Of a DNA stretch of 64,000 nt, positions 1 to 64,000 are shown one piece after another. Both the position numbers and the translations under genes were made by a program. The stretch spans positions 6,232 through 70,231 of the forward strand of contig WJOT01000078.1 of the NCBI GenBank assembly GCA_009619095.1, in the 5' to 3' direction. How positions within the stretch are numbered: the stretch's first letter is position 1; the number at the start of each line of letters is the position of its first letter. The notes below the pieces were generated by a model, which was not told where the DNA came from, did not search any database, and was given only the letters and a program-made list of their open reading frames with translations. The stretch comes from Clostridia bacterium (GTDB lineage Bacteria; UBA6262; WVXT01).

Positions 1-895
1 GGAAGAATCTCAATTTTACCATACCTGCTTTTACGCCTTTTGCCCGCAGGCGGTCAACTGCTGTTTTGGCTGTGCCGTAGGTGGAGCTAAGACAGAGAAC
101 TGCAAGGTCAGCGCCATCCATCTTATACTCTTCTAAGTAGTCGTATCTCTTTCTTATAAGTTTCTCAAATTTATCTACAACCTTGGGTATTGCTGAGTAG
201 GCATTTCTCATTGCCTCGGCTTCTTGCCTTTTGTGCTCAAAGTAGTAGTCCTGCAAATCGAGTGGGCCATATGTTATAGGATTTTTAACATCTAAAAGGG
301 AGTATTTTGTTTTTCTCTCACCTATCCACCCCTTTACCACTTTATCTTCCAGAAGCTGAATCCTTTCCACCGCATGGCTGGTTATGAATCCATCAAGGCA
401 TACCATAACCGGGAGAAGTATCTTCTCATCTTCAGCAATCCTCACTGCCAAAATGGTCGACTCATACGCTTCTTGTCCATTCTCGCAATATATCTGTATC
501 CAGCCGGAATCTCTGGCTCCCATAGAATCTGAATGGTCACAGTGAATGTTTATGGGTGCTGAAAGAGCACGATTTACCACAGGCATTACGATGGGAAGCC
601 TCAGCGAAGAGGCTATATAGACTATCTCCCACATTAGTGCCAGACCCTGAGAACATGTGGCTGTCATCGCCCTTACTCCTGAGGCAGATGCTCCCACACA
701 GGCGCTCATTGCGCTGTGTTCTGACTCCACAGGAATCGTCTCTGTATCCACAACTCCATCAGCAACGAACCGGGAAAATGCCATCACAATCTCTGTCTGG
801 GGAGTAATGGGATAGGCTGCTAACACATCCGGATTTATCTGGCGCATTGCATGGGCTACTGCTTCATTTCCTGTCAGAGCTAATTTATCTTTCAT
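1..895 (-). CDS. porA: Pyruvate:ferredoxin oxidoreductase alpha subunit, 3'-truncated by the window edge. Start at 895 with GGAGG RBS.
   Basis: Reverse translation from 895 gives MKDKLALTGNEAVAHAMRQINPDV...AYPITPQTEIV, a typical PorA N-terminus. It sits directly downstream of the porG and porD genes. Confidence 0.7.
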   Translation of the reverse strand, partial: MKDKLALTGNEAVAHAMRQINPDVLAAYPITPQTEIVMAFSRFVADGVVDTETIPVESEHSAMSACVGASASGVRAMTATCSQGLALMWEIVYIASSLRLPIVMPVVNRALSAPINIHCDHSDSMGARDSGWIQIYCENGQEAYESTILAVRIAEDEKILLPVMVCLDGFITSHAVERIQLLEDKVVKGWIGERKTKYSLLDVKNPITYGPLDLQDYYFEHKRQEAEAMRNAYSAIPKVVDKFEKLIRKRYDYLEEYKMDGADLAVLCLSSTYGTAKTAVDRLRAKGVKAGMVKLRFF

Positions 896-914
896 TATTT
901 TTCCTCCAGTAATA

Positions 915-1190
915 TTATTCCTTGACCATCTCAATGCATTTAACAGGGCATATCTGGGCACAGATGCCACAGCCCTTGCAGTGGTCGTAGTCGAATCCAG
1001 TCATCTTGTCCCCGGATACCAGGATTGATGAATCGGGACAATATATCCAGCAGGTGAGACAGTTTGTGCATTTCTCTACATCCCTCACTGGCTTGAACGT
1101 CCTCCAGTCACCTGTCTTATATTCTTTAGCATTTCCTGCTTCAACGATTAATCCAGCAATCGGTATATCCTTCCAGCCTTTCTCTTTCAT
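915..1190 (-). CDS. porD: Pyruvate:ferredoxin oxidoreductase delta subunit (2x[4Fe-4S] ferredoxin)
   Basis: 91-aa ORF with two CxxCxxCxxxCP cluster motifs. Located between porG and porA. Confidence 0.8.
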   Translation of the reverse strand: MKEKGWKDIPIAGLIVEAGNAKEYKTGDWRTFKPVRDVEKCTNCLTCWIYCPDSSILVSGDKMTGFDYDHCKGCGICAQICPVKCIEMVKE

Positions 1191-1208
1191 AAATCCTCCC
1201 TATAAAAA

Positions 1209-1781
1209 TCAGCCAGATTCCACTTCCTTATGGGCTCTTTCAATGGCTTCGATATTTCCCTTAACTGCCTTCTCTCCAATTTTCTTCAGGAACTTCTTTT
1301 TTAGTTTCTCTTCCAGATCTTTCATACTAACTATTCCTGTAGCCTTTATCAATGCTCCCAGCATAGGTGTGTTGGGCATAGGTCTTCCCAGAGTGTCCAG
1401 GGAAATCTGAGTAGCATTTACGGTAAATACTTTTCCTTTGTTAAATTTTATCTTCTGCCGAATTGCCTCCGGCTTCTCTTCTGTATTCACAATGAGAATC
1501 CCTTCATCTCCCAGGCCCTCAGCCACATCGATTGTCTCCATAATTGTGGAGTCTATTACTACCACCACGCCCGGGCTGGTTACTCCACAGTGGAGATTTA
1601 TTGGCTCATCGCTGATGCGGGTAAAAGCCTTCATGGGTGCTCCTGCCCTTTCGGGACCATATTCAGGAAATGCCTGAATGTACATCCCCCCACCCAAGGC
1701 CGTTTCTGCCAGAAGCTGGGCTGCTGTCTTTGCTCCCTGACCTCCACGACCATGGAATCTTACCTCTATCAGTTTTGCCAT
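1209..1781 (-). CDS. porG: Pyruvate:ferredoxin oxidoreductase gamma subunit
   Basis: 190-aa ORF with N-terminus MAKLIEVRFHGRGGQGAKTAAQLLAE, typical of the PorG family. Confidence 0.8.
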   Translation of the reverse strand: MAKLIEVRFHGRGGQGAKTAAQLLAETALGGGMYIQAFPEYGPERAGAPMKAFTRISDEPINLHCGVTSPGVVVVIDSTIMETIDVAEGLGDEGILIVNTEEKPEAIRQKIKFNKGKVFTVNATQISLDTLGRPMPNTPMLGALIKATGIVSMKDLEEKLKKKFLKKIGEKAVKGNIEAIERAHKEVESG

Positions 1782-1868
1782 TTTCTTTTCTCCTTGTAGA
1801 TTTTTGACAAAAGTTCAGCCAATTTTAGCAAAAAATATCCTCTTTGTCAAAAGATTTCCCCCTCACCC

Positions 1869-2441
1869 CTACCCTCTCCCCCCAGGGGAGAGGATAATTG
1901 ACCGTCCCAGATTGAAAGCTTCTTTCAACTTTCTTTTCTTTTTCTTTATGGCACCTTTCTCCGGCACGCCGGGCGCGAGTATTTTCCCTTTAAGCTTCAT
2001 TCCCAGGTATCTTGCGCTCATTTCCATCATCCTCAAAAGAGGATTTGCAGTGTTGGGGTCTTCGCCTGCAAAGGCTATAGCTAAAACAACCTCTTTCCCC
2101 TTTATCTTATCCTTATTTTTTGAACAGTCGAAATAGAGCAGCCTGTCTATAAGGGCTTTCATGGAAACGCTCGGTCCAAACCAGTACATAGGAGTACCTA
2201 AAACTATGCGATCGCTATCTATAAGTTTCTTATAGATTCGCTTCATTCCATCATTAATTCTACAGACCTCGGTCTCCCAGCAGGTATAGCATCCATCACA
2301 CTCCTTAATTCTCAAGTTGCTGAGAGAAATTAGCTCTGTCCTGGCGCCCGCTTCTCTGGCGCCTTTCAGAATTTGGGAAACTAAAATGTGAGTATTGCCT
2401 CCCTTACGGGGACTTCCCGCAATGCCAAGAACCTTTTTCAT
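1869..2441 (-). CDS. NADPH-dependent FMN reductase / iron-sulfur flavoprotein (Isf)-like
   Basis: N-terminus MKKVLGIAGSPRKGGNTHIL (flavodoxin-like FMN reductase fold) plus a compact Cys cluster ECDGCYTCWETEVC. Confidence 0.6.
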   Translation of the reverse strand: MKKVLGIAGSPRKGGNTHILVSQILKGAREAGARTELISLSNLRIKECDGCYTCWETEVCRINDGMKRIYKKLIDSDRIVLGTPMYWFGPSVSMKALIDRLLYFDCSKNKDKIKGKEVVLAIAFAGEDPNTANPLLRMMEMSARYLGMKLKGKILAPGVPEKGAIKKKKRKLKEAFNLGRSIILSPGGRG

Positions 2442-2517
2442 TTGCTACCTCCTTTTTTCCACTGCACAGTGTGTATATTCATTGTAGCTGCAGAGCGAAA
2501 TTGTGGTATATAATTAT

Positions 2518-2583
2518 GTCACTGCGAGCGACTGAAAGGAGCGTGGCAGTCTGGAGATTGCTTCACTTCGTTCGCAATGACAG
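2518..2583. repeat. Structured inverted-repeat element, copy A. Outer stem GTCACTGCGAG ... CGTTCGCAATGAC. The second copy is at 43508-43588.
   Basis: The 11-bp outer inverted repeat is shared with 43508-43588, as are the internal AAAGGAGCGTGG and CTTCACTYCGTTCGCAATGACAG segments. Confidence 0.5.
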
Positions 2584-2687
2584 CGCTTTGCTGCTACAGA
2601 AGGGTCAAATATATTGTCTTTTCTTATCGGATATGCTATATTGAAGACAGTATGAAGAAATCATCCAGTAAAAGGAGTACAAATACA

Positions 2688-3077
2688 ATGAAAAAGAAGA
2701 CTATGGTACTTGTCGCTCATAATGGCAAAAAGAAGGATATGGTTGATTGGGCAAAATTCAACAAAGGCACCTTGCAAAAGTTCGAAATCTATTCAACCAA
2801 GGCAACAGGAGAAAGAATTATAAAAGATGTGGGATTACCGGTCAACCTTCTTCTGAGTGGTCCCCTGGGAGGAGATTCCCAGGTGGGAGCTATGATAGCA
2901 GAAAAAACGGCAGACCTTATTATCTTTTTCTGGGACCCCTTATCTTCTCATCCGCACGATGTGGACATAAAAGCGGTTCTCAGGCTGGCTGTCCTGCACG
3001 ATATACCGATTGCTTGTAATCGCTCCACGGCCGACTTCTTGATATCTTCTCCATTATTAAAAAAAGAACAATCGTAA
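2688..3077 (+). CDS. mgsA: Methylglyoxal synthase
   Basis: MKKKTMVLVAHNGKKKDMVDW...PLGGDSQVGAMIAEKTADLIIFFWDPLSSHPHDVDIKAVLRLAVLHDIPIA. ATG at 2688 is preceded by an AAAGGAG RBS. Confidence 0.8.
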   Translation: MKKKTMVLVAHNGKKKDMVDWAKFNKGTLQKFEIYSTKATGERIIKDVGLPVNLLLSGPLGGDSQVGAMIAEKTADLIIFFWDPLSSHPHDVDIKAVLRLAVLHDIPIACNRSTADFLISSPLLKKEQS

Positions 3078-3079
3078 AT

Positions 3080-3679
3080 TCAGATCTCTCGCCTGCCTTC
3101 CAGGGCTTTGGCCAAGGTGACTTCATCGGCATACTCCAGGTCGCTGCCCATAGGCATTCCCTGCGCCAGCTGGGTCACCTTCACTCCCAGAGGCTTGATG
3201 AGTTTCGAGAGATAAGCAGCAGTTGCTTCGCCTTCCACATTCGGATTTGTAGCAATTATCACTTCTTTGATTTTGTCCTGTTCAATTCTTGTGACCAGTT
3301 CCTTTATCTTTAAATCGTCAGGACCAACTCCATCAAGGGGAGAAAGTGCGCCCATAAGCACATGGTACGTTCCTTTATACTCTCCCATCTTTTCAAAAAT
3401 GAAGATGTCCTGCGGCTGTTCTACGACGCAGATGGTGCTTCCATCTCTGGTAGAATCATCACATATCAAACAAGGGTCGCTATCAGTGATATTGCCACAA
3501 ACAGAACAGCTTTTCATCTTCTCCTTTGCCGCGAGAATAGATTGAGCTAATTCATTAGCCTCTGCCCGGGAACTCTTCAATATATGGAATGCTAACCTCT
3601 GGGCACTCTTCGGCCCGATGCCCGGCAAACAGTGCAAAGCCGAGATTAGTCTCTGTAAAGATTTGGAATAGATAGGCAT
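3080..3679 (-). CDS. recR: Recombination protein RecR
   Basis: HhH motif (LPGIGPKSAQRLAFHIL), C4 zinc finger CSVCGNITDSDPCLIC and a Toprim domain. Confidence 0.9.
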   Translation of the reverse strand: MPIYSKSLQRLISALHCLPGIGPKSAQRLAFHILKSSRAEANELAQSILAAKEKMKSCSVCGNITDSDPCLICDDSTRDGSTICVVEQPQDIFIFEKMGEYKGTYHVLMGALSPLDGVGPDDLKIKELVTRIEQDKIKEVIIATNPNVEGEATAAYLSKLIKPLGVKVTQLAQGMPMGSDLEYADEVTLAKALEGRREI

Positions 3680-3694
3680 TTTAATTCACCAAAA

Positions 3695-5407
3695 TTACTT
3701 TTCTTCACGCTCTTCCTTCACGATTTTTCCTTCAAACATTTTGAGCACCTTTTCTACAATTGGGTCAACTTCTTTTTTTTCCTCGGAATTGAAAACCGGC
3801 TCCTGGTTGGGAGCCACCACTTTCTCCTCTGGCTCAGACTCTCCTAAAAACTCCTCAGGAGCTGACTCATCTTTCTCCACCTTCTCTTTTGTCGGCGAGG
3901 TAGCATTAATCTCGCCAGTCATACATTTTATCTTGAGCTCTTTCCCGAGAACTCCCTTTATAGCTTGTTCGACAATATTCGACTTTTTCTCTACCCTGTC
4001 CTTATGGAAACTGTAATTTTTGGGAAAAACGATGTACAGGAGTTCTCCTTCCATACGGACGGGCGAACCCTCGAGAAGGCAAGAGTGGAGAGGAATGTCC
4101 AGTTTTCTGACAGATTCGAGAACTTCTTCCCAGCGCTGTCCAATTTCCTGAATCTCCGAATTATCTCCTGCCGGGAGTTTCTTCTCCTCCCTGAGCATGA
4201 GAGGAGGTTTCTTGCCTTCCCGAACATATCTTTCCGCAGAAGGCTCCCCTTTTTTCTCTTCAAGGGTTAGCGACTTTTCCAGTCTCCTGATTCTCTCAAT
4301 AATTTCTCCAATGGGGATATATGGCTGACAGAGACGAAACATATCGACCTCTATCACCAGCCGCGGCTGTTCGCTCCACTTCATAGATTCGTAGGTCTTG
4401 CTGAGAAGGTCGATAATCCTCACCATGTTTTCTTCCGTAAACCGGCCTCCTTTTTTGAGAAGGATTTCCAGGTGCTTATGGGGAAGTTGCAAAATTTTCG
4501 TATTCTCTCCTGCCACTTTTATAAGCAGCATATTTCTGAAGTGTTGCCTCAGGTCTTTGATAAACTGGTGGAGGTTATAACCGGATTCGGTTATCTCATC
4601 TATGAGGGAGAGAATCTCCCTGCCTTTGTGCTCAGCGATGAGGTCGGAAAATTCTACCAGGCGCTCAAATGGAAGAACACCCAGAATGAAATTTGTCTCC
4701 TGTAAGTCTATCTTCTTACCGCCAGCATAAGAAATAACCTGGTCGAGCAGGCTCTGGGCATCCCTGAGACTTCCTTCTCCTCTGTAAGCAATTAGATCGA
4801 GAACCTCCTTTTCTATTTTCAGTTTTTCTTTTCCCACAATGTAATTTAGTCTGTCAAAGATTTTCTTCTGAGGAATCAGTTTAAAGGAAAACCTCTGGCA
4901 TCGGGAAAGAATGGTGGGTGGAATCCTCTCCGGCTGAGTGGTGGCCAACATAAAGATGACGTGCCGGGGAGGTTCCTCCAGAGTCTTCAGGAGAGCATTG
5001 AAAGCGTCGTGAGTAATCTGATGTGCCTCATCAATAATGTAGATTTTGTAGTGAGAGGAGACGGGAGCAAATTTTACGTTCTCCCTTAAAGCCCTTATCT
5101 CATCAATTCCCCTGTTGGATGCGCCATCGATTTCCAGAACGTCGATGGAACTGCCTCTGACAATTTCCACACAGGATGTACACTTGTTGCAGGGCTGGGG
5201 CGTGGGACCTTGTTTACAATTCAGTGCTTTAGCTAAGATGCGTGCAGTAGTCGTCTTGCCTATGCCTCTGGGTCCTGAAAAGAGGTAAGCGTGGGCAACT
5301 TTACCTGAGGTAATGGCATTCTTTAAAGTCTTAGAGACATGCTCCTGCCCTACAATCTCATCGAACGTTTGTGGTCTATATTTTAGTGCTAATACCAGGT
5401 AAGACAT
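3695..5407 (-). CDS. dnaX: DNA polymerase III subunit gamma/tau
   Basis: N-terminus LALKYRPQTFDEIVGQEHV, Walker A GPRGIGKTT and a CxxC zinc module. Confidence 0.9.
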   Translation of the reverse strand: MSYLVLALKYRPQTFDEIVGQEHVSKTLKNAITSGKVAHAYLFSGPRGIGKTTTARILAKALNCKQGPTPQPCNKCTSCVEIVRGSSIDVLEIDGASNRGIDEIRALRENVKFAPVSSHYKIYIIDEAHQITHDAFNALLKTLEEPPRHVIFMLATTQPERIPPTILSRCQRFSFKLIPQKKIFDRLNYIVGKEKLKIEKEVLDLIAYRGEGSLRDAQSLLDQVISYAGGKKIDLQETNFILGVLPFERLVEFSDLIAEHKGREILSLIDEITESGYNLHQFIKDLRQHFRNMLLIKVAGENTKILQLPHKHLEILLKKGGRFTEENMVRIIDLLSKTYESMKWSEQPRLVIEVDMFRLCQPYIPIGEIIERIRRLEKSLTLEEKKGEPSAERYVREGKKPPLMLREEKKLPAGDNSEIQEIGQRWEEVLESVRKLDIPLHSCLLEGSPVRMEGELLYIVFPKNYSFHKDRVEKKSNIVEQAIKGVLGKELKIKCMTGEINATSPTKEKVEKDESAPEEFLGESEPEEKVVAPNQEPVFNSEEKKEVDPIVEKVLKMFEGKIVKEEREEK

Positions 5408-6467
5408 CGTAACCTTCTATATGGTAATGGATTTGTTTTATCTCATATTTTTTGCGATAGAGTACTTTTTCTCTCTTAGGAATAAGAAGACTGAATAAAG
5501 TCCATATAATAACAGGACAAATTACAACCCCAATTGCCTTAGGAGTGGTAAGAATTTGGAATTTTCTGAATCCTTCTACCTGGACAACAAAAGTTACATA
5601 AAGCCAGAATAGACTATAAATTATTGTCCAGAACAAAAAAGTGCTCTTAAACTGTTCAGCAAAATATAGAATAACTTCAGGTGACTTAGTGGCACCAGCA
5701 GCGAGGAATGCTGATAATATGTCACCCCCGATAAAAATAAGTAAAAGAAGATATAAACCAATAGTCCAAACACTAACGGCTACACCTATATAAGTAACAA
5801 CACGAAAAGTTTGTTCGTAATCTCTTTTACCACCAAATAATTTCACAAAGAAATGGTAGACACCAGCATTAATAAAAAGACCTAATATGCCCAACAAGCC
5901 GACTAAAGAGAAAATGAAGAATAAAAACGCTACACCTATCAAAGCAACAGGTGAACCTATCGGCTTGGCGAGAGAAAATATTAATGTGGGTATGCAAATT
6001 GCCGCAAGCAGCAAACCTAATGTTACCATATAAAACTTTATCGGTGCGCCAAAACCTCCTTCCTGAGGTAATTCTTCAAAAAATTTCTTGGGATATACAA
6101 TTAATTCCCAGCATTTACGGAAAAAACCCTTTTCTGGAGTGAATATCCCATATTGCTCACGTGCGATTCCTTGACCATATTTTGTTCTTTTTGGTACTAC
6201 TCCTGTAGAACATTGATTGCAAACTAATTGTCCATCTTTTTCCTGAAGACAGTCAAAACAGAAATCGCGTTGACAAACTGCACAAAATCCCTGCGCTGGA
6301 CGGTCTGGATGGTTAGTACATACATCTTTTTGCAAAGACGGCCCTTTTTCTTCTTCGGGTTCAGGAAATTCGGGAGGTTCTGCCTTTTTCCTGAACGGTT
6401 CATAACACATCCCGCAATATAATGCGTCATCCTTATTCTCGTAACCACATTTTGGACATTTAATCAC
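5376..6467 (-). CDS. Membrane protein with N-terminal zinc-ribbon motifs and a Yip1-like multi-TM domain
   Basis: CPKCGYEN...CGMC and CAVCQRDFCFDC...CNQC ribbons are followed by 5-6 hydrophobic helices. The ORF overlaps the dnaX start by 32 nt. Confidence 0.5.
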   Translation of the reverse strand: MIKCPKCGYENKDDALYCGMCYEPFRKKAEPPEFPEPEEEKGPSLQKDVCTNHPDRPAQGFCAVCQRDFCFDCLQEKDGQLVCNQCSTGVVPKRTKYGQGIAREQYGIFTPEKGFFRKCWELIVYPKKFFEELPQEGGFGAPIKFYMVTLGLLLAAICIPTLIFSLAKPIGSPVALIGVAFLFFIFSLVGLLGILGLFINAGVYHFFVKLFGGKRDYEQTFRVVTYIGVAVSVWTIGLYLLLLIFIGGDILSAFLAAGATKSPEVILYFAEQFKSTFLFWTIIYSLFWLYVTFVVQVEGFRKFQILTTPKAIGVVICPVIIWTLFSLLIPKREKVLYRKKYEIKQIHYHIEGYDVLPGISTKI

Positions 6468-6526
6468 TCTGACCCCTTTTTGAGTCCTTCGAACCTAGTG
6501 AAGCCATCTAGATTTTAACTCGGACT

Positions 6527-6949
6527 TCAACTTTTAAAATCTAAATAATCTTTAGCCCAATTTATATCAACCGCCTGATTATTCTTAGGGGCGTTAATTC
6601 TGAGGTGTATCCTAGTCTTACCAGCAAACAATCTAGGAGGTAGGAAATAAATTTCTCCATTATCTGGACAGTTAACTGCAATGCAATCTATATCGTTGCC
6701 ATACGATTTTTGTACAACTCTACCTCGAGGACGTATGCTAAAAGTTTGTAAGTTCACAGATAGCCGCCCTTTTCTTATCCTAACGCATTTCACCTGGATT
6801 TTTAGAAATTTATTGTCTCTTTCGATAACTAAATCATATCGTTCGTTACCACCTGATGGAAATAAAACAACATAACCTAGTTCAACGAATTTCGCAGCTA
6901 CCTCGAATTCCGCATTTACAGCTGTTTGAATATTAGGTTTCATGCTCAC
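6527..6949 (-). CDS. PD-(D/E)xK nuclease-superfamily-like small protein (Hjc/YraN-like motif arrangement)
   Basis: Motifs EFEVAAKFVELGY ... ERYDLVIERDNKFLKIQVK (E...D...QxK). The GGAGGTGA RBS begins 3 nt after the encoded CCA of the upstream tRNA-Ala. Confidence 0.4.
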   Translation of the reverse strand: MSMKPNIQTAVNAEFEVAAKFVELGYVVLFPSGGNERYDLVIERDNKFLKIQVKCVRIRKGRLSVNLQTFSIRPRGRVVQKSYGNDIDCIAVNCPDNGEIYFLPPRLFAGKTRIHLRINAPKNNQAVDINWAKDYLDFKS

Positions 6950-6956
6950 CTCCCCA

Positions 6957-7032
6957 TGGTGGAGCGGAGGGGACTTGAACCCCTGACCTCTTCCGTGCGA
7001 GGGAAGCGTTCTCCCAACTGAACTACCGCCCC
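6957..7032 (-). tRNA. tRNA-Ala (anticodon CGC). CCA end is encoded.
   Basis: Cloverleaf GGGGCGG-TA-GTTC..GAAC-G-CTTCC-CTCGCAC-GGAAG-AGGTC-AGGGG-TTCAAGT-CCCCT-CCGCTCC-A-CCA. It has the G3:U70 alanine identity pair. Confidence 0.8.
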
Positions 7033-7038
7033 GTCATC

Positions 7039-7110
7039 TTCTGCTCCGCAGAAGGTAGTCGCTCCGATTGGTCGGAGCGTATATAAACGCAACCTAAAGG
7101 TTGCGACTAC
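7039..7110 (-). terminator. Hairpin cluster downstream of the AsmA-family gene (CTTCTGC-TCC-GCAGAAG, CGCTCCGA-TTGG-TCGGAGCG, GCAACC-TAAA-GGTTGC). Probable terminator region that is also a member of the CCGAT-hairpin repeat family.
   Basis: Three consecutive perfect stem-loops lie between the stop at 7140 and the tRNA. Confidence 0.4.
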
Positions 7111-7139
7111 CGATTTGCGATTACCGATTTGTGGCTATT

Positions 7140-9461
7140 TTATTTCTTAAAAAGTTTCTTTAAGCCTTCCTCTATTCCCTTTTTCAAAATATCTTTGCCA
7201 GCCTTTTCTGCTGCCTTCTTAGTTAATTTCCCCCAGTCGAGATTAACTTTTGGGTCTTCAAATGTTCCGGCAATCTTAAATGGCACAGTTACTCTTCCTT
7301 CAGAGTCACCAGCATATTTGACAAAGTCTCCACCAGAGTATTCTTTGGTAAACTTAATATCACCCTTTATATCCTGCCTCTTCTTAACCAGATCAACATT
7401 GCCGGAACAATAAGCATCCAGTTTGTCTCCACCTTCTGTCTTCACATCTGTAAGATATACCTTCCCTTTTTTAATGGTGAGTTTCCCGCTTGCCGATTGG
7501 AAACTTGTCTCTTTAAGTTCGGGAATTTTGGCAGCAGAAGCAATCTTGTCCAGAATCTTTATTCCCTTTATCTTCATATCTTTTATCTCCATGAGACCTG
7601 AACCATTCAATTTAGAAAAATCTTTTCCCCTGCCAGAAATCTTTATCTTTCCAGAAGCTATAGCATAAAACTGTCCCTTCATTTTCCTGCCCATAGATTG
7701 GATAACCTTATGTATATCGAGATTTTTGACGTCACTATCGAGATTGAATTTAAGGGTATCCAAAGAAGAGCCTTTAAGGTCGGCGGAGAGAGAGCCTTTC
7801 ATACTACCGTCGTACGCTGATAGAGAGAGAAGTTTCAGTTTTAGTATCGATTTAGCAAGGTCCAGTTTTGCCGAACAATTGGATATCTGATAGTTCTGAA
7901 AGGATAGTTTCTTGAGCTTGATTTTCCCTGAGACCGTAGCATCCGGTGGAATCCCAACTTTAGGAGATGGCTTCTCTTTTACAGCTGGTGGCTCTTGTTT
8001 CGCCTTCTTTGCTGCAGGCTTTCCCTCTTTTGGCTTTTTCGGTTTCTCCGCCACTTTCACTTCCATTGTCCCTATATCCAGATTAAAATTGACCTTCGGC
8101 TTTTTGAAATCCAGAATATTTCCTGAATATTTTAAATTGGACCTGTCCAGTTTTACGGTCATTTCTTTCTGGATTGACTCTATATTTTTTACGCCTATCT
8201 TTCCGGAAATATTTAGTGACTCCGGTACACCTGAAATCTTTGTCTCCCCTGCCACTATTCCCGCAAGCCCATAGTCCTTGACGAGAGGGACTAACTCCTG
8301 GAGCGATTTCATATCAAATTTTTCCAGAGAAACTTTAAGATTGAGTCTCTTCTCTTCCTTAAGCCCTACTACCTTCCCGGAGGCAGAAGCTTTCATCTCA
8401 CCAAGAGCTATTGATATTGAGTTCAACTTCAGAATGTTATTGTGTTCAAGGACAATATCAATTCCCATTCCCCCGTCTATACCAGAAGGCTTATGGAATA
8501 AGTCCTTAAACAATACCTCGACTTTTTTAATACCAATATTACCTTTAATCTTGATTCTGTTCAAATTCCCGGAGATATCTGCGTTTATATCTGGCTCACC
8601 AGACATTAGAAAATCTCCGGAGAAAGGAAATGTCTTGGAAAGCTCCTCCAGCGCAAAATCTTCACTTTTTATATTAATTGCAAAAGAGAGTTTCTCTGGC
8701 TCCATAAACTTTTCCACACTCCCGGTAGCTCCTATTCCTACACCAGCTATAGTTGCTAAAGCTTTCTTAATCTTGATACTCTTTTCTTTTATGTCAACAC
8801 TTCCTTTAAAGGCAAAAGAACCCTCCAATTTCTCCTTTGCCACATCAAAAGAGGCTTCCACAAAGAAAGGTGAAACAAGCGAAATGCCGTAAACACTCAG
8901 GTTAATGTTCTTCAAATCTGCCGATAGCTTCTGTGGCGTCCTGTCTACAAATTTCACTTCTCCCCCGGATATGGTTACTTTCGATACCAGGAAAGAGAAG
9001 GCTATTGGCTTAACTTTTGCCGGCAGACCCTTTTCTGCCTTTTCTTCTTTCTTTGCCTCAGGTATTTTCTCTACCATAAGGTCGCTGAAATTAAATGAGC
9101 CGTCCGCTTTTCTTATAATATTTATCTTGGGAGAGATGAGCGTAACTTCGCTTATGGAAATCTGCTTTTTAAGAAGGGGGAGAAATTTTGGCCTTACCAG
9201 AAACTGTCCTGCCTGCACAAAGGTCCCTTTGTCGAATGATGGCTTCTGGGAAATTTTGAAACCTTTGACTCTAAGTCCTCTGAGACCAACGGAGATACTT
9301 TCTATCTCTACCTGCCTGTGGAGGACTTCAGACATCCTGGTTATCAACATAGCTTTCACCTTTGCCGGAGGAAATGCAATCCTTAAAGCAATTGTTCCTC
9401 CCACAAAGACAAATAGCGAAATAAGAAAAAGAATAAGCAGAATTTTCTTGAATTTTTTCAT
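7140..9461 (-). CDS. AsmA-family outer-membrane assembly protein with a Lys/Pro-rich linker
   Basis: 773 aa with an N-terminal signal anchor MKKFKKILLILFLISLFVFVGG and repetitive beta-rich AsmA-like body. The internal KPKKPKEGKPAAKKAKQEPP segment is low-complexity. Confidence 0.6.
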   Translation of the reverse strand: MKKFKKILLILFLISLFVFVGGTIALRIAFPPAKVKAMLITRMSEVLHRQVEIESISVGLRGLRVKGFKISQKPSFDKGTFVQAGQFLVRPKFLPLLKKQISISEVTLISPKINIIRKADGSFNFSDLMVEKIPEAKKEEKAEKGLPAKVKPIAFSFLVSKVTISGGEVKFVDRTPQKLSADLKNINLSVYGISLVSPFFVEASFDVAKEKLEGSFAFKGSVDIKEKSIKIKKALATIAGVGIGATGSVEKFMEPEKLSFAINIKSEDFALEELSKTFPFSGDFLMSGEPDINADISGNLNRIKIKGNIGIKKVEVLFKDLFHKPSGIDGGMGIDIVLEHNNILKLNSISIALGEMKASASGKVVGLKEEKRLNLKVSLEKFDMKSLQELVPLVKDYGLAGIVAGETKISGVPESLNISGKIGVKNIESIQKEMTVKLDRSNLKYSGNILDFKKPKVNFNLDIGTMEVKVAEKPKKPKEGKPAAKKAKQEPPAVKEKPSPKVGIPPDATVSGKIKLKKLSFQNYQISNCSAKLDLAKSILKLKLLSLSAYDGSMKGSLSADLKGSSLDTLKFNLDSDVKNLDIHKVIQSMGRKMKGQFYAIASGKIKISGRGKDFSKLNGSGLMEIKDMKIKGIKILDKIASAAKIPELKETSFQSASGKLTIKKGKVYLTDVKTEGGDKLDAYCSGNVDLVKKRQDIKGDIKFTKEYSGGDFVKYAGDSEGRVTVPFKIAGTFEDPKVNLDWGKLTKKAAEKAGKDILKKGIEEGLKKLFKK

Positions 9462-9511
9462 CTTTTAACCTTTCCTTTTAATAAATTGCCTTCCTTTCGG
9501 AAGGACTCCAA

Positions 9512-10363
9512 TTACATCCCCGATACCATTTTCTCAAGTTTTTCTTTCTCACCTGGTTCCATTCTATATGTGTGTTTCTCTTCGGGAAACTTCTTTTCCT
9601 TTATATCCTGTATATATTTCCTGAATGCCTCTGTAATATCGTCACTCAAAGAAGCGTATTTTTTCACAAATTTAGGAGTAAATGCTTCAAACAATCCCAA
9701 CATATCACCAACAATCAGCAGTTGACCATCGCAATCAATTCCTGCGCCAATACTTAAAACAGGTATTTGACTTCTTTCGGTGATAATCTTCCCTACTTCT
9801 GGCGGTATAGCCTCAAGCAAAATAGCAAAAGCACCTGCTTCTTCAATCGCTTTTGCATCCAAAATTAACTCCATGGCAGTTTGAGCAGTTCTACCCTGAG
9901 CTTTGAATCCTCCTAACTGACCTGAACTTTGAGGAGTCAATCCAATATGACCCATTACTACCATTCCTGCATTTACAATCCCTTTAATTCGATTGATTAC
10001 TCTCCTTCCACCTTCAAGTTTGATAGCATCCGCACCTGCTTCTTTATAGAATCTTCCGGCATTATATATTGCCTTCTCTACAGATTCCTGATAAGACATA
10101 AATGGCATATCGCCAATAACGAAAATATTGGGAGCTCCCCGGCGCACAGCTTCCGAATGAACAATCATCTGCTCCATTGTTACTGGTATGGTACCTTCAT
10201 ATCCATAAACAACCATACCCAGCGAATCGCCAACCAGAAGCATATCCAAACCGGCTTTTTCCGCAAAAGTAGCAGTAGGATAATCATAACATGTGAGAAA
10301 CGTAATCTTTTCCCTGTCTTTTTTCATCTTCAAGAAATCAAGCACGTTCTTTTTCTTATCCAT
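9512..10363 (-). CDS. panB: 3-methyl-2-oxobutanoate hydroxymethyltransferase
   Basis: KITFLTCYDYPTATFAEKAGLDMLLVGDSLGMVVYGYEGTIPVTMEQMIVHSEAVRRGAPNIFVIGDMPFMSY matches the PanB core. Confidence 0.85.
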   Translation of the reverse strand: MDKKKNVLDFLKMKKDREKITFLTCYDYPTATFAEKAGLDMLLVGDSLGMVVYGYEGTIPVTMEQMIVHSEAVRRGAPNIFVIGDMPFMSYQESVEKAIYNAGRFYKEAGADAIKLEGGRRVINRIKGIVNAGMVVMGHIGLTPQSSGQLGGFKAQGRTAQTAMELILDAKAIEEAGAFAILLEAIPPEVGKIITERSQIPVLSIGAGIDCDGQLLIVGDMLGLFEAFTPKFVKKYASLSDDITEAFRKYIQDIKEKKFPEEKHTYRMEPGEKEKLEKMVSGM

Positions 10364-10439
10364 TTTACTGTCTCCTTATTCTCGAATATTGCCAAATGTA
10401 GAGGCTCCGATAAATCGGAGTCCGTTACAAATCGGGTCG

Positions 10440-10503
10440 TAAAAAAATGACTCTGACCTTTTTTTACTTCTTTCACGTAATTAAGTATTGTGTCCCCGGA
10501 ATT
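10440..10503. repeat. 55-bp miniature repeat (R55), copy 1: TAAAAAAATGACTCTG..CCTTTTTTT..TCACGTAATTAAGTATTGTGTCCCCGGAATT
   Basis: Near-identical copies at 12025-12081, 16134-16191 and 18294-18351. Confidence 0.7.
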
Positions 10504-10529
10504 CTTTTTTATTCATATTGATTTTCAAG

Positions 10530-10936
10530 TTAAAGATCATTTTCATTTTTCATATAACTCATTCTGTCTGTTTGTCCATCGTCATACAATATTTTTATTT
10601 CTTCATTATCAAGATCTATCTCACCCTTGACAACTGTTCGCTTCTCATCAATAATAGTATTAAATATTTCATTTTCGAATTGAGCCTCTCCCCGATCATT
10701 ATAAGTAATTTTCCCAGTATACAAAACCACATGTTCTATCCGATCAAGGAATCCATCCCAGACTACTTTTACTAATTTAAGTTCTCCCTCACTCGTTCTT
10801 TTAGTATTAAGTACAGCTATTGTATCGGGAGGGGATTCGATTGAAAAGTCAGTAATGAAGTGAATTAAAAATATATCTACAATTAGAAATATTACAAATG
10901 TTAAAATACAAACATAAAGTAATTTTTTTTAAGCAT
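10530..10936 (-). pseudogene. Small membrane protein gene interrupted by a frameshift at an A8 homopolymer (plus-strand T8 at 10923-10930)
   Basis: ATG at 10936 (MLKK...) falls out of frame at the A8 run. With 9 A the reading continues as MLKKKLLYVCILTFVIFLIVDIFLIHF... into the 66-aa ORF 10530-10730. Confidence 0.35.
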
Positions 10937-10957
10937 TATATTATTATTTAATCTAAC

Positions 10958-11030
10958 GTTTGAGCTCAGCTGCCAAAAAGCGTAGCTTTTTGGTCAGCTG
11001 CAGCGCCTTGTTAGATTTCATTTATTTTCA
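10958..11030 (-). terminator. Long imperfect hairpin downstream of gene 11035-11850 (CAGCTGCCAAAAAGC-GTAGC-TTTTTGGTCAGCTG)
   Basis: Inverted repeat directly 3' of the stop on the minus strand. Confidence 0.35.
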
Positions 11031-11034
11031 CATA

Positions 11035-11850
11035 CTACATCATATCTGCCATTGCTTTGTTAATCTCTATTACAATATCATTTTTGAAAATAATTTCTAC
11101 ACCATAACAAAGATGCTGGCCTGGTTTTGGGGCAGGGCCATCCGTATAATCATAATCCCATAAATTATTTTCTTTTTTGTGAGGGTTTCCCAGCAAAGCT
11201 AAAACCTCATATTTATTCATTCCTTTTTTAATAGAATGTACCTTTTTATTGAATTCAATAAAATCCATTTTTATTCCTTCCTTCAAAATTAACTCAACTT
11301 CGTTAGATTCTATGGAAAATAATTGATCTTTTTTAAACTCCATATCTTTACTTAATTTTGAAGATTCTTCTACAAATAAATCACTCATTATTCTGAATCT
11401 GTATGTGCCTGGTAATAAATCATATTCGTGATAATATAAACCTTTAGTCCATGATGTCCTAAATTTATTATTTTTATATGCAATATTCAGTAACTTTAAC
11501 TGATAATTCTGATTTGGTTGCAGCAAAACAGCAACCGCTGAAATAGGCTTTTTAAAGTCTCTTGGTACTTTTCTTGCAATTGTTCTAGTTGGATTTATTC
11601 TATTATGATTTTCATCAAATATAAATAGATCAAATGGTTTGTCGATACCTAAATAAACAGCAACTAATTTATTTTTCATATTTATTAAATTAATGGATAT
11701 CCCGGAATTATTTATTGGTGATAATTCTATTTTAATTGGTATTTTTTGTCCCATTGAATTTATCTCCTTGTCATTATTATTATTTGTACAATTTGATACA
11801 AAAAACAAAAAAAGAAATGTTAAAAATAGATATTTATTGAAATATTTCAT
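11035..11850 (-). CDS. Lipoprotein, extremely AT-rich, with a C-terminal BamE/SmpA_OmlA-like domain
   Basis: Signal MKYFNKYLFLTFLFLFFVSNC. The C-terminus GMNKYEVLALLGNPHKKENNLWDYDY matches the BamE motif GMTKxQVxxLLGxP....W.Y. Confidence 0.5.
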   Translation of the reverse strand: MKYFNKYLFLTFLFLFFVSNCTNNNNDKEINSMGQKIPIKIELSPINNSGISINLINMKNKLVAVYLGIDKPFDLFIFDENHNRINPTRTIARKVPRDFKKPISAVAVLLQPNQNYQLKLLNIAYKNNKFRTSWTKGLYYHEYDLLPGTYRFRIMSDLFVEESSKLSKDMEFKKDQLFSIESNEVELILKEGIKMDFIEFNKKVHSIKKGMNKYEVLALLGNPHKKENNLWDYDYTDGPAPKPGQHLCYGVEIIFKNDIVIEINKAMADMM

Positions 11851-11879
11851 TACATTTTTAATCTAACGCCGACATCTTC

Positions 11880-12024
11880 GGTTCTCCCCTATCCTCCCAG
11901 AACCTCAGAGCCGGCCCGCTCACTGCCGCTGTCCCTCGGACCCGGGGCGCTCACCATCTCGCGCCCATCGCTACCACGGAGCTCCTTATTCGTCGCTCCA
12001 GCGACCCTCCTGTGTATCAAACGG
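11880..12024 (-). other. GC-rich conserved about 145-nt element, copy 1, in the 5' leader of gene 11035-11850
   Basis: About 85% identical to 12740-12887 and far GC-richer than flanking DNA. Contains conserved hairpins GGGCG-N12-CGCCC and GTCGC-TCCA-GCGAC. Confidence 0.5.
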
Positions 12025-12081
12025 TAAAAAAATGACTCTGCCCCTTTTTTTCACGTAATTAAGTATTGTGTCCCCGGAATT
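12025..12081. repeat. R55 miniature repeat, copy 2
   Basis: See 10440-10503. Confidence 0.7.
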
Positions 12082-12090
12082 CTTCCCCCG

Positions 12091-12669
12091 CTATTTCAAT
12101 CCGCTTGATTGACTTGTTAGATTTTTAATATTTGCACTCGCATCAACTTTTCTTGCAAGATGGACATAAAAATAGATAGCTTTTTGTGGAGAATAAAGAA
12201 ACCATCTATCAATCGTTGCATACTCAATAATTTGATCTGATCCAGATAAATATATAGGAAAATTATCATTTCTGAAAAGGCATACTAAATTACTTTTTTC
12301 CTCATCCAATAATCTCTGATCTGATTTGTTTATCCCCTTACTGAACAATAGCCATAATTTAATCTTTCCTGCATCAATAGCTTTATAATTATCTTGATTT
12401 TTTAATTTGATCTCTTCATGCGATTCAAATCTTATCCAATTAATACTAATATCACCTTCAGGATGTTTTAGATATTCTCCACTCCCATATATATTTTTAA
12501 CCTTTTCAATTGGTGTTTCTATACCCCATTGATAAACTCCATTGTATGTTTGAGCGATTTTTGGCGAAAAAGGTTGCCAAACATATTTTAGCAAAACAAT
12601 TATTAATACAATAACTAAAATAAGTAAAATTAAAATAAATTTAAATATTTTTGAGAATATTATTTTCAT
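12091..12669 (-). CDS. Hypothetical membrane-anchored protein, extremely AT-rich
   Basis: N-terminal TM helix MKIIFSKIFKFILILLILVIVLIIVLL. No recognisable domain. Confidence 0.45.
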   Translation of the reverse strand: MKIIFSKIFKFILILLILVIVLIIVLLKYVWQPFSPKIAQTYNGVYQWGIETPIEKVKNIYGSGEYLKHPEGDISINWIRFESHEEIKLKNQDNYKAIDAGKIKLWLLFSKGINKSDQRLLDEEKSNLVCLFRNDNFPIYLSGSDQIIEYATIDRWFLYSPQKAIYFYVHLARKVDASANIKNLTSQSSGLK

Positions 12670-12739
12670 TTATTTTAAATCTAACAATTAATAGACGAAC
12701 TTTTGGTTTGTATTAATTTTTTTCTAAAATTTAGGATTC

Positions 12740-12887
12740 CTCTTCGGACTTACCCTTCTCTCCCCTGTCCTCAGGGCCGGCCCGCTCACTGCCGCTGTCC
12801 TTCGAACCCGGGGCGTTCACCGTCTCGCGCCCGTCGCTACCCGGAGCTCCTTATTCGTCGCTCCAGCGACCCCTCCTGTGAATCATT
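12740..12887 (-). other. GC-rich conserved element, copy 2, immediately 3' of tRNA-Ser(GGA) and in the 5' leader of gene 12091-12669
   Basis: See 11880-12024. Confidence 0.5.
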
Positions 12888-12974
12888 CGGAGAGGGTGGG
12901 ATTCGAACCCACGGAACGGTTTCCCGTTCATACGCTTTCCAGGCGTACTCCTTCGTCCACTCGGACACCTCTCC
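12888..12974 (-). tRNA. tRNA-Ser (anticodon GGA), type II with a long variable arm
   Basis: GGAGAGG-TG-...anticodon loop CTGGAAA...long variable arm...GGGTTCGAATCCC-CCTCTCC-G. G73 discriminator. CCA is not encoded. Confidence 0.8.
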
Positions 12975-12988
12975 AGCAAACTACCATG

Positions 12989-13672
12989 TTATTCCTCTTC
13001 TTCAGTATTTATGGTAAGGTTCACAACTGTCGATTTAGGGACATTCTTTCCCGGCCTGGGATTCTGCCGCAAAATGATATCGAATAATTTCTCTATATCG
13101 CATACATAGTCTATCCGACCTACTCTCAAGCCTGCCCTCTCTAAAATCTCCTTTGCTTGTCCCAACCTTCTGCCAAGAACGAGGTCTATTATTGTCCCTT
13201 CTTTCACTATGGAATCGGGAGAAGGAAAGGTGGAAATTATGGAACCCTTGGCAACAGAAACGGAAGATCGCTCGGTTATGCTACCTATTTTAAGCCTCAT
13301 CTCCGCTAATATCCTGCGTGCCTCCTCCAGGGGAACCGAAGAGAAATTGGGAAGGGCTATTCCTCCCTTACCCTTACTGAGCACAACGCTTATGGGTGTG
13401 CCTTTTTTAACCAGAGAGCCTGGAAGAGGGCTCTGATTGATAATTGAGCCTTCGGGAATAGAAGGGTCTTCTGTTTCCGACTCCACAAGCAAGAAGAGAC
13501 TTCTATTTTCCATAATAAGTCTACCCTGGTCAATGGTTGCCCTTCTTACATCCGGGACTTCCACTCTCTCCAGAAATGGAATCCCGTAAACAAAGAAAAG
13601 AAAACAGACCGCTGCCGAAACAAAAATAGAAGTAAAAAATGGTATGAAGAAAATTTTTGCGCCGCCTCTCAT
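12989..13672 (-). CDS. PASTA-domain membrane protein (three PASTA repeats)
   Basis: N-terminal TM followed by three about 65-aa repeats of the form G..V.LVL. Confidence 0.6.
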   Translation of the reverse strand: MRGGAKIFFIPFFTSIFVSAAVCFLFFVYGIPFLERVEVPDVRRATIDQGRLIMENRSLFLLVESETEDPSIPEGSIINQSPLPGSLVKKGTPISVVLSKGKGGIALPNFSSVPLEEARRILAEMRLKIGSITERSSVSVAKGSIISTFPSPDSIVKEGTIIDLVLGRRLGQAKEILERAGLRVGRIDYVCDIEKLFDIILRQNPRPGKNVPKSTVVNLTINTEEEE

Positions 13673-13673
13673 T

Positions 13674-15665
13674 CTATTCCTCCTTCTTCTTGAGGATGAT
13701 TATCTCCACCCGTCTATTCAGGTCCCTTCCCCTCACAGTCCTATTTGAGGCAATTGGACTCCCTTCTCCCCAGCCTTTTACACTGAGCCGAGCGGGGTCG
13801 ATTTCTCCTGTTTCTACCAGATAGTCATAGACTGCTTTAGCCCGCATCTTCGATAATTTCTGGTTATAGGCGCTGCTTCCCACGCTATCGGTATGTCCCT
13901 CAATAGAGACCTTATTGAGAGGGTACTCTTTGAGCACTCTTATCGCCTGCTGTATAGCAACGTAACCATCTTCACGAAGAACAGATTTACCTATGCCGAA
14001 AAGGACCTTTACCGAGAAAGTAATCTTTAATCCTCGCTCCTCTTTTTCTACTTTTATCCCTTTCCCAAGTTTGGGTAATGGCATTTCCACCTTCAATTTT
14101 TTAGAAGAAGAGGTTCCCTTATTCCAGGCAACGTCATAGACGACTAATTTTACCCTATATTCCCCAGCAGGAACAGTTGCCTTGTAGTAATCGTCTTTAC
14201 CATCCCAGACAATAGATTGGGGAAGTGGCTCTTCGGCCTTAAAAGTTTTCGCCAGCTTCCCCTGTCTATTGTATATCTCAACCATCCAGCTTCTTATCTC
14301 GTTGGCATCTTGCGCTTTAAGCTGGAGAGTCACTGTATCATCTATGCCATCGCCATTGGGAGAAAATGCTCTTGTAGTAATAATAATCTCAGCCCTGGGT
14401 AAAGTATTGTCAACTAAAGTCGGTGTCCATTCAGACTTTGCAGGCAATCTCCCCCACTCTTTTGTCTCTATCTGACAAGTATATAGTCCATCAGGAACCA
14501 GATTGCCTTCTGCATCAGTTCCATCCCAAGCGATAGAGATAGGTAAAATCTCCCCGGACTTTCTTAATACAATCGCACCGTCTTTATCTTTGATTCGAAA
14601 TTTCCACTTTTCTACTTTCTCTAAATTCTCACCCGCTATTACCAGGTCAGTGACATCGTCCATTCCATCATTATTGGGAGAGAAAACCCCGGGATCAGCC
14701 TGTAATATAAGCTTTACCGTGGGGAGTCTTCCTGCCTTACCAAATCTGTATCCCAAAGAGACCATATGAGTTGTTCCCAGAGAAGCATACGGCGCCCACG
14801 CATAATTCGTTAGAAGTCCCCTCCAACGTAAGCCTGCGCCCACTCTCAACCCGGCTAAATTGCTTAGCCCTGTCTTTTGTAAGTCATACTTATATCCTGC
14901 TCTAACTGCAAAAGTCTCCAACAAAACATGCTCAATCCCTAACGAGAAATTAAAATCTCCCTCTATAGGTTTATTTGCATCGAGGGCAATTGAAAGGTCG
15001 ACTCTCTCCTGGGAAAATTTAATCTTACAAGCTAAACCAGCTTTGATATTTATAGGCAGCTTCTCCCCCCTCATCTTTGTCCCCAGGTTCTGCCCCACCA
15101 ATCCAAAGGAAAATGTACGGTTAGGAGTGGAAAGCATAATTCCCACATCAGAGGAAAAAGCAGAAGCTTTATTTCGGTCGATTCTACTCTCTAATCCCAT
15201 TAAGTTAAAGCCGAAACAGAAGGACTTTGACACGGGGAGACCATAAGCCAAACCTCCATAAATATCGTATACATTAAACTTGCCCTGGGGCGCGTCGCGG
15301 CTTATTTTGTCCATTCTGCCCATATGGAGATAAGAGACATTAATCCCCAGAGTTCCCAAAGATATAGGGTGGATGTAACCCAAAAATTCATGGCTTATAT
15401 TGCCCAGCCAGAAATTGTGCATTGTCTCTAATTCTGGATTAAAAACGAAAGCCAATCCTGCCGGGTTGCAGCGTATTGCGCTCACATCATCAGCTAAAGC
15501 GCAGAATGCTTCTCCCATTCCCATAGCCCGGGTGCCAATGTTCATTTTCAAGAAGTTCCCTGTGGTAGTGCCTACACCTGATGAGGAGAAAACTGAATTT
15601 GGAAAATATGCTATGAAAAGAAGAATAATTAAGAAAACAACGCCAGAACCGAATAACTTCTTCAT
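13674..15665 (-). CDS. Outer-membrane protein with an N-terminal FadL/PorV-like beta-barrel, two FSPNGDG Ig-like repeats and a C-terminal OmpA peptidoglycan-binding domain
   Basis: Signal peptide, then GTRAMGMGEAFCALADDVSAIRCNPAGLA (FadL/PorV-type N-terminus). FSPNNDGMDDVTDL and FSPNGDGIDDTVTL repeats follow. C-terminus EGHTDSVGSSAYNQKLSKMRAKAV...NRRVEI is an OmpA_C domain. Confidence 0.65.
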   Translation of the reverse strand: MKKLFGSGVVFLIILLFIAYFPNSVFSSSGVGTTTGNFLKMNIGTRAMGMGEAFCALADDVSAIRCNPAGLAFVFNPELETMHNFWLGNISHEFLGYIHPISLGTLGINVSYLHMGRMDKISRDAPQGKFNVYDIYGGLAYGLPVSKSFCFGFNLMGLESRIDRNKASAFSSDVGIMLSTPNRTFSFGLVGQNLGTKMRGEKLPINIKAGLACKIKFSQERVDLSIALDANKPIEGDFNFSLGIEHVLLETFAVRAGYKYDLQKTGLSNLAGLRVGAGLRWRGLLTNYAWAPYASLGTTHMVSLGYRFGKAGRLPTVKLILQADPGVFSPNNDGMDDVTDLVIAGENLEKVEKWKFRIKDKDGAIVLRKSGEILPISIAWDGTDAEGNLVPDGLYTCQIETKEWGRLPAKSEWTPTLVDNTLPRAEIIITTRAFSPNGDGIDDTVTLQLKAQDANEIRSWMVEIYNRQGKLAKTFKAEEPLPQSIVWDGKDDYYKATVPAGEYRVKLVVYDVAWNKGTSSSKKLKVEMPLPKLGKGIKVEKEERGLKITFSVKVLFGIGKSVLREDGYVAIQQAIRVLKEYPLNKVSIEGHTDSVGSSAYNQKLSKMRAKAVYDYLVETGEIDPARLSVKGWGEGSPIASNRTVRGRDLNRRVEIIILKKKEE

Positions 15666-15673
15666 ACCACCTC

Positions 15674-16045
15674 CTACTTTAGAACGACGACCTTTACGGT
15701 CTTCGAAGATTTATCGATTTTGAGATTGACCAGGTATACTCCGTTTCCCACAACCTCGCCCTTATCATTCTTCCCATACCATTTTATAGTATCTTTCTTT
15801 TTTGTACTGTCTTCTTCCAATGTCTTTACAAGTTCTCCATTGATTGAATAGATTCTAATAGTTGCTCCTTCTTCTTTTACTTCATAGCGTATCTCGGTAT
15901 ACTGATCTTGAGCGTCTGAGGCTTCTGGATTGAACGGGTTATTCCATTCAATTCTTAGAACAATCCCATTGCCTGCTCCCAAAGGAAAAGCAAGAAGAGT
16001 AACTACCAATAGAGTGCAAAAAATGACTTTACCCAAATTTCCCAT
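15674..16045 (-). CDS. Small secreted protein consisting essentially of a T9SS type-A C-terminal sorting domain (FlgD-Ig-like)
   Basis: Signal peptide followed by WNNPFNPE...IRIYSINGELVKTL...WYGKNDKGEVVGNGVYLVNLKI, the Por-secretion CTD pattern. Stop is 9 nt upstream of the OMP gene start. Confidence 0.6.
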   Translation of the reverse strand: MGNLGKVIFCTLLVVTLLAFPLGAGNGIVLRIEWNNPFNPEASDAQDQYTEIRYEVKEEGATIRIYSINGELVKTLEEDSTKKKDTIKWYGKNDKGEVVGNGVYLVNLKIDKSSKTVKVVVLK

Positions 16046-16133
16046 TTTTTCTCACCAACCTTTCTCAAATTTCGCATTTCTGTTACGCAAAGCGGAACAC
16101 CGGGGCGCTCAAGCGTCTTTTGCCCGTCGCTAG

Positions 16134-16191
16134 TAAAAAAATGACTCTGATCCCTTTTTTTCACATAATTAAGTATTGTGTCCCCGGAATT
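16134..16191. repeat. R55 miniature repeat, copy 3, inserted between tRNA-Ser(CGA) and a remnant of the GC-rich element
   Basis: See 10440-10503. The flanking 16085-16133 is homologous to part of the GC-rich elements. Confidence 0.7.
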
Positions 16192-16199
16192 AAATCAAA

Positions 16200-16286
16200 C
16201 GGAGAGAGGAGGATTCGAACCTCCGATCCCGAAATCGGGATAGCGGTTTTCGAGACCGCCCCGTTCAACCACTCCGGCATCTCTCC
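16200..16286 (-). tRNA. tRNA-Ser (anticodon CGA), type II
   Basis: GGAGAGA-TG-CCGGAGTGGTTGAACGG...anticodon loop CTCGAAA...variable arm ATCCCGATTTCGGGAT...GGAGGTTCGAATCCTCC-TCTCTCC-G. Confidence 0.8.
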
Positions 16287-16292
16287 ATAGAA

Positions 16293-16739
16293 CTATTTGC
16301 CCTTAAAAAATTCGAAATGACTTTTAATTTCTGGATGGGCTTCCAAATAGTAAATCTCAAATACTCTAAACGGCACAAAGAGTATAATTCCGAGCATAAT
16401 CCCGATTGCCAACTTCCCTATCTCCCAGCGCGTAATCATAAGATAGATAATATAGAGAGTTGTCAGAATCATTATCGAGTGGCTTATCTGGGCAGGCATC
16501 GTCCTGGAAGACCAATCGAAAATAAAAAATCCCCCTGCTCCATAGAATAGAAGGAAAGGGATGGAAATATTCATTAATATTTTCTTCCCAAAAATCAGAG
16601 CAAATACTACAAACATCTGGATGAGAGAAGGAATATCCGTCATAACCCAGGAAATGAAATTGTATTTAAGAAAATAGAGGAATATAAACCCCGTCCATGC
16701 AACACATATCCCATTTGCAAAAATTAAAAAAAATTTCAC
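16293..16739 (-). CDS. Hypothetical integral membrane protein (4 TM)
   Basis: 148 aa, strongly hydrophobic. Flanked by tRNA genes. Confidence 0.45.
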   Translation of the reverse strand: MKFFLIFANGICVAWTGFIFLYFLKYNFISWVMTDIPSLIQMFVVFALIFGKKILMNISIPFLLFYGAGGFFIFDWSSRTMPAQISHSIMILTTLYIIYLMITRWEIGKLAIGIMLGIILFVPFRVFEIYYLEAHPEIKSHFEFFKGK

Positions 16740-16760
16740 TCCTGATCCCTATAAATTTAA

Positions 16761-16832
16761 AGGGCTCAGAGGGAATCGAACCCTCACACCAGGGTCCGCA
16801 ACCCTGTGCTCTATCCGTTGAGCTATGAGCCC
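16761..16832 (-). tRNA. tRNA-Arg (anticodon GCG)
   Basis: GGGCTCA-TA-GCTC-AACGGATA-GAGC-A-CAGGG-TTGCGGA-CCCTG-GTGT-GAGGG-TTCGATT-CCCTC-TGAGCCC-T. Confidence 0.7.
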
Positions 16833-16856
16833 ATGACTTTACGCTCTGCCACTTTG

Positions 16857-16901
16857 GGCGACCACCCCGATACATCGGGATAAACTGCGTGTCGCCCCTA
16901 C
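16857..16901. repeat. Nested-hairpin element GGGCGACCACCCCGATACATCGGGATAAACTGCGTGTCGCCCCTAC (module Z of the CCGAT repeat family)
   Basis: Also present at 19017-19061 (duplicate copy) and 40991-41036. Confidence 0.55.
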
Positions 16902-16932
16902 ATTAACACGGAACTATTGCTCTGCTACTCCT

Positions 16933-17298
16933 TTATTTATTTAACATTTCTTCTATTTTATCTAAAAGGACCTTCTTTCCGAATGGTTTGCTTATGAAAT
17001 AGCTCGGGCCTTCTGGCTTTAAGGTCTCGTATAACTCTCTGTCTTTAACTAAACCCGAATTGAAGATTACTGGCAGATTGAGAAATTCAGGCTTCTCCCT
17101 TAACCTTTTAATACTCTTATAGCCGCTCTGCCCGGGCATAATCACATCACAGATGATTAAGTCAGGTCTCTCTTTTTTGACTTTTTCTATCAAATCCAGC
17201 CCATCTCTAGCCAGGATTACTAGATATTTATCTTTGAGTAAACTTCCCAGTAACTCTCTCACATCCTCTTCATCATCTGCTACAACAATCTTTTTCAT
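16933..17298 (-). pseudogene. Truncated copy of the response-regulator gene (second REC domain only), created by the tandem duplication
   Basis: Identical to the C-terminal 121 aa of 19093-19911. It begins at an internal Met. Confidence 0.45.
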
Positions 17299-17825
17299 TG
17301 TGGCTGTAGCCTCAAAAAAGCAGAAGCTTTATTTCGGTCGATTCTACTCTCTAATCCCATTAAGTTAAAGCCGAAACAGAAGGACTTTGACACGGGGAGA
17401 CCATAAGCCAAACCTCCATAAATATCGTATACATTAAACTTGCCCTGGGGCGCGTCGCGGCTTATTTTGTCCATTCTGCCCATATGGAGATAAGAGACAT
17501 TAATCCCCAGAGTTCCCAAAGATATAGGGTGGATGTAACCCAAAAATTCATGGCTTATATTGCCCAGCCAGAAATTGTGCATTGTCTCTAATTCTGGATT
17601 AAAAACGAAAGCCAATCCTGCCGGGTTGCAGCGTATTGCGCTCACATCATCAGCTAAAGCGCAGAATGCTTCTCCCATTCCCATAGCCCGGGTGCCAATG
17701 TTCATTTTCAAGAAGTTCCCTGTGGTAGTGCCTACACCTGATGAGGAGAAAACTGAATTTGGAAAATATGCTATGAAAAGAAGAATAATTAAGAAAACAA
17801 CGCCAGAACCGAATAACTTCTTCAT
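17295..17825 (-). pseudogene. Truncated N-terminal (170 aa) copy of the FadL/PorV-like-OmpA OMP gene, created by the tandem duplication
   Basis: Identical to the N-terminus of 13674-15665. It diverges at the duplication junction (17314/17315) and terminates after 6 codons. Confidence 0.5.
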
Positions 17826-17833
17826 ACCACCTC

Positions 17834-18205
17834 CTACTTTAGAACGACGACCTTTACGGTCTTCGAAGATTTATCGATTTTGAGATTGACCAGGTATACT
17901 CCGTTTCCCACAACCTCGCCCTTATCATTCTTCCCATACCATTTTATAGTATCTTTCTTTTTTGTACTGTCTTCTTCCAATGTCTTTACAAGTTCTCCAT
18001 TGATTGAATAGATTCTAATAGTTGCTCCTTCTTCTTTTACTTCATAGCGTATCTCGGTATACTGATCTTGAGCGTCTGAGGCTTCTGGATTGAACGGGTT
18101 ATTCCATTCAATTCTTAGAACAATCCCATTGCCTGCTCCCAAAGGAAAAGCAAGAAGAGTAACTACCAATAGAGTGCAAAAAATGACTTTACCCAAATTT
18201 CCCAT
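17834..18205 (-). CDS. T9SS-CTD small secreted protein (duplicate copy)
   Basis: Identical to 15674-16045. Confidence 0.6.
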   Translation of the reverse strand: MGNLGKVIFCTLLVVTLLAFPLGAGNGIVLRIEWNNPFNPEASDAQDQYTEIRYEVKEEGATIRIYSINGELVKTLEEDSTKKKDTIKWYGKNDKGEVVGNGVYLVNLKIDKSSKTVKVVVLK

Positions 18206-18293
18206 TTTTTCTCACCAACCTTTCTCAAATTTCGCATTTCTGTTACGCAAAGCGGAACACCGGGGCGCTCAAGCGTCTTTTGCCCGTCGCTAG

Positions 18294-18351
18294 TAAAAAA
18301 ATGACTCTGATCCCTTTTTTTCACATAATTAAGTATTGTGTCCCCGGAATT
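18294..18351. repeat. R55 miniature repeat, copy 4 (within duplication copy B)
   Basis: Identical to 16134-16191. Confidence 0.7.
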
Positions 18352-18359
18352 AAATCAAA

Positions 18360-18446
18360 CGGAGAGAGGAGGATTCGAACCTCCGATCCCGAAATCGGGA
18401 TAGCGGTTTTCGAGACCGCCCCGTTCAACCACTCCGGCATCTCTCC
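18360..18446 (-). tRNA. tRNA-Ser (CGA), duplicate copy
   Basis: Identical to 16200-16286. Confidence 0.8.
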
Positions 18447-18452
18447 ATAGAA

Positions 18453-18899
18453 CTATTTGCCCTTAAAAAATTCGAAATGACTTTTAATTTCTGGATGGGC
18501 TTCCAAATAGTAAATCTCAAATACTCTAAACGGCACAAAGAGTATAATTCCGAGCATAATCCCGATTGCCAACTTCCCTATCTCCCAGCGCGTAATCATA
18601 AGATAGATAATATAGAGAGTTGTCAGAATCATTATCGAGTGGCTTATCTGGGCAGGCATCGTCCTGGAAGACCAATCGAAAATAAAAAATCCCCCTGCTC
18701 CATAGAATAGAAGGAAAGGGATGGAAATATTCATTAATATTTTCTTCCCAAAAATCAGAGCAAATACTACAAACATCTGGATGAGAGAAGGAATATCCGT
18801 CATAACCCAGGAAATGAAATTGTATTTAAGAAAATAGAGGAATATAAACCCCGTCCATGCAACACATATCCCATTTGCAAAAATTAAAAAAAATTTCAC
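18453..18899 (-). CDS. Hypothetical integral membrane protein (duplicate copy)
   Basis: Identical to 16293-16739. Confidence 0.45.
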   Translation of the reverse strand: MKFFLIFANGICVAWTGFIFLYFLKYNFISWVMTDIPSLIQMFVVFALIFGKKILMNISIPFLLFYGAGGFFIFDWSSRTMPAQISHSIMILTTLYIIYLMITRWEIGKLAIGIMLGIILFVPFRVFEIYYLEAHPEIKSHFEFFKGK

Positions 18900-18920
18900 T
18901 CCTGATCCCTATAAATTTAA

Positions 18921-18992
18921 AGGGCTCAGAGGGAATCGAACCCTCACACCAGGGTCCGCAACCCTGTGCTCTATCCGTTGAGCTATGAGCCC
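18921..18992 (-). tRNA. tRNA-Arg (GCG), duplicate copy
   Basis: Identical to 16761-16832. Confidence 0.7.
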
Positions 18993-19092
18993 ATGACTTT
19001 ACGCTCTGCCACTTTGGGCGACCACCCCGATACATCGGGATAAACTGCGTGTCGCCCCTACATTAACACGGAACTATTGCTCTGCTACTCCT

Positions 19093-19911
19093 TTATTTAT
19101 TTAACATTTCTTCTATTTTATCTAAAAGGACCTTCTTTCCGAATGGTTTGCTTATGAAATAGCTCGGGCCTTCTGGCTTTAAGGTCTCGTATAACTCTCT
19201 GTCTTTAACTAAACCCGAATTGAAGATTACTGGCAGATTGAGAAATTCAGGCTTCTCCCTTAACCTTTTAATACTCTTATAGCCGCTCTGCCCGGGCATA
19301 ATCACATCACAGATGATTAAGTCAGGTCTCTCTTTTTTGACTTTTTCTATCAAATCCAGCCCATCTCTAGCCAGGATTACTAGATATTTATCTTTGAGTA
19401 AACTTCCCAGTAACTCTCTCACATCCTCTTCATCATCTGCTACAACAATCTTTTTCATTGTGGCTGTAGCCTCACTTTTCTTTTTGATAGGAACTACCTT
19501 TGCAGTTTGACCACCTGGAGGGGCTACTCTGGTTTCCTTCCTTTTAAAAGGTGTCTTTCCTAAGGCTTTCTCCACTGCTGTTAAAAATTGTTCCCGAGAG
19601 AAAGGCTTGGGGAGATACTGTATAACATTCAATTCCTTCATCTGCAGGTCGAACCCGGCTATTGTGGCTATAATTATAGGGATATTTCTGGTAGCTTTAT
19701 CCTTCCGAATTTTCTTTACCATCTCGTAGCCGCTCAACCTGGGCAGAACATAATCCATCACAATTAAATCGGGTTTCTTTGATTGGACGAGTTCCAACCC
19801 CGACTCTCCATCTCTGGCTTCGATAAATTCAACATTGAATCTTCTCAAATGGACCTTCACTAAGAACCTTGCATCAATATCACTATCTACAATAAGCACT
19901 TTCTTAGGCAT
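19093..19911 (-). CDS. Response regulator with two tandem receiver (REC) domains and no output domain
   Basis: VLIVDSDIDARFL...DLIVMDYVLPRLSGYEM and a second IVVADDEEDVRELL...DLIICDVIMPGQSGYK. Confidence 0.7.
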   Translation of the reverse strand: MPKKVLIVDSDIDARFLVKVHLRRFNVEFIEARDGESGLELVQSKKPDLIVMDYVLPRLSGYEMVKKIRKDKATRNIPIIIATIAGFDLQMKELNVIQYLPKPFSREQFLTAVEKALGKTPFKRKETRVAPPGGQTAKVVPIKKKSEATATMKKIVVADDEEDVRELLGSLLKDKYLVILARDGLDLIEKVKKERPDLIICDVIMPGQSGYKSIKRLREKPEFLNLPVIFNSGLVKDRELYETLKPEGPSYFISKPFGKKVLLDKIEEMLNK

Positions 19912-19922
19912 CTTTCTAACCT

Positions 19923-21350
19923 CTAAAGGACACTTATTAAAATAATTGCCATTAAACCTATGGTAATCGCAATCCCTGGCCCACCCCAGAAGCTTCTCTT
20001 CTTTGGATGGACTGCTTCTATTTTTCTCTTTACTATAGCTACATTGCCCTTTTCATCTTCAGATTGAACAGTAATTATGTTTTTTCCCAAGGTTAAATGT
20101 ACTACAGTGAAAAATTTTCCTTCCTCATCGACGTATATGCGTTTATCATTCACTCTTACTATGCAACCTTCATCTGTCCTGCCCTTCACTTTAACAAATT
20201 CATCTGGGATTTTTTCCCTTTCTTGGGGAGAAGACACCTCTAACCCGGGAGGAGTAGTAACAACTGTAAAACTTCTGACTGGAGAATATTTGCTCTCGAA
20301 CTCGTCTTCATAAACATAAGAGATTCTCCAGAAATATTCGCCATCGGGAAGTTTCCTCCTCTGGTACTCTGCGATACTTTTCAATCTCTTATCTTCGACG
20401 ATATCCATAAATTCGGGGTCAGAAGCGACCTGAAGATGGAGATATTTTATCCCCAGTCTTCTCTTCTTTTCAGAGAAATCGAGCCCGACAAGAGTCTCCT
20501 CCAAATTAATCTCTTCTTCTACCACTTCCTGTTCACCTAACTCAGGAGCAGCTGGTTTCTTTGCCAGCTCCTCCTTAGCCTGGTCCAGGTCAGGCGGGGG
20601 CGGCAGGGCGATAGGTTTTTCCGGAGCGTAATCCAATTTTGCCTGAGACATAAATCCTTCAGGAATTGTCACTCTCTCTCCCTGGGATATGAGGTCTACT
20701 TTTCCCTTGTAAACAGATACCAGGGTCGTCTTGTCCTTCTTTATCTTTGTCTTGAAGTCGGGTTTGGCGAGCGTAGGTGAGATTTGGGGTTCAACTATTG
20801 CAGAAGCAGTGAGAACCTTTGCCTCTGATGCTCTCAACTCTCCGGAAAGTAACTCCACTGTCTCCTCTTTCTCTTCCGGTCTAAGAATAACCAGTGAGTT
20901 CTCCCCTAACCTGATGATCTCGCCTTTTATAAATTTTATATGAGCGAGAGAGTCAGAAAGAGTTCTGATTCCATCTTCAGAGAAGAGCCTCATACGGAGA
21001 ACCGCCCTCTCCCATTCTGATTCTCCTCTTTTCCGGGTACGCACCTTGTTTCTTATACGGATTATGTCAGCAATCTCATCTTTCAGTAAGCCGACGGGGA
21101 CCTTGATTTTCATTGCCGGAAGAATGAGGTGGGGATTTTTGACCAACTCTTTATTATATTTGTAAATCTCTGGCCACCGTGATGGGTCTCGTAGATATAT
21201 CTCAGCAAACTTGTGTAGTGTATCTCCCTTCTTTACAGTCACTTCGATAAGCTCGACCCTCTCCTCCTGAGCTTGAGATAGGAGAAAGAGAGACAGAATA
21301 GCCATAAAAGTGATAATTAGAATGGTTGCCTTCTTCCCCATCAACCACAT
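19923..21350 (-). CDS. LysM-domain protein with a signal peptide and a C-terminal TM anchor
   Basis: LysM region VTVKKGDTLHKFAEIYLRDPSRWPEIYKYNKELVKNPHLILPAMKIKVP. C-terminus GPGIAITIGLMAIILISVL. Confidence 0.5.
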   Translation of the reverse strand: MWLMGKKATILIITFMAILSLFLLSQAQEERVELIEVTVKKGDTLHKFAEIYLRDPSRWPEIYKYNKELVKNPHLILPAMKIKVPVGLLKDEIADIIRIRNKVRTRKRGESEWERAVLRMRLFSEDGIRTLSDSLAHIKFIKGEIIRLGENSLVILRPEEKEETVELLSGELRASEAKVLTASAIVEPQISPTLAKPDFKTKIKKDKTTLVSVYKGKVDLISQGERVTIPEGFMSQAKLDYAPEKPIALPPPPDLDQAKEELAKKPAAPELGEQEVVEEEINLEETLVGLDFSEKKRRLGIKYLHLQVASDPEFMDIVEDKRLKSIAEYQRRKLPDGEYFWRISYVYEDEFESKYSPVRSFTVVTTPPGLEVSSPQEREKIPDEFVKVKGRTDEGCIVRVNDKRIYVDEEGKFFTVVHLTLGKNIITVQSEDEKGNVAIVKRKIEAVHPKKRSFWGGPGIAITIGLMAIILISVL

Positions 21351-23491
21351 ACGATTTCTCCTTTTTTACTCTTTACCAACTTTTTGGGAAGCCAGAAAGA
21401 GAACCTGCTTCCCTTTCCCATTTCCGACTCCACCCAGATTTTTCCTAAATGGGCTTCTACTCCATGTTTGGCGATAGTTAGCCCTAAACCAGTCCCCCTC
21501 CTCTTTTCTTCCTTCCCGATTCCAACCTGCTGAAATTTGTCAAATACCGTGTCTAAATAGTCTGGAGGAATGCCCATCCCGGTATCAGCGACTGTAATTT
21601 GAATCCTATCCGGGAAGTCTTGTCCAATTATATCCACGCTCCCTTCAGAAGGAGTAAACTTTATGGCATTGGAGACCAGATTCATAATTACCCGCTCCAT
21701 CAGGTCACTGTCAGCCCGAATTTTGGGAAAGGTATCAAATCCCTGACTGGATAATTTCACCTCTGATTTTACTGCCTGTGGTTCCATTATCTTGATGATC
21801 CTTTCAACGGTCTCCTTTGGGTCGAAGTGTCTAAGAGTAAGTTTCATCCTACCGGTTTCTAACTTTGCCACATCTAAAATGTTATTGATCATGTCCAGAA
21901 GTTTCCGGCTGGAAGCATCTATTATTTTCAAAAATTCCTTCTGCTCTTCATTTATTTCGCCAGCCGAGCCATCAAGCAGAACCTCCGCGAACCCACGAAT
22001 GGAAGTCATTGGGCTTCTGAGGTCATGAGTTATGGAATGGACAAAATCATCTTTCATCTTTTCTATCTCTTTCTCCAGAGTAATGTCGTGGAGCACTGTA
22101 ACCACACCCAGATTCTTTCCTTTCTCAGTCTTTACGATATTGGTGCCTGTCTTTATGAACTTCCGGTAAGGACCCTGAGAGAGGTCGATCTCCCTCACTA
22201 CAGTCTTCTCTTTCTGCTCTATTATCTCATGAAGGCTCTGGGCAATCCTCTTGTCTCCAATGTAATCTATCAAATCTTTGCCCAGCACCTCTTCTCCGCT
22301 AACTTGAAGCATTTCCCGGGCCTGCTTGTTCATAAGAGATATCCTGCCAGAAAAATCTGTCATCACAATTCCATCGGCAATACTGTAGATGACTGCTTCT
22401 GTCTTGGTCTTCTCGGCAATTATCCTGTCAATCTGCAGGTCATTATATTCCTTCAATTTCTGGGTCATTAAATTGAAGGTATCGGCTAGAGTTAAAAGTT
22501 CATCGTGAGTCTCCACCACAACTTTATGGGTAAAATCGCCTTCGGCTACCTTTCCCGCACCCACAATTAATTTGAGGATGGGACGGCTCAATCCCCGGGC
22601 AGTAAGAAACCCCACCAGGGCTGCTCCAAAGATGGACACAATTATCCAGAGGATGGCGTTCTGCTTCATTTTTATTGCCGAGATATAGGCATCATTTTTT
22701 GCCTGCTGCACAATCATCCCCCAGCCTAACCTCTTCACTGGAGCATAAGCACCAACCATCTCCACTCCCCTCTCGTCAGTGAACTCCTTGCTTCCCAGAG
22801 TCTTGCCAGAAAGGACCTCCTGGACAATAGCCAACTGAGTGGCATCCTCAAAGTTCTTAGCCCTCTTTTTCTGGGGGTGAGCTATAATTTTCCCTTCCTT
22901 ATTTACAAGAAAGGCAAAACCAGTCCTTCCGATCATTGTACTGTAAATCTTATGCCAGAGCTTGTTCACCGTGACCACAATGTAAATGACCTGCCCTCCC
23001 ACCATAGGATAAGCCACGTTCAACCTGGGATCGTCTCCTACGTAGTAGAGAGAACCGATATCATGACTGCCTCGAAGCGCTTTAATAAATAACTTATCTT
23101 CCCTCAGATTAAGTAGCCTTGGTTTCCTTTCCAGCCTGGGGTTATAGACTTTTATTATCTCCGTTCCTTTACTATTCACGATAGAAATAGTAACGAAATC
23201 CTCGCTTGTCTCCAAAAGAGATTTCAGCACAACTCTCTTTTCTGACCAGGACATTTCTGCAATCTTCAGAGAAGTGATTATAAATGATAGTTTCCCTCTT
23301 AGATTATCTATGTAATCGTCAATCCTCTCCGCCAACGACTGAGCCAGATGGGTATGGAGCTCTAAAATAGAATCCTGAAGAGCCACCCTATTGATATTAA
23401 TCATCCTCAGTCCCACAATGGAGAGCGGAAGGACAGCAAGAACGACCATAATAAGGATAAATTTATGGAATAGTCTAATTTTTATTGCCAT
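21341..23491 (-). CDS. Sensor histidine kinase (TM, Cache-like, HAMP, PAS, HisKA, HATPase_c)
   Basis: H-box HDLRSPMTSIRGFAEVL. N and G boxes NLVSNAIKFT, DTGMGIP, GTGLGLTIAK. Confidence 0.8.
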   Translation of the reverse strand: MAIKIRLFHKFILIMVVLAVLPLSIVGLRMININRVALQDSILELHTHLAQSLAERIDDYIDNLRGKLSFIITSLKIAEMSWSEKRVVLKSLLETSEDFVTISIVNSKGTEIIKVYNPRLERKPRLLNLREDKLFIKALRGSHDIGSLYYVGDDPRLNVAYPMVGGQVIYIVVTVNKLWHKIYSTMIGRTGFAFLVNKEGKIIAHPQKKRAKNFEDATQLAIVQEVLSGKTLGSKEFTDERGVEMVGAYAPVKRLGWGMIVQQAKNDAYISAIKMKQNAILWIIVSIFGAALVGFLTARGLSRPILKLIVGAGKVAEGDFTHKVVVETHDELLTLADTFNLMTQKLKEYNDLQIDRIIAEKTKTEAVIYSIADGIVMTDFSGRISLMNKQAREMLQVSGEEVLGKDLIDYIGDKRIAQSLHEIIEQKEKTVVREIDLSQGPYRKFIKTGTNIVKTEKGKNLGVVTVLHDITLEKEIEKMKDDFVHSITHDLRSPMTSIRGFAEVLLDGSAGEINEEQKEFLKIIDASSRKLLDMINNILDVAKLETGRMKLTLRHFDPKETVERIIKIMEPQAVKSEVKLSSQGFDTFPKIRADSDLMERVIMNLVSNAIKFTPSEGSVDIIGQDFPDRIQITVADTGMGIPPDYLDTVFDKFQQVGIGKEEKRRGTGLGLTIAKHGVEAHLGKIWVESEMGKGSRFSFWLPKKLVKSKKGEIVCG

Positions 23492-23572
23492 TTCACCAGT
23501 AATTATACCTCAAATTCCTCCGAATATCAACCCGTGATATCAGGTAGGGGTTGATGGCTTTGTCAGCCCATT

Positions 23573-24265
23573 TCACGGACAGACACGGCGGTCTGTCCCT
23601 ACAGGAGGTTTATGAAGGAGAACTATCACCTCGCCTTTTATTTTTCTTCCCTTAAGTAGAGTCAATACCTGGTCAATACTTCCCCTGATGACTTCTTCAA
23701 ACTTTTTCGTTAATTCCCGGGCGACAACTACATTCACCTCTCCAAAATTTTCTTTGACCACTTCCAGAGTGGCCATTATCCTGTTTGGCGATTCATAAAA
23801 AATAACTGTCTTTTCGAAATTAAATAGTTCTCTCAGTCGTTTTGTTAACTTTCCTTTCTTACGGGGTAAAAAGCCCGTAAAAATGAATCCATCAGTGGGC
23901 AGGCCTGCGACTACCAGTGCGGATATAGCAGCACAGGGGCCGGGAATTGACTGGACGGTAATTCCTTTCTCTATCGCCCTCTTTATGAGAGGGTAGCCAG
24001 GATCAGAAATTCCGGGAGTTCCTGCTTCTGATACTAAAGCCACATTTTTACCTTTGTTCAGGGTGTCAATTAGATAATCTGCTTTTCTTTCTCGGCCGTA
24101 ATAGCTGGTGAGGGGGGTGTGAATACCATAATGACTTAATAATTTTCTGGTCTTTCTTGTATCTTCAGCTGCAATTAAATCGACTTCCTTAAGAATACGC
24201 AGTGCTCTCAAGGTTACATCTTCCAGATTACCAATGGGAGTAGCCACAACATAAAGTATACCCAT
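23573..24265 (-). CDS. rsmI: 16S rRNA (cytidine1402-2'-O)-methyltransferase
   Basis: MGILYVVATPIGNLEDVTLRALRILKEVDLIAAEDTR, the tetrapyrrole-methylase-fold RsmI signature. Confidence 0.8.
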   Translation of the reverse strand: MGILYVVATPIGNLEDVTLRALRILKEVDLIAAEDTRKTRKLLSHYGIHTPLTSYYGRERKADYLIDTLNKGKNVALVSEAGTPGISDPGYPLIKRAIEKGITVQSIPGPCAAISALVVAGLPTDGFIFTGFLPRKKGKLTKRLRELFNFEKTVIFYESPNRIMATLEVVKENFGEVNVVVARELTKKFEEVIRGSIDQVLTLLKGRKIKGEVIVLLHKPPVGTDRRVCP

Positions 24266-24270
24266 AATTC

Positions 24271-25101
24271 TTACCCTATCTTAGCAACTGGTGGCAGCCT
24301 CCTTTTGTGTTTTGAATTCTTAACAAAATTTTTAACTCTCTCGACATTTTCTATGGAAAAGCCAAGAGTTAGTAATTTCTTAATACTATGTTTTTTCTCC
24401 AATATACAATATAATATTTTATCCAGCTCCTCGTAATTGATTCCCAGTTCTCCTTCATCAGTCTGCCCCGGCCATAATCCCGCCGATGGACGCCTTCTTA
24501 TGATTGACTGGGGAACCCCGAGATATTTCGCCAGTTGCCTCACCTGAGTCTTGTAAAGGTCGCCCAGTGGTTCCAGGTCGACTCCTCCGTCGCCATATTT
24601 GGTAAAATAGCCCATGCTTAGTTCTGTCTTATTGCTCGTCCCCAGTACCAAACCCCTCAAAACTAATGCCCAGTCGTAAAGGATGGACATCCTCTCCCGC
24701 GCCATCTTATTTCCCCTCCTCAAATATTCCAATGCTTTAACCTGTGAGCCCTCACTTCCCAGGATAGCAGAATGAGAAATTCTTCTATAAGAAAATTTCC
24801 TGAAATATTCTTCAATCATAGGGTCAATCCTAATTATCTGTGAATTTATCCCCAGCTTTCTGGCAATAAGCCGGGCATGCTTTACATTCTCCGACTGATA
24901 AGATTTATAAGGCAGAATCAAGGCATACACATTATGAGGGTCTCCAAGCGCCTCCACCGCCAGGTAAGCAACGACTGTTGAATCGAGCCCGCCAGAAAGG
25001 CCTAAGACCGCTCGCTGGAATCCACTATTCTCTATTCTCTTTCTAATAAATTCTACTAAAACTCTCTTTACTCGTTCGCAGTTAATTGCCGGGTTTTCCA
25101 C
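24271..25101 (-). CDS. nadE: NH3-dependent NAD+ synthetase
   Basis: P-loop LGLSGGLDSTVVAYLA and NadE core. Confidence 0.85.
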   Translation of the reverse strand: MENPAINCERVKRVLVEFIRKRIENSGFQRAVLGLSGGLDSTVVAYLAVEALGDPHNVYALILPYKSYQSENVKHARLIARKLGINSQIIRIDPMIEEYFRKFSYRRISHSAILGSEGSQVKALEYLRRGNKMARERMSILYDWALVLRGLVLGTSNKTELSMGYFTKYGDGGVDLEPLGDLYKTQVRQLAKYLGVPQSIIRRRPSAGLWPGQTDEGELGINYEELDKILYCILEKKHSIKKLLTLGFSIENVERVKNFVKNSKHKRRLPPVAKIG

Positions 25102-26340
25102 TTACAGACCTTCCTTTTCCAGTTCTCCTTTGTCCCGTAGTCTCAAGAAAGCTTTAATCACCTGGGGATCGAATCTTTTTCCGCTCTCTTTCTCCAATTC
25201 TTTTCTAGCCTCTTCCTTGGTCAACGCTTTGCGGTAAGGTCGATCGGAAGTCATGGCATCGAAAGCATCAGCAACACTAATGATTCTCGCACCTAAGGGA
25301 ATTGCTTCGCCCCTCAATCCCTCCAGATAGCCCTTGCCGTCAAAACGTTCATGATGGTAAAGAATTAATGGAGCAATTCCGTTTAAGAATTTGACAGGAG
25401 TTATGATGCTTTCCCCAATTAGCGGATGCATTTTGACAATCTCGTATTCTGTCCCCGAGAGTTTACCTTTTTTCGTCAGGATTGCTTCCTGAATACCAAT
25501 CTTTCCAATGTCATGAATGAGAGCAGAATACTCGATATTCCTAACTGCGCTCTCGGAGAGGTTCATCTCTTTGGCAATCTTCACCGCATACCGGGTCACT
25601 CTATCCGAATGGCCTCTAGTATGGGGGTCTTTGGCATCAATGGCTCGAGCAAGAGTCTGAATTGTTCCCAGATAGGTGTCTTGCATATGTTTATAAAGCT
25701 CTGCATTTTCAATAGTCCTTGCTGATTGGTCGGCTAAAATGTTTATTAGCCTCAAGTCTTTTTCATCAAACTTCTGTTTCGACTCTTTGTTGTTTACATT
25801 TAAAACGCCAATTACCCTGTTTTTAACTTTGAGAGGAACGGACACAAAAGACTTAGAGGTATATTTTTCATTACTCTCCCTTAAAAAACGCTTATCAGTT
25901 TCTATATTTTCACAAAGAATCGGCTCTCCCTCCTCAGCCACTTTCCCGGCAATGCCTTTTCCAATGGGAATATGGATGTTCTTCACTAATTCCTCAGGCA
26001 GACCTCTTGCTGCTACAATCTCCAGCGTGTTTGTCTCCTTGTCTATCAACATCAGAGAGCCCATTTCCGTCCTTAAAAGTCTAGTTGCGTTAATGACAAT
26101 CAATTTCGCCAAGCGGTCTATTTCCACTATTCCACTGGTGGCTACGCCGAATTCATGAATTCCTAAGAGGAAGGACAGGAGGATTTCCAGGTCTTCTACA
26201 CGCTCTTCTATCTCATCTTCTGCCTCCTTCAACATGACTCGTAACTTTCTTTCTTTGCTATATTTTCCGACTAGATAAATTATGGCAACAACTAAAACCA
26301 GAATTGTTGCCAGTGTTAAAAAAAATTCCATCCCATCCAC
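25102..26340 (-). CDS. HD-GYP c-di-GMP phosphodiesterase with an N-terminal TM and GAF domain
   Basis: HTRGHSDRVTRYAVKIA...HDIGKIGI...HHERFDGKGYLEGL. Confidence 0.8.
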   Translation of the reverse strand: MDGMEFFLTLATILVLVVAIIYLVGKYSKERKLRVMLKEAEDEIEERVEDLEILLSFLLGIHEFGVATSGIVEIDRLAKLIVINATRLLRTEMGSLMLIDKETNTLEIVAARGLPEELVKNIHIPIGKGIAGKVAEEGEPILCENIETDKRFLRESNEKYTSKSFVSVPLKVKNRVIGVLNVNNKESKQKFDEKDLRLINILADQSARTIENAELYKHMQDTYLGTIQTLARAIDAKDPHTRGHSDRVTRYAVKIAKEMNLSESAVRNIEYSALIHDIGKIGIQEAILTKKGKLSGTEYEIVKMHPLIGESIITPVKFLNGIAPLILYHHERFDGKGYLEGLRGEAIPLGARIISVADAFDAMTSDRPYRKALTKEEARKELEKESGKRFDPQVIKAFLRLRDKGELEKEGL

Positions 26341-26346
26341 CTATCT

Positions 26347-26967
26347 CTAATGTCTTCTTACTATATCCTTGATCTTCATCAGTCTGACAAGATTGCTTCT
26401 TTCCAGTTCCTCCAGCTTCATGCTAATATAACTGATAGTTTCAAATATATTGGGAATCAATATATGCTCTAAGGCATTGACTCTCCGTCGTGTCCTCTCG
26501 ATCTCATAAGAGAGCATTTCTAACTCTCTCTCCTTTTCCGCAAGTTCCACCATCTTTGGTATTAGTTCCCTATACCTTTTCAATGCCCTGTCCAGCTCCA
26601 TAGAGGTAGTAAGAAGTCCGTAAGAAAAGTAGTCGCCCTCTATGTTAAGTCTATATCTGGGAATCCTGAGATTCATAAGGGGAACATAGGTGACTTCAAG
26701 ATTAGTCTCCAGCTGACTGAACATCAATGCTTCATCTAAAAACTCTCTTCCCATAGTCAACCTGGCAATAAGGAAAGACCCATAGGCCTGGAACAATTCT
26801 ATCTCAACTGTCAGGCGAAGTTCCTTAATCTCCTCTATCAGAGATAAGAAATTACGCATCAGTTCATCCTGTTTATCCTTAAGCAATCTGTGTCCTCGAC
26901 GGGCAAGGATTAACCTTTTCTTCAATTTCAAAAGCTCCATCCTTGTGGGATTAACAGCAAGCCTCAT
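26347..26967 (-). CDS. ntpD: V-type ATP synthase subunit D
   Basis: MRLAVNPTRMELLKLKKRLILARRGHRLLKDKQDEL. Confidence 0.85.
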   Translation of the reverse strand: MRLAVNPTRMELLKLKKRLILARRGHRLLKDKQDELMRNFLSLIEEIKELRLTVEIELFQAYGSFLIARLTMGREFLDEALMFSQLETNLEVTYVPLMNLRIPRYRLNIEGDYFSYGLLTTSMELDRALKRYRELIPKMVELAEKERELEMLSYEIERTRRRVNALEHILIPNIFETISYISMKLEELERSNLVRLMKIKDIVRRH

Positions 26968-26969
26968 AG

Positions 26970-28370
26970 TTACTTCCTTTCAACTCTTTCCATATACTTC
27001 TGTATCTCTTCTTCCTTCACCCTCTTCAGTTCTTCCCTGGGTAACATTTTGAGAAGCTCCCAGCCAATATCCAGGGTCTTCTCCAAACTCCTCTCCTCAT
27101 ATTCTCCCTGAGTAACAAACTTTTTCTCATATTCATCAGCAAATTGAGAGAATTTCTTATCTGTTTCTGAGAGAGCAGCCTCTCCCAGGATTATTGCCAG
27201 TTCCTTTGCCTCCTTGCCCCGGGCATAGGCAGCAAAGAGCTGAGAAGTTACATTTCCATGGTCTTCCCTTGTTTTCCCTTCTCCAATTCCCTTCTCTTTT
27301 AGCCTGGAAAGGGAGGGAAGAACATCTATTGGCGGTGAAATGCCCTTTTTGTGGAGCTCCCTCGATAAGATTATCTGCCCCTCGGTGATATAGCCTGTCA
27401 AATCGGGAATGGGATGGGTCTTGTCATCTTCGGGCATAGTTAAGATGGGTATCAAGGTAATTGAGCCTTTTTTGTCTTTTATTCTTCCTGCTCTCTCATA
27501 AATTGTTGCCAGATCAGTATACATATAACCAGGATAGCCTCTCCGTCCAGGAACCTCTTTTCTGGCAGCTGATACTTCTCGAAGAGCATCGCAATAGTTG
27601 GTCATATCGCTCAGGATTACCACCACATGCATATCCCTGCGAAAAGCCAAATATTCGGCAGCAGTCAGAGCTACCCGGGGAGTAGCCAACCTCTCAATCG
27701 CCGGGTCATCAGCAAGATTGATGAACAGCACAGCTCTCTCAATTGCTCCTGTCTTCTTGAAATCTGTAATAAAAAAATTGGCTTCTTCAAAGGTAATCCC
27801 CATTGCTCCAAAGACAACGGCAAACTTTTCCTCGATATCAGTTCCTTTACCTCGAGAAATAACCTTTGCCTGCCTGGCAATCTGTGCGGCAAGCTCATTG
27901 TGCGGAAGCCCGGAGCCTGAAAAGATTGGTAGTTTCTGACCCCTTACTAGTGTATTCATTCCATCTATTGCACAAATACCGGTTTGAATAAATTCTGAAG
28001 GGTAGTTCCGGGCATCGGGGTTGATTGGACTACCATTTATATCCTCTCTACTCTCGGCAAGTATAGCCGGCCCTCCATCAATGGGACGTCCCAATCCATC
28101 AAAAATTCTTCCCAGTATATCAATAGAGACAGGGAGCTCTACCCTTCTCTCCAGGAACCTCACCCGGGACTGGGCAAGATTTAGACCTGTGGTGCCCTCA
28201 AAGAGCTGGACGAGAACCTTGCCACCATCTACTTCCAGCACTCTTCCCCTTCTTACCTCTCCACTGACAAGAGTAATCTCCGCTATCTCATCGTATTTAA
28301 CTCCCGCAGTATCTTCAACGATAATCAAAGGTCCGGCAATACTGGAAACTGTAAGATACTCCCTTTGCAT
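26970..28370 (-). CDS. ntpB: V-type ATP synthase subunit B
   Basis: 466 aa with a regulatory B-subunit core ([18 protein letters not shown]) and no complete P-loop. Confidence 0.9.
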
Positions 28371-28392
28371 TGGAATCCTCTATCCTTTCTAT

Positions 28393-28456
28393 GTGTAGTG
28401 TAGCCCTTTATGGGCGTCCCGATAAATCGGGACGGGGACAAGCCCCTACACTACCT
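28393..28456. repeat. Intergenic mosaic structured element (modules X+Y): TGTAGTGTAG...CGTCCCGATAAATCGGGACG...GGGGACAAGCCCCTACACTAC
   Basis: Outer 9-bp inverted repeat enclosing a CCGAT hairpin. Module X (AGTGTAGCCCTTTATGG) recurs at 40926. Confidence 0.5.
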
Positions 28457-30218
28457 ACATTGACTTTCTACTTGCCTCTATCTGCTTTTCCATTTCCTCT
28501 TCTATCAGGTCAAATTTCTCCTCTTCTTTTTCATCGATGAATTTCATCCGGGATATTCTTTCTTTCACTTTGAGCTTCAAAAGTTTGGAAAACTCCACAC
28601 CCTCCTCCAATAACTCCTTGGAAAGACGGAAAAGTTTGATTATAACTTTAAGCATTCGATACTGCTTCTTTACTCCCGTATAAGCATCCTGCGGGTCAAA
28701 GGCATGCTGATGGAGAAAATCTTCCCTTATCGACTTTGCCGTCTCTAAAATTAATCTATCCTCAGGAGAGAGCGCTTCCAATCCCACCAACCTCACCAGC
28801 TCTTCCAGAGATGATTCCTCCTGAAGGATGCGCATCGCCTCTGAGCGCAGCTGAAGATAATCTTTAGCCACTTCTTTAGATAAATATTCCTCAATATTAT
28901 CCAGATAAAGCGAATAACTGTTCAGCCAATTGATTGCCGGAAAGTGGCGCTGATAGGCAAGTTTATCTTCCAGACTCCAGAAGACTTTTACCATGCGCAG
29001 AGTTGCTTGAACCACAGGGTCGGAAAGGTCACCGCCAGGGGGAGAAACAGCACCAATTATAGAAAGGGAACCTTCTCTCTGATCCTGGCCTTGACAGATA
29101 ACCTTGCCAGAGCGCTCATAAAACCCGGCTACCCGGGCAGCCAAATAGGCAGGATAGCCTTCCTCTCCAGGCATTTCCTCCAGCCTTCCCGACATCTCCC
29201 TCATCGCCTCTGCCCAACGGGAAGTCGAATCTGCCATAATAGCTACCTTATATCCCATATCACGGAAATATTCCCCAATTGTAGCCCCGGTATAAACAGA
29301 CGCTTCCCGGGCAGCTACTGGCATATTAGAAGTATTGGCAATCAGGACAGTCCTCTTCATCAGAGACTCTCCCGTACGAGGGTCTTTTAACCTGGGCATT
29401 TCCATTAAAACATCGCACATCTCATTTCCCCTCTCTCCACAGCCAACATAAATAATGATCTCTGCGTCTGCCCACTTAGCCAGCTGGTGGAGAACTACAG
29501 TCTTCCCACTTCCGAAGGGACCAGGAATACAGGCAGTACCACCCTTAGCGATAGGGAAGAAGGTGTCGATTACCCTTGTTCCTGTGTAAAGAGGGAGAGT
29601 CGGAGGGAGTTTTTCTTTATAGGGTCTCTCCTGTCGGACAGGCCATTTCTGAAGCATACTCAAAGAAACTGTGGAGCGAGAATGGGACGGCCGAATGCGG
29701 GCAATGGTCTCCTCTACCCTGAATTCTCCCTTAAGAATCTCCACAACTTCGCCCTCAACTCCCGTAGGCACCATTATCTTGTGTGTTACCAGAGTAGTCT
29801 CCTGGACTTCTCCAATTATATCACCTGAGATAACCCTATCTCCCTTCTTAACCAGAGGTTTGAACTTCCATCTCTTTTCCCGGTCAATTCCAGGGATGTA
29901 GAGTCCTCTGGTAATGTAATCTCCCGCTTTCTCTCTTATTTTGTCCAGAGGCCTTTGAATTCCGTCATAAATAGAGGAAATTAACCCGGGAGCTAACTCC
30001 ACTGATAGCGGCCCACCTGTGGATACAACGGGTTCCCCAGGACCCAGCCCAGCAGTCTCCTCGTATACCTGGATAGAGACCCTGTTCCCCTTCAACTCAA
30101 GCACTTCACCAATCAACCCGGGAGTCCCCACGCGCATCACCTCATACATTTTCACTCCCGGCAGTTCTTCAGCAACCACCAGAGGACCCGATACTTTTAC
30201 AATTTTACCTTTAATCAT
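28455..30218 (-). CDS. ntpA: V-type ATP synthase catalytic subunit A
   Basis: 587 aa with P-loop [11 protein letters not shown]-type ATPase. Confidence 0.9.
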
Positions 30219-30244
30219 CTTTTATCTCCAGGAAATCATCACTC

Positions 30245-30568
30245 TCAACCCACGCCCTGTGACTCTGAAAATATATCTGCTCCCACCGCCCTAATAGCTA
30301 TCTTCCTTAACTTCTCCAAACCTAACTTTTTCTCTTGAATCCCAGGGATAATAGTAATATCCACCTTTGCCATTTTTGAGACTTCATCAATCTTTTCCAG
30401 AAAAGCCTTAGCAAAAGTCTCTGTAATATAAACTAATGAATAGTCTCCTTTGCCAATTGCATCAAGCGCTCTGGCTACCTGGGAACTGTCACTCACAGGA
30501 AAGATAGAGAAACCCACTCCCTTAAAACCCCAGATGAAATCTCTCTCCCCAATTATTGCCAGCTTCAT
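30245..30568 (-). CDS. ntpF: V-type ATP synthase subunit F
   Basis: 107 aa, MKLAIIGERDFIWGFKGVG. Confidence 0.8.
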   Translation of the reverse strand: MKLAIIGERDFIWGFKGVGFSIFPVSDSSQVARALDAIGKGDYSLVYITETFAKAFLEKIDEVSKMAKVDITIIPGIQEKKLGLEKLRKIAIRAVGADIFSESQGVG

Positions 30569-30587
30569 TTCTCTTTCCTCCTGCCAC

Positions 30588-31604
30588 TTAAAGGTTGCGG
30601 CTACTGATATAAACCTCCCTCAGTTTTTCCTTGATTATTTCCGGAAACAATCCATTAAACTTACCTACTATGACCGTCCTGAGGTTCTTAACTTCCATCT
30701 CCTTAGCCACCAGATAGCCAATTAAGGGTTCAATACCAAAGCTTATATATTTTGCTTTTTTGACGAAGTTTAACAGGTAATCATCGAATAACTTTTCTAA
30801 AAAAGAGAAGCTTCCGCTTTTCTTCCAACTTTCAATCCCATCCTTTACTATTCCGTAATAATCCTTGAATCTCAGGCTATCGACAAAGCTCTCCAGGGAA
30901 CCTGCAAACGATTTTAAGAAATGGCCTCTCTCCAAGAGCCCTCCAGAAATCAAGCGATTCTTTAGAAAGTCTCTCCCCTTATCCATCTCCTTCAGTCTCA
31001 AGAAAGTTCTAATATTGGTGAGGTCAATTTGAATTAAAAAGAGTCTCTCCAGAAATTCACACTTTGCCTGCTGTGATACCTGAAGACAGTGAGAAAGGTA
31101 TATCTCATCGAGAGTAGTGTCGATTAGCTGGATATTTTTTTTAGAACTATTATAGATTCCTTCTATTTCTTGGAGAGTTCCTGCTAAAAGTGGAGGTAAT
31201 CTGCCGTAATTACCGGTTTCCACCGCTTCTACAAGCTCTTCCCGATTAACTACGGAGGGAGCCAAATAGTATTCCTCCTTCACGGAAGCTCCGCACTTTT
31301 TCTTAAAAGCAACCTTTATATTATGGAAGTCGTTTCGTAAAATGAATAAATCTGTTAACTGGGAATCGTGTGTCAGTTCAGAAATCAACCCATAAACACT
31401 CTCCATATGGAGAGAGAGATGCAAGTCGAAATCCTCCTCCTGTTTAACCAGCGCCAGCCCCTCTCGATAATCTGTATCGCTCAAACCCTTGAGTGCTTCT
31501 TCAACATTTTCCGCCTCGAGAATACTTAACAGTTTAGGAAGATCGAGTAGTCTTACTTCTTTTGCTCTTATCTTTCCCACAGCATAAGCATAACGATTAT
31601 CCAT
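30588..31604 (-). CDS. ntpC: V-type ATP synthase subunit C (V0 d)
   Basis: 338 aa, helical, at the operon position of the C/d subunit. Confidence 0.8.
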   Translation of the reverse strand: MDNRYAYAVGKIRAKEVRLLDLPKLLSILEAENVEEALKGLSDTDYREGLALVKQEEDFDLHLSLHMESVYGLISELTHDSQLTDLFILRNDFHNIKVAFKKKCGASVKEEYYLAPSVVNREELVEAVETGNYGRLPPLLAGTLQEIEGIYNSSKKNIQLIDTTLDEIYLSHCLQVSQQAKCEFLERLFLIQIDLTNIRTFLRLKEMDKGRDFLKNRLISGGLLERGHFLKSFAGSLESFVDSLRFKDYYGIVKDGIESWKKSGSFSFLEKLFDDYLLNFVKKAKYISFGIEPLIGYLVAKEMEVKNLRTVIVGKFNGLFPEIIKEKLREVYISSRNL

Positions 31605-31686
31605 ATGAGACCTCAGGACGCTCCGATGAATCCCGCCCCTGAGAGCAGGGGCTGGATGAATCGGAGCGACTACCTTTTGAAAACTT

Positions 31687-32283
31687 TTATGTAAACAGGA
31701 GTTTTATAACTTCCTCTTCTGTCTTCTCCCGTAAAGACCTCAATATGTTTTCCCAGGAGTTGCTTATTTCTATCTTTCCCGATTTCAAAATAAATCCATC
31801 AGGAATAGACGCTGGCTCAGGAGATAACTTCAGTTTGCCCTTTTTACCAGCTTTCACCAATTCAGCATTTACGCTGTTAATCAATTTCTGATCGATTCTT
31901 TTCCTGTCATTTTTGCCAACAACTACCAACTCCTCGCCGCTCTGGCAACTCTTTAGCATAATTCTGTTTACCAACTTTCGATAATCTCTGCCGTTCAAAT
32001 TCCTTATTCTCTTCTCTACTTCCTGATAAACCTCTCCCAAAATTCTCTGCTTCTCCCCTAGTATACGCTTGCGTGACTCTAAAGAGGCTAAGGTCACAAT
32101 TCTTTCCCCACCCTTGCGGGCATTCTCTATCCCTTCCCGGGTGAGCTCACCAACCACCCTTTCTGCTTCTCGTTTGCCCTCCTCGATTATCCGGGAAGCT
32201 CGGGACTCTGCTTCGTCGATAATTTTTCTTATCTCTTTGTCATTATCCTGGATAATCTTCTCAAGAATTTTTTCCAGAGGCAT
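31687..32283 (-). CDS. ntpE: V-type ATP synthase subunit E
   Basis: 198 aa, charged coiled coil followed by a globular C-terminus. Confidence 0.8.
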   Translation of the reverse strand: MPLEKILEKIIQDNDKEIRKIIDEAESRASRIIEEGKREAERVVGELTREGIENARKGGERIVTLASLESRKRILGEKQRILGEVYQEVEKRIRNLNGRDYRKLVNRIMLKSCQSGEELVVVGKNDRKRIDQKLINSVNAELVKAGKKGKLKLSPEPASIPDGFILKSGKIEISNSWENILRSLREKTEEEVIKLLFT

Positions 32284-32340
32284 AAGATTTCCTCAAAAAT
32301 TATAGGAGAGCTTTTATTGTCCACCATTAATTAAATGGCG

Positions 32341-32817
32341 TCAACTTCCCAGGCGAATCCCTGTAAGGAGAAAGAAAGAAGTTACCAAGCCCAAAAGTGC
32401 GTATGTTTCTACTAAAGCTGCATAAATTAATGCTCTCATTTCTGCTCCCGGCTGTTTTGCTGCCACCCCTATTCCAGCAGCACAAACCTTTCCCTGATGA
32501 ATAGCCGAAATCAGCCCGGAAAAAGCAATGGGCATGCAAGCGCCAAAAATTTGCAGGCCTTGATATAAGCTAATAACAGGAATTTCCCCAACCAGAAGAC
32601 CCAATTTAATAATAACTAAAAACCCAACCACGAAACCATAAAACCCTTGAGTTCCTGAAAGCGCTACCAGTAGAAACATCCTGCCAAATTTTTCCGGACT
32701 CTCAGATAGGACACCATTTGCCGCCTGACCAGCCAACCCTACGCCTATACTGGAACCAATGCCAGCCATAAATACTGCCATCGCTCCGCCAACAATAGCC
32801 ACTACCAATCCTCCCAT
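32341..32817 (-). CDS. ntpK: V-type ATP synthase subunit K (proteolipid). Start re-set to the internal Met, which has a GGGGGTGGAG RBS.
   Basis: Two hairpin repeats with conserved Glu. The RBS lies directly upstream of MGGLVVAIVGG. Confidence 0.8.
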   Translation of the reverse strand: MGGLVVAIVGGAMAVFMAGIGSSIGVGLAGQAANGVLSESPEKFGRMFLLVALSGTQGFYGFVVGFLVIIKLGLLVGEIPVISLYQGLQIFGACMPIAFSGLISAIHQGKVCAAGIGVAAKQPGAEMRALIYAALVETYALLGLVTSFFLLTGIRLGS

Positions 32818-32833
32818 CTCCACCCCCTCTACT

Positions 32834-32890
32834 GTCCCGATAAATCGGGACCTACAAAATTCCAATTCATCTGCACGGTTGAAACCGTGC
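32834..32890. repeat. Two intergenic hairpins GTCCCGATAAATCGGGAC and TGCACGGTTGAAACCGTGC, each followed by CTACAAAAT
   Basis: CCGAT-family hairpin between ntpI and ntpK. Confidence 0.5.
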
Positions 32891-32909
32891 CTACAAAATC
32901 TGAATCTTT

Positions 32910-34898
32910 TTATCTAATTACCGTATATCTCCTCTCCTCGGCAAAAGGTCTGAATTCCTCCCCTCCGCCTTGAAAAAACTTCATAAAAAACTCGAGATAC
33001 TGTAACCGTGAAGTGTGAACGTATCCTCCAAATGCATTCATCGCTATGTTAAATAAATGTGCCGGGACAAAGAGAACAATTACTAACAGAAGCCCCACAT
33101 AGGGGATTTCCGAAATGAGAGAGAAAATTTCATTAATCGCAGAAGCCAGAAGACCCGTGGTTAAACCCAAGGCGAAGAGCCTCAGATAAGAAAGTATATC
33201 GGCTAACGCATTCCCGGTTACCACCCCGTACCAGCCAAACCAGCACCAGAAGAGTTTAAACAACACTCCCTTGTTTGTAGTCCACTGATTATAAAATATT
33301 GCTAAGCTGCTAAGAGAAAATAGTCCCACACTGATTGTGACCAGAACCGGTATGGGAGGCAGAACCTTGAATAGGTAGATGGCTATAAGGAGGGGAAGCG
33401 AAACTTGTACCCCCAGGGCGGGCATCTCTCTAAAGAAAGCATTCTGCCAGTCCTTATCCTTTATCTCTCTCAACAATCTTATAGTCACTCCCGTCCACAC
33501 CTGAATAAAGCCCAGAGCTATCGCCAATCCTAAGAAAAGGAGCGAATTTTCTATGGGGTCGAAAACAACGACTGCCCCCTTCATACTTTTCAGGAAATTG
33601 AAACTTTCCGGTAATCTATCAATCATATTCCCAAACCAGCCACCAGTCACCGCACCCCAAAAAATAGCAGCCAGACCCCCGTAACCGATTAAACGGAAAA
33701 AACGCCTCCCCATCGGTCCCATCTTTAATTTCTTCAGAGCGAGCCAGGAAAATACCGCCAGAACTATGCCATATCCTGCATCAGTAATACAGAGACCGAA
33801 GAAAAGTGCAAAGAATGGTGCCATATAGGGGGTAGGATCGATACTTCCATATACGGGGCGACCAAAAAGGTCTGTAACAACTTCAAAGGGCTGAATTGCT
33901 CTACTATTTTCCAGAATCACAGGTACTTTCTCGTCCTTGCCGGGAGGAGAAACTATTATTTCTATCTCGGGATATTTCTCTTCTAAAGTTTTCTTTACCC
34001 GGCCCACCCTGTTTTCCTGAATCCAGCCGGAAAGGAAAAAGGAGCCCTTTGTCCGGGCTAAAAAATCTCCTGCTTTCTCCTTCTTCTGGAGATTATAATA
34101 GTGGTCGTGTACAGCCATAAGCTGGGCCTTGTAACGCAACAGAGAAGAGGCTTCCCTGTTCAGTTCTTTTTCCCTGTTTTCCGCTTCTCCTATCTCTCTT
34201 TCAATCTGGACAAGAAACTCCTCAGGCGAATGGTTCACTTGAGGCAAAAGAGTTTCGTAAAATTCGTACTTCTTTAGAAGAGGAATGATATTATCTTTCT
34301 CTTCTTTTAGAAAAATAAGCACCATATATACAGAAGTTTTGTTTCGTCTGACTTCACACCAGTAACTCGCTGATGAACTCTTCTCCAGTTCGCTTGAGAA
34401 CTTTTTATAATTTTTCACAGGAACGATTCCCGGAACCACTCGAGTCTTATCTGTATCCACAAGGTCAGACAAGTTTAACAATAAATCTCTCCAGGGAATT
34501 AAGACGGTCTTCTCCTCGTTAAGTCTTTTCTTTTCCACCTCTAATTCGCGAAATTCTTCTTCCAGATTCTTACACTGGGAGTAGACTTCATCCAATCTGA
34601 AAGTCTCTAAAATGTTAACCAATTCAACTTGGTCCAGAACTAACTTTTCTTGAGTTAACCCTTCCAGAAATGCGGATTTCTCCCGGAATCTGGCGAGAAA
34701 CTCGAGGAGGTATTGAATTTTTCTCAATCTGTCTTCAAAAATCGACTCCTGCCTCGATTCCATAAAATAGTCCTGGGTAAGCTCTTTCCGCAGGTCATTA
34801 ATCTCCATAACTCCCCATTTGTGGAGGAGTGCGAGCACGTTTTCCCGTATTGAATTATGTCCTATTATCTGAATTTTTTTTATCTTAGAAATTGCCAT
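32910..34898 (-). CDS. ntpI: V-type ATP synthase subunit I (a)
   Basis: 662 aa with an N-terminal coiled-coil domain and a C-terminal multi-TM domain. Confidence 0.85.
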   Translation of the reverse strand: MAISKIKKIQIIGHNSIRENVLALLHKWGVMEINDLRKELTQDYFMESRQESIFEDRLRKIQYLLEFLARFREKSAFLEGLTQEKLVLDQVELVNILETFRLDEVYSQCKNLEEEFRELEVEKKRLNEEKTVLIPWRDLLLNLSDLVDTDKTRVVPGIVPVKNYKKFSSELEKSSSASYWCEVRRNKTSVYMVLIFLKEEKDNIIPLLKKYEFYETLLPQVNHSPEEFLVQIEREIGEAENREKELNREASSLLRYKAQLMAVHDHYYNLQKKEKAGDFLARTKGSFFLSGWIQENRVGRVKKTLEEKYPEIEIIVSPPGKDEKVPVILENSRAIQPFEVVTDLFGRPVYGSIDPTPYMAPFFALFFGLCITDAGYGIVLAVFSWLALKKLKMGPMGRRFFRLIGYGGLAAIFWGAVTGGWFGNMIDRLPESFNFLKSMKGAVVVFDPIENSLLFLGLAIALGFIQVWTGVTIRLLREIKDKDWQNAFFREMPALGVQVSLPLLIAIYLFKVLPPIPVLVTISVGLFSLSSLAIFYNQWTTNKGVLFKLFWCWFGWYGVVTGNALADILSYLRLFALGLTTGLLASAINEIFSLISEIPYVGLLLVIVLFVPAHLFNIAMNAFGGYVHTSRLQYLEFFMKFFQGGGEEFRPFAEERRYTVIR

Positions 34899-34899
34899 T

Positions 34900-35220
34900 C
34901 TATTTTAGTTGAATTCCCGTCTCCTTTAGTATTCGACTCAGTGACTTATGGAAGCGGGGTTTTACTTTCTCCTTCAGCTTTTTTATCTTCTCTTTTTCTT
35001 TATCAGCAATTTTCTTGCTCTCTCCTCGAGCATCTTCCTCCGCTCGCCTAGCCAGTTCTTCCATTGTCTTCTGTGTCTCTTTCCTGGCTTGAGCGATTAG
35101 TTCTATTTTTCTGTTCAACGCATCCTGAATTATAGCTTCTGTCTGAAGGTGTGCCTGTTCCAGCTTCTTTTGACAATCCTTCTCCACTTCTCTTATTTTC
35201 TTAATTGACGGAGTGACCAT
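34900..35220 (-). CDS. V-type ATP synthase small coiled-coil subunit (G/H-like)
   Basis: 106-aa coiled coil MVTPSIKKIREVEKDCQKKLEQAHLQTEAII at the first position of the operon. The annotated longer ORF is a spurious 5' extension into the structured leader. Confidence 0.6.
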   Translation of the reverse strand: MVTPSIKKIREVEKDCQKKLEQAHLQTEAIIQDALNRKIELIAQARKETQKTMEELARRAEEDARGESKKIADKEKEKIKKLKEKVKPRFHKSLSRILKETGIQLK

Positions 35221-35224
35221 TTTA

Positions 35225-35440
35225 TTTAATGAAGTTAAAATTAAAAAGACCCCTTCTTCAGAGGCTGTTTTGGAGTAGCGAAACTTGTTTCGCGATAATA
35301 ACGCAGAGCAAGCTCTGCTACTCCACGCAGGCTGTAGCCGCAACCTTTCCCGCAAGGGACCCCGCCACAGGCGGAGTCCCAACGGGACATGGTAGGTTGC
35401 GTTTATATAACGCTCCGATGAATCGGAGCTACTCCTCTCC
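35225..35440 (-). ncRNA. Highly structured about 210-nt leader upstream of the V-ATPase operon (candidate cis-regulatory RNA or REP-like composite)
   Basis: As transcribed it has a CCGAT hairpin. Next, stem GCAACC/GGTTGC encloses three hairpins (GTCCC-GTT-GGGAC, CCGCC-TGT-GGCGG, TCCC-TTGC-GGGA). Then stem GGAGTAGC/GCTACTCC encloses two hairpins. Confidence 0.4.
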
Positions 35441-35442
35441 AA

Positions 35443-35530
35443 AATAGGGAATTAATAGATTATAAAAACTGGTAAGTTGTAAATATCTATAGTAGAATAT
35501 AATAAATTAACCTTTAAAGTCAAGAATTTT
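35443..35530 (-). promoter_or_regulatory. Candidate promoter for the V-ATPase operon (TTGACT ... TATATT, read on the minus strand)
   Basis: sigma70-like hexamers in the divergent intergenic region. Confidence 0.3.
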
Positions 35531-35531
35531 C

Positions 35532-35561
35532 TTGACATTTTGGCTTGCTTTTTAGTATAAA
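35532..35561 (+). promoter_or_regulatory. sigma70-type promoter for ndk: TTGACA-18 nt-TATAAA
   Basis: Consensus -35 at 35532-35537 and -10 at 35556-35561. Confidence 0.5.
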
Positions 35562-35597
35562 ACAGATACCATTATAGAGAAAAATGGAGAAAATGAA

Positions 35598-36104
35598 TTG
35601 ATTCAGCAGACTTTAGTTCTCATAAAGCCGGATGGCTTAAAGAAGTCTTTAACCGGTAATATTCTAACCCGCCTCTCGGAAACAAAGTTGGAAATCGCTG
35701 CAGCTAAAATTGTCCATGTCAGCCGAGAGTTGGCTGAAGAACATTACTGCCACATGAAAGAGAAGCCATTCTTCAAAGAACTTATCAAATATATCCTGGG
35801 AGAACTCCACAAAAGGCGAAAAGTTATGGCTATGGTCTATCACGGAGAAGGCGCAATAAGAAAGCTAAGAGAAATTGCTGGTGCCACCAATCCTGAGGAG
35901 GCTGATCCCATCTCCATAAGGGGTGCTTATGGACGCATCACCACCAGTGGCATTTATGAAAACGTAATCCATGCCTCTACGAATGAAGCAGAAGCTGAGA
36001 GGGAAATAAAGCTCTGGTTTGAACCGGACGAAATAATATACCACCTGTATCCCGTTGAGGAAGTAACTGTTAAAAACGTTAAGAAGAAAGTATGGAAGAA
36101 GTAA
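35598..36104 (+). CDS. ndk: Nucleoside diphosphate kinase (TTG start, GGAG RBS)
   Basis: LVLIKPDGLKKSLTGNILTRL...MAMVYHGEGAIRKLREIAGATNPEEADPISIRGAYG. Confidence 0.85.
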   Translation: MIQQTLVLIKPDGLKKSLTGNILTRLSETKLEIAAAKIVHVSRELAEEHYCHMKEKPFFKELIKYILGELHKRRKVMAMVYHGEGAIRKLREIAGATNPEEADPISIRGAYGRITTSGIYENVIHASTNEAEAEREIKLWFEPDEIIYHLYPVEEVTVKNVKKKVWKK

Positions 36105-36150
36105 TTTGAGTCTTTAGTAGAGACGCCGCCTTATTTTCAGCTCTGGCGTT

Positions 36151-37413
36151 TTGTCTAAGAAAGGGAAGCAATTGGCTAAAAATAAGATTTACATTATTGA
36201 CGTAACTAATAGAGACGGTGTGCAGACTGCCATGCTCGGTTTGGCCAAATTAGAGAAGACGATGATCAATATCTATCTCGACGAGATGGGTATCCATCAG
36301 AGCGAGTTCGGCTTTCCCGCAACTCGCCATGAGACCAGTTATCTCAATGCCAATCTGGAACTGGTGAAAATGGGAGTCCTCAAACCGATCATCCTCTCCG
36401 GCTGGATTAGAGCAATCAAAAAAGATGTGGAAGAGGCTACTCGACTAACCAGAGTAAAACATCTGAATCTTTCCATCTCCACTTCCCAGCAGATGGTGCG
36501 GGGCAAATTCGAAGGCAGGAAGGGTAGAGAAGACATTATTAAAATGATGACTGAAGCCTGCGATAGGGCTAAAGAAAAGGGAATGGAAACATTTGGCGTC
36601 AATGCCGAGGACTCATCCCGCACTGACGACGAATATTTAATCAGGTTCGCTCAGGCAGCAAAGGAACACGGCGCCTGTCGCATCCGTTATTGCGACACCT
36701 TAGGGTATGATGACCCTTTCAGTATATATGAAAAGGTCAAACTCTTAGCTGAAGAAGTCAAATTACCAATCGAACTACACTGCCATAACGACCTGGGAAT
36801 GGCAGTAGCTTGCTCGGTGGCTGGGGCCAAAGCTGCCATCGATGCTGGAGTCGATGCCTACATCAATACTACTATTAATGGAATGGGAGAAAGGTGTGGA
36901 AATGCTGACCTTGTCTCTGTAATTTTAGCTATTAAGAAATCGAGGGGTTGCGAAAATAGATACATTTTAGACCAGAGAGTAGACGTCTCTTCTGCTTGGA
37001 AGATTGCTAAGTATGCCTCATATGCATTTGGCGTTCCCCTTCCCATCAACCAGCCAGCAGTGGGCGCAAATGCCTTTGCTCACGAGTCAGGGATACATGC
37101 TGATGGCGCATTAAAGGACCGTAGAAATTACGAACTTTATGACTTCGAGGAACTGGGCCGGGGAGAGCCGGAAATAATAGAGACAGGAAGACAGATTACT
37201 ACTGGCGAGTATAGCGGGATTAAGGGATTCAGGAATGTCTACGGAAAATTAGAGGTAAAATTTAAGGACGATAAAGAAGCAAGAAAAATCCTGGAACTTG
37301 TCCGTTACGCCAATGTCCACACCCAGAAGCCTCTCACCGATGGGGAGCTTCGCTTTATAGCCAAATATCCTAAACAGGCAAAGAAGATATTGACCGTTAC
37401 ACCTCAGGTATAA
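36151..37413 (+). CDS. Homocitrate / citramalate / isopropylmalate synthase-family enzyme (HMGL-like catalytic domain only)
   Basis: IIDVTNRDGVQ...HCHNDLGMAVA... (DRE-TIM barrel). 420 aa, with no LeuA regulatory domain. Confidence 0.65.
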   Translation: MSKKGKQLAKNKIYIIDVTNRDGVQTAMLGLAKLEKTMINIYLDEMGIHQSEFGFPATRHETSYLNANLELVKMGVLKPIILSGWIRAIKKDVEEATRLTRVKHLNLSISTSQQMVRGKFEGRKGREDIIKMMTEACDRAKEKGMETFGVNAEDSSRTDDEYLIRFAQAAKEHGACRIRYCDTLGYDDPFSIYEKVKLLAEEVKLPIELHCHNDLGMAVACSVAGAKAAIDAGVDAYINTTINGMGERCGNADLVSVILAIKKSRGCENRYILDQRVDVSSAWKIAKYASYAFGVPLPINQPAVGANAFAHESGIHADGALKDRRNYELYDFEELGRGEPEIIETGRQITTGEYSGIKGFRNVYGKLEVKFKDDKEARKILELVRYANVHTQKPLTDGELRFIAKYPKQAKKILTVTPQV

Positions 37414-37438
37414 GGCTATGGGGGAAGGAGAAATTTCT

Positions 37439-39280
37439 CTATTTCTTATTTTTTGCTTTGTTTAACCTCTGTTTCTGTTCTTCCAGTACTTTAAATACTA
37501 TGTGCGGCGTATTAGGAACCTTCTTTTTATAAATATTCATTAACCTATCAATCTTAGCCAGGTTTTCCTTAACCTTCAAAGTAAACTGTTTCTTGTAACT
37601 ATCTTCAGAGTAATCCTTATTAAGAACCTCCTTAAATAATCTTTTAAGGTCCTGATACTTTGGTATTAGACCAGTAGAAGTTTCCACTGCCTCCACTTCC
37701 TTATGCACACGTAGCTCCATCCACTTAAGCCAGACTTTCTTGTCAGCCTTGCTGTTCAAAAACTCCCCATTAGCATCTCTGAGGAAATAGTTTACAGAAA
37801 AGATAGTGGGCGGGTTTTTTAACCCTTTACCAAAGTTCAGATTATCCTGTACGTACTTGGCAATAGGTATGGAAAGAAAATCTAAGTTGGCCATGGGGTT
37901 ATGTTTTCTGACACCTTCTTTACCTAAGGTTGCCGCTGTAGTCTCTGACTCCAGACATGCACCTTTGGTTATTATACCATGTACCCAGTCGAAGGATTCT
38001 TCCACAGGGACCCATGTATCATGGTCCCTGCCTCCATACACGATTCCTTTTATAGCTACTCCTTCCGGATTGTCGATTTGTGCATCCATATTCTTAAGAA
38101 GTTTCAGTTCAACGGTAAACCGGGCATTGGGATGTGATGGCTTTATCTCACGACCTTTAGTATCTTTTTTACCTGGTGTCCATTCTCCTGAGTAATTAAT
38201 TCCCCGTTGGGGAACTTTTCCCTCCTTACCAATCCAGTAAGTGCCCCCTTCTTCCGTAACCAGAACATTGGAGAATATTATCTGTCCCGGACTGTTTAGT
38301 GCTCCCCATAATACAGGGTCGTCTACGGAATTCACGTTCTGAATTATGCCAAAAATTCCTTTCTCCACATTGACCGCACGAACCATACCGTCCTTATTTC
38401 TGAGATAAGCTATGTCATCTCCCACTACCGTCTCATTTTCTAACAATGCAGTAGCCGTTTTCCCGCAAAGAGAAGGAAAAGCGCCGGTAAAGTAAGTAGT
38501 CCTGTTATTGGGCCCGTGCACCCCCATAATAAACATATGCTCTGTTAACCAGCCTTCCTTTGACGCCAAACTTATTGCCAGACGCATAGCCAACTTTTTT
38601 AGTCCTATTGTGTTGCCCCCATACTGGGTATTCATACTATATACGATGTCTTCTTCAGTATCAATGTATATCCTGCGTTTTTCGATATTCTTAGACACAT
38701 TATTTTCCAGTTCCCCTTCCGAATGCACGAACTTGAAGAACCTGTCAGAAGGACCCAATCTAACGAACTCTTCATAGCCTGCTCTGTAGAGCAACTGCTC
38801 ACTGTGGGCAACATAGGGCGAATCGGTAAGCTGGATACAGGGTATGGAGAACTCAGAACCACAAGGCCCCAAACAGAAGAAAAGCACATATAACTTATGC
38901 CCTTTCATGATATCTTTGAAAATGGTGTTAATCTCCTTAAGCCCCTTCTGTTTATCAATCAAATTCAAATTGGAACTTAAATCAACACCTTCGGATAAAA
39001 AGAATTTAGTGTTCTTTTTGTCTCTTGCCTGGTCATAATATCCATCAAAGTGAACAGTCTGTCCAGGCACAGCAAGCATCCTCTCTTCACCAGTTCTTAT
39101 CGCTTCCTGCTCGATATATATTCTGTCTTCCGCTGAGTCAGTGCAGATAAAAACAGTATCAGGATTGCATAGTTCTATATACTTGGCAACGAATTGCAGA
39201 AGTTTGGGATTGTTTATCCTGGCAAGTTTGCCAAAGTCTTTTTCACTTAATCTGGTTTTAAATAAGTTTGTTGTATCCAT
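37439..39280 (-). CDS. pckG: Phosphoenolpyruvate carboxykinase (GTP)
   Basis: GAFPSLCGKTATALL kinase-1a motif and overall GTP-PEPCK architecture, 613 aa. Confidence 0.85.
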   Translation of the reverse strand: MDTTNLFKTRLSEKDFGKLARINNPKLLQFVAKYIELCNPDTVFICTDSAEDRIYIEQEAIRTGEERMLAVPGQTVHFDGYYDQARDKKNTKFFLSEGVDLSSNLNLIDKQKGLKEINTIFKDIMKGHKLYVLFFCLGPCGSEFSIPCIQLTDSPYVAHSEQLLYRAGYEEFVRLGPSDRFFKFVHSEGELENNVSKNIEKRRIYIDTEEDIVYSMNTQYGGNTIGLKKLAMRLAISLASKEGWLTEHMFIMGVHGPNNRTTYFTGAFPSLCGKTATALLENETVVGDDIAYLRNKDGMVRAVNVEKGIFGIIQNVNSVDDPVLWGALNSPGQIIFSNVLVTEEGGTYWIGKEGKVPQRGINYSGEWTPGKKDTKGREIKPSHPNARFTVELKLLKNMDAQIDNPEGVAIKGIVYGGRDHDTWVPVEESFDWVHGIITKGACLESETTAATLGKEGVRKHNPMANLDFLSIPIAKYVQDNLNFGKGLKNPPTIFSVNYFLRDANGEFLNSKADKKVWLKWMELRVHKEVEAVETSTGLIPKYQDLKRLFKEVLNKDYSEDSYKKQFTLKVKENLAKIDRLMNIYKKKVPNTPHIVFKVLEEQKQRLNKAKNKK

Positions 39281-39295
39281 GTGAAATCATAATTA

Positions 39296-40234
39296 TCAGG
39301 GTATCCTCACCACATCACCCCACTGGAACCTTTCTCCTTCCAGAATTGTAGCAATAGCATACTTCTTCTCTGCTTCTCTTATCTTTATCTTACCTGCATA
39401 AGTCTCTTCAGCGCCCAGGCTGAGTCCTGTATCAGGGTCAATCAACTCTTCGCCGACTCTGTAAACCTCAAAGACCTCTCCCTTTCTAATCCCGGCATTC
39501 GCTCCCACATTAATATAGACTTTACCATCGCTCACCTTGACTATCTTAGCCTGCCAGGGAATTGTTTCCATTCTATCCACAATTGCATTTACAATCTCCC
39601 CTATACATCCGCGAGTTGCCTTGCCCAACGGAGTCTTAGTAGAGAATCCTCCACCAAGGATGTTGCCCGTCCTGAGAACGCCAGCCAAGATTACACCCAC
39701 AGACCTTGCCTTAGCCTCTTTAGTTGTGGCTTCCAGAATTACTCCCGTTGTTGCATCGTACATACGGATATCACAGGCAACATAAGCAGTAGTCGTGGTG
39801 AGGCCAGCTCCTGTCTTCTTCTTTAGAAGAACTCCACCCACTCCTCCACGGCTGACTTTCTCTTCAAACTCAGTAACTGCTCCCCGCACCAGAACCTGAG
39901 CACCCAATATATCACCAATCCTTGCTGCTGTCTCTTTTCTCACTCTTCCTCTATCACCGAGGTCCTGCTCTTTGATTATGTCGCGGATCGCCTTTCTTTC
40001 CACAACAACGAACTCTCCCGTTTCGTGTAAGGCGGTAATAAGCATCTCCGCCATCCCTGAACCAATCTTCCTGTGAGCACGCGGGACCTTCACTTCAAAA
40101 TCAATAACGGCAATTCTCTTTTTCGGACCTTTGTACTTTTCAGCATAAGGCCTCACCCGAGTCGGAGCACAGCCCAGAAGGAATACCAGTGATAGGATTA
40201 TAGACTCCTTTAAAAATTTTTTTGCCATATCCAC
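39296..40234 (-). CDS. CsgG-family lipoprotein with a C-terminal extension
   Basis: Lipobox LLGC. MAEMLITALHETGEFVVVERKAIRDIIKEQDL and SRGGVGGVLL...YVACDIRMYDATTGVIL match the CsgG core. Confidence 0.65.
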   Translation of the reverse strand: MDMAKKFLKESIILSLVFLLGCAPTRVRPYAEKYKGPKKRIAVIDFEVKVPRAHRKIGSGMAEMLITALHETGEFVVVERKAIRDIIKEQDLGDRGRVRKETAARIGDILGAQVLVRGAVTEFEEKVSRGGVGGVLLKKKTGAGLTTTTAYVACDIRMYDATTGVILEATTKEAKARSVGVILAGVLRTGNILGGGFSTKTPLGKATRGCIGEIVNAIVDRMETIPWQAKIVKVSDGKVYINVGANAGIRKGEVFEVYRVGEELIDPDTGLSLGAEETYAGKIKIREAEKKYAIATILEGERFQWGDVVRIP

Positions 40235-40272
40235 TCCTCCTTTTCTGTCCCGAGTTCTTTAAACTATATCAC

Positions 40273-40884
40273 CTATTGAGAAAGCTTATTCAGAATTTGA
40301 GTAGCTATTTCTTCTACTCTTTTATTGTTTTCTGCCTTAGCCTTATCCTTAATCCTCTTCAAAGCCCCATCCCTCCACTCAATGTATTCTTCTTTGGCGA
40401 TTTCAACTAACTTGTAGCAGTTATAGAAGTACTCTGCCCCTTCCGCGGTCGGCCTTTCCACCTTTTCGTAGTAGGTTTCTTTTGGTTTTATACCATGCAT
40501 CTGATAAATATCCATAATTATCCCTACAGTCTCGGTCAAAAACTCGCTTAACTCAGCATCACTAATACTCAATTCACGGATAGCATCACTGAATTCTCTC
40601 CGAACTGTTCTCTTTATACCTTCGATAATATTCTTAACTACTTCTCCCCTGGCCTTACGGAGAGCCAGGGAGAAATCGGCTCGCCCCTCCACCCCGCCAC
40701 TAAAGGAAAGCATGCCCTCCTGAATAGATATTGGTGTGAATATCCACTCCGGCCTAAACTCCTGACTCCTCTCAACTATTCTTTCCTCGCGAATTATTGC
40801 GGGACGTTTCCCGGGACCAGCGCATCCTCCGGTTAAAATTGGAACCAAAAACAAAATTAAACAACAAAAAATTAATCTTCTCAT
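40273..40884 (-). CDS. Hypothetical lipoprotein (start re-set to MRRLIF..., AAGGAGG RBS)
   Basis: Signal MRRLIFCCLILFLVPILTGGC with lipobox. Possible partner of the CsgG-like gene. Confidence 0.4.
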   Translation of the reverse strand: MRRLIFCCLILFLVPILTGGCAGPGKRPAIIREERIVERSQEFRPEWIFTPISIQEGMLSFSGGVEGRADFSLALRKARGEVVKNIIEGIKRTVRREFSDAIRELSISDAELSEFLTETVGIIMDIYQMHGIKPKETYYEKVERPTAEGAEYFYNCYKLVEIAKEEYIEWRDGALKRIKDKAKAENNKRVEEIATQILNKLSQ

Positions 40885-40920
40885 AAATTCCTCCTTAAAA
40901 ATGTGGCTCTGGTAAAAGTT

Positions 40921-41040
40921 GTCAGTAGTGTAGCCCTTTATGGACATTTACTGTCGGTAATAAACAGCTTATTACGGGCATAAAGCCCCTGGGCGACCAT
41001 CCCGATGTATCGGGATAAATTGCGGTCGCCCCTACGCGAC
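40921..41040. repeat. Intergenic mosaic structured element (modules X + Z): AGTGTAGCCCTTTATGG...GGGCGACCATCCCGATGTATCGGGATAAATTGCGGTCGCCCCTAC
   Basis: It shares module X with 28396 and module Z with 16857 and 19017. Confidence 0.55.
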
Positions 41041-41044
41041 CAAT

Positions 41045-41782
41045 CTACTCGATATACGAAATAACTACATTAACACCGCCTCTTTCGTTCTCCACCAGAC
41101 TAACAGTGCAGTCTTTACCTTCCTTAGAGAAAAAGAGCTGTCCAATATCAGCACCTGGCCAATAATCGGCCCTCACCAACCCATAGCCTTCCCCCTCCAT
41201 CTCTCTTAAGTAGAAGGTCGCGACTTTATCCATAGGGTCGGAGGTAGTAAAATTGAGAGTCGATATGCTGTCCTGGCTAGAGGTCTTTACTTCCCCCGCT
41301 CTTACATATACAGGAATCCCTTTCACGTCTTTTCTAATTTTTCTTTTTAGAGAGAAAAATTCCTTTTCCTTTGATACGCCAGGAATTTTCCTCTTTATCC
41401 ACACACTATCTTTTTCTTTTATAATCTTATGGGTCAGAATAGAAAAACGGTCTACAAGCCAGGTTTTTAAAGGGAACCTTTTGGCCATCAGATACCAGCC
41501 ACCAAAGAATAGAACGACTAAAATAGAAAAGAGCTTTACCATAAAATTTATCTTCTTCCTTAAAGAGCTCTTGACCTTCTTGGGAATTTCAAATTCTCCT
41601 TCCCCTAGAAACTTTTCCTGGGGAGTTTCTTTCTCCTCTTCTTTCTTCTCTTCTTTCTTTTCCTCTTTCTTTTCAATCTCGGAGATTTTAGATAGAACTT
41701 CACCAACGAGAGGGTGGGATAATTTTACCTCTTTCTTTTTAGATTTGTCATCACGCTTTGGCTCTTCTTCGACCATTTCCAA
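41045..41782 (-). CDS. Hypothetical single-pass membrane protein with an E/K-rich N-terminus
   Basis: 245 aa. TM LFSILVVLFFGGWYLMA. Confidence 0.4.
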   Translation of the reverse strand: MEMVEEEPKRDDKSKKKEVKLSHPLVGEVLSKISEIEKKEEKKEEKKEEEKETPQEKFLGEGEFEIPKKVKSSLRKKINFMVKLFSILVVLFFGGWYLMAKRFPLKTWLVDRFSILTHKIIKEKDSVWIKRKIPGVSKEKEFFSLKRKIRKDVKGIPVYVRAGEVKTSSQDSISTLNFTTSDPMDKVATFYLREMEGEGYGLVRADYWPGADIGQLFFSKEGKDCTVSLVENERGGVNVVISYIE

Positions 41783-41797
41783 CCTCCCAGAACACTA

Positions 41798-42682
41798 TCA
41801 GCTTTTTAATAGTTCAACTATCCTTTCCAAATCTTCCAGGGAATAGTATTCAATTTCTATCTTACCCCGAACTTTCCCTCCTTCTCCCGGAGAAAACCTG
41901 CCAGAACCAGTAGACTTAATCCTCACTTTCGTCCCCAGAATTCTCTGGAGTTCTTCCTCCAGTTCAACGACCTCGGGACTCTTCTCTTTCTGGGCAACTC
42001 TTTTTCCTGAAGGAGTCCGTTTGACTCTCCATCTTTCTACAATATCTTCTGTTTCACGTACTGTCAACTTCTCCTTGAGTATCTTCCGGGCCAAGTCTAT
42101 TCGTTTCTCCTCCCCTGCGATAGAGAGGAGCACCCGGGCATGTCCGGCAGATATAAGTTTACGGGAAACGAACTCTTTAATCTCCTCAGGCAAATTGATA
42201 AGTCTCAAAATATTGGCAACCGTTGACCTGGTCTTTCCTAAATGGTCGGCCAATTCCTGCTGGGTTAGATTGAACTCCTTCATCAACCTTTCAAAAGCTG
42301 TAGCTTCTTCTATGGGATTCAGATCCTCTCTCTGGATATTCTCAATTAGAGATATCTCGAACATCTCCCTATCAGTAACTCTCCTGACCACTGCTGGAAT
42401 CTCTTTCAACTCTGCCATTTTGGCTGCCCACCAGCGCCTCTCTCCGGCTACCAGTTGGTAGTTCTCTCCTGAGGGAGAAACAATTATTGGTTGAACTACC
42501 CCCTTTCCCTTTATAGAATTCGCTAACTCCTTTAACTTTTCCTGGTCGAATTGCATCCTGGACTGGTATTTGTTAGGTTTTATCTTATTAATATCAATAC
42601 TTACAATTTCCATGGGAGCTACCCGGGGTACTTTCGGAATTAGTGCTTCTATCCCCTTACCCAGTGCTTTACGCATTCCCAT
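41798..42682 (-). CDS. parB: Chromosome partitioning protein ParB/Spo0J
   Basis: ParB box VAGERRWWAAKMAELKEIPAVV and HTH. Confidence 0.9.
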   Translation of the reverse strand: MGMRKALGKGIEALIPKVPRVAPMEIVSIDINKIKPNKYQSRMQFDQEKLKELANSIKGKGVVQPIIVSPSGENYQLVAGERRWWAAKMAELKEIPAVVRRVTDREMFEISLIENIQREDLNPIEEATAFERLMKEFNLTQQELADHLGKTRSTVANILRLINLPEEIKEFVSRKLISAGHARVLLSIAGEEKRIDLARKILKEKLTVRETEDIVERWRVKRTPSGKRVAQKEKSPEVVELEEELQRILGTKVRIKSTGSGRFSPGEGGKVRGKIEIEYYSLEDLERIVELLKS

Positions 42683-42695
42683 TACCTCCCAAAAC

Positions 42696-43505
42696 TCAAC
42701 TTTCTGACTCTTCTTCTATTTCCACTCCGTTCCTCTTCAGGAACTCTCGAGTCAATGAAAGGTACGACTGTGCACCTTTCGAATCTTTACTATATAGAAT
42801 AACAGGTTTCCCAAAACCCGGAGCCTCAGCCAGTCGCACATTTCTGGGAATTTTTGTCTGATAGACCGCCTGTTTAAAGAACTTACTTACCTCCTCAACT
42901 ACCTGGGAAGAGAGGTTGACTCGGCCATCAAACATAGTTAAAAGAGCCCCTTCGATCTGCAACCTGGGATTTAAATTTTCTCTTACCAGCCTCAATGTAT
43001 TCATTAGTTGGCCCAGACCTTCCAGAGCATAATATTCACACTGGATGGGAATAATTACTGAATGGGCTGCGGTCAGTGAGTTAACTGTGAGAAGGCCCAG
43101 GGAAGGTGGGCAATCGAGGAGAATATACTTGTAGAGGTTACCCAATCCATTGAGTGCTCTCTTTAGCCTTGTCTCCCGGGAGATAAGTCCCACAAGCTCC
43201 ACTTCTGCTCCAATCAAATCTACATTTGCTGGAACTAAATCGAGCCAGTCAATACCAGTGGGAACGAGGATATTTTCAATCGAGGCTTTTTCCAAAAGCA
43301 CTTCATAGATAGTATGTTTAACTTTATCCTTTTCCATACCCAGGCCACTTGTAGCATTCGACTGAGAATCCATATCGATAAGGAGTGTCTCCTGCCCATA
43401 ATGTGCCAGGCAGCTAGAGAGGTTAATAGCCGTTGTGGTCTTCCCCACTCCTCCCTTCTGATTTGCAATTGCCACAATCTTTGCCATAAGATACTCCTGC
43501 AACAA
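42696..43505 (-). CDS. parA: Chromosome partitioning ATPase ParA/Soj
   Basis: KIVAIANQKGGVGKTTTAINL deviant Walker A. Confidence 0.9.
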   Translation of the reverse strand: MLQEYLMAKIVAIANQKGGVGKTTTAINLSSCLAHYGQETLLIDMDSQSNATSGLGMEKDKVKHTIYEVLLEKASIENILVPTGIDWLDLVPANVDLIGAEVELVGLISRETRLKRALNGLGNLYKYILLDCPPSLGLLTVNSLTAAHSVIIPIQCEYYALEGLGQLMNTLRLVRENLNPRLQIEGALLTMFDGRVNLSSQVVEEVSKFFKQAVYQTKIPRNVRLAEAPGFGKPVILYSKDSKGAQSYLSLTREFLKRNGVEIEEESES

Positions 43506-43507
43506 AT

Positions 43508-43588
43508 GTCATTGCGAGTCCCGATTGAAAATCGGGAAAAGGAGCGTGGTCCCGATGAATCGGGACTTCACTCCGTTCGCAATGACAG
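43508..43588. repeat. Structured inverted-repeat element, copy B (GTCATTGCGAG ... two CCGAT hairpins ... CGTTCGCAATGAC)
   Basis: It shares the outer stem and internal AAAGGAGCGTGG / CTTCACTCCGTTCGCAATGACAG with 2518-2583. Confidence 0.5.
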
Positions 43589-43646
43589 AAAAAGTACTGT
43601 TTTAAAAATATTAGCAAAAAAATTAAAAATATACAATACAAAAAAT

Positions 43647-44387
43647 TTATCTAATCGGCCTTTTAACCACCACTCCTGTCCTTCGCGGATAATCTTCTGG
43701 CGTCTTCTCCACCTTATCCATCACTACCAGATTTCTCTCTAATTCTTCTCCTCTTAATGATAACTTATAAGGTATAATCTTATTTATTCTCCCACCCAGA
43801 ACTTCTATCGCCTTACCTGCTTTCTGGAGTTCACCCTTAATCTCTCGACCCTTTTGGGAAATGAAAATCCCTCCAATCTTAACGAAAGGGAGACAGTATT
43901 CAGCAAGGATAGCTAAATTACTAACTGCCCTGGATACCGCTAGATCATACTTCTCCCTGTACTCCCCATTCCTTCCGTACTCCTCCGCTCTTCCGTGAAT
44001 TACCTCTAAACTCCTTTCAAAACCCAGTTTACCAGAGATATAACGTATGAATTCTACCTTTTTCCTTGTCGCCTCAAGCAAAGTTAGCTCGAATCTTGGC
44101 TGATAAATTTTTAGCGGTATCCCGGGAAATCCTGCTCCTGAACCGATATCTATAATTTTTCTTATCTTTTGATAAATTTTAGATGGCACTCCTAAAAGGC
44201 AGAAAAGAGAATCTATAAAATGTTTAACCAAAATCTCCTCATCATCATTTATGGCAGTGAGATTAACCTTTCTGTTCCATTCCTGGAGTTCTTGCAAAAA
44301 TAGGAGGAACTTTCCTATCTGGTCCTTATCGAGCTCTATCCCTGCTTGTTTAGCTCTTTTTTGCAATGAGGTAGCTAACCCATCCAT
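43647..44387 (-). CDS. rsmG: 16S rRNA (guanine527-N7)-methyltransferase
   Basis: IIDIGSGAGFPGIPLKI SAM motif and GidB architecture. Confidence 0.9.
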   Translation of the reverse strand: MDGLATSLQKRAKQAGIELDKDQIGKFLLFLQELQEWNRKVNLTAINDDEEILVKHFIDSLFCLLGVPSKIYQKIRKIIDIGSGAGFPGIPLKIYQPRFELTLLEATRKKVEFIRYISGKLGFERSLEVIHGRAEEYGRNGEYREKYDLAVSRAVSNLAILAEYCLPFVKIGGIFISQKGREIKGELQKAGKAIEVLGGRINKIIPYKLSLRGEELERNLVVMDKVEKTPEDYPRRTGVVVKRPIR

Positions 44388-44391
44388 AAGT

Positions 44392-45312
44392 TTATCGTGG
44401 TTCCCAGAGCCTCTTCCACAGGGTTTCCACTTTTCTTTTCCTCATTAATTTATAGATTTCTCTTAGTTTAGCTCTGGTAGATTCTTCCCCTTTCTTTATA
44501 CAATAATCTAACTTCTTAAAATTTACCCAGTGAATATTATCCACATTTGGCTTTATCACCAGATCTGCCTTTTTCAACCGAAGTTCGTTAAGAAATAACC
44601 CTGAAATATAGCTAGTCCTGAGAATAACGTCAAGTCCTGTCTTCATCTCCTGATAGTTACTACGCGGGAAAGACCCGTGCACATCCACACCTGCCACTAA
44701 ATCGGCACCCAATCTGAAAGCAACATCCACGGGAACCAGGTTCACCGCACCTCCATCGACCAATCTCCTGCCCTCCCATTTCAAGGGTGGGAAAAGGCCA
44801 GGAATAGTGATGCTTGCCCGAACCGCCTCTCTCAAAGGCCCCTTAGTAAAACAGAGTTCTCTATTGGAAGTTAGGTCAGTACTGACACAAGCAAAGGGAA
44901 TCCTTAAATCTTCTATATTCTTATCTGGCAGGATACTATTTACTATTGCCTCTGCCCTCTTCTCACTAACCAGAGCAAGCTTTACTAAACTCAGGTTATA
45001 AATCAACTTCCACTTTGCATAAGAGACAATCTTTTTAATGGGTTTTGAGCCTTCTTCTCTTATCTCATCCTTTAAGAATTCGAGCCTGGCTCGTTTGTAT
45101 TCACTGCTCTCCAAAAATTCTAAACCTTTCTTCTCAATAGAAGAAGCATTATACCCACAGGCATAGAGCGCCCCGATTAGGGCCCCTGAGCTGGTGCCGG
45201 CAATAACATCGATGGATATTCCCTCATCCTCCAGAACCTTCAACACCCCTATGTGCGCCAACCCCCTTGCTCCTCCGCCACCCAGGGCTAAACCGAACCT
45301 CAATTTTCGCAT
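44392..45312 (-). CDS. Patatin-like phospholipase
   Basis: GGGARGLAHIGVL...GTSSGALIGA (GxSxG) and a DGG motif. Confidence 0.8.
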   Translation of the reverse strand: MRKLRFGLALGGGGARGLAHIGVLKVLEDEGISIDVIAGTSSGALIGALYACGYNASSIEKKGLEFLESSEYKRARLEFLKDEIREEGSKPIKKIVSYAKWKLIYNLSLVKLALVSEKRAEAIVNSILPDKNIEDLRIPFACVSTDLTSNRELCFTKGPLREAVRASITIPGLFPPLKWEGRRLVDGGAVNLVPVDVAFRLGADLVAGVDVHGSFPRSNYQEMKTGLDVILRTSYISGLFLNELRLKKADLVIKPNVDNIHWVNFKKLDYCIKKGEESTRAKLREIYKLMRKRKVETLWKRLWEPR

Positions 45313-45690
45313 ATATTTTCCTTATACAAAATGAGAGCTCCTAAATTGTTTCACGTGAAACAATTTTCCAGCAAAAAGGGGTTAAAAAGGGACCTCAAAA
45401 AGGGCTCTGACCCCCTCTTTTTCAAACCTCAATTTTCGCATATATTTTCCTTATACAAAATGAGAGCCCCCTAAATTGTTTCACGTGAAACAATTTTCCA
45501 GCAAAAAGGGGTCAAAAAGGAGCCTCAAAAAGGGCTCTGACCCCCTCTTTTTCAAACCTCAATTTTCGCATATATTTTCCTTATGCGAAATGAGAGCTCC
45601 CAAATTGTTTCACGTGAAACAATTTTCCAGCAAAAAGGGGGCTAAAAATAGAGTTGACCCCTTTTTTTTAGTTTATGAGATGTCGGTTTT
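45298..45690. repeat. About 129-bp tandem direct repeat x about 2.8. Each unit carries the patatin RBS and first 7 codons, plus a 22-bp perfect palindrome AATTGTTTCACGTGAAACAATT.
   Basis: Units start at 45298, 45427 and 45557. Palindromes are at 45344-45365, 45474-45495 and 45603-45624. Confidence 0.85.
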
Positions 45691-46161
45691 CCACAATTTT
45701 GTCAGTTCGACTCCAGCCCTGAAGAGGTATTTCTTTCCCCTGAGCCACGTCTTTACCGAACCGACTCCTACTACTTTTCCTCCTTTTGCTTCCACTTTGC
45801 CCTTTAAAATATCGATAGCGCGGCGATATCCTGTTCCTCTTGAGGTAACAAATAGGATTACCTTTTTATCCATAAGATTACAGGTCTGGAGAAATGTATT
45901 AAGGGCAGGAGTGGGACTGGATGCCCAAACAGGTGTGCCCAATATAATCAGTTCATATTTGCTTAAATCAAAACCTGAAGGAGCCACTTCAGTGTTTAAG
46001 CCAAGGTGGGCATCCCGCGCCCCTCGGAGAAAACCAAAAGGCCCTTTTCTCTTTTTGAGGTCTCTTATCTCCACTAAGTCTCCACCCAGTTCCTGTTGAA
46101 ATTTCTCTGCTAAAAATCTTGTCTTCCCCGTCCGGGAATAGTAGAGAATCACGCTTTTCAT
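45673..46161 (-). CDS. Flavodoxin
   Basis: MKSVILYYSRTGKTRFLAE... flavodoxin-like fold, 162 aa. Confidence 0.7.
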   Translation of the reverse strand: MKSVILYYSRTGKTRFLAEKFQQELGGDLVEIRDLKKRKGPFGFLRGARDAHLGLNTEVAPSGFDLSKYELIILGTPVWASSPTPALNTFLQTCNLMDKKVILFVTSRGTGYRRAIDILKGKVEAKGGKVVGVGSVKTWLRGKKYLFRAGVELTKLWKTDIS

Positions 46162-46203
46162 TCTGGATTACTCCCATTAGTTTATTTCGTTAGAAATCTT
46201 CTT

Positions 46204-46629
46204 CTACCCTATTGCTTCTCCTTCCACTACTCTCCATGTACCATCATCCTCTTTTATTAGAGAAAGCTTAAAAAATTCCCTCCCTTTAAGGTAACCAAAT
46301 TCTCTATGGGAAGCTTCAATGACAATGAATAGATAGATATCACATCTTTTACCCTTGAACTTCTTCCTCTTTCTTAAAATATCAATCTTAAAATCACCAA
46401 ACCCTTTAAGGAAATCTTCTACTTTAATCTTTAGACCATGGTAATCGTTCCCATATCTATCTTTATAATCTCTGGAAACGTAATTAAACGCCTCCTCAAA
46501 CTTCTTCTCCTCTATCAGTTGCTTTGCTTCCTTAATGAATCGTTCAACCAACCAGCGATCTTTGATGAATGAATCGTATACAATGAACAGAATAGCAAGG
46601 ACAATAAGGAGAACAATGAGTCTCTTCAT
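46204..46629 (-). CDS. Hypothetical membrane-anchored protein (start re-set to MKRLIV)
   Basis: N-terminal TM LIVLLIVLAILFIV. The upstream Met would overlap the IS element end. Confidence 0.4.
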   Translation of the reverse strand: MKRLIVLLIVLAILFIVYDSFIKDRWLVERFIKEAKQLIEEKKFEEAFNYVSRDYKDRYGNDYHGLKIKVEDFLKGFGDFKIDILRKRKKFKGKRCDIYLFIVIEASHREFGYLKGREFFKLSLIKEDDGTWRVVEGEAIG

Positions 46630-47922
46630 TCCACTCTGACCGTTCTCTAAAATGTGTACAAATCTGTACACGGCTTAGTTCCTGCTTCATTGAGACCGGT
46701 TTCATCCCGACATGAGTCGGGACCAGCGCCTTTCTCTCCACAGGCTTGAAATCCGGTGGAACTCACCGTACTCTCGAGATTGATAGCGGCATTCAGCTCA
46801 CGATCTATCTCCAAACCACAATTGTTACATTTAAAAACCCGATCGCTTAATGTTATTGAATCATTGATAACATGGCAACGAGAACAACGTTTAGATGACG
46901 GAAACCAACGGTCAACAACTTCGATATGATTGTTTCGCATCTGCGACTTATATCCTAACTGCCGCCGAAACTCATAAAATCCCATATCGGCAATGCTACG
47001 GGCCAGCACATGGTTAGACATCATGCCTTTAACATTCAAATCTTCAATGGCAATAGCGGCAAAATTGTTGCTCAGATGCGACGTAAGCTTATGTAGTGTA
47101 TCCTGGCGAATGCAGCTAATACGGTAATGCAACCTTGCCACTTTTATCCGCGCCTTATTGCGGTTGTTTGAACCTTTCTGTTTACGAGATAATTGCTGCT
47201 GCAGGCATTTAAGCTTATTCAGATGCTTCTTTAGCGGCTTAGACCCCTCAAACTTCTGCCCAGTGGACAAGGTTGCTAACCTGCTTACCCCTAAATCAAC
47301 CCCAACCACTGCTTGGCTCTCACAGGGTTGGGGCCGTTGATTCAGTTCTACGTTAAGGCTGATAAACCATTTATCCGCAACATGACAAACAGTAGCTGAT
47401 ATCACCTTGCCTGAAAACCGCAGGGCCTCTCGCATCTTCACCCAGCCCAATTTCGGAATATGAACTCGTTTGTCTTCTATCTTGATGTGATCGCAACCTA
47501 TATAAAAACTGTCATGTATTCCTTTCTTCTTGAATTGAGGATAATTTGCCTTTTTGCCGAAAAAACGCTTAAATGCACTTTGCAAGAAAATAAAAGGCTG
47601 CTGGCTGGCATATTTGGTAACATTATACATCCAGGGAAATTCAACGGGCTTAATGGCGTTGAACTGCCTTTTTAACCCTAATCCTGTTGGCTTTTTGCCG
47701 GCCTCATATTGCCTTTTCCATTCACCCAAGGCCCAATTCCATGTGAAACGAGCTACGCCACATGCCTGCCTGAAATAATTCTCCTGCTTATAAGTCGGTT
47801 TAAGCCGGATTTTATGAGTAAGCGTAATTTTAACCATAACCTATTCCACTTTTTAACTGCTAGATTTTAATACATTATAGCACATATCATTAGATTCTAG
47901 AATATTGTTCTTTGCCCTTTTT
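46630..47922 (-). mobile_element. IS605/IS1341-family insertion carrying only tnpB. No tnpA is present.
   Basis: tnpB ORF with imperfect inverted/hairpin ends. Local GC content is visibly higher than the surrounding genome. Confidence 0.6.
46647..47837 (-). CDS. tnpB: IS605-family transposase accessory protein TnpB (RNA-guided RuvC-like nuclease)
   Basis: OrfB_IS605 architecture with RuvC-I VVGVDLGVSRLATLS and a RuvC-III Asp (EIDRELNAAINL). Zinc finger CSRCHVIN...CNNCGLEIDRELNAAINL. Confidence 0.85.
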   Translation of the reverse strand: MVKITLTHKIRLKPTYKQENYFRQACGVARFTWNWALGEWKRQYEAGKKPTGLGLKRQFNAIKPVEFPWMYNVTKYASQQPFIFLQSAFKRFFGKKANYPQFKKKGIHDSFYIGCDHIKIEDKRVHIPKLGWVKMREALRFSGKVISATVCHVADKWFISLNVELNQRPQPCESQAVVGVDLGVSRLATLSTGQKFEGSKPLKKHLNKLKCLQQQLSRKQKGSNNRNKARIKVARLHYRISCIRQDTLHKLTSHLSNNFAAIAIEDLNVKGMMSNHVLARSIADMGFYEFRRQLGYKSQMRNNHIEVVDRWFPSSKRCSRCHVINDSITLSDRVFKCNNCGLEIDRELNAAINLESTVSSTGFQACGEKGAGPDSCRDETGLNEAGTKPCTDLYTF

Positions 47923-49404
47923 TTATTTGCCTATACAGAATTTGGAGAAGATTCTACTTAAAATATCTTCAGTGGCAGTCTCTCCCACAATTTCTCCCAG
48001 CGCCTTCAGTGCCCGGCGTAAATCGAGGGCTATAAATTCTTCCGACTCTCCCCTCCCGCAAGCTTCTATTCCCTTTTTTAAGGATTCTTCAGCTTTTACC
48101 AGAGCATCTTGATGCCTAACGTTTGTAACCAGAACAGCATCAGAGATACTCACTTCTCCCTTAATAAATAGATGGTAGATTAGCTCTTGTAAATCTTTTA
48201 TTCTTATCTTTTTGGTTGCTGATACTTTAATTAAAGGCGGGTTTCTCAGAATAGAGGGATTGCTTAAACTGTCATGTGCGGGGTTAGCTGAATTAACCGA
48301 TAATGATTCTCTTTCGGGCTCAAGTCGATTAAGGCAAGATGCCCACAGTTCTCTTATTTCTTCCTCAGATACCACCTGGGGAAGGTCACATTTATTAGCC
48401 ACTAAGATTGTTTTCCTGCCCAGTAGGTTTTCTGCGATACGACAATCCTCTTCGCTCAAGGGTATCGATAAATCGATTACAAAAAGGACAAGGTCTGCAA
48501 GTGCAATAGACCTTTTCGTCCGTTCTATCCCTGCCATTTCAATTTCATCCCGGGCATGTCTGATTCCCGCGGTATCCATAATCTTCATGGGAATACCGAG
48601 AATATTAACCATATCTTCAACCACATCTCTGGTCGTTCCCGGAACAGGAGTTACAATCGCCTTATCCTCCTCAAGAAGCACGTTCAACAGGGAGGACTTC
48701 CCCACATTAGGCTTGCCCACTATGGTTGTCTGCAAACCTTCTCGTAAAATTCTTCCTGATTGCGCAGACTTCAGAAGTTCTTTTAACTCCCCGGAGAGTT
48801 TCTCCATCCTCTCCGCTAATTCTCCTCGGGAAAGATGGGGAATATCCTCTTCAGAATAGTCGAGGCAAGCTTCAATGTGGGCCAGAAGGTCTACTATACA
48901 GTCACGAATCCTGTTTACAGTTATAGATAAGTGTCCTTCCATCTGGTGGAGTGCACAATTCAGGGCGGCGTCAGTTCGAGACCTGATTATATCACAGACT
49001 GCCTCGGCCTGGATAAGGTCTATTCTGCCATTTAGGAAAGCTCTCAGGGTGAACTCCCCCGGCTCTGCTAACCGGGCACCTTCCATTAAACATAATTCCA
49101 GAACCTTGCGTAAAGGAACTATCCCCCCATGGCAAGAAATCTCTGCCACATCTTCACGGGTATAAGTATAAGGCGCCCGCATCACGCTGAGGAGAACTTC
49201 GTCTACCAATTTTTCTCTATCGTAGATGTGTCCATAATGAATGGTAAATGTGTCTACCCCGGCTAAATTCTTCTTCCTTTTGGGAATGAACAGTCTCAGC
49301 ACAATGGGGATAGCCTGGCTTCCACTTAAGCGGACAATGCCAAATCCGCCCTCCCCCATTGGCGTGGAGATGGCAGCAATTGTATCCTCTGTATCAATGT
49401 TCAA
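47923..49404 (-). CDS. mnmE: tRNA modification GTPase MnmE
   Basis: G-domain GKPNVGKSSLLN. C-terminal CIGK motif. Confidence 0.9.
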   Translation of the reverse strand: MNIDTEDTIAAISTPMGEGGFGIVRLSGSQAIPIVLRLFIPKRKKNLAGVDTFTIHYGHIYDREKLVDEVLLSVMRAPYTYTREDVAEISCHGGIVPLRKVLELCLMEGARLAEPGEFTLRAFLNGRIDLIQAEAVCDIIRSRTDAALNCALHQMEGHLSITVNRIRDCIVDLLAHIEACLDYSEEDIPHLSRGELAERMEKLSGELKELLKSAQSGRILREGLQTTIVGKPNVGKSSLLNVLLEEDKAIVTPVPGTTRDVVEDMVNILGIPMKIMDTAGIRHARDEIEMAGIERTKRSIALADLVLFVIDLSIPLSEEDCRIAENLLGRKTILVANKCDLPQVVSEEEIRELWASCLNRLEPERESLSVNSANPAHDSLSNPSILRNPPLIKVSATKKIRIKDLQELIYHLFIKGEVSISDAVLVTNVRHQDALVKAEESLKKGIEACGRGESEEFIALDLRRALKALGEIVGETATEDILSRIFSKFCIGK

Positions 49405-49418
49405 ATCGAACCTCTCTC

Positions 49419-50111
49419 CTATTTCTTCTTTGGAGAGACCACCACTCTCCTGAAATTGCCTTCTCCCTGTGAGGTAGTCTCCACATCCCTATCATCCTTC
49501 AATGCAAGATGGATTACTCTGCGCTCAGCGGGATTCATTGGTTCTAACTCACGAGACCTGCCCTTACTCTTCACTTCATCAGCCACCTCCCCGGCCATCT
49601 TCACTAATGCATTCTCCCGTCGCTGACGATAATTTTCAGTATCTACAATTACCTTTGTTCTCGTCTTTTCGTCTCTATTCACAATTAGATTCACAATTAG
49701 CTGGAGGGCATTTAGAGTCTGACCTTTCTTCCCGATTAGAATTGCCCCGTTTTCACTTTTGATGTCTGCCACTACCTTCTCCCCTTCCAAGGAGGTGGTT
49801 ACTTCTGCTTCCATTCCCATTAATTTTAGGATTTCATTCAGTTCTTCCTTTACTTTTTTCTGAGCAGAAATAAGATTGGCGCCAGAAAGTTTCTCCCGAG
49901 CCACTTCTCCTCTTTCCCCTGTTTCTAAACCTTTTACAGGTTTAACTATCAGCTTGATTTTAGCCGGGCTTGCCCCCATGAGACCAAATAATCCTGCCTT
50001 GCCTTCATCGAGAATCTTTACTTCCACATCGTCCCGGGAAAGGCCGAGCTCTTTTAATCCTTTCTCAATTGCTTCCTCGACATTCTTGCCACTAAATTCT
50101 TTCTCTTCCAT
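49419..50111 (-). CDS. khpB: Jag/KhpB RNA-binding protein (KH + R3H)
   Basis: Located between mnmE and yidC. R3H RRVIHLALKDDRDVETTSQGEG. Confidence 0.8.
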   Translation of the reverse strand: MEEKEFSGKNVEEAIEKGLKELGLSRDDVEVKILDEGKAGLFGLMGASPAKIKLIVKPVKGLETGERGEVAREKLSGANLISAQKKVKEELNEILKLMGMEAEVTTSLEGEKVVADIKSENGAILIGKKGQTLNALQLIVNLIVNRDEKTRTKVIVDTENYRQRRENALVKMAGEVADEVKSKGRSRELEPMNPAERRVIHLALKDDRDVETTSQGEGNFRRVVVSPKKK

Positions 50112-50130
50112 TGGAAAATCTCCTATAAAT

Positions 50131-51687
50131 TCAGGCTTTAACTTTCGACTTCCTCTTCATAATTAATTGCATCGTTAAGGTGAGAATATTATTCGTTAAC
50201 CAGTAAAGAACTAGGCCTGAAGGGAACTTCATGAAGATAAACGTAAAGAAAACAGGCATAAACATCATCATTTTAGACTGCGCAGGGTCACCGGTGGCAG
50301 TCAACTTCTGCTGCAAAAACATTGTAGCTCCCATCAAAATTGGTAAAACATAGATCGGGTCTTTCATGGATAGGTCTCCTATCCAGAATATAAAAGGCGA
50401 ATGGCGCAGCTCAACTGCGTTTCTAAGCATGGTGAACAGTGCCCAGAATATAGGAATCTGTAAAATCATCGGTAGACAACCACCAAAAGGGTTCATTTTC
50501 CGGGAACGATAAAGATTCATCGTTTCCACATTAAGTCTTTTGGGATCATTCTTATACTTCAACTTCAATTCCTTTAGCTTCGGCTGAAGGATCTTCATTG
50601 CCTCCATCGATTTGAAACTTTTCCTGGTCAAAGGAAAGGTGAACACCTGCAATATACAGGTTAAAATGATTATAGAAAAGCCATAGTTATAAGTCAGCTT
50701 ATAAAAAAAGTTTAAAACAGATAGAAAGATTATGCTTAAGAATCCGAAAAGTCCAAAGTCGAGAGTGCGCTCCAGACCAATATTAAAATTTTTCAAGTAT
50801 CTATAGTCCTTGGGTCCCACCAATAGATCAACTTTGTAACTCTTAATCTGGTTGGGCGCTAAAATAGAAGAGGGGGCAATCAGACCAACAGCAGGAGTAC
50901 GCTTATCGAAGATTTCCACTTTACCCGTAGAGAAATCTTCTTTCTTGTTAATAAATGCAGCAAGGAAGTACCGGTTGGTTACACCTATCCAGTCTATCTT
51001 ACCCGTATAAGTGCTGGGTTTCAATTTTTTGGTAACCACCCCCTCAATCCTTCCCTGTGCTTTCATCATCTTCATATTCTCTTTAAGTAAAGCCTCGTCT
51101 ATGGACAACCCTGCCTGCCATAACAGGGTCAGATTTCCTATCTGTTGAGGGATTTTGGACTGGTTATGAATTCTCACTTCCAGACTTTGCAGATAGCCTC
51201 CATAGGAGAACCGGTATATCTTGGAGAGAAGTAGTCCCTTACCCAATCGATAATTGAAAAGAACTTCTCCTTCTTCGCCCTCTGCCAATACAAGTTCTTT
51301 CTCCCCGGTTTGGAAATGGGCCCGGGAAAGTCCAGGGAAGCCCTCTATCTCCAAATCAAGAGGTAATATCCCCTGGCTACGAAAGCTCTCCAGAACGAGG
51401 TCGATCTTACCTTCTTTCTCCTTAATAGACCATTCCAGCACTCTTGCTCCCTGGGTGGCGAGGACAATTCTGGAAGTGTCGGTGACTACTACTACTCGTT
51501 TAGCCTCTTTGTCAAGTTGCAAAGCTCGAGGAGAAACTCTTGCTTCCCTCTCAATCTCTTCCACTCTCTCCTCTCTTTCTGGGACAGGAGCAACTTTTTT
51601 CTCCACGGGAGGAGGGCGCAAAAATCTTGACCAGACCAGAAGAATTATCATGGAAATGACCACAGCAAGTATCGTTTTTTTCTCCAT
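50131..51687 (-). CDS. yidC: Membrane protein insertase YidC
   Basis: 518 aa with a periplasmic domain and a 5-TM C-terminal 60-kDa-IMP core. Confidence 0.9.
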   Translation of the reverse strand: MEKKTILAVVISMIILLVWSRFLRPPPVEKKVAPVPEREERVEEIEREARVSPRALQLDKEAKRVVVVTDTSRIVLATQGARVLEWSIKEKEGKIDLVLESFRSQGILPLDLEIEGFPGLSRAHFQTGEKELVLAEGEEGEVLFNYRLGKGLLLSKIYRFSYGGYLQSLEVRIHNQSKIPQQIGNLTLLWQAGLSIDEALLKENMKMMKAQGRIEGVVTKKLKPSTYTGKIDWIGVTNRYFLAAFINKKEDFSTGKVEIFDKRTPAVGLIAPSSILAPNQIKSYKVDLLVGPKDYRYLKNFNIGLERTLDFGLFGFLSIIFLSVLNFFYKLTYNYGFSIIILTCILQVFTFPLTRKSFKSMEAMKILQPKLKELKLKYKNDPKRLNVETMNLYRSRKMNPFGGCLPMILQIPIFWALFTMLRNAVELRHSPFIFWIGDLSMKDPIYVLPILMGATMFLQQKLTATGDPAQSKMMMFMPVFFTFIFMKFPSGLVLYWLTNNILTLTMQLIMKRKSKVKA

Positions 51688-51716
51688 TGAATTTCCTTTC
51701 TAATTTAGAATAAAAT

Positions 51717-51935
51717 TTATTTTACAGGGTCGTAACCTCCGGGGTGGAAAGGATGACATTTCAAAAGTCTTCTTATTCCTAAGAATGACCCCTTCGCTAT
51801 TCCGTATTTCTTAAGGGCTTGAATTGTGTACTCCGAACAGGTAGGATAGAAACGGCAAGCCCTGGGGAGAAGAAATGAAATCTTCTGATAAAATTTAATT
51901 ACCATTACAGTTATATTTACTACCATTTCCCTCAA
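51717..51935 (-). CDS. yidD: Membrane protein insertion efficiency factor YidD
   Basis: [31 protein letters not shown]...[14 protein letters not shown]. Confidence 0.8.
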
Positions 51936-52348
51936 TTCCTCACTATCCTCGCCTTTCCCCAGAGATGCAAAATTCTCTTTTCCATCTCAAAGTAATCGAC
52001 TAATTCCTTAGCAGAAGAACGGGCGATCAAGATTATTTCCATCCTGTCTTTTAAGCGGGACTGGTGGAGGCGAAACACTTCCCGCATCCAGCGTTTAATG
52101 CGATTGCGAATTACCGCCTTACCAATCCGCCTGCTTACAGAAAGTCCCATCCTGGGTAATCGACTCTCTCCCTCTTGAGTTACTTCTTTCGACGACGAAG
52201 TAAGCGGATTTATCTGGGAAGACTTCTCCAGGACATACACAACTAAATACTTATCCGCATAGGATTTCCCTTTTTCCATAATTTTTTTAAATTCGGCCTC
52301 ACGTTTTATCCTCTGCTGTTTTTCCAGGGCAAATTTTTTCATAACCAA
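51932..52348 (-). CDS. rnpA: Ribonuclease P protein component
   Basis: Basic protein of about 120-138 aa between rpmH and yidD. Overlaps yidD by 4 nt. Confidence 0.8.
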
Positions 52349-52359
52349 AGATTCTTCTT

Positions 52360-52494
52360 CTAAGAAGACAACCTTCTTCTCTTCTTTTTTCTCCTTGCCC
52401 GCAAAATTCTCCGGCCACTCTTTGTGGCCATTCTCTTTTTGAAGCCGTGAGTTCTCTTTCTTCTTCTAACTTTTGGTTGGTAAGTCCTTTTCAT
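52360..52494 (-). CDS. rpmH: 50S ribosomal protein L34 (not in the supplied ORF track)
   Basis: Translates to [44 protein letters not shown]. Confidence 0.85.
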
Positions 52495-52890
52495 CTGTTC
52501 TCACACCAATCTAAGATTTTTTTAAATTGTATCTTTTATTTATTCTCTTGTCAAGGATTGGTTCGAGGTCAAACTTTTCCCCTAAAAAAAATGTTGACAG
52601 GGTTTGAGAAGAATAATATAATATCTCCGGAAATTTTTTTCTACATTAGGCAAAGGCTATCAAAGTTCTATCCCTTTACCCCATTACTACCTGAGGTTTA
52701 TCCCCTGAGGTTTATCCCCAAACCCCTGGATTGACGACAGGCAGTTTGAGTTCTCTTACCAAAAGAAATTTGATAAATTCTGAATTATAGATATCTCAAA
52801 CCAAAAATCGGATTACTCTTTTCTAAGTTATGCACACCTGTGAACAACCTGTTAGTAACTTTCCGCAAATCGGTGGAGAAGGGGGCAAAA
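52495..52890. promoter_or_regulatory. rpmH-dnaA intergenic region: candidate oriC half with DnaA-box-like sites and a perfect sigma70 promoter directed at dnaA
   Basis: TTGACA(52594-52599)-17 nt-TATAAT(52617-52622). Tandem CCTGAGGTTTATCCCC x2 (52689-52720). TTATGCACA at 52828-52836. Confidence 0.5.
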
Positions 52891-54252
52891 ATGGTGCTGT
52901 CCGCAGAGCAATTATGGAACGAAATTCTAAATAAACTCAAGGAAGAAATGCCCAAAGATAGTTACGAACTCTGGTTCAAACCCACAAGAGCCGTATCTTT
53001 TGAAGACAATCTCCTAAACGTTCAGGTGCCCAATAGGTTCTTTTCCAAATATTTACAAGAGAAGCACAAGGGAAAAATCGAAGAATTGTTAAGAGTAACT
53101 ACTGCCTCAGAAGCGCAAATAATTTTCACCATTGACCCCCAATCCCACATCCAGGAAAAGGAAAGAAAAGATGAAGAAATTGAACCTACATCGATTGCCG
53201 CAGACGAGACTACCTTCACCACAATGGAATTCAATCCCAAGTACACCTTTGAGAATTTTGTGGTTGGTCCTTCTAATCGTTTCGCTCACGCAACTGCTGA
53301 GGCGGTAGCCAATGACCCTGGAAAAGCCTACAATCCTCTATTCATATATGGAGGAGTGGGCTTGGGGAAAACACATTTATTACAGGCTATTGGACACTAT
53401 AATAAAAAACAGAACCCCAGGCTCGCTGTTCTCTATATCACATCGGAAAGATTCACCAATGAACTTATTGAATCGATCCGAAACGACAGGATGGTAGAAT
53501 TCCGCAACAAATATCGCCATCTGGATGTTCTTATGATTGACGACATCCAATTTCTGGTCGGGAAAGAAAGCACGCAAGAAGAATTTTTCCATCTTTTCAA
53601 TACCCTTTATGAAGCTCACAAACAGATTGTTATTTCCTCTGATTCCACCCCCAAGGAGATACCTACTATCGAAGAAAGGCTCCGCTCCCGATTCCAATGG
53701 GGAGTAATTGCCGATATCCAGCCGCCTGATATAGAGACCAGAATTGCCATCTTGAGAAAGAAAGCAGAGGCAGAAAACATCTTCATTCCAGACGATGTAG
53801 TTCTGTTTCTTGCCAGCCAAATAAAGTCCAACATCAGAGAGTTGGAAGGGTGTTTAATCAGAATTGTGGCATTTTCTTCATTGACCGGAAGTGAAGTTAC
53901 TGTGGACCGGTCTAAAGAAATTCTAAAGGATATAATTACCAAAGAAGAGCTTGCTGTTCCCATAACCATAGAACTGATTCAAAACGCAGTGAGTAAACAT
54001 TTCCATCTGGATGTTAAAGAGATGAAAAGTAAAAAGAGAACAGATGCCGTTGCTTTTCCCAGGCAGGTGGCAATGTATCTGGCCAGAACCTTAACCGAAT
54101 ATTCTACGACAGAGATTGGGGCGGACTTTGGTGGCAGAGATCATACAACAGTAATGTATGCTTGTGAAAAGATTAAGATGAAACTTGCCGGCGACCCTTT
54201 CTTCGCCGCTCTCATAAATAAGATAACGCAGGAAATAAAGACAGGAGTATAA
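52891..54252 (+). CDS. dnaA: Chromosomal replication initiator DnaA (start re-set to MVLSAEQLW with GGAGAAGGGGG RBS)
   Basis: AAA+ motif GGVGLGKTHLL, sensor motifs and a C-terminal DnaA-box-binding domain. Confidence 0.9.
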   Translation: MVLSAEQLWNEILNKLKEEMPKDSYELWFKPTRAVSFEDNLLNVQVPNRFFSKYLQEKHKGKIEELLRVTTASEAQIIFTIDPQSHIQEKERKDEEIEPTSIAADETTFTTMEFNPKYTFENFVVGPSNRFAHATAEAVANDPGKAYNPLFIYGGVGLGKTHLLQAIGHYNKKQNPRLAVLYITSERFTNELIESIRNDRMVEFRNKYRHLDVLMIDDIQFLVGKESTQEEFFHLFNTLYEAHKQIVISSDSTPKEIPTIEERLRSRFQWGVIADIQPPDIETRIAILRKKAEAENIFIPDDVVLFLASQIKSNIRELEGCLIRIVAFSSLTGSEVTVDRSKEILKDIITKEELAVPITIELIQNAVSKHFHLDVKEMKSKKRTDAVAFPRQVAMYLARTLTEYSTTEIGADFGGRDHTTVMYACEKIKMKLAGDPFFAALINKITQEIKTGV

Positions 54253-54656
54253 AAGAGAAGCTCGGGATTTGGTTTGCTCGCTGACAATTTTTTGTAAGCA
54301 TCCCGATAATAATCGGGAATAAAAGGAGGCAAAGCTTGCGCTTTGGCGTGCTACAAGAAATGCTCGCTACACCAAATCTCCTCGCATGGTGAATATATAA
54401 AATGTTGGGGATAATGTGTTAATGGATTGTGAATAAGGCGAAGACACAGTGAATAAATTTTCAAAAATTGATTTCTCTTGTGCATTATCTTAATATTTTA
54501 TAATCTTTATTCACATCATATTCTTCTTTAAGTATTTTTCCAAAAAATAAGTTAAATCTAAATTTTTCTCGTTTTTTTAACTTTATTAACATATTAACAT
54601 CCTCTACTAATACAGACTACTAATTTTAATATTAAAAAAGAAGAAGGAGGAAGAAA
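54253..54656. promoter_or_regulatory. dnaA-dnaN intergenic region: candidate oriC with at least four near-consensus DnaA boxes and a very AT-rich unwinding region
   Basis: TGGGGATAA 54406-54414, TGTGAATAA 54428-54436, AGTGAATAA 54448-54456, TTATTCACA 54517-54525. 54480-54650 is more than 80% AT. Confidence 0.55.
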
Positions 54657-55781
54657 ATGCAGATTAGTTGCAAACGAGAAGAATTGCTTAGAGGAATTCA
54701 AACAGTGCAAGCTGTGGTAGGAACTAAGAGTACTCTCCCTGTACTAGCAAATGTTCTATTGGAAGCTAAGGGAGAAAAAATGGATATGACAGCCACAGAC
54801 TTAGAAGTAGGAGTAAGATGTTCGGTAAAAGTAGAAGTTTCCGAACCGGGGGCGATAACTCTGCCAGCAAGGACTCTCTCGGAGGTGGTGCGAGAATTAC
54901 CCTCTGAGGAGATTAACATTAAAGTTGACGAAAAGAGCCGGGTACAAATTAATAGTGGGCAAGCAATTTTTAATCTGATGGGATTGCCTAAAGAAGATTA
55001 TCCCGCGCTACCAAAATTCAAAACTGACGGGGAATTCTCTATTGACCGGGAATCGTTAAGTGAAATGATTAAGAAAACCATCTTTTCTGTTTCCCAAGAT
55101 GAGACTCGCTATGTTCTCTGTGGGATATATTTTCGCGTGGAGAAAGGGAAGGTTAGAATGGTTTCCACTGATGGCCGACGATTGTCTTATATTTCCAAAG
55201 ACATAGGAATTGATAAGAAAAAGGAAGTAAAAGTAATCATTCCCACAAAGGCGGTCAATGAGCTTAATAGAATCCTAACACAAATTTCCACAAGAGAAGA
55301 AACCGAAAAAGAAGGCAAAGTAAGAATAAATATTGAGGAGAATCAAGTAGGTTTTATGATAGGTGATACTATTTTGATTTCCAGATTAATCGAGGGTCAT
55401 TTCCCCAATTACGAACAGGTCATTCCCAAAAGTAGTGAGATCAAGCTTAAAATAAAGACTGAAGCACTGTTACAAGCAACCAGGAGAGTTGCCCTGTTGA
55501 CTACCGAAAAGGCTAACTCGATCAGGTATTCGCTGAAGAAGAATGAACTAGTTATTAGTGCCAATACAGAAGGGCTCGGTGAGGCTCGAGACGTGGTGGG
55601 AATCGATTATGCTGGCAAGGAGATGGAAATTGCATATAATCCCCAATTTCTGATAAGTGTCTTGAGAAATATTGGCTGCGAGGAAGTCTGTTTAGAACTG
55701 ACCAATTCCCTCAATCCATGTTTAATAAGACCAACAACTGGGGAAGATTATATTTCTATAGTCATGCCTATGAGAATATGA
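54657..55781 (+). CDS. dnaN: DNA polymerase III beta sliding clamp
   Basis: 374 aa with three-domain beta-clamp architecture. RBS AAGGAGG. Confidence 0.9.
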   Translation: MQISCKREELLRGIQTVQAVVGTKSTLPVLANVLLEAKGEKMDMTATDLEVGVRCSVKVEVSEPGAITLPARTLSEVVRELPSEEINIKVDEKSRVQINSGQAIFNLMGLPKEDYPALPKFKTDGEFSIDRESLSEMIKKTIFSVSQDETRYVLCGIYFRVEKGKVRMVSTDGRRLSYISKDIGIDKKKEVKVIIPTKAVNELNRILTQISTREETEKEGKVRINIEENQVGFMIGDTILISRLIEGHFPNYEQVIPKSSEIKLKIKTEALLQATRRVALLTTEKANSIRYSLKKNELVISANTEGLGEARDVVGIDYAGKEMEIAYNPQFLISVLRNIGCEEVCLELTNSLNPCLIRPTTGEDYISIVMPMRI

Positions 55782-55839
55782 TATAATATTTAAAGTAAAG
55801 TTGATTCTCAAAAAACACTGAACTGGGCGTTCTGCAGGA

Positions 55840-55955
55840 TATCAAAGTCTGGAGTCCTCCCGAAAGGGAGGGGTGGAGTGTCAAGCGAAAGCTTGACTCA
55901 GTCCCGACAAGTCGGGACACTCCAGAATTTAATTCCCCCCGATTCCATCGGGAGA
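55840..55955 (+). ncRNA. Intergenic multi-hairpin element (CCTCCC-GAAA-GGGAGG, GTCAAGC-GAAA-GCTTGAC, GTCCCGAC-AA-GTCGGGAC, CCCGAT-TCC-ATCGGG)
   Basis: Four consecutive perfect stem-loops, two of them with GAAA tetraloops, between dnaN and the DUF721 gene where recF normally sits. Confidence 0.35.
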
Positions 55956-55986
55956 CTCCATATATAAAGAGGAGAGACCGGGTATA

Positions 55987-56295
55987 GTGACATACCTGAG
56001 GGAAATAAAAGGAATAGTTAAAGAAACTTTCCGAAAGTTTAATCTGGGCGAGGAGAGTCAGAAGTTGTTCACTATCTGGCAAGAAGAGGTGGGTGGACTG
56101 GCAAAGCATGCCCAGATTGGTAACTTTCGAGAAGGCAAATTGTTGGTAGAAGTAGATAACCCTGTGTATATGCAGGAATTGTCAGCAAAAAGGAAGTCTA
56201 TAATGGATAGAGTAAATAAAAGGATGGGCAAAAGATTTATTGTGGAGGTTCGTTTTAAGCTTGGTAGAATGGATAGGGGTAAAAGTGAAGATTAA
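55987..56295 (+). CDS. DUF721/DciA-like small protein (GTG start)
   Basis: 102 aa. The pattern [27 protein letters not shown] is typical of DUF721 proteins encoded near dnaN and gyrB. Confidence 0.5.
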
Positions 56296-57313
56296 GACAA
56301 ATATCGTTCTTTTTTCCGGTCTATTTTTATGCGGAATTATAGGGGGATTAATCGCCGCGGGTTTTCTCTTAGAAAGGTGGGTTCTCCTGCCTTTAGGTAT
56401 AATAGGAATAGTTTTAGGAATACTTGGGGCACGGGTTATGGCCAGCCGCATATCGGGCAGGGTCGAAAAATTAACCACTGTAGCAAAATCGATTGCCACA
56501 GGCAAATTCGCTAGGGTGGTAGAGCCAAGAAATGACGAGTTAAGCCAATTAGGCGCAGAATTGAATTGGATTGCTGAAAAATTCGGAGAACTGGAGCATT
56601 TAAAGAGCGCCTTTATTTCCAGTATTTCCCATCAATTCAAATCTCCTCTCACAGCCATAGAAGGTTATATCGATTTTTTCATTGAGGGGATAGATACTGG
56701 AATTGGAAAGGCGAAACAGATTAAAGCATTAAACATAATGAAACACAATGCTTCCCGCTTGGGCAGGTTGATTAACGATGTCCTTGACCTGGCTAAGATA
56801 GAAGCTAGACAGCTTGAGGTTAAGAGGCAGCCCTTGAAGTTAGACGATATCCTTGAGGAAAGGGCAGGAGAGTTTCAACCTCTTGCCCGGGAAAAAGAGA
56901 TTGAAATCGAGGTGAAAGAAGAAGAAAAAATGGGACAGGTTTTAGGAGATAGAGAAAAGGTGAAAAAGGTCATAGATAACCTTTTAAGTAATGCACTGAA
57001 GTTCAACCACAGGAAAGGCAAGGTGGTTATAGAGGCAAAGGAGAGCAGTGGTCAGGCAGGAGAAAGCAGTGGTTTCGTTGAGGTGTCCATTAGCGACACT
57101 GGGTGCGGCATATCAAAAACGGAAATTTCAACGGTATTTGATAAATTTCGCAGGTTGGCTCCAGAAGATGAGACAACGATGGAGGAATTGAAGGGGCCTG
57201 GTTTAGGATTGGCAATCGCTAAAGGTATAGTGGAGGCACAGGGCGGAAAGATATGGGTGGAAAGTGAATTGGGGAAAGGTAGCAAGTTCATCTTCACTCT
57301 GCCCAAGGCATAA
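56285..57313 (+). CDS. Sensor histidine kinase (2 TM, HisKA, HATPase_c). GTG start overlaps the upstream gene by 11 nt.
   Basis: H-box [21 protein letters not shown] boxes [27 protein letters not shown]. Confidence 0.75.
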
Positions 57314-57330
57314 GTAAATTGTTCGCTTGA

Positions 57331-57433
57331 AAGTTTAGAAGATAGTTTGTTCACCCCGCCCCTCCAGAGGAGCGGGGTTCATCGCTTGAGGAATTTCTTA
57401 ACGCCAAGTGCTCTTCACAAACTATCTTCTAAA
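57331..57433 (+). terminator. Long inverted repeat (AGAAGATAGTTTGTTCACC / GTGAACAAACTATCTTCT-like) enclosing a GC hairpin CCCCGCCCCTCC-AG-AGGAGCGGGG. Probable terminator/structured element after the kinase gene.
   Basis: 16-bp outer inverted repeat at 57331-57346 and 57414-57433, plus an inner 10-bp GC stem at 57346-57370. Confidence 0.35.
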
Positions 57434-57480
57434 TAATGTAGCTAAAGAGTGAAACTCTGCTTTAGAGAGAGGGAACTTTT

Positions 57481-58413
57481 ATGGCTAAAAGGAAAATCTT
57501 AGTTGTTGATGATGAAAAGTATGTAGTGGAACTGATCAGGGATATCCTGGAATCAGGAGGATATAAGGTTATTCCTGCTTACAACGCTAAGGAGGCACTA
57601 GAAAAAGTCTATACCGAATCTCCCGATTTGATTCTCCTGGACATTTTGATGCCCAAGGTAGACGGATATCAGGTTTGCCGGGAGATAAGAGGTGACCTCC
57701 TCCTGTCCAATATTCCCATCATTATGTTAACAGTTAAAGGAGGAGAGAGAGATGAGATTAAGGGATTGGGCATCGGTGCTGATGACTATATAATAAAGCC
57801 TTTCCGGCCGGGTGTTCTCTTAGCCAGGGTGAAGATGGTGCTCAAACGCACCCTGCGAGGCTTGGAAGCAAACCCGCTCACTCGTCTTCCTGGCAATACC
57901 GCAATCATTGAGGAGATCGAAGAGCGTATCGACGGCGACAGACTTTTCGCAGTGCTCTATTTCGACCTCGACAATTTTAAGGCTTTTAACGACAGGCATA
58001 GCTTCGAACTCGGGGATAAAATAATCCAGCAGACAGCCAGGATAATTATCGAATATATAAAAGAGATGGGCAATCCTGAAGATTTTATCGGGCATATTGG
58101 CGGAGACGACTTCATCGCCATTACTACGCCGGATAAAATCGATTTAATCTGTTCTGCGATTATTAAATCGTTTGATAAAAAGATTCTTAAATTCTATTCA
58201 TCAAAAGACCGAATCAAGGGATACATCACAGGGAAAGACAGACAGGGGAACATAAATAAATTTCCCATAATGACCATAACCATTGGTGTAGTAACCAATA
58301 CGAGAAGGAAATTTAGCCATAAAGGACAGATTGTAGCAGTAGGTGCTGAGTTAAAGAAGCATATAAAGTCTCTTGAGGGGAGCAATTACATAATAGACAG
58401 GAGAACAAAATAG
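57481..58413 (+). CDS. Response regulator REC-GGDEF (diguanylate cyclase-like) with a degenerate GGDDF motif
   Basis: REC ILVVDDEKYVVELI...DLILLDILMP followed by a GGDEF domain in which the signature reads HIGGDDFIAI. Confidence 0.75.
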   Translation: MAKRKILVVDDEKYVVELIRDILESGGYKVIPAYNAKEALEKVYTESPDLILLDILMPKVDGYQVCREIRGDLLLSNIPIIMLTVKGGERDEIKGLGIGADDYIIKPFRPGVLLARVKMVLKRTLRGLEANPLTRLPGNTAIIEEIEERIDGDRLFAVLYFDLDNFKAFNDRHSFELGDKIIQQTARIIIEYIKEMGNPEDFIGHIGGDDFIAITTPDKIDLICSAIIKSFDKKILKFYSSKDRIKGYITGKDRQGNINKFPIMTITIGVVTNTRRKFSHKGQIVAVGAELKKHIKSLEGSNYIIDRRTK

Positions 58414-58438
58414 AAATCACCATAATGAGATAGGAGGA

Positions 58439-59134
58439 GTGGTTGTGGCAAAACAGAAGATTTTAGTGGTCGATGATGAACCAGACCTTGTGGAACTGGT
58501 CAAAGATGTATTAGAGCGGAATAATTACTTTGTCATTTCGGCACGCAATGCTGATCTTGCTATCAAGAAGGTCAAAGAATCTAATCCCGACCTCATAATT
58601 TTAGATTTGAATCTCCCGGGTATCGGGGGTATAGAGGTTTGTCGTATTTTGAAGCGAGATAAAAAAACGAGTTCTATTCCCATTATCATGTTGACTGTAA
58701 AATCGACTGAGACTGACAAGATTGCTGGGTTGGAAGCAGGAGCTGACGACTATATGACCAAGCCTTTCAGTACAGCTGAACTGGTGGCCAGAACGAGGGC
58801 TGTTCTAAGAAGGATTCTCTATGCAGGCGAGCCCGGAGAGGTTCTGGTGTCTGGAGAGATTAGGCTCGATTCAACTGAACATATGGTATATGTAATGGAT
58901 AAACAAATCGACCTTACACCAAAAGAGTTTAATCTGCTTTATCTGTTAATGAAAAAAAAGGGCAAAGTGCTCAGCAGAACTTTTCTCATTGAAAATATCT
59001 GGGGATACGAATATCTCGGTGGCACAAGAACTGTGGATGTCCACGTGCGCCATTTGAGGGAGAAGCTGGGGGAAGAGGGGAAGAAGGTAGAAACTGTGGA
59101 AGGCGTGGGTTATAAGTTTGTTGAGGAAGAGTGA
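58439..59134 (+). CDS. OmpR/PhoB-family DNA-binding response regulator (alternative GTG start at 58445)
   Basis: REC plus winged-helix domain VLSRTFLIENIWGYEYLGGTRTVDVHVRHLREKL. Confidence 0.85.
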   Translation: MVVAKQKILVVDDEPDLVELVKDVLERNNYFVISARNADLAIKKVKESNPDLIILDLNLPGIGGIEVCRILKRDKKTSSIPIIMLTVKSTETDKIAGLEAGADDYMTKPFSTAELVARTRAVLRRILYAGEPGEVLVSGEIRLDSTEHMVYVMDKQIDLTPKEFNLLYLLMKKKGKVLSRTFLIENIWGYEYLGGTRTVDVHVRHLREKLGEEGKKVETVEGVGYKFVEEE

Positions 59135-59280
59135 ATATTCAATCTTGCCCTGCTCGGTTTTCCCATAAATGACCATTTCTGAAAGCCATATAAAGTTTAC
59201 AAAAATTTTACAAATTGTTAACCTAAACTTAACATTAATAGATTATACTTAATATAGGGAAAGACAGGATTTACTATTGT

Positions 59281-59700
59281 GTGGAGAAGATGACTATGAA
59301 AGCAAAGATTTTAATCGTGGACGACGATCCAGATCTTACAAATCTGGTTAAAACTATTCTGGAAGCAGAAGACTATATGGTCTATGCGGCGGAGAGCGGG
59401 GAAGAGGCATTGGGAGAAGTGCCTAAAGTGAGGCCTGACTTGATCATTCTAGACATAATACTTCCGGGTATAGACGGTTATGACACGTGCAAGATTTTAA
59501 AGACCGACGACCACACGAATTTTATTCCTATTATAATATTGAGCATTAAGTGTTCGGTTAAAGACAGGGTTGTTGGACTAAATAAGGGAGCAGACGATTA
59601 CATTACTAAGCCTTTTGACCCTGATGAGTTAACGGCAAGGGTAGAAGCAGTGTTAAGGGGCTATGGACACTCGCCCATTTCTAGAGGCAAGAGAAACTGA
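59281..59700 (+). CDS. Single-domain (CheY-like) response regulator
   Basis: ILIVDDDPDLTNLV...DLIILDIILPGIDGYDTCKIL...KGADDYITKPF. Confidence 0.8.
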   Translation: MEKMTMKAKILIVDDDPDLTNLVKTILEAEDYMVYAAESGEEALGEVPKVRPDLIILDIILPGIDGYDTCKILKTDDHTNFIPIIILSIKCSVKDRVVGLNKGADDYITKPFDPDELTARVEAVLRGYGHSPISRGKRN

Positions 59701-59733
59701 CTCTTTGCCCGGAGTTGAGATTTTTTATAATGA

Positions 59734-59768
59734 CCCTCTGACATATTATGTTAGAGGGTTTTCTTTTG
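59734..59768 (+). terminator. Rho-independent terminator CCCTCTGACATATTATGTTAGAGGG + TTTTCTTTTGT
   Basis: 7-bp GC-containing stem, loop, then a T-tract directly after the stop at 59700. Confidence 0.6.
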
Positions 59769-59801
59769 TCAGCTTTTCTCTCCAACTATAGTCCATTTTC
59801 T

Positions 59802-59836
59802 CTTGACAAATAGCGATTAAAAAAGGTAAAATAAAT
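59802..59836 (+). promoter_or_regulatory. Candidate sigma70 promoter for gyrB (TTGACA-18 nt-TAAAAT)
   Basis: Hexamers read from the sequence about 260 nt upstream of gyrB. Confidence 0.3.
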
Positions 59837-60051
59837 TGGAGAAATCGAAATTGGAAGTATTCCCGAAGGGGTTAGCTTGTTTTTATGCATTGGAAATGGT
59901 CAAATAATTGACATCAGGGAAATAGTTATGATTATTGATATGCGAAAGGCGAAGTGGGGACAATTTTCCAGTTTAAAACAGAAGGCAAAAGCAGCGATAT
60001 TACTTGAGGATGGTTCCTTCCACTTATCGGGAATCAGTGCTCGAGCTATAG

Positions 60052-62526
<2,475 letters not shown>

Positions 62527-62678
62527 TGGAAAGAAATAGAAAAGTTCGGTTTGTGCACTAAAAATTTTGCTATTTTCTCAAGCCGAATTTTTTTAACTAA
62601 AAAGAGACAGTAAAGCAAAAAATTAAAAGCTGCTCCTCAAAATCAACTCTTCCTTAAAGAGAAATTAAAGGAAAGATA

Positions 62679-64000
62679 ATGGAATCTTCTGAAAAAATTA
62701 TACCGCGAACCATAGAAGATGAGATGAAAGACTCTTATATAGACTATGCCATGAGCGTAATTGTGGGTAGAGCTCTTCCCGATGTAAGGGATGGCTTGAA
62801 ACCGGTTCACCGGCGTATTCTCTACGCTATGCAGGAGCTCGGTTTACTTCACAATAAGCCTTATAAGAAGAGTGCCCGTATTGTGGGGGAAGTGCTGGGA
62901 AAGTACCATCCCCATGGAGATATGGCTGTATATGATGCTATGGTGAGAATGGTTCAGGATTTCTCCTTAAGGCATCCTCTCATTGATGGACAGGGCAATT
63001 TTGGCTGTTTCACCAAAGATACCAAGGTTCGACTTACTGATAGCAGATCTCTAAGTTTTGGCCAGCTTATAAAGGAAGCCAGGAAAGGAAAGAAAAATTA
63101 CACTTTTACTTTTAATCCTGTTACGCAAAAAATTGAAATTGCTGAGATTAAAGAGCCAAGATTAACCAGAAAAAAAGCAAAAATTATCAAGGTTATTTTA
63201 GATAACGGTGAGGCGATTAAATGCACCCCCGACCATCCTTTTATGTTAAGAGGCGGTACTTATAAGAAAGCCAGAGACCTAAAATCACGGGACTCTTTGA
63301 TGCCACTATATACTAAGCTTTATAATGGTAAAGATGATCCCAATCTAAAGGGATACGAAATATTTTACCAACCAATCCAAGATGAGTGGGAATTTACTCA
63401 CCATTCCTCAGATAGCTGGAATTTAAATAATGGTGAATACATTAGAAGTTCCGGCAAGATAAGGCACCACTTAGACTTTAATAAATTAAACAACAACCCG
63501 GATAATATTCGAAGAATTCAATGGAAAGATCATTGGCAGTTCCATAGAGAAATCACTTTATGGCGGCATAAAAATGACCCTGCGTACGTAAAAAAACTTG
63601 CAGAGGGAAGAAAAAAATTTTGGGCTGATCCCCGAAATCGCCAGCAGGCTTCTAAATTTCGGTCGGAATTGAATAGAAAAAGTTGGCGAGAGCCTTCTTA
63701 TCGAAAAAAGATGAGCGAAATTATCAAACGAGCCTGGCAAAATCCTGAATATCGGCAAAGAATAATTGAAGAATCAAGTAAGAATCTAAAGAATCTATGG
63801 AAAAGAAAAGACTTCCGCGAGTTATTAAGTAAGCTAAAGTCAAAGGAACTTAAAAAAAGGTGGCAAGACGAAAAGTACAAAGTCTTTATCGCAGAAATTA
63901 CTCGGAGAACATCATTAAAAATTTGGTCCAACCCCAAGCATCGTGGATATATATCAGAATTGAGTAAAGGGCTATGGCGGAACCCTGAGTACCGAAAGAA
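62679..64000 (+). CDS. gyrA: DNA gyrase subunit A, interrupted by an in-frame intein. 3'-truncated by the window edge.
   Basis: [51 protein letters not shown]...[33 protein letters not shown], then intein sequence from codon 110. Confidence 0.85.
63006..64000 (+). other. Intein (N-terminal Hint splicing region plus HNH-type homing-endonuclease region with NUMOD3-like repeats) inserted after GQGNFG of GyrA. The C-terminal end lies beyond the window.
   Basis: Block [11 protein letters not shown] and block B TPDHPF. HNH-like [29 protein letters not shown]. Six or more about 20-aa repeats W.NPEYR...SE..K. Confidence 0.7.

What the first reader, a model, noticed from the sequence alone, without database searches (positions are those of the whole stretch)
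10440..12974. Extremely AT-rich islet of three small membrane/lipoprotein genes next to tRNA-Ser(GGA), organised as repeated modules with GC-rich leader elements
Read on the minus strand from tRNA-Ser(GGA), the region is: [tRNA]-TCATTCGG junction-[GC-rich about 148-nt element]-[gene 12669..12091, TM protein]-[R55 repeat]-TCAAACGG junction-[GC-rich element copy, about 85% identical]-[gene 11850..11035, lipoprotein with BamE-like C-terminus]-[hairpin]-[A8-frameshifted TM-protein gene]-[R55 repeat]-panB. Each intact gene has GTTAGAT(T)TAAA immediately before its ATG. The TCAAACGG motif at 12017-12027 mimics the sequence flanking the tRNA 3' end. This suggests tandem site-specific integrations or duplications of a small cassette at a tRNA-Ser 3' flank. 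The genes are far below the local GC content, consistent with foreign origin. The GC-rich elements preserve two hairpins (GGGCG-N12-CGCCC and GTCGC-TCCA-GCGAC) and could be leader RNAs.
Basis: partly seen in the sequence, partly recalled or inferred. Interest (0 to 1): 0.65.

Follow-up and report, generated by a model that had tools for sequence, protein, structure and literature searches.

The report
Integron gene cassettes amid tRNA-trailer repeats
The AT-rich islet is a small, decaying array of integron-type gene cassettes with no integrase nearby, sitting in the spacer between a serine tRNA gene and panB. The two GC-rich "leaders" do not belong to it: they are resident copies of a structured repeat that trails many tRNA genes in this lineage, built like the RtT repeats behind E. 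coli tyrT.

Summary
Three genes of 27-30% GC lie between tRNA-Ser(GGA) and panB, with two GC-rich copies (64% GC, 85% identical) and two copies of a ~60-70-nt repeat (R55).

The interpretation needs changing. GTTAGAT before each ATG is the integron core site GTTRRRY. ATCTAAC at gene ends is its partner RYYYAAC. The "hairpin" at 10951-11016 is a textbook attC. Close relatives (94-98% identical flanks) carry other cassettes at this locus, separated by 76-130-nt attC sites, and sequence identity breaks at the core sites. The cassette proteins are near-orphans.

The window's array is degenerate: one intact attC, two truncated ones, gene 2 fused from two cassettes, gene 3 frameshifted. I found no integron integrase in the window or in ~1 Mb of lineage contigs.

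Both GC elements and one R55 occur in the same order in cassette-free relatives, so they are resident, not cassette parts. Their core has over 200 copies in the contigs retrieved from this lineage, compensatory base changes, sense orientation and no Rfam match. Behind tRNA genes of nine anticodon types the units end with a 17-20-nt copy of that tRNA's 3' end, as in E. coli RtT repeats. Their function is unknown.

Verdict: known kinds, with an unusual repeat family.

The parts
12888..12975 (-). tRNA-Ser(GGA) gene. It is the upstream anchor of the hypervariable spacer.
   Evidence: ARAGORN 12887-12975; Rfam tRNA 12888-12974, 55.7 bits.
12734..12887 (-).
   Evidence: 64% GC; covariance-model hit 12797-12882, 97 bits. 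The same unit followed by the full direct repeat GAATCCCACCCTCTCCG is seen in L133, L148 and L119.
12679..12733 (-). Conserved 55-nt junction segment ending in the core site GTTAGAT (12679-12685). It behaves like an attI or the R' end of a lost attC: its left part is shared by the window, L021, L018 and L141, while the cassettes to its right differ.
   Evidence: Alignment A7. Identity runs through ...CGTCTATTAATTGTTAGAT and then breaks in L018. L141 diverges slightly earlier, after ...CGTCTATTA, where it continues TTAGGGT.
12085..12684 (-). Cassette 1: gene 1 (ORF 12091-12669, 192 aa, N-terminal membrane helix, no family match) plus the 5' half of its attC (R'' ATCTAAC at 12116-12122, then the L'' arm). 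The site is truncated at R55.
   Evidence: There is one homologue among 5.8 billion proteins, 99% identical, in L021. In L021 the attC runs about 34 nt longer.
12024..12084 (-). R55 copy 1, a resident repeat module. Every cassette array at this locus ends at the left edge (GAATTCCGGGG) of an R55.
   Evidence: R55 is present between the two GC elements in cassette-free L148/L149. It also follows both tRNA-Ser(cga) genes at 16133-16191 and 18293-18351.
11875..12023 (-). Its 3' end is cut at ...CCGAAGA and joined to the remnant of an attC.
   Evidence: Covariance-model hit 11931-12017, 99 bits. The R55|TGTTTGATACACAGGAGG+core arrangement is seen in L148, L149, L119 and L018. The 3' part is 100% identical to L021 477-526 and L119 2789-2838.
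11861..11874 (-). The last 14 nt of an attC (TGTCGGC + R' GTTAGAT). This is what remains of the attC that precedes gene 2 in L017/L018.
   Evidence: L018 has the full site ATCTAAC...GCAGCTGATGCCGGCGTTAGAT in front of the same gene. Homology with the window starts at GATG(C/T)CGGCGTTAGAT.
11035..11850 (-). Cassette 2: gene 2 (271 aa). It is an in-frame fusion of two ancestral cassettes: an N-terminal domain protein, and a small lipoprotein with a BamE-like domain. The fusion junction lies near 11270-11285. An internal ATCTAAC lies at 11302-11308.
   Evidence: In L020 the two halves are separate ORFs (160 aa and 117 aa, the latter with lipobox LLPGC) split by a 130-nt attC. BamE match 20.9 bits, below threshold. 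pN/pS is 0.30-0.37, which indicates a real coding gene. Only 3 homologues exist.
10951..11016 (-). The one intact attC site (66 nt): R'' ATCTAAC, unpaired spacer, L''/L' arms GCTGCAGCTGACC.../...GGCAGCTGAGC with two extrahelical bases on the R''/L'' arm, and R' GTTAGAT.
   Evidence: It is the only such palindrome in the 64-kb window (fold energy -32 to -33 kcal/mol). It aligns with five further attC sites of relatives.
10530..10950 (-). Cassette 3: gene 3 (ATG at 10936, stop at 10530), with the reading frame broken at the A8 run 10923-10930. It has an N-terminal membrane helix and no attC of its own. It abuts R55 copy 2.
   Evidence: No homologue exists among 5.8 billion proteins. The segment 10506-10991 is absent from L017/L018. 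A second assembly (L001) has the identical sequence.
10439..10508 (-). R55 copy 2, the distal boundary of the array. It is followed by the panB leader (10364-10438) and panB (9512-10363).
   Evidence: The same R55|leader|panB arrangement occurs in L017, L021, L141 and L119.

Best explanation
The islet is a short array of integron-type gene cassettes without an adjacent integrase. [quoted passage not shown] In this window it has decayed to one intact attC plus remnants. The array sits inside the tRNA-Ser(GGA)-panB spacer of an uncultivated sediment/subsurface bacterium.

Shown:
- Each gene unit starts at a GTTRRRY core site and ends at RYYYAAC.
- Intact units carry imperfect palindromes 66-130 nt long with the attC layout.
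- Closely related strains carry different cassettes at the same place, and their sequence identity breaks at the core sites.
- The proteins are near-orphans with low GC.
- The window's array has been eroded by deletions. Half of gene 1's attC is gone. GC copy B is joined to the last 14 nt of an attC. Two cassettes are fused into gene 2. Gene 3 is frameshifted and has no attC.

Inferred:
- The cassettes were delivered by an integron integrase acting in trans, encoded elsewhere in the genome or since lost. Recombination would take place at the conserved ...TTG|TTAGAT site.
- The present layout, with two R55 copies, arose by unequal or inter-strain recombination within R55 plus deletions.
- The cassettes are probably transcribed by read-through in the tRNA-to-panB direction.

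The two GC-rich elements and R55 are not parts of the cassettes. They are resident units of a modular repeat family that is abundant in this lineage. The repeat core folds into two hairpins that are kept through compensatory changes, and it lies in the sense orientation between genes. Behind tRNA genes, the units end with a copy of the last 17-20 nt of that tRNA.

The same layout is seen in the RtT repeats behind E. coli tyrT/tyrV. I take the elements to be RtT-like tRNA-trailer repeats that spread by insertion or duplication at tRNA 3' ends and are co-transcribed with their neighbours. What they do is not known.
For: attC sites and cassettes:
- There is one intact attC, and the core 7-mers cluster in this region.
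- Relatives have three to four attC sites and different genes at the same locus: L017/L018, L020, L021 and L141.
- Breakpoints fall at the core sites.
- The attC alignment shows shared R''/L''/L'/R' boxes and extrahelical bases on the R''/L'' arm.
- An attC-like scan of ~1 Mb of contigs from this lineage finds convincing sites only at this locus family, plus two isolated weaker palindromes (L027, L039).
- Positive control: the same motif, scanned against viral contigs, picked out a single contig with clustered palindromes. That contig encodes an integron integrase (TIGR02249, 330 bits against a cut-off of 265) 1.8 kb from the cluster.
- The proteins are orphans, the genes have low GC and GC3, and gene 2 is under purifying selection.
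- The definitions of CALIN and SALIN, and integrase-mediated insertion of cassettes outside att sites, come from PMC4889954 and bioRxiv 10.1101/2022.09.11.507474.

Resident status of the GC elements and R55:
- Cassette-free loci L148-L151 carry them in the same order.

The repeat family:
- 15 loci in 5 genomes (MAGs) and at least 119 metagenome contigs.
- 142 covariance-model hits and 204 nhmmer hits.
- 97.7% of cells paired, 12 of 17 pairs with changes on both sides, 0 of 500 shuffles as good.
- Same strand as the downstream gene in 110 of 121 clusters.
- 61 of 110 tRNA genes have a core downstream, and 40 of these also have a repeat of their own 3' end.
- A clean presence/absence pair: L141 against L021.
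- E. coli RtT has the same architecture.
Against: - No integron integrase was found among the larger ORFs (224 aa and more) of the 64-kb window scanned with Pfam. The only tyrosine recombinase seen in ~1 Mb of lineage contigs is XerC/D-like.
- The window itself has only one intact attC, so on its own it does not meet the CALIN rule of two or more sites.
- I could not run IntegronFinder's attC covariance model, so the attC call rests on motif, structure and comparison.
- The distal end of every array abuts R55 rather than a canonical R'. In L021 the spacing there does not fit a clean site-specific junction.
- The attI-like role of the 55-nt segment is inferred.
- For the GC elements, G-U versus A-C counts (17 against 14) do not show which strand folds. 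Orientation bias is also confounded with replication direction. RNA-level function is therefore unproven.
- RF00391 (RtT) does not match the elements.
Confidence: 0.78

Rival explanations
1. One reading: the locus was built by tandem site-specific integration, or by duplication, of a composite module [GC leader - gene - R55] at the 3' flank of tRNA-Ser.
For: - GC copies and R55 copies alternate with genes.
- Copy B is preceded by CCG+TTTGATACACAGG, which resembles the tRNA end plus trailer.
- The tRNA-Ser-panB gap is a true integration hotspot. L119 holds a different island there, with toxin-antitoxin genes and a large serine recombinase.
- GC units behind tRNAs are bracketed by repeats of the tRNA 3' end.
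Against: - Cassette-free relatives already have tRNA | GC unit | direct repeat | R55 | GC unit | panB. The GC copies and R55 therefore predate the genes.
- Gene units are delimited by attC and core sites, not by copies of the tRNA end.
- The three genes share no similarity, and their relatives occur in other combinations.
- No integrase lies nearby.
Confidence: 0.07
2. The GC-rich elements are cis-regulatory leader RNAs, such as a riboswitch or attenuator, that control the islet genes.
For: - They lie upstream of genes 1 and 2 on the same strand.
- Their hairpins are conserved, with compensatory changes.
- Elsewhere the core often lies 25-300 nt upstream of a gene on the same strand.
Against: - The downstream genes are unrelated to one another (lysC-like, ilvB, argG, serA, ndk, L25, tmRNA, tRNAs).
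- Many copies are tandem or lie between tRNAs.
- The elements are present where there are no cassettes.
- Copy A is separated from gene 1 by the junction segment, and copy B is fused to an attC remnant by a deletion.
- There is no Rfam match.
Confidence: 0.05
3. The tRNA-linked GC units are non-autonomous mobile elements, or scars of them, moved by a tyrosine integrase that crosses over in the T-loop. Under this model the repeat of the tRNA end is the attL/attR identity block, not part of a functional RNA.
For: - The repeats start in the T-loop and run to the tRNA's 3' end, as in class II (T-loop) integrases such as Ms6 (PMC1762012).
- There is a clean insertion/empty-site pair (L021 against L141) that differs by exactly one unit plus one repeat.
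- Tandem arrays occur, as in L121.
Against: - tRNA genes of nine anticodon types are occupied by near-identical units. That would require many retargeted attP sites.
- No integrase was found among 48 ORFs within 4 kb downstream of tRNA+unit sites, nor in the lineage sample, apart from XerC/D.
- The units carry long-range helices with compensatory changes, and an internal segment complementary to the repeat. A pure scar would not be expected to maintain these.
Confidence: 0.2
4. The three genes are ordinary lineage-specific genes, and the palindromes are terminators or REP-like repeats that resemble attC by chance.
For: - All three genes are co-oriented with their neighbours.
- Gene 2 is under purifying selection.
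- No integrase was found.
Against: - Six or more sites share the R''/L''/L'/R' boxes, the spacing and the extrahelical bases.
- None of these sites is followed by a T-run terminator tail.
- Such sites occur only at this locus in ~1 Mb of lineage DNA.
- Gene content swaps at G|TT.
- GC is 12-17 points below that of the neighbours.
- The motif retrieves a true integron elsewhere.
Confidence: 0.04

Closest known systems
CALIN and SALIN: clusters of attC sites, or single attC sites, lacking an integron integrase (Cury et al. 2016, PMC4889954; Loot et al., bioRxiv 10.1101/2022.09.11.507474)
   Same: - Co-oriented small ORFs, each followed by an imperfect palindrome bounded by RYYYAAC and GTTRRRY.
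- Cassettes of unknown function.
- No integrase within 10 kb.
- Cassette content differs between strains.
- Signs of erosion by deletion.
   Different: - The window keeps only one intact attC. Relatives keep 3-4.
- The array is embedded in tRNA-trailer repeats, and its distal end always abuts the R55 repeat.
- Whether the genome encodes an IntI is unknown.
Complete chromosomal integron (intI - attI - Pc - cassettes)
   Same: - attC-bounded cassettes.
- A conserved sequence left of the first core site that behaves like attI, with a fixed left side and variable cassettes to the right.
   Different: No intI gene or pseudogene lies next to it: the neighbours are the GC element, tRNA-Ser and a PASTA-domain gene. 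No promoter could be assigned.
RtT RNA and the 178-bp repeats behind E. coli tyrT/tyrV (Rfam RF00391; gene rttR)
   Same: - GC-rich non-coding units directly behind a tRNA gene, often in tandem.
- Each unit ends with the last 17-20 nt of that tRNA, starting in the T-loop (19 nt in E. coli, repeated every 178 nt).
- Each unit contains an internal stretch complementary to the start of that repeat (GGGGAAGGAT in E. coli; GGGATTCGAA and variants here).
   Different: - There is no sequence or covariance-model similarity.
- Here the family follows tRNA genes of nine anticodon types rather than one.
- It has an optional 2-hairpin core that also occurs upstream of protein genes and tmRNA.
- It shows presence/absence polymorphism between strains.
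Mosaic intergenic repeats (BIME/REP of enterobacteria, BOX of pneumococcus, Correia elements). This comparison rests on my own knowledge of these families.
   Same: - High copy number and an intergenic location.
- Modular, mosaic build with hairpin modules and tandem sub-unit expansion.
- Orientation bias relative to genes.
   Different: - Different sequences.
- A strong link to tRNA 3' ends, with duplication of the tRNA end.
- No associated transposase was identified. The window's TnpB at 46647-47837 was not linked to the repeats.
Class II (T-loop) tRNA-integrating elements, e.g. mycobacteriophage Ms6 (PMC1762012)
   Same: The direct repeat covers the tRNA from the T-loop to the 3' end, and integration regenerates the tRNA.
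   Different: - The inserts are only 120-330 nt long, non-coding and nearly identical across many tRNA species.
- No integrase lies nearby.

Membership tests
Integron cassette array (CALIN) | attC sites: R'' RYYYAAC and R' GTTRRRY as inverted partners, L''/L' arms, an unpaired central spacer, extrahelical bases on one arm, and a variable centre | tested here: met
   Window 10951-11016; L018 x3, L020 and L141; alignment A8. IntegronFinder's own attC model was not available, so the test uses motif, fold and comparison.
Integron cassette array (CALIN) | At least two attC sites clustered, with no integron integrase nearby (Cury et al. 2016) | tested here: inconclusive
   The window has one intact site plus two truncated ones (12085-12122 and 11861-11874). 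The same locus in L018 has three intact sites plus one half site. No integrase was found among the larger window ORFs (224 aa and more) scanned with Pfam.
Integron cassette array (CALIN) | Cassettes are discrete units exchanged at the G|TT of the core site, so content varies between strains | tested here: met
   The window and L021, L018, L141, L020 and L017 carry different cassettes. Identity breaks at GTTAGAT or TTAGGGT.
Complete integron | An intI gene (tyrosine recombinase with the IntI-specific insertion; TIGR02249) adjacent to the array | tested here: not met
   There is none in the 64-kb window. The only tyrosine recombinase in ~1 Mb of lineage contigs scores as XerC/D: 337 bits, against 150 bits on TIGR02249 (cut-off 265). 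The rest of the genome could not be searched.
Complete integron | A functional attI site and a Pc promoter upstream of the first cassette | not testable with these tools
   A conserved 55-nt segment ending in GTTAGAT behaves like attI in comparisons. The promoter scan was uninformative in this AT-rich DNA.
RtT RNA (Rfam RF00391) | A match to the family covariance model | tested here: not met
   RF00391 hits four E. coli units at 133-138 bits. It hits none of the E units in L021, L044, L059, L107, L121 or L135 at E <= 1, nor the window region at E <= 10.
RtT-like tRNA-linked repeat (by architecture) | A unit directly 3' of a tRNA gene that ends with a copy of that tRNA's last ~19 nt; units can be tandem | tested here: met
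   40 tRNA genes of nine anticodon types show it; tandem units in L121 and L086; E. coli for comparison. In the window, copy A keeps only GAATCC of the repeat.
tRNA-integrated genomic island | An island flanked by direct repeats of the tRNA 3' end, with an integrase gene at one end | tested here: not met
   The islet has no such flanking repeats (only the GAATCC vestige on the left, R55 on the right) and no integrase. A relative, L119, does carry a serine-recombinase island at this hotspot.
Known cis-regulatory or structured RNA families (Rfam 15) | A match to any curated model | tested here: not met
   Only tRNA and tmRNA models matched in the window and in 15 related loci.

The most novel reading that the evidence does not exclude
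The GC-rich units may be a previously undescribed class of small (120-330 nt), structured, non-coding mobile elements that insert specifically at the 3' ends of many different tRNA genes. On this reading each copy duplicates the tRNA from the T-loop to its end. Each copy also carries an internal segment that matches the particular tRNA it sits behind, which would act as a built-in target-matching 'guide'. The E. coli RtT repeats would then be a lone, immobilised relative of the class. R55 and these units might also create preferred landing sites for integron cassettes.
Probability: 0.2. Interest if true: 0.8.

Novelty: new variant of a known kind. Interest (0 to 1): 0.5.

Why it matters
For the islet, the result replaces a speculative 'tRNA cassette' model with a concrete and testable one. 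Integron cassettes can settle, vary between strains and decay in a chromosomal spacer near the replication origin of an uncultivated sediment bacterium. They do so without a neighbouring integrase, which adds a natural example to the recent evidence that cassettes spread outside integrons.

The repeat family is the more interesting by-product. It shows that the odd architecture of the E. coli tyrT/RtT repeats, whose origin and role have never been explained, is not a one-off. In this lineage the same design follows tRNA genes of at least nine anticodon types, shows compensatory base changes, and is present or absent between strains.

That gives a much larger comparative data set for asking two questions. 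How do such tRNA-trailer repeats arise? And do they act as RNAs?

Tried and rejected
- Rfam, at gathering thresholds and at permissive E-values, on the window and on 22 related loci found nothing but tRNA, tmRNA and E. coli RtT.
- Single-sequence folding of the GC copies and of the 271-nt stretch from gene 1's R'' to the next R' gave no convincing long attC. z-scores were -0.2 to -2.6, and the centroid structure kept only local hairpins. I therefore dropped the idea that R55 plus copy B form one giant attC.
- A coding reading of the GC copies was rejected. The frames differ between the copies, and the substitutions are not biased towards synonymous changes.
- G-U versus A-C counting to decide which strand folds was inconclusive (17 against 14).
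- The search for an integrase found none. It covered Pfam scans of the larger window ORFs, ORFs downstream of tRNA+unit sites, and a box-II motif scan of ~1 Mb. Only XerC/D and one serine recombinase (in L119) turned up. My first motif pattern was wrong and was corrected.
- A first test of complementarity between unit heads and tRNA ends was mis-registered and was redone.
- The promoter/terminator scan was uninformative in AT-rich DNA.
- Literature searches for tRNA-end repeat elements found no description of this family.
- Most of the 65 viral-contig pattern hits were chance matches. Only L205 was a real attC cluster.
- No structure prediction of the cassette proteins was attempted, because the alignments would have been too shallow to trust.

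Full report
**1. What is in the sequence**

Read on the minus strand, the region runs in this order:
- tRNA-Ser(gga), 12888-12975;
- a 154-nt GC-rich element (12734-12887, 64% GC);
- an AT-rich spacer ending in GTTAGAT;
- gene 1 (12091-12669, 192 aa);
- a ~60-nt repeat, R55 (12024-12084);
- a second GC-rich element (11875-12023, 64% GC, 85% identical to the first);
- GTTAGAT again;
- gene 2 (11035-11850, 271 aa);
- a 66-nt palindrome (10951-11016);
- gene 3 (10530-10936, reading frame broken at an A8 run);
- a second R55 (10439-10508);
- the panB leader and panB.

The three genes are 27-30% GC, against 42% for the window, and their GC3 is 18-21% against 33-44%. A second assembly of the same organism (L001) is identical across the islet, including the A8 run.

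**2. The gene units are integron cassettes**

GTTAGAT fits the integron core site GTTRRRY (R'). Its complement ATCTAAC fits RYYYAAC (R''). Five of the ten occurrences of these 7-mers in the 64 kb lie in this 1.7-kb region.

The palindrome between genes 2 and 3 reads ATCTAAC-AAGGC-GCTGCAGCTGACCAAAAAGC-TAC-GCTTTTTGGCAGCTGAGC-TCAAAC-GTTAGAT. It has R''/R' boxes, an unpaired spacer, L arms with two extra bases on the R''/L'' arm, and a short variable centre. That is the layout of an attC site (features as described in PMC4889954).

Genes 1 and 2 have only one and three homologues among 5.8 billion proteins, and gene 3 has none. The contigs holding those homologues turn out to be the same tRNA-Ser-panB locus in close relatives, with 94-98% identical flanks but different contents:
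- L018/L017 have three other small genes, each followed by a 76-82-nt attC (R'' [A/T]TCTAAC, L' GCAGCTGA, 7-8 nt, R' GTTAGA[T/A]), and then gene 2.
- L020 has gene 2 split into two cassettes by a 130-nt attC, followed by a further cassette.
- L021 has gene 1 alone, with a nearly complete attC.
- L141 has a single 300-aa cassette whose ends are TTAGGGT and CCCTAAC.
- L148-L151 have no cassette at all.

A 55-nt segment left of the first core site is shared by the window, L021, L018 and L141. Identity runs through ...CGTCTATTAATTGTTAGAT in the first three, and the cassettes differ beyond it; L141 diverges slightly earlier, at TTAGGGT.

Applying my attC criteria to about 1 Mb of contigs from this lineage found convincing sites only at this locus family, plus two isolated weaker palindromes (L027, L039).

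As a positive control I scanned the viral-contig collection with the motif derived here. It gave 65 pattern matches, and only one contig (L205) had clustered palindromes. That contig encodes a bona fide integron integrase 1.8 kb away (TIGR02249, 330 bits against a cut-off of 265).

Gene 2 evolves under purifying selection (pN/pS 0.30-0.37, against 0.14 for panB), so it is a real gene.

**3. The array in the window is eroded and has no integrase nearby**
- Gene 1's attC lacks about 34 nt that are present in L021, and it runs straight into R55.
- GC copy B is joined at ...CCGAAGA|TGTCGGCGTTAGAT to the last 14 nt of the attC that precedes gene 2 in L018.
- Gene 2 is an in-frame fusion of the two L020 cassettes. 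A ~250-nt deletion removed the stop codon, the attC and the second signal peptide.
- Gene 3 is frameshifted and has no attC.

Pfam scans of the larger window ORFs (224 aa and more) found no tyrosine recombinase. The window is the origin region of the chromosome, with dnaA, dnaN, parAB, gidB, recR and dnaX. In the ~1 Mb lineage sample the only tyrosine recombinase is XerC/D-like.

The element therefore fits the published CALIN/SALIN categories. These are thought to arise by loss of the integrase, by rearrangement, or by insertion of cassettes in trans (PMC4889954; bioRxiv 10.1101/2022.09.11.507474). I could not determine which route applies here.

**4. The GC-rich elements and R55 are residents of the spacer, not parts of the cassettes**

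In the cassette-free relatives L148/L149 the 540-nt gap reads tRNA-Ser | GC unit with core | GGATCCCACCCTCTCCG (a copy of the tRNA's 3' end) | trailer | R55 | TGTTTGATACACAGGAGG + GC unit | panB. This is the same order as copy A, R55 and copy B in the window. The cassettes were inserted around them.

All arrays end at the left edge of an R55: L141, L021, L017/L018, and both arrays in the window. R55 also follows both tRNA-Ser(cga) genes in the window.

The window can be read as an L021-like left part joined, within R55, to an L018-like right part that had suffered a deletion. This reading is an inference.

**5. What the GC elements are**

*Copy number.* A 25-mer from the conserved block found 15 loci in five genomes (MAGs), with seven copies in one MAG. 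A degenerate pattern then found at least 119 metagenome contigs, all from sediments. A covariance model of the ~66-nt core found only the two copies in the window, but 142 copies in 100 of those contigs. nhmmer found 204 copies in all.

*Structure.* The core forms a long hairpin, P1 (GUCGCU / GGAGCGAC-GAAUAA-GGAGCUCC / bulge / AGCGAC), and a second hairpin, P2 (GGGCGC-10 nt-GCGCCC).
- A second major variant replaces the inner P1 stem with GUCCCGAU-GAAUAA-AUCGGGAC.
- Overall, 97.7% of cells are paired and 12 of 17 pairs show changes on both sides. No shuffle or slid control comes close.
- The alignment was fitted to the model, and two variants dominate, so the number of independent events is modest.
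- G-U versus A-C counts do not identify the folding strand.

*Orientation.* The copies lie on the same strand as the downstream gene in 110 of 121 clusters, and mostly between co-directional genes. This is confounded with replication direction and with redundancy among contigs.

*Annotation.* No Rfam family matches.

**6. The link to tRNA genes**

In the sampled contigs, 61 of 110 tRNA genes have a core within 400 nt downstream. Forty of these also have a 10-20-nt (mostly 17-20-nt) direct repeat of their own 3' end, starting in the T-loop, 119-331 nt downstream. The tRNAs involved are Ser (four anticodons), Glu, Leu (two anticodons), Gln and Asp.

The basic unit is ~120 nt and lacks the core. 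The core plus a small hairpin is an optional insert of about 72-73 nt, which can itself be repeated.

A consensus fold of 12 basic units gives two helices with compensatory changes:
- a closing stem between a 5' segment (GGGAUUCGAA, GAGAUUC, AGGAUUC or GGGAUUUGAA) and the start of the terminal repeat;
- a long-range stem (GCCCGCGAAC/GUGAGCGGGC, which becomes GGCCGC/GCGGCC, GGGCGU/ACGCCC or CUAUCCUCAC/GUGAGGAUAG).

The 5' segment matches 9 nt of its own tRNA in 18 of 35 units. In cross-tRNA controls this happens in 9% of pairings. The window's two copies belong to the type in which the core replaces that segment.

L141 and L021 differ by exactly one unit plus one repeat at the tRNA-Ser end, so the units are discrete insertions or deletions. 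Genes downstream of these sites are ordinary housekeeping genes, and no integrase is among them.

**7. Closest precedent for the GC units**

In E. coli K-12, tyrV is followed by three 178-bp repeats. Each ends with the 19-nt 3' end of tRNA-Tyr, starting in the T-loop (AATCCTTCCCCCACCACCA). Each also contains GGGGAAGGAT, the reverse complement of that repeat's start. These are the RtT units (rttR, RF00391).

The architecture is the same as here. RF00391 does not detect the units of this lineage, however, so they are analogues or very distant relatives, not members of that family. T-loop-type integrases such as Ms6 produce a similar identity block (PMC1762012). That keeps a mobile-element origin open.

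**8. Source and context**

The window's proteins match an NCBI MAG labelled 'Clostridia bacterium' from a subsurface metagenome (contig of 80,975 nt). Cluster-mates at 90% identity or more are labelled Elusimicrobiota or just 'bacterium', so the label is unreliable. Outer-membrane genes (AsmA, OmpA) and a weak match to a type IX secretion sorting domain (Por_Secre_tail, 22.6 bits, below the cut-off of 27) in the window argue against a typical clostridial cell plan.

The same hotspot in relative L119 holds AbiE and nucleotidyltransferase toxin-antitoxin genes, a PEP-utilising/GGDEF fusion gene and a large serine recombinase.

**9. Verdict**

The islet is a new member of a known kind: integron cassettes without an integrase. 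The 'leaders' are copies of an undescribed, RtT-like tRNA-trailer repeat family.

Three points remain unknown: the function of the repeats, the enzyme that moves either component, and whether the cassettes are expressed.

Noticed in passing
window 15155-17314 and 17315-19474: A perfect (100% identical) 2160-bp tandem duplication. It carries the 5' part of the OmpA/UPF0164 gene, a FlgD_ig gene, R55 plus half a GC core, tRNA-Ser(cga), a 148-aa ORF, tRNA-Arg(gcg) and a response-regulator gene. Relatives L133 and L042 have a single copy, so it is either very recent or an assembly artefact.
   Followed up: partly
window 16133-16191 and 18293-18351 (minus strand): R55 sits directly behind both tRNA-Ser(cga) genes and is followed by only the 3' half of the GC core (TAGCGACGGGCAAAAGACGCTTGAGCGCCCCGG). 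In relative L138 the same tRNA is followed by a complete unit plus a 17-nt repeat of the tRNA end. These trailers are therefore remodelled between strains.
   Followed up: partly
window 46647-47837 (minus strand): A TnpB / IS605 OrfB-type gene (OrfB_IS605, Cas12f1-like TNB and HTH domains). I did not test whether its ends or guide RNA relate to the repeats.
   Followed up: no
window 52840-55781: dnaA and dnaN lie on the plus strand, while nearly all genes to their left are on the minus strand, together with parAB, gidB and jag. The window spans the replication origin, and the islet lies about 40 kb from it, co-oriented with replication.
   Followed up: partly
L119 3081-11250 (same hotspot in a relative): Between panB and the rest of the chromosome this strain carries AbiEii/AbiEi, a nucleotidyltransferase toxin-antitoxin pair, a PEP-utilising-enzyme/GGDEF fusion (862 aa) and a large serine recombinase (557 aa, CcrB/XisF-like). 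A different kind of island thus uses the same spot.
   Followed up: partly
L003, L014, L016, L004, L015 (upstream of lysC-like, ndk, L25 and other genes): A longer (~280 nt) conserved mosaic surrounds the GC core upstream of unrelated genes. It includes a 5' hairpin with compensatory variants (GCAUCCCGAU...AUCGGGAUGC against GCAUAGGAAUU...AAUUCCUAUGC). Another module...GATTCACATAAGGAGG, supplies the ribosome-binding site of argG, serA and ilvB and abuts the 5' end of tmRNA.
   Followed up: no
L205 (IMG/VR contig, 54% GC) 4358-11128: An unrelated complete integron in a contig classed as viral: an integron integrase (TIGR02249, 330 bits) next to at least three attC sites of the GTCTAAC...GTTAGAC type, with methylase and helicase genes nearby.
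   Followed up: partly
L062 1353-1441 and downstream: Behind tRNA-Ser(cga), a 39-nt insert made of the second half of R55 (AAAAAGGGGTCAGAGTCATTTT) is bracketed by a 13-nt repeat of the tRNA end. R55-type modules can therefore also sit between duplicated tRNA ends.
   Followed up: no
L021 260-300, L141 7490-7530, L146 8440-8480 and 8730-8760, L119 1450-1490: A further short repeat, GTAGGGGTCGCATTCATGCGACCCGATTTG (a hairpin), recurs on both sides of tRNA-Ser(gga) and in the panB leader of some strains.
   Followed up: no

What the first reader, a model, noticed from the sequence alone, without database searches (positions are those of the whole stretch)
15155..19474. Perfect 2160-bp tandem duplication that copies two tRNAs and two genes and truncates an OMP gene and a response-regulator gene
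Sequence 15155-17314 is repeated exactly at 17315-19474. The unit contains the 5' 170 codons of the FadL/PorV-like-OmpA OMP gene, the T9SS-CTD small-protein gene, tRNA-Ser(CGA), a 4-TM membrane protein gene, tRNA-Arg(GCG) and the 3' REC domain of a tandem-REC response regulator. The junction therefore yields one intact and one truncated copy of both the OMP and the regulator. A zero-divergence duplication is either very recent, an amplification under selection (for example for tRNA or CTD-protein dosage), or an assembly artefact.
Basis: seen in the sequence. Interest (0 to 1): 0.6.

Follow-up and report, generated by a model that had tools for sequence, protein, structure and literature searches.

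The report
Recent exact 2.16-kb tandem duplication
An uncultured sediment bacterium's genome carries a 2,160-base segment (two tRNA genes, two small genes and parts of two others) twice in a row without a single difference; this is most likely a real, very recent duplication, an ordinary kind of bacterial mutation.

Summary
Bases 15155-17314 and 17315-19474 are identical (0 mismatches in 2160), head to tail, with no microhomology at the junction. The gene content is as described.

One intact copy of every gene remains. The junction adds a 176-aa stub of the PorV-family outer-membrane protein. Its TGA stop overlaps the ATG of a stand-alone second receiver domain of 121 aa.

Four close relatives (91-98% nt identity) carry the same gene order once, with both breakpoint sites uninterrupted, so single copy is ancestral.

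An assembler artefact is unlikely. In an independent k=31 de Bruijn assembly of public reads (Logan, SRR2426730, 100% identical strain), one contig ends exactly 30 nt into the unit. The next contig starts at the unit's first base. That is a graph branch at the breakpoint, as a tandem junction predicts, and no known strain SNP explains it.

I could not inspect reads that span the junction or read depth. Copy number, fixation in the population and library chimeras therefore stay open.

Selection for tRNA dosage is not supported: the duplicated tRNAs read minor codons.

Verdict: a real, recent tandem duplication (about 0.75). It is an ordinary phenomenon of low interest.

The parts
15155..17314 (.). 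Copy A of the 2160-bp unit. It is the downstream copy in the direction of transcription (minus strand).
   Evidence: identical to 17315-19474.
17315..19474 (.). Copy B of the 2160-bp unit (upstream copy in the direction of transcription).
17295..17334 (-). The novel junction (17315|17314). On the minus strand it reads ...GCTTCTGCTTTTT|TGAGGCTACAGCCACAATGA. OMP codon 170 is joined to the regulator's inter-domain linker (codon 146), with no shared bases at the join.
17295..17825 (-). Chimeric junction ORF of 176 aa: signal peptide plus about the first half of the PorV-family barrel (OMP residues 1-170) plus LRLQPQ. Its TGA stop overlaps the next ATG (ATGA). GenBank annotates it as MBA7509522.1 / MQY65876.1.
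16933..17298 (-). Stand-alone REC2 ORF of 121 aa, starting at internal Met152 of the regulator. It is a complete receiver domain. GenBank annotates it as MBA7509521.1 / MQY65875.1.
   Evidence: Response_reg, 76.7 bits.
19093..19911 (-). Intact tandem-REC response regulator (272 aa). Its 3' part from codon 146 lies inside copy B.
13674..15665 (-). Intact outer-membrane protein (663 aa): PorV/PorQ-family barrel, two FlgD_ig/CHU_C Ig-like domains and a C-terminal OmpA domain. Its first 170 codons lie inside copy A.
   Evidence: NF033709 at 162 bits, cut-off 90.
15674..16045 (-). Small secreted protein with a T9SS type A sorting domain, copy A.
   Evidence: TIGR04183 at 35.5 bits, cut-off 23.
17834..18205 (-). 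Small secreted protein with a T9SS type A sorting domain, copy B.
16199..16287 (-). tRNA-Ser(CGA), copy A.
18359..18447 (-). tRNA-Ser(CGA), copy B.
16293..16739 (-). Multi-pass membrane protein with no family match, copy A. It is 148 aa as the longest ORF and 116 aa as called by NCBI and JGI.
18453..18899 (-). Multi-pass membrane protein, copy B.
16761..16832 (-). tRNA-Arg(GCG), copy A.
18921..18992 (-). tRNA-Arg(GCG), copy B.
19923..23491 (-). Upstream context, not duplicated: a sensor histidine kinase (21341-23491; dCache/HAMP/PAS/HisKA/HATPase) and a FecR/LysM-like protein (19923-21350). With the regulator they form one co-directional cluster.

Best explanation
This is a genuine, evolutionarily very recent head-to-tail tandem duplication in the chromosome of an uncultured diderm sediment bacterium. 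It is about 33-37 kb from oriC. The most likely mechanism is one illegitimate, homology-independent exchange between sister chromosomes. That exchange joined codon 170/171 of the PorV-family OMP gene to codon 146 of the upstream response-regulator gene.

No function is lost, because one intact copy of each gene is kept. The duplication doubles the dose of tRNA-Ser(CGA), tRNA-Arg(GCG), a small T9SS-sorted protein and a small membrane protein. It also creates two by-product ORFs at the junction. One is a signal peptide plus half-barrel OMP stub. The other is a complete stand-alone receiver domain whose ATG overlaps the stub's TGA, placing it where it could be translationally coupled.

Shown: the structure, single-copy ancestry, and a branch at one breakpoint in an independent assembly of raw reads. 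Inferred: that this branch is the tandem junction, the recombination mechanism, and the absence of selection. Zero divergence and the expected instability of such repeats suggest a young, possibly polymorphic and transient variant rather than an adaptation.
For: (1) One search shows an exact 2160-bp direct repeat with one clean junction.

(2) Relatives are single-copy. L007 (91-95% nt), L033 (95-98%), L027 (93-95%) and L030 (about 95%) each carry regulator, tRNA-Arg, membrane protein, tRNA-Ser, small protein and OMP once. The OMP and the regulator linker are uninterrupted at both breakpoint sites.

(3) The junction has indirect support in raw reads assembled by a different pipeline. Logan contig SRR2426730_574 (L039, 9011 bp, 100% identical to window 28455-19445) ends exactly 30 nt into the unit. 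Contig SRR2426730_9092 (L003, 1638 bp, 100% identical) starts at the unit's first base, so the two overlap by k-1 = 30 nt. Logan uses distinct 31-mers per accession and discards singleton k-mers (PMC12424806). Linked but unmerged contigs therefore mean a branch, not a coverage gap. Both contigs are recorded in 2 samples.

(4) None of about 10 related contigs has a SNP at the positions that could mimic that break (19475 or 19444). The nearest known SNP, at 19443, predicts a break one base away.

(5) A de Bruijn assembler can only emit two copies of a 2160-bp repeat if junction k-mers exist in the reads. This is general knowledge of assemblers, not tested here.

(6) There are no Ns and no other long exact repeats in the window.

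(7) Weak evidence: in the SPAdes assembly ERZ3612385, the contig made of 1513 bp of flank plus 2025 bp of unit has coverage 13.1. A nearby flank contig has coverage 5.9. That would fit more than one copy.
Against: No read or independent contig that actually spans the junction was seen. The junction pattern has 0 hits in JGI metagenome contigs, although short-read assemblers would rarely assemble across it.

The mirror-image branch at the other breakpoint could not be shown. Look-ups of cut gene products failed or were uninformative.

Zero microhomology is what random joining, including chimeras or artefacts, most often gives, and it is atypical of slippage-type duplications.

SRR2426730 may be the very read set behind the deposited contig. 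If so, the Logan result rules out an assembler error but not a library artefact.

The ERZ3612385 coverage comparison is confounded by strain mixture, because the flank contig is only 99.77% identical.
Confidence: 0.75

Rival explanations
1. The duplication is an artefact. Possible sources are a chimeric library molecule (for example from whole-genome amplification of a low-biomass sediment sample), a mis-resolved graph loop, or two overlapping contigs joined without trimming. The real genome would then be single-copy.
For: The copies have zero divergence, the junction has zero microhomology, and both breakpoints fall at arbitrary positions inside genes. The deposited contig comes from a metagenome assembly and its derived MAG. 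No independent contig spans the junction. All close relatives are single-copy. The same genome also carries a private 36-nt deletion 2 kb away, which could hint at local assembly quirks.
Against: An independent k=31 assembly of raw reads branches exactly at the unit's first base, in 2 samples, and no known strain SNP explains it. A chance break at that exact base has odds of roughly 1 in several thousand, given break-free contigs of 1.6 and 9 kb. There are no Ns at the join. Untrimmed-overlap joins need two contigs that share 2.16 kb, which a single de Bruijn assembly does not produce. A random chimera would have to recur at least twice in each of two runs to survive Logan's singleton filter.
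Confidence: 0.2
2. The duplication is real and is held in the population by selection for higher dosage of something in the unit. Candidates are the two tRNAs, the T9SS-sorted small protein and the membrane protein. Alternatively, selection could favour the new stand-alone receiver domain acting as a phosphate sink or alternative output of the adjacent kinase. The true copy number could exceed two.
For: Tandem repeats of 2 kb are normally lost quickly by homologous recombination (established knowledge). Presence at assembly-level frequency in two samples therefore hints at maintenance. The coverage ratio in ERZ3612385 would fit about 3 copies if taken at face value. REC2 is a complete receiver-domain match (Response_reg profile 1-110 of 111). 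Reading the sequence by eye, the acidic pair, the acceptor Asp, Ser/Thr and Lys-Pro are all present. Its ATG overlaps the upstream stop as ATGA, which favours coupled translation.
Against: The duplicated tRNAs read minor codons: TCG is 9.6% of Ser codons, and CGT plus CGC are 16% of Arg codons. No relative shows a duplication or extra copies of these genes at this locus, so there is no recurrence. The junction also produces a half-barrel OMP stub with a signal peptide, which is more likely a burden than a benefit. In very slowly dividing subsurface populations, a neutral duplication could persist without selection.
Confidence: 0.15
3. The unit is a mobile or site-specifically integrating element, for example one that targets tRNA genes and has inserted in tandem.
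For: It contains two tRNA genes, which are frequent integration targets (general knowledge).
Against: The unit holds no integrase, transposase or terminal repeats. Its ends lie inside an OMP gene and a regulator gene. Its whole content sits in the same order and place, once, in relatives.
Confidence: 0.01

Closest known systems
Spontaneous tandem segmental duplications and amplifications in bacterial chromosomes (the duplication-amplification literature from Salmonella and E. coli, including heteroresistance amplifications)
   Same: It is a head-to-tail direct repeat with one novel join point. An intact copy of every gene is retained, the genes inside are doubled in dose, chimeric ORFs form at the junction, and the copies show zero divergence, as expected for young and unstable events.
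   Different: Most characterised duplications are larger (10-1000 kb). They usually form between long repeats (IS, rrn, REP) by RecA, or at microhomologies of a few bases. This one is 2.16 kb with no homology at all at the join. It is seen in an uncultured sediment population and not under laboratory selection.
Innovation-amplification-divergence and domain fission at duplication junctions
   Same: The junction separates the second receiver domain of a two-REC regulator into its own ORF. It sits downstream of a different gene's translation signals. This is the kind of raw material those models invoke.
   Different: There is no evidence of expression, of selection or of any divergence between the copies.
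Assembly-generated false duplications (untrimmed contig overlaps, mis-resolved graph loops)
   Same: The copies are exactly identical, the breakpoints are arbitrary and there is no microhomology.
   Different: An independent assembly from raw reads branches at precisely the breakpoint. The join carries no gap or N.

Membership tests
Bacterial tandem segmental duplication | Two directly repeated, adjacent copies with nothing in between. | tested here: met
   15155-17314 equals 17315-19474, contiguous.
Bacterial tandem segmental duplication | A single novel junction joins the distal end of the unit to its proximal start, and the outer boundaries match the ancestral sequence. | tested here: met
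   both outer boundaries are collinear with relatives. Only 17315|17314 is novel.
Bacterial tandem segmental duplication | The ancestral or related genomes carry the segment once. | tested here: met
   L007, L033, L027 and L030 are single-copy.
Bacterial tandem segmental duplication | The junction is present in sequencing reads, and read depth over the unit is about twice that of the flanks. | tested here: inconclusive
   The support is indirect only. A Logan de Bruijn branch sits exactly at the unit start. There is also a weak coverage hint.
Bacterial tandem segmental duplication (RecA-dependent or slippage subtype) | Repeats or microhomology at the two breakpoints. | tested here: not met
   0 bases of homology. 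This points to the homology-independent (illegitimate) subtype.
Assembly artefact from joined overlapping contigs | The join coincides with a scaffold gap or Ns, and reads give no support for a second context at the boundary. | tested here: not met
   No N. An independent read-level branch lies at the boundary.
Integrative or mobile element | A recombinase or transposase gene plus terminal or attachment repeats, with variable presence at the locus. | tested here: not met
   Searches find none. The content is conserved in place in relatives.
PorV/PorQ family outer-membrane protein (identity of the truncated gene) | Score above the NCBIfam NF033709 cut-off over the whole barrel. | tested here: met
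   162.3 bits against a cut-off of 90, residues 33-308. The 170-residue stub keeps only about half of this region. Whether the organism has a complete T9SS was not tested.

The most novel reading that the evidence does not exclude
The duplication is a selected amplification caught in a natural subsurface population. It would raise the dose of two rare-codon tRNAs and a T9SS cargo. By domain fission it would also create a new CheY-like single-domain regulator, translationally coupled to the OMP stub, that rewires the adjacent two-component system. That would be a natural snapshot of gene birth at a duplication junction.
Probability: 0.08. Interest if true: 0.45.

Novelty: new member of a known kind. 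Interest (0 to 1): 0.18.

Why it matters
The main value is for quality control and annotation. The deposited contig (GenBank proteins MBA7509519-24 and MQY65872-79) carries two junction ORFs that are by-products of a duplication, and the region should be flagged. The case also shows that breakpoints of independent de Bruijn contigs (Logan) can serve as a reads-free test of whether a suspicious repeat in a MAG has support in the raw data. Biologically it is one more example of the frequent, transient tandem duplications of bacteria, here in a slow-growing sediment lineage. It would gain interest only if read data showed that it is fixed, amplified beyond two copies, or expressed.

Tried and rejected
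1. Tandem Repeats Finder cannot see the repeat, because its maximum period is 500. I used a direct comparison instead.

2. An exact 30-mer scan of GTDB representative genomes found no hits, so the source genome is not a species representative.

3. A scan of JGI metagenome contigs for the junction pattern found 0 hits. This is uninformative, because short-read assemblers collapse or break such repeats.

4. Exact-product look-ups for the junction ORF, the full OMP and the PASTA protein in the contig index found nothing on record. The proteins are nevertheless in GenBank.

5. I tried to show the mirror-image graph branch at the other breakpoint through cut gene products. In one search even the positive controls were missing, so that test is void.

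6. The hypothesis that strain SNPs explain the Logan break was rejected. None of about 10 related contigs varies at 19475 or 19444, and the nearest known SNP predicts a break one base off.

7. I looked for microhomology or inverted repeats at the breakpoints. There are only purine-rich chance similarities, nothing that aligns.

8. The sigma-70 promoter and terminator scan gave no usable signal for transcription units.

9. I could not identify the source study or its assembly method. Literature searches for the run and WGS accessions returned nothing relevant.

10. The mobile-element reading was rejected, because there is no recombinase and the gene order is conserved in relatives.
Full report
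**Observation.** A direct comparison shows that window 15155-17314 and 17315-19474 are identical at all 2160 positions. The run of identity at an offset of 2160 is exactly 2160 bases long. The boundaries are therefore unambiguous, and the ends share no bases (zero microhomology). The window has no N. A 31-mer census shows exactly two copies and no partial third copy. Tandem Repeats Finder misses the repeat only because its period limit is 500.

**Anatomy.** All genes in the region lie on the minus strand. In the direction of transcription the order is:
- sensor kinase (23491-21341)
- FecR/LysM-like protein (21350-19923)
- intact two-REC response regulator (19911-19093, 272 aa)
- tRNA-Arg(GCG)
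- membrane protein
- tRNA-Ser(CGA)
- small T9SS-sorting-domain protein
- a 176-aa ORF made of OMP residues 1-170 plus LRLQPQ (17825-17295)
- a 121-aa ORF that is exactly the regulator's second REC domain, from Met152 (17298-16933)
- tRNA-Arg(GCG), membrane protein, tRNA-Ser(CGA) and small protein a second time
- the intact 663-aa OMP (15665-13674)

The tRNAs come and the family assignments. The OMP is a PorV/PorQ-family barrel (NF033709, 162 bits against a cut-off of 90, residues 33-308), followed by two FlgD_ig/CHU_C domains and an OmpA domain. The small protein passes the T9SS type A sorting-domain model (35.5 bits against 23). The membrane protein matches no family and has 4-5 hydrophobic segments.

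At the junction the stub's TGA overlaps the ATG of the REC2 ORF as ATGA. Nothing is destroyed. The duplication adds a second dose of four genes plus two junction by-products.

**Source and relatives.** The OMP, the junction ORF, the REC2 ORF, the regulator and the small protein are all deposited in GenBank. The records are MBA7509519-24 ('subsurface metagenome', locus tag ES705_0147x) and MQY65872-79 (a MAG labelled 'Clostridia bacterium', GH147_...), on a contig of 80,975 bp. The duplication is therefore part of a public metagenome assembly and the MAG binned from it.

Protein- and pattern-based scans recovered many related contigs from marine and subsurface sediments. The four closest each carry the segment once: L007 (91-95% nt), L033 (95-98%), L027 (93-95%) and L030 (about 95%). 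In each, the regulator linker and OMP codon 170 are uninterrupted. Single copy is therefore ancestral, and the duplication is private to this strain.

**Real or artefact?** This is the only real question, and reads cannot be mapped with the tools available. The best available surrogate is independent assemblies of public reads.

Logan assembles each SRA run with distinct 31-mers, discards k-mers seen only once, and reports contigs longer than 150 bp (PMC12424806). In run SRR2426730, contig _574 (L039, 9011 bp) is 100% identical to window 28455-19445 and ends exactly 30 nt inside the unit. Contig _9092 (L003, 1638 bp, 100% identical) starts at the very first base of the unit, 19474 (equivalent to 17314). 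The two overlap by exactly k-1 = 30 nt.

Two contigs that are linked in the graph but not merged mean a branch at that node. Reads offer a second context at precisely the duplication breakpoint. This is what a tandem junction predicts, because the unit's first 31-mer then has two predecessors. The 60-nt junction unitig itself would fall below Logan's reporting length. Both contigs are recorded in two samples.

The alternative is a strain SNP at 19475 or 19444. None of about ten related contigs shows one. The nearest known SNP, at 19443 in L030 and L007, would put the break one base away from where it is. These Logan contigs run 1.6 and 9 kb without a break. A chance break at exactly this base is therefore a roughly one-in-thousands event.

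A de Bruijn assembler also cannot output two copies of a 2.16-kb repeat unless junction k-mers exist in the reads (general knowledge, not tested here).

A weak further hint comes from the SPAdes assembly ERZ3612385. The contig made of 1513 bp of flank plus 2025 bp of unit has coverage 13.1. A nearby flank contig has coverage 5.9, but it is only 99.77% identical, so it reflects a strain mixture.

**What remains open.**
- No read or contig that physically spans the junction was seen. The JGI scan gave 0 hits.
- The mirror-image branch at the other breakpoint could not be demonstrated. In one search even the positive controls were absent, so that test is void.
- SRR2426730 may be the same read set from which the deposited contig was built. 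In that case the Logan result excludes an assembler error but not a recurrent library chimera.
- Copy number (2 or more) and whether the variant is fixed are unknown.

I put a real duplication at about 0.75 and an artefact at about 0.2.

**Mechanism and consequences.** Zero microhomology and breakpoints inside two unrelated genes argue against RecA-mediated exchange between repeats and against slippage. They fit a single illegitimate, homology-independent join between sister chromosomes. This is inferred, not shown.

The locus lies about 33-37 kb from oriC. The rnpA, yidC and mnmE genes sit on the minus strand, and dnaA and dnaN on the plus strand, at 47.9-55.8 kb. The cumulative GC-skew minimum is near 53 kb.

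The dosage-selection idea is not supported. The duplicated tRNAs read minor codons: TCG is 9.6% of Ser codons, and CGT plus CGC are 16% of Arg codons. No relative shows extra copies.

The junction ORFs look like by-products. A signal peptide plus half a barrel is probably useless or mildly harmful. The stand-alone REC2 matches the receiver-domain profile nearly end to end. Read by eye, the acidic pair, the acceptor Asp, Ser/Thr and Lys-Pro are all present. It is positioned for coupled translation, so a phosphate-sink or rewiring role is conceivable but untested.

**Comparison with the known, and verdict.** This is an ordinary bacterial tandem segmental duplication of the homology-independent subtype. 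It is small, exact and young, and it sits in an uncultured diderm sediment bacterium whose NCBI labels are inconsistent (Clostridia, Firmicutes, Elusimicrobia). It is a new instance of a well-known kind of event, not a new kind. Its practical value is as an annotation flag. It also demonstrates that breakpoints of independent de Bruijn contigs can vouch for a suspicious repeat in a MAG. Interest is low, about 0.18.

Noticed in passing
window 47923-55781, with the GC-skew minimum near 53000: This is a chromosomal replication origin region. mnmE (47923-49404), yidC (50131-51687) and rnpA (51932-52348) lie on the minus strand. dnaA (52840-54252) and dnaN (54657-55781) lie on the plus strand. Cumulative GC skew turns at the same place, and gene orientation switches there: 37 of 45 long ORFs in the window are on the minus strand.
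   Followed up: partly
window 13170-13180 (PASTA-domain gene 12989-13672, minus strand): The window genome has a private 36-nt in-frame deletion, 12 aa between PASTA repeats, relative to all 12 related contigs examined. The deletion is flanked by an imperfect 11-nt direct repeat (GTTCTCAGCAG / GTTCTTGGCAG). It is a second private structural change, 1.5-2 kb from the duplication. The exact 227-aa product is not on record in the ENA, Logan or JGI contig index.
   Followed up: partly
window 45296-45648: A 130-bp tandem repeat of 2.7 copies (95% matches) sits in the stretch between a patatin-like phospholipase gene (44392-45312) and a flavodoxin-like gene (45673-46161). Its nature is unknown.
   Followed up: no
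window 11903-12019 and 12769-12885; also 36-mers shared at 10471/12049 and at 11977/12842: Copies of a dispersed repeat of about 118 bp (92% identical) flank the 192-aa gene next to tRNA-Ser(GGA). Contigs of other assemblies break near here; for example, L040 starts at 12942.
   Followed up: no
window 16761-16832 and 18921-18992; L007 3833-3904: This is a tRNA-Arg with anticodon GCG. To my knowledge bacteria normally decode CGU/CGC/CGA with tRNA-Arg(ACG) edited to ICG by TadA, so a GCG anticodon is unusual. It is conserved in the related species L007. I did not check whether an ACG tRNA or tadA also exists in this lineage.
   Followed up: no
GenBank labels of the source and of relatives: The same lineage is labelled 'Clostridia bacterium', 'Firmicutes/Bacillota bacterium', 'Elusimicrobia bacterium' or plain 'bacterium' in different deposits. 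It nevertheless encodes a PorV-family outer-membrane barrel, OmpA, AsmA/TamB-like proteins and T9SS-type sorting domains, which makes it a diderm. The Clostridia label is probably wrong.
   Followed up: no
protein P0001 (Logan, 197 aa): This related OMP fragment ends in ...EIGRAHV. That looks like the translation of the Illumina adapter AGATCGGAAGAGCACACGTC, which would mean adapter read-through assembled into a Logan contig and called as protein.
   Followed up: no
window 19923-23491: The sensor kinase (dCache-HAMP-PAS-HisKA-HATPase) overlaps by 10 nt the start of a FecR/LysM/glucodextranase-B-like, membrane-anchored protein. The two-REC regulator, which has no output domain, follows. This is an unusual kinase, FecR-like and REC-REC module upstream of a PorV-family/T9SS-cargo pair, and it is conserved in relatives (L007, L033).
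   Followed up: no

What the first reader, a model, noticed from the sequence alone, without database searches (positions are those of the whole stretch)
45298..45690. Triplicated promoter/5' end of the patatin-like phospholipase gene, each unit carrying a 22-bp perfect palindrome
An about 129-bp unit is repeated roughly 2.8 times directly upstream of the patatin gene. Every unit contains the gene's RBS plus ATGCGAAAATTGAGG (the first 5 codons, M-R-K-L-R), a TG-TATAAG -10-like element, and the perfect palindrome AATTGTTTCACGTGAAACAATT. The palindrome overlaps the -35 position, which looks like an operator; half-sites TTGTTTCAC / GTGAAACAA resemble Rex/CRP-family type sites. Copies 2 and 3 could drive short upstream ORFs (MRKLRFEKEGVRALFE...) or serve as extra operators. 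It could also be a phase or copy-number variable regulatory array.
Basis: partly seen in the sequence, partly recalled or inferred. Interest (0 to 1): 0.6.

Follow-up and report, generated by a model that had tools for sequence, protein, structure and literature searches.

The report
Tandem triplicated parS centromere near origin
The repeated "operator" palindrome is the standard bacterial chromosome centromere site parS, present three times because the whole spacer in front of a phospholipase gene was tandemly duplicated; it is an ordinary kind of element arranged in an instructive way.

Summary
The 360-nt flavodoxin–patatin spacer plus the first 16–17 nt of the patatin gene (minus strand) is present as three tandem ~130-nt units. 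Each unit carries the perfect palindrome AATTGTTTCACGTGAAACAATT.

The interpretation needs replacing. The 16-nt core TGTTTCACGTGAAACA matches the chromosomal parS consensus TGTTNCACGTGAAACA at all 15 specified positions, and it fits Rex, CRP and FNR sites poorly. The array lies 2.6 kb upstream of a canonical parA–parB pair and about 7 kb from dnaA and the GC-skew switch. These are the only parS sites in the 64 kb.

Independent assemblies and relatives carry 1, 2 or 3 units at this spot. Unit flank types differ between 3-unit arrays, so the third unit was gained more than once. In old copies the duplicated ribosome-binding site, start codon and mini-ORF decay, while all 29 parS in the patatin-bearing lineages stay perfect (core 16/16 invariant columns against 25/94 in the flanks). 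Selection therefore acts on parS, not on promoters or upstream ORFs.

Most likely this is a multi-site ParB loading centre grown by tandem duplication. It is a known kind of element. Its modest interest is as a natural 1/2/3-parS series, in a clade whose ParB has lost the third arginine of GERRxRA.

The parts
45296..45672 (-). Whole array: three tandem ~130-nt copies of the flavodoxin-patatin spacer plus the first 16-17 nt of the patatin gene. Proximal unit 45296-45425, middle 45426-45555, distal 45556-45672.
   Evidence: TRF period 130, 2.7 copies, 95% match. The 8-sequence unit alignment shows the distal copy is homologous over its full length apart from a 12-nt indel.
45347..45362 (.). parS-1 (proximal), TGTTTCACGTGAAACA. 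It starts 50-51 nt before the patatin ATG. The extended 22-nt palindrome is 45344-45365.
   Evidence: 0 of 15 mismatches to the parS consensus (consensus from PMC7022226). The site sits at -50/-51 in every relative that has the gene except L097.
45477..45492 (.). parS-2 (middle unit). The extended palindrome is 45474-45495.
45606..45621 (.). parS-3 (distal unit). The extended palindrome is 45603-45624.
45508..45544 (-). Hairpin GGGGTCAGAGCC..GGCTC..TGACCCC followed by TTTTTG, between the distal and middle units. It is terminator-like and is a duplicated, extended copy of the hairpin behind the flavodoxin gene.
   Evidence: MFE -25.3 kcal/mol, z -2.85. Its inner stem is the only terminator-like hit in the scan.
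45378..45414 (-). The same hairpin between the middle and proximal units, weakened by substitutions (GGTCC, TAACCCC).
   Evidence: MFE -17.0 kcal/mol, z -0.44; alignment.
45637..45661 (-). Short A-run / GGGG..CCCC / T-run hairpin directly behind the flavodoxin stop codon. It is the probable terminator of that gene and the original of the duplicated hairpins.
   Evidence: MFE -10.4 kcal/mol, z -1.04, so weak; homology to the other two.
45512..45571 (-). Duplicated SD and ATG of the patatin gene in the distal unit, opening a 19-codon ORF (MRKLRFEKEGVRALFEAPF*). Judged a by-product of the duplication.
   Evidence: Translation and the fate of the equivalent copies in relatives (ACG starts, early stops, SD lost).
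45382..45441 (-). The same duplicated start in the middle unit (MRKLRFEKEGVRALFEVPF*).
44392..45312 (-). Patatin-like phospholipase gene. Its first 16-17 nt belong to the repeat unit. rsmG follows 4 nt after it.
   Evidence: Pfam PF01734, 2.1e-37; ORF table.
42696..43505 (-). parA (Soj-type partition ATPase).
   Evidence: PF13614 3.2e-66 and PF01656.
41798..42682 (-). parB (chromosomal ParB/Spo0J), the predicted binder of the three palindromes. It carries GERRWWA in place of GERRxRA.
   Evidence: ParB_N, HTH_ParB and ParB_C domains. TIGR00180 scores 190.8 bits against a cutoff of 58; the Noc model scores 244 against a cutoff of 315. Best solved relatives are Spo0J/ParB. Motif.
43647..44387 (-). 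rsmG (gidB), the conserved neighbour of parAB near origins.
   Evidence: TIGR00138 3.5e-49.
45673..46161 (-). Flavodoxin-family gene that bounds the array on the upstream side.
   Evidence: PF12682 and related families.
52840..54252 (+). dnaA. Gene orientation and GC skew switch here, which marks the replication origin about 7 kb from the array.
   Evidence: Pfam Bac_DnaA 1.5e-73. GC skew changes sign between the 48-52 kb and 56-60 kb bins. DnaA-box-like sites at 52712, 52828, 54406, 54428 and 54507.

Best explanation
The three palindromes are three copies of parS, the chromosomal centromere site.

By the established ParABS mechanism, dimers of the ParB encoded 2.6 kb downstream bind each 16-nt site through their helix-turn-helix domains. 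They close into CTP-dependent clamps and slide onto the flanking DNA. This builds the origin-proximal partition complex that ParA (and usually SMC) acts on.

The array arose by tandem duplication of the whole parS-bearing spacer. The unit runs from the terminator hairpin of the upstream flavodoxin gene to nucleotide 16-17 of the patatin gene. The terminator, ribosome-binding site, start codon and a 19-codon mini-ORF were copied along as passengers.

Unequal recombination between units keeps changing the copy number (1-3 in the clade). Selection keeps every surviving parS perfect while the passengers decay.

Shown here: the sequence identity to parS, the ParAB and origin context, the duplication structure, the copy-number variation, and the differential conservation. 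Inferred: ParB binding itself, and that extra copies are kept because they raise ParB loading or make it more robust.
For: 1. Consensus. TGTTTCACGTGAAACA has 0 of 15 mismatches to TGTTNCACGTGAAACA. The consensus is quoted from PMC7022226.
2. Occurrence. There are only three sites in 64 kb, all in the array, against 0.17 expected.
3. Context. The window holds the canonical origin neighbourhood: gyrB, dnaN and dnaA on one strand, rnpA, yidC, jag, mnmE, rsmG, parA and parB on the other. GC skew changes sign at about 52-56 kb.
4. The binder. ParB has all three ParB domains and passes TIGR00180. It fails the Noc cutoff, and it is closest to solved Spo0J/ParB structures (1vz0 at 3.5e-58), ahead of Noc.
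5. Precedent. In 80 unrelated parB loci, perfect or near-perfect parS next to parAB is the rule, and 27 loci have two or more within 400 bp.
6. Copy number in the clade. It is 3 in the window, L001, L087, L088 and L090. It is 2 in L002, L089, L094, L095, L096 and L099. It is 1 in L092, L093 and L097.
7. Differential conservation. All 29 parS upstream of the gene in the 14 loci examined are perfect, with no decayed copy at up to 3 mismatches. In the alignment of 27 of these units the core is invariant at 16 of 16 columns against 25 of 94 flank columns (Fisher p = 1.5e-8). Duplicated starts, by contrast, are ACG in 2 copies, are followed by a stop at codon 2 or 5 in 3 copies, and have lost the SD in 5 copies.
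8. Recurrent gain. Flank types in 3-unit arrays are A-B-B (window, L088), A-A-B (L090) and C-A-B (L087).
9. Same spot, other routes. Deeper branches that lack the patatin gene still hold 1-2 perfect parS at the same spot with other spacings (49 and 65 bp), and L101 keeps a dead remnant of the patatin start behind parS.
Against: - No binding data exist. The organism is uncultured and known only from metagenomes.
- One parS suffices in model species (PMC7022226, PMC7333895), and single-unit lineages exist here. Extra copies may therefore be tolerated rather than needed.
- The units are not independent samples, because of shared descent and possible gene conversion. The Fisher p-value overstates the evidence.
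- The 2-unit state of L002 could be a short-read collapse, since Logan contigs break inside the repeat. The 1- and 2-unit states in more diverged relatives cannot be explained that way.
- This clade's ParB lacks the third arginine of GERRxRA, so its spreading behaviour may differ from textbook ParB.
Confidence: 0.85

Rival explanations
1. Dual use. The parS nearest the gene also serves as an operator through which ParB represses or tunes a patatin-rsmG-parA-parB transcript (autoregulation). Extra units add operators and terminators that insulate the operon from flavodoxin read-through.
For: - parS sits at a fixed -50/-51 from the patatin ATG in all lineages with the gene except L097.
- patatin and rsmG are 4 nt apart, and parA and parB are 13 nt apart.
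- Each unit begins with a hairpin plus T-run.
- ParB-dependent effects on neighbouring genes are documented in some species (PMC7022226).
Against: - No sigma-70-like promoter is found on this strand.
- The fixed distance can be explained by common descent.
- A 141-nt gap precedes parA, which may have its own promoter.
- In B. subtilis, loss of Spo0J did not change expression of genes next to parS (PMC7022226).
- L097 lost the proximal parS without losing the gene.
Confidence: 0.2
2. Neutral passenger. The array is just a slippage or unequal-crossover product of a spacer that happens to contain parS. The extra parS copies have no selective value and will be lost again.
For: - Copy number goes both up and down in the clade, and single-unit lineages exist.
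- One parS is sufficient in several model species (PMC7022226, PMC7333895).
- The same window holds another exact tandem duplication of 2160 bp, which suggests this genome or assembly duplicates readily.
Against: - Old duplicate units, whose SD, start codon and ORF have decayed, still have a perfect 16-mer. No decayed parS was found in any array.
- Multiplication at this spot happened by at least three different routes: a 130-nt tandem unit, and 49- and 65-nt spacings.
Confidence: 0.2
3. The palindrome is an operator for a Rex/CRP/FNR-type transcription factor that controls the patatin gene, and the units act as extra promoters or operators that drive upstream ORFs.
For: It is a perfect palindrome in front of a gene, with a -10-like TATAAG 17 nt downstream of it.
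Against: - Rex 5 of 14, CRP 4 of 10 and FNR 3 of 10 mismatches, against 0 of 15 for parS.
- The half-site arrangement is TTTCAC|GTGAAA with no spacer, which is the inverse of TGTGA-N6-TCACA.
- No promoter-like site on the gene strand.
- TATAAG overlaps the SD.
- The mini-ORFs decay in relatives.
- The same 16-mer lies next to parAB in dozens of unrelated phyla.
Confidence: 0.03
4. Assembly artefact or a dispersed repeat (REP/MITE) inserted here.
For: Short-read contigs break inside the repeat.
Against: - The units differ by substitutions and an indel.
- Four other independent assemblies (L001, L087, L088, L090) also show 3 units, and the last three have their own SNPs.
- The non-parS parts of the unit occur nowhere else in the window.
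Confidence: 0.02

Closest known systems
Chromosomal parS sites of the ParABS system (B. subtilis Spo0J sites, Thermus, Caulobacter and others; consensus TGTTNCACGTGAAACA)
   Same: The 16-nt sequence is identical to the consensus. The location is origin-proximal and next to rsmG-parA-parB. A canonical three-domain ParB is encoded beside it.
   Different: The three sites are paralogous copies inside one tandemly duplicated 130-nt unit. They are not independent sites scattered in or between genes. Copy number differs between close strains.
Origin-proximal parS clusters (for example P. aeruginosa parS1-4, the C. glutamicum parS sites, and the 20-23 sites of S. coelicolor, as summarised in PMC7022226 and PMC7333895)
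   Same: Several parS lie close together near oriC. 27 of 80 unrelated parB loci examined here also have two or more parS within 400 bp.
   Different: Here the origin of the cluster is directly legible: a tandem duplication whose junction lies inside a gene's 5' end. Of the 80 other loci, only L033 (Butyrivibrio, 39-nt period, 3 parS) registers as a tandem repeat.
Tandem-repeat plasmid centromeres such as F-plasmid sopC (12 x 43-bp repeats, each with a SopB-binding inverted repeat). This comparison is from my own knowledge and was not tested here.
   Same: The architecture matches: direct repeats, each carrying one inverted-repeat binding site for a ParB-family protein.
   Different: This array is chromosomal. 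It uses the universal chromosomal parS sequence, has much longer units made of ordinary spacer and gene-start DNA, and has only 1-3 copies.
Noc-binding sites (NBS) of the ParB paralogue Noc in Firmicutes
   Same: They are palindromic sites for a ParB-family protein.
   Different: The NBS consensus ATTTCCCGGGAAAT mismatches at 4 of 14 positions. The protein scores below the Noc model cutoff (244 against 315 bits).

Membership tests
Chromosomal parS (ParABS centromere) | 16-bp palindrome matching TGTTNCACGTGAAACA | tested here: met
   0 of 15 mismatches at all three sites. Consensus quoted from PMC7022226.
Chromosomal parS (ParABS centromere) | A cognate chromosomal ParB (N-terminal CTPase domain, HTH, C-terminal dimerisation domain) and ParA encoded in the genome | tested here: met
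   PF02195, PF17762 and PF23552. TIGR00180 at 190.8 bits against a cutoff of 58.45. ParA PF13614 at 3.2e-66. Best PDB relatives are Spo0J/ParB. Caveat: the motif is GERRWWA instead of GERRxRA.
Chromosomal parS (ParABS centromere) | Location in the origin-proximal domain | tested here: met
   About 7.2 kb from the dnaA start. Gene orientation and GC-skew sign switch at about 52-56 kb.
Chromosomal parS (ParABS centromere) | Site conserved under purifying selection in relatives | tested here: met
   29 of 29 sites in the patatin-bearing lineages are perfect and no decayed copies were found. Core 16/16 invariant columns against 25/94 in the flanks. The deep branches also have perfect sites at the same locus.
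Chromosomal parS (ParABS centromere) | Specific ParB binding, CTP-dependent loading and spreading from the site | not testable with these tools
   Needs ChIP-seq, or EMSA/BLI with the purified protein.
Rex operator | Match to TTGTGAA-N4-TTCACAA (consensus from my own knowledge) | tested here: not met
   The best alignment has 5 of 14 mismatches.
CRP/FNR-family operator | TGTGA-N6-TCACA (CRP) or TTGAT-N4-ATCAA (FNR) (consensus from my own knowledge) | tested here: not met
   4 of 10 and 3 of 10 mismatches. The half-sites are inverted and abut each other.
Noc-binding site | ATTTCCCGGGAAAT and a Noc protein | tested here: not met
   4 of 14 mismatches. TIGR04285 scores 244 bits against a cutoff of 315.
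Sigma-70 promoter repeated three times | -35 and -10 hexamers with 16-18 nt spacing on the gene's strand | tested here: not met
   No hit on the minus strand. No -35 match upstream of TATAAG, and TATAAG overlaps the SD (from the sequence). Promoter rules of this uncultured lineage are unknown, so a non-consensus promoter is not excluded.
Phase-variable (contingency) repeat locus | Frequent reversible copy-number change within a population that alters expression | tested here: inconclusive
   Copy number differs between assemblies with an identical patatin protein (3 against 2), and that is the only within-strain hint. The 2-unit assembly could be collapsed, no read-level data were available, and the 130-nt units are unlike classical contingency tracts.
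Plasmid-type tandem centromere (sopC-like) | Tandem direct repeats that each carry one ParB-family binding palindrome | tested here: met
   Three units, each with one palindrome. This is an architectural resemblance only. The sequence is the chromosomal parS and the replicon is a chromosome (dnaA, dnaN, gyrB).

The most novel reading that the evidence does not exclude
This uncultured clade has an altered ParB. The third arginine of the CTP-pocket motif GERRxRA is W, S or C in 48 of 49 clade representatives, against R in 67 of 71 outside it. In B. subtilis, R82A abolishes DNA condensation. The novel reading is that repeated, selectively maintained multiplication of parS at one spot (1 to 3 sites, by at least three routes) compensates for weaker loading or bridging per site. 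The clade would then be a natural allelic series linking parS dosage to ParB biochemistry, and a worked example of how parS clusters are born.
Probability: 0.12. Interest if true: 0.6.

Novelty: new member of a known kind. Interest (0 to 1): 0.33.

Why it matters
As an element it is ordinary. parS next to parAB near oriC is textbook, and this re-identification removes a false lead (a Rex/CRP regulon and a triplicated promoter).

Its value is as an example. [quoted passage not shown] Here the birth of a cluster can be read directly:
- The tandem duplication has its junction inside a gene's 5' end.
- Units were gained and lost repeatedly among close relatives.
- Selection is visible on the 16-mer only.

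A clade with natural 1-, 2- and 3-parS alleles, and a ParB lacking a normally conserved arginine, would be a convenient system for asking what parS dosage does.

A practical point for annotation follows. Perfect palindromes containing CACGTG beside rsmG/parAB should be checked against parS before being called operators, and short-read assemblies tend to break or collapse at such arrays.

Tried and rejected
- Rex, CRP, FNR and Noc-site readings were rejected on mismatch counts.
- The triplicated sigma-70 promoter was rejected. There is no hit on the gene strand, and the only two hits are on the opposite strand.
- Functional upstream ORFs were rejected, because starts, SDs and frames decay in older copies.
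- A dispersed REP/MITE element was rejected. The unit parts are absent elsewhere in the window, and half-parS heptamers outside the array are at background level.
- An assembly artefact was rejected on the evidence of independent assemblies with diverged copies.
- The genome-contig scan with ParB returned only relatives at 52% identity or less, so it did not give the organism's name. NCBI labels for clade members are just '[bacterium]' or 'subsurface metagenome'. Taxonomy remains unknown.
- TRF over the 80 unrelated loci found only one other tandem parS array (L033), so I cannot claim that tandem duplication is the general route to parS clusters.
- I looked for a link between the ParB R/W variant and parS number. 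The one R-bearing clade member (P0045, L101) has 2 parS, so no correlation is evident, though this is a single case.
- Livny et al. 2007 (PMC2168934) is not in the held library.
- A search for papers on tandem duplication of parS found nothing relevant.
- My first regular expression for the pseudo-start codons failed for most units. It was redone.
Full report
**1. What is in the sequence**

The patatin-like phospholipase gene lies on the minus strand (44392..45312). Upstream of it, at higher coordinates, Tandem Repeats Finder reports a 130-nt unit at 45296..45648, with 2.7 copies, 95% matches and score 627.

Reading the minus strand and aligning the units shows that the most upstream copy is also complete. 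It matches the other two through the hairpin region apart from a 12-nt indel. The array is therefore three full copies of the entire 360-nt flavodoxin–patatin spacer plus the first 16–17 nt of the patatin gene. The units are proximal 45296–45425, middle 45426–45555 and distal 45556–45672.

In the direction of the gene, each unit contains:
- an A-run / G+C hairpin / T-run;
- the 22-nt perfect palindrome AATTGTTTCACGTGAAACAATT;
- about 35 nt of spacer;
- AAGGAAAATAT, then ATGCGAAAATTGAGGT.

The 16-nt core of the palindrome occurs three times and nowhere else in the 64 kb, even with 3 mismatches allowed. The expectation is 0.17, and 0 of 100 shuffles reach 3. The only correction is that the distal unit reads CATAAG rather than TATAAG.

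**2. What the palindrome is**

TGTTTCACGTGAAACA is the chromosomal parS consensus. The review PMC7022226 gives that consensus as TGTTNCACGTGAAACA. The match is 15 of 15 specified positions.

The best alignments to the other candidate sites are much worse:

| Site | Mismatches / specified positions |
|---|---|
| parS | 0 / 15 |
| Rex | 5 / 14 |
| CRP | 4 / 10 |
| FNR | 3 / 10 |
| Noc-binding site | 4 / 14 |

The context fits. The window carries gyrB, dnaN and dnaA on the plus strand. On the minus strand it carries rnpA, yidC, jag, mnmE, a TnpB gene, a hypothetical gene, flavodoxin, patatin, rsmG, parA and parB. Gene orientation switches and GC skew changes sign at about 52–56 kb, with DnaA-box-like sites on either side of dnaA. 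The array is thus about 7 kb from the origin and 2.6 kb upstream of parB.

The ParB has the N-terminal, HTH and C-terminal ParB domains. It passes the TIGR00180 cutoff and fails the Noc model cutoff. It is closest to solved chromosomal Spo0J/ParB proteins (1vz0 at 3.5e-58; 7bnk; 6sdk), ahead of Noc.

In 80 unrelated parB loci fetched as a baseline, parS next to parAB is the norm, and 27 loci have two or more sites within 400 bp.

**3. Is the array real, and does its copy number vary?**

An exact-protein look-up found two informative assemblies. One independent assembly (L001) has the identical 3-unit array. The other (L002, GCA_013282395.1) has the identical patatin protein but a 231-nt spacer holding two units. 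Its proximal unit is a mosaic of the window's middle and proximal units and has private SNPs. Four short-read contigs break inside the repeat.

A metagenome scan with the patatin protein returned relatives of 81–98% identity. Copy number in the clade is:

| Units | Loci |
|---|---|
| 3 | window, L001, L087, L088, L090 |
| 2 | L002, L089, L094, L095, L096, L099 |
| 1 | L092, L093, L097 (in L097 the gene-proximal parS is the one lost) |

The spacer between parS and the start codon falls into recognisable types. In the 3-unit arrays the order of types differs: A-B-B in the window and L088, A-A-B in L090, and C-A-B in L087. The third unit was therefore gained more than once. Types A and C are shared with lineages whose patatin is only 81–88% identical, so the first duplication is old.

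**4. What is under selection**

I searched the upstream regions of 14 loci for degenerate copies. Every palindrome present (29 in all) is perfect, and no copy with 1–3 mismatches exists. The only 4–5-mismatch hits lie inside coding sequence.

In an alignment of 27 of these units, the 16 core columns are all invariant, against 25 of 94 flank columns (Fisher p = 1.5e-8). The units are related by descent, so that p-value is generous.

The duplicated gene starts tell the opposite story:
- The 19-codon mini-ORF is intact only in the young copies of the window's close relatives.
- In older copies the start is ACG (L096, L097).
- A stop follows at codon 2 (L095, L101) or codon 5 (L094).
- The Shine-Dalgarno is lost in five copies.

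Selection therefore maintains parS in each unit, and not the promoter, RBS or ORF parts.

Deeper branches of the clade (ParB 78–81% identical) lack the patatin gene but still have one or two perfect parS in the same flavodoxin–rsmG spacer. The spacings there are 49 or 65 nt, and one site overlaps the flavodoxin stop codon. L101 retains a dead remnant of the patatin start behind its parS. So parS has been multiplied at this spot by at least three routes.

**5. Promoter, terminator and operator claims**

The consensus scan finds no sigma-70-like promoter on the gene's strand. The two hits it finds are on the other strand. The proposed −10 (TATAAG) has no −35 match 16–18 nt upstream. It overlaps the proposed SD (AAGGA) and ends 8 nt before the ATG (from the sequence). 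The triplicated-promoter reading is not supported, although the promoter rules of this uncultured lineage are unknown.

The hairpin in the middle unit is strong (−25.3 kcal/mol, z −2.85) and is followed by a T-run. The other two are weaker. They look like copies of the flavodoxin gene's terminator.

ParB bound at the proximal parS might also influence a patatin–rsmG–parAB transcript. I keep this as a non-exclusive rival at about 0.2, because the −50/−51 position is fixed in nearly all lineages. Nothing here tests it.

**6. Mechanism proposed**

Shown here:
- three perfect parS sites in a tandemly duplicated spacer beside parAB near oriC;
- recurrent gain and loss of units;
- purifying selection confined to the 16-mer.

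From established knowledge (reviews PMC7333895, PMC10786196, PMC7022226): ParB dimers bind parS, close as CTP-dependent clamps and slide outward. This forms the partition complex that ParA and SMC use. One parS is often enough, and several may add robustness.

Inferred: the array is a three-site ParB loading centre, and extra units are retained because they raise or secure loading.

**7. Comparison with what is known, and novelty**

This is a member of the chromosomal parS class. All sequence-level defining features were tested and met, and binding was not testable.

Architecturally it resembles tandem-repeat plasmid centromeres such as F sopC (my own knowledge), but it is not one. Among the 80 baseline loci, only L033 also shows a tandem parS repeat (39-nt period). 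I found no paper describing tandem duplication of chromosomal parS.

PMC7333895 explicitly lists the variable number and the clustering of parS as open questions. This clade gives a legible example of how a cluster forms. I rate it a new member of a known kind, of modest interest.

**8. Side observation**

The ParB of this clade reads GERRWWA where chromosomal ParBs have GERRxRA. This holds in all nine further clade loci that cover parB. The residue at the third-arginine position is:

| Set | Residue counts |
|---|---|
| 49 clade representatives from the large protein database | W 45, S 2, C 1, R 1 |
| next 71 hits | R 67, K 2, Q 2 |

PMC10786196, citing Song et al. 2017, reports that B. subtilis R82A loses DNA condensation in vitro. 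For the set of mutants that includes it, fluorescent foci were absent or diffuse in vivo in most cases.

Whether this relaxed residue is connected with parS multiplication is speculation. The single R-bearing member has two parS.

Noticed in passing
window 41798-42682 (-), ParB residues about 77-89 (LVAGERRWWAAKM); also L001, L002, L087-L090, L092, L094, L095, L098 and P0001-P0049: The third arginine of the conserved CTP-pocket/arginine-patch motif GERRxRA is replaced in this clade (W 45, S 2, C 1, R 1 of 49 representatives). 67 of the next 71 homologues keep R. The equivalent B. subtilis R82A mutant is reported to lose DNA condensation (PMC10786196). This suggests relaxed or altered constraint on ParB in this lineage.
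   Followed up: partly
window 15155-17314 and 17315-19474: An exact (100% identical) 2160-bp tandem duplication. Each copy carries two tRNA genes (16200-16286 and 16761-16832; 18360-18446 and 18921-18992) and the same 123-aa and 148-aa ORFs. It is either a very recent duplication or an assembly artefact.
   Followed up: partly
window 46647-47837 (-) and 46204-46671 (-): A TnpB / IS605 OrfB-type gene (OrfB_IS605, Cas12f1-like TNB and HTH domains) is inserted between mnmE and the flavodoxin gene. The overlapping downstream 155-aa ORF has no Pfam hit. Any omega-RNA or transposon ends were not examined.
   Followed up: no
L088, L089, L090 and L099 (about 100 nt between the flavodoxin gene and the array); L101 5670-5710 and 6010-6070: A short element containing GTAGTGTAGGGCTTTATGCCCGTAATGG... 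is present between flavodoxin and the parS array in some relatives and absent from the window. Similar copies lie in the 600-nt rsmG-parA spacer of L101. It is possibly a small dispersed repeat of this clade.
   Followed up: no
L101 4643-4658; L106 5227-5242; L107 1958-1973: In deep-branching relatives one perfect parS overlaps the 3' end of the flavodoxin gene. In L101 it reads GAA TGT TTC ACG TGA, so the TGA inside parS would be that gene's stop codon. A second parS lies 49-65 nt downstream.
   Followed up: partly
L101 4755-4790: A dead remnant of the patatin gene start (ATG TGA AAA TTG AGG TCT GG) persists behind parS in a lineage that has otherwise lost the patatin gene. This shows the gene was ancestral and was later deleted.
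   Followed up: partly
window 43506-43646: mnmG (gidA), usually found between mnmE and rsmG, is absent from this origin region. There is also a 141-nt gap between rsmG and parA that could hold a separate parAB promoter.
   Followed up: no
L033 9061-9155 (Butyrivibrio MAG): An unrelated genome has three perfect parS in a 39-nt-period tandem repeat just upstream of parA/parB. Tandem parS arrays are therefore not unique to this clade.
   Followed up: partly

Follow-up and report, generated by a model that had tools for sequence, protein, structure and literature searches.

HNH inteins of the family considered here are already known, both from GyrB and from a phage dCTP deaminase whose intein is spliced. 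The NrdJ-1 and Ssp GyrB inteins are used in protein engineering, and the Ssp GyrB type was reportedly identified as an HNH intein by Dalgaard and colleagues in 1997. In GyrA, the classical intein allele combines a position directly after the catalytic Tyr (AAMRY/TE; here and below a slash marks the insertion point) with a LAGLIDADG endonuclease. The survey by Novikova et al. counts 50 GyrA inteins, spread over Actinobacteria, Aquificae, Chloroflexi and Proteobacteria (PMC4760082). The HintN and HNH_3 insert in the dCTP deaminase of cyanophage vB_AphaS-CL131 self-excises in E. coli (PMC6293099). In Thermococcales and Halobacteriales multi-intein genes are common, and MCM inteins at neighbouring sites interfere with one another in homing (PMC10643990). 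Our literature search found no paper describing an intein at the GyrA site GQGNFG/S or twin GyrA inteins.

The stretch of DNA analysed here (64,000 nucleotides, the window) ends inside a gyrA gene that carries both. We assign a probability of about 0.9 to the reading that the gene holds a 526-residue class-1 HNH intein (intein 1), spliced and homing, together with a second, 443-residue LAGLIDADG intein (intein 2) at the classical site. The gene follows gyrB (60091-62526) after a spacer of 152 bp, with no promoter-like or terminator-like site found in 62400-62800; it starts with an ATG at 62679, and its translated frame (+ strand) has no stop up to the window end at 64000. The N-extein (codons 1-109, 62679-63005, +) matches Pfam DNA_topoisoIV (E = 1e-41) and the NCBIfam gyrA equivalog models (E = 1e-62 to 1e-64) and ends in ...LIDGQGNFG. 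Where GyrA usually continues as S-[IVLM]-D-G-D...A-A-M-R-Y-T-E, the window gene has Cys110 (codon 63006-63008) and an intein block A instead. Intein 1 is thus inserted between Gly109 and the Ser of S-V-D-G-D. Its site precedes the catalytic Tyr by 12 codons and the classical intein site by 36 bp, in agreement with the claim of a sequence-only reading of this DNA that the site is non-canonical. That reading also called an HNH insertion after GQGNFG unusual, which holds in that the site is not the classical one, with the corrections that it is common in uncultivated lineages and that the HNH family is already known.

The portion of intein 1 that lies in the window (63006-64000, +; the first 331 of 526 codons) matches both TIGR01445 intein_Nterm (E = 1.5e-10, 41.9 bits against a cutoff of 24.5) and PF14890 Intein_splicing (E = 1.6e-11, 44.7 bits against 35.8), so that the profile check of the insert for a Hint domain gave two matches above curated cutoffs; with the complete intein the PF14890 match improves to E = 4.6e-24 and covers residues 34-526. 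Block A, with the nucleophilic Cys1 (63006-63041, +), is kept in 43 GyrA-site and 47 GyrB-site homologues. Block B (CTPDHPF, with its Thr-x-x-His motif; 63222-63242, +) includes C73, T74 and H77, all nearly invariant in an alignment of 64 sequences (A1). In the numbering of the window gene, the class-1 features are Cys110 directly after GQGNFG and T183-P-D-H186. An AlphaFold model of the 331 in-window residues, built with 64 homologues, has a mean pLDDT of 94.9; the insert has the Hint fold. The Hint domain of the whole intein is complete (Cys1, the Thr-x-x-His of block B, block F, the terminal His-Asn and Ser+1). Nested within this domain and interrupting it are three parts, namely an HNH nuclease resembling I-HmuI, an array of 12 repeats and a small C-terminal helical domain. 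Judged from its sequence, the insert is a true intein of class 1 and belongs to the HNH family; the predicted mechanism is standard for inteins and leaves the understanding of intein function unchanged. No further intein copy was found elsewhere within the 64-kb window.

The end of the gene was recovered from public assemblies. An exact 80-mer from the window end had no match in JGI metagenome contigs, and the nearest match in the genome-contig collection was 69% identical. A look-up with the window GyrB, read from the ATG at 60091, returned three contigs in public assemblies. One of these, L081 (ENA ERZ3612385 NODE_262), shows 0 mismatches over the last 3000 window bases, its position 5219 being window position 64000, and it is by way of this 3000-base identity that the C-terminal part of intein 1, beyond the 331 of 526 residues inside the window, is known. 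Two Logan assemblies agree with L081 across gyrA over 3477 and 2514 nt, with one mismatch each. The full gene (L081:3898-9249) encodes 1783 residues: the N-extein (residues 1-109); intein 1 (residues 110-635, 526 aa; L081:4225-5802, window-equivalent 63006-64583), which ends ...DVYDLTIESTHNFALASGIFVHN; a 12-residue micro-extein, SVDGDSAAAMRY, which contains the catalytic Tyr; intein 2 (residues 648-1090, 443 aa; L081:5839-7167, window-equivalent 64620-65948), which runs CVSGDSFIV...FVSNGFISHN; and a C-extein of 693 aa beginning TEVRLANIA. The insert thus ends ...NFALASGIFVHN, after which GyrA resumes as SVDGDSAAAMRY; the junction reads ...GIFVHN/SVDGDSAAAMRY, with Ser as the +1 residue, and the same intein 1 junctions are found in 11 related loci. 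With both inteins removed, the protein has 814 aa and matches full-length gyrA models. The proposal of an in-frame intein in gyrA is therefore borne out by the TIGR01445 and PF14890 matches in the window and, past position 64000, by a C-terminal splicing motif ending in HN and the resumption of GyrA, both present on L081.

The nested endonuclease region (intein residues about 116-184; 63351-63557, +) lies where split inteins break, the usual insertion place of homing endonucleases. Its 29-residue core motif, the HNH-like string quoted by the sequence-only reading, was located exactly at 63459-63545 (+). H132, H154, H155, P165 and N167 are invariant and H176 and H180 nearly invariant in alignment A1; in a 28-sequence subset restricted to the HNH region (A2), all seven are invariant. 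The region contains a beta-beta-alpha-metal motif with the conserved His-His ... Asn ... His/Asn. When a profile of the region was compared with the PDB, its HH..N stretch aligned with the catalytic stretch of I-HmuI (residues about 71-94), at a similarity that is not significant (E = 2.8); the best matches in that search, oxygenase beta subunits (E = 0.006), were judged spurious. The Pfam HNH_3 profile gives E = 0.02-0.08 for intein 1 (13-15 bits, under the gathering cutoff of 24.8) and E = 0.0014 for a GyrB relative (L019); against PHROG HNH families the window scores E = 1.2e-3 and the intein of an Omnitrophota relative (L001) E = 1.2e-5. The assignment to the HNH class is accepted because of motif conservation and fold, the Pfam threshold not being reached. 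In line with the suggestion that the endonuclease is HNH-type and not LAGLIDADG, no LAGLIDADG match was obtained for intein 1, which, in its position too, differs from the classical allele after the catalytic Tyr (AAMRY/TE). The HNH module is predicted to be a homing endonuclease, and we infer both its nuclease activity and homing. I-HmuI itself (phage SPO1, PDB 1U3E) differs in being an intron-encoded, free-standing nickase with two helices rather than a 12-unit array.

That array, a basic alpha-helical series of W-x-x-P-x-[YF]-[RK] units with a period of 17-21 aa, occupies the remainder of the window (63558-64000, +), which holds 8 of the 12 units. Their Trp anchors stand at intein positions 186, 206, 227, 244, 265, 286, 307 and 324, at spacings of 17-21 residues. 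The pattern W..[PKEDS].[YFH][RK] occurs six times, where 20,000 shuffles of these residues gave two at most, and Tandem Repeats Finder detected no matching DNA-level repeat beneath the protein repeats. Over the full intein, the 12 W-anchored units carry a net charge of +46 over 256 residues, and the AlphaFold model of the in-window part is a series of long helices from residue 173. Of the sequence-only proposal that W repeats of about 20 aa resemble NUMOD3, the repeats stand, whereas the NUMOD3 profile of Pfam (PF07460) found no match in the window (E ≤ 1) or in the L001 intein (E ≤ 5), the control protein P0096 scoring E = 7e-16; the two repeat types may be distantly related. P0096 (363 aa, JGI) is a free-standing protein that has a DUF559/Vsr-type nuclease domain and four true NUMOD3 units, the latter flanked by W-x-[DN]-P-[ED]-[YF]-R units. 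The window repeats align with its W-units, apart from its NUMOD3 units (E = 2e-10), which suggests that the W-repeat is a portable module common to different nuclease classes. Weak Pfam matches to GerD, NHase_alpha, Ufd2P_core and GemA were set aside as chance matches or matches of a helix-capping motif to the W-x-D-P-E-[FY]-[KR] repeat.

Because of its charge, its context and its I-HmuI-like layout, the W-repeat array is given a putative DNA-binding role, as the presumed DNA-binding arm of the endonuclease. Repeat copy number seems to rise with intein length from 394 to 526 aa. It is conceivable, though improbable, that the 17-21-residue W-x-x-P-x-Y-R helices form a modular DNA-reading array like STPR or TALE repeats, in which copy number would set target length; if so, the HNH target would span the 36 bp to the LAGLIDADG site, and each selfish element would influence the homing of the other.

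The described relatives closest to intein 1 are the cyanobacterial GyrB HNH inteins (Ssp GyrB type), which have homologous Hint-N, HNH, helical-repeat and Hint-C parts in the same domain order. Alignments of 250-331 residues show them to be 33-42% identical to intein 1 (E = 1e-50 to 1e-63); their C-terminus, NFALASGVFVHN/S, is nearly identical and likewise followed by Ser at +1. They differ in length (434-435 aa as opposed to 526 aa), in having fewer repeats and in their site, which is GDSAGG/SAKQGRD of GyrB rather than GQGNFG/S of GyrA, and the GyrA-site and GyrB-site inteins fall into separate clades; with homology present and the site not shared, intein 1 is therefore a related but distinct allele. 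In a neighbor-joining tree of the first 190 residues, the 43 GyrA-site sequences form one clade, within which the window sequence groups with L001, L002 and L004. The sister clade comprises 47 GyrB-site sequences (GDSAGG/SAKQGRD) from cyanobacteria, Methanoperedens, Chloroflexota and others, and we take it to correspond to the Ssp GyrB intein, the original HNH intein. A comparison of the gyrA and gyrB target-site DNA for cross-homing found no meaningful similarity beyond G-rich codons. Among annotated phage cases, the dCTP deaminase of Aphanizomenon phage CL131 comes closest: its intein shares HintN and HNH_3 with intein 1, is 29% identical to the window fragment over 79% of the latter, and differs in its host protein, its phage genome, its length (351 aa) and its shorter helical region. 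As the splicing domain of intein 1 is close to those of NrdJ-1 and Ssp GyrB, it may be a useful scaffold.

The wider distribution of intein 1 was assessed from its homologues. A word-indexed protein search returned 96, mostly GyrA fragments, the latter from Omnitrophota, Patescibacteria, Nanoarchaeota/Woesearchaeota and mine-drainage metagenomes; the remainder are in GyrB, RtcB, dCTP deaminase and RNR. Some of the fragments with this intein type are labelled 'intein-containing DNA gyrase subunit A' by NCBI. Every homologue from this search is a fragment of less than 600 aa, compared with full-length genes of 1180-1780 aa in contig collections, so that either assemblies often break inside these inteins or long proteins are under-represented in the index. 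This intein type occupies the same GyrA site in at least 43 of the retrieved sequences, which come from Omnitrophota, Patescibacteria and archaeal MAGs. In 11 complete loci the intein sits exactly at GQGNFG/S and measures 394-526 aa. Five Omnitrophota MAG loci (L001-L003, L005 and L007) have copies of 524-526 aa; the copy of a MAG labelled Planctomycetia has 452 aa, and four loci, including two labelled Patescibacteria group or Saccharibacteria, have copies of 394 aa. Intein clade and gyrB-gyrA synteny suggest, tentatively, an Omnitrophota-related bacterial host, the window GyrB being only 56-64% identical to GyrB of those MAGs. Intein 1 thus adds a second, widely occupied GyrA intein site, which is without representation in the curated GyrA-with-intein model of NCBI. 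A HMMER scan with the HNH-plus-repeat module against 1.84 billion cluster representatives (clusters at 50% identity) matched 1347 clusters at E ≤ 1e-3, 185 of them at E ≤ 1e-10, many of the matches being internal in proteins of 700-3000 residues; with 1347 clusters matching, the rare HNH intein class is a large, mostly unannotated family.

In the proposed mechanism, the GyrA precursor would be translated whole, and intein 1 would then leave it through the usual four steps of protein splicing, so that GQGNFG-SVDGD is restored. For homing, the helical array would act with the C-terminal domain to position the HNH nuclease on intein-less gyrA, whose target around the insertion point would read GGCAATTTTGGC/TCGGTTGAC; the nuclease would nick or cut such alleles at the GGCAATTTTGGC/TCN site, and repair from the occupied allele would copy intein 1 in. 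Signs of mobility can be read from composition and occupancy. GC3 is 0.34 for intein 1, 0.33 for intein 2 and 0.44 for the exteins, with the same deficit in five relatives. In the set of retrieved GyrA sequences with both sites readable, a sample biased by the way it was collected, 30 are occupied at the first site only and four at neither; a further 16 are occupied at the second site only, among them sequences with Omnitrophota-like N-termini whose inteins there are 64-71% identical to intein 2 of the window gene. Two organisms, that of the window included, have both sites occupied. All four occupancy states exist among relatives, from which it follows that the two GyrA sites were invaded independently. 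Separately, a metagenomic GyrA fragment (P0019, GOS) shows a third GyrA site: in the same protein, a LAGLIDADG intein ending ...MIAHN/ lies 33 residues upstream of an HNH intein at GQGNWG/C.

Patchy occupancy in close relatives, and an intein GC3 still under that of the host, also weigh against a splicing-only relic, that is, an intein 1 that splices, as an essential gene demands, and is inherited only vertically, its HNH and repeat module no longer cutting. This alternative is possible, if unlikely: the sub-threshold HNH_3 score would fit it, and the clustering of the intein 1 copies of the Omnitrophota MAG loci in the neighbor-joining tree is compatible with vertical descent, yet the window copy has all invariant HNH residues and a full-length 12-unit array. 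Moreover, mini-intein derivatives exist in RtcB (P0090, P0092), which shows that the module disappears where it is dispensable.

Intein 2 matches LAGLIDADG_3 (E = 2.3e-17), and its splicing domain is homologous to that of the Mxe GyrA intein (E = 1.2e-22). The Mxe/Mle GyrA intein (PDB 1AM2) thus has a homologue in the second intein of the gene and shares host protein and active-site loop with the first. The NCBI model NF038098 (GyrA_w_intein) is colinear with residues 634-1780 of the L081 GyrA (profile positions 103-1231), and so with intein 2 and not with intein 1; its scores stay under the cutoff of 1850 bits, at 1238 for the protein of the window gene and 952 for the single-intein relative L001. 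From the Mxe homology and this colinearity, intein 2 is the classical GyrA intein at the classical site (RY/TE), with both the AAMRY/TE position and the LAGLIDADG domain that mark that allele, and the catalytic Tyr therefore lies on the 12-residue micro-extein. Both inteins must splice for the 814-residue GyrA enzyme to form.

Inteins of two nuclease classes, 12 codons apart, thus bracket the catalytic Tyr, a compact natural case for studying interference and splicing order. The nearest parallel, the Haloferax MCM-a/MCM-d pair (PMC10643990), likewise places two endonuclease-bearing inteins nearby in one essential replication gene, with single and double occupancy both present in the population; it differs from the GyrA pair, whose host is probably a bacterium, in that the GyrA inteins carry nucleases of different classes (HNH and LAGLIDADG) and lie just 12 codons apart. 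What is noteworthy here is the GyrA site, the 12-residue spacing with its micro-extein, and the large uncurated HNH-plus-W-repeat module; the arrangement is not mechanistically new. As both inteins flank the catalytic Tyr, an unspliced precursor must be inactive, which counts for a reading in which one or both inteins are domesticated and retained by the host, their conditional splicing (redox, metal, temperature or DNA damage) gating gyrase. Conditional splicing is documented for other replication-protein inteins, such as that of mycobacterial DnaB, and Cys1 is a redox-sensitive nucleophile. We nevertheless consider such a regulatory role very doubtful, because no regulation-specific feature turned up, the element is built like any standard mobile intein, and its patchy occupancy speaks against a host requirement.

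Among the retrieved GyrA sequences, the twin arrangement occurs in two organisms, that of the window and that of L084 (ENA ERZ25039472 contig_70471, L084:1783-6771; protein P0102). The second of these has an HNH intein of the shorter type, SVDGDPAAAMRY and a LAGLIDADG intein, and its gene is called as three ORFs, the result of either frameshift errors of a long-read assembly or a pseudogene. The notion that the insert is an assembly chimera or gene fusion, not truly in gyrA or breaking it, could draw on the split of this locus, on the window end falling inside the insert and on the fragmentary homologues (all under 600 aa) of the word-indexed search, but is effectively refuted by three independent assemblies (ENA and two Logan runs) with the same uninterrupted 1783-codon ORF through both inteins and by the 11 related loci with intact ORFs and the same junctions.

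The surroundings of the intein pair provide some further observations. Upstream of gyrB lie three consecutive response-regulator genes (57481-59700, +), between which no histidine kinase gene was found: a receiver-GGDEF protein (57481-58413, +), an OmpR-type regulator (58439-59134, +) and a single-domain receiver (59281-59700, +). These coordinates use the starts of the ORF list; the gene caller on L081-L083 places the second and third starts slightly later, giving 229 and 134 aa. For gyrB, the mechanical ORF begins with a TTG at 60061 and the public-assembly gene with the ATG at 60091 (811 aa). The gyrB site GDSAGG/SAKQGRD (61357-61416, +), which hosts the sister-clade intein in other organisms, is empty in the window. 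In two Omnitrophota relatives the match to gyrB is interrupted, for about 1.2 kb in L003 and about 0.5 kb in L007, which suggests that gyrB is occupied there as well as gyrA. Past the window end, an archease gene (L081:9246-9671) overlaps the gyrA stop by 4 nt. It is followed by rtcB (L081:9738-11141), which is cut by the contig end and is itself interrupted by an intein (...GGIGYDLN/CLSGDSLILHN...; PF01139 E = 2.5e-19, PF14890 E = 1.3e-7) with a LAGLIDADG-like GYVFGDGSI motif. Together with the gyrA pair, this makes three inteins within about 8 kb.
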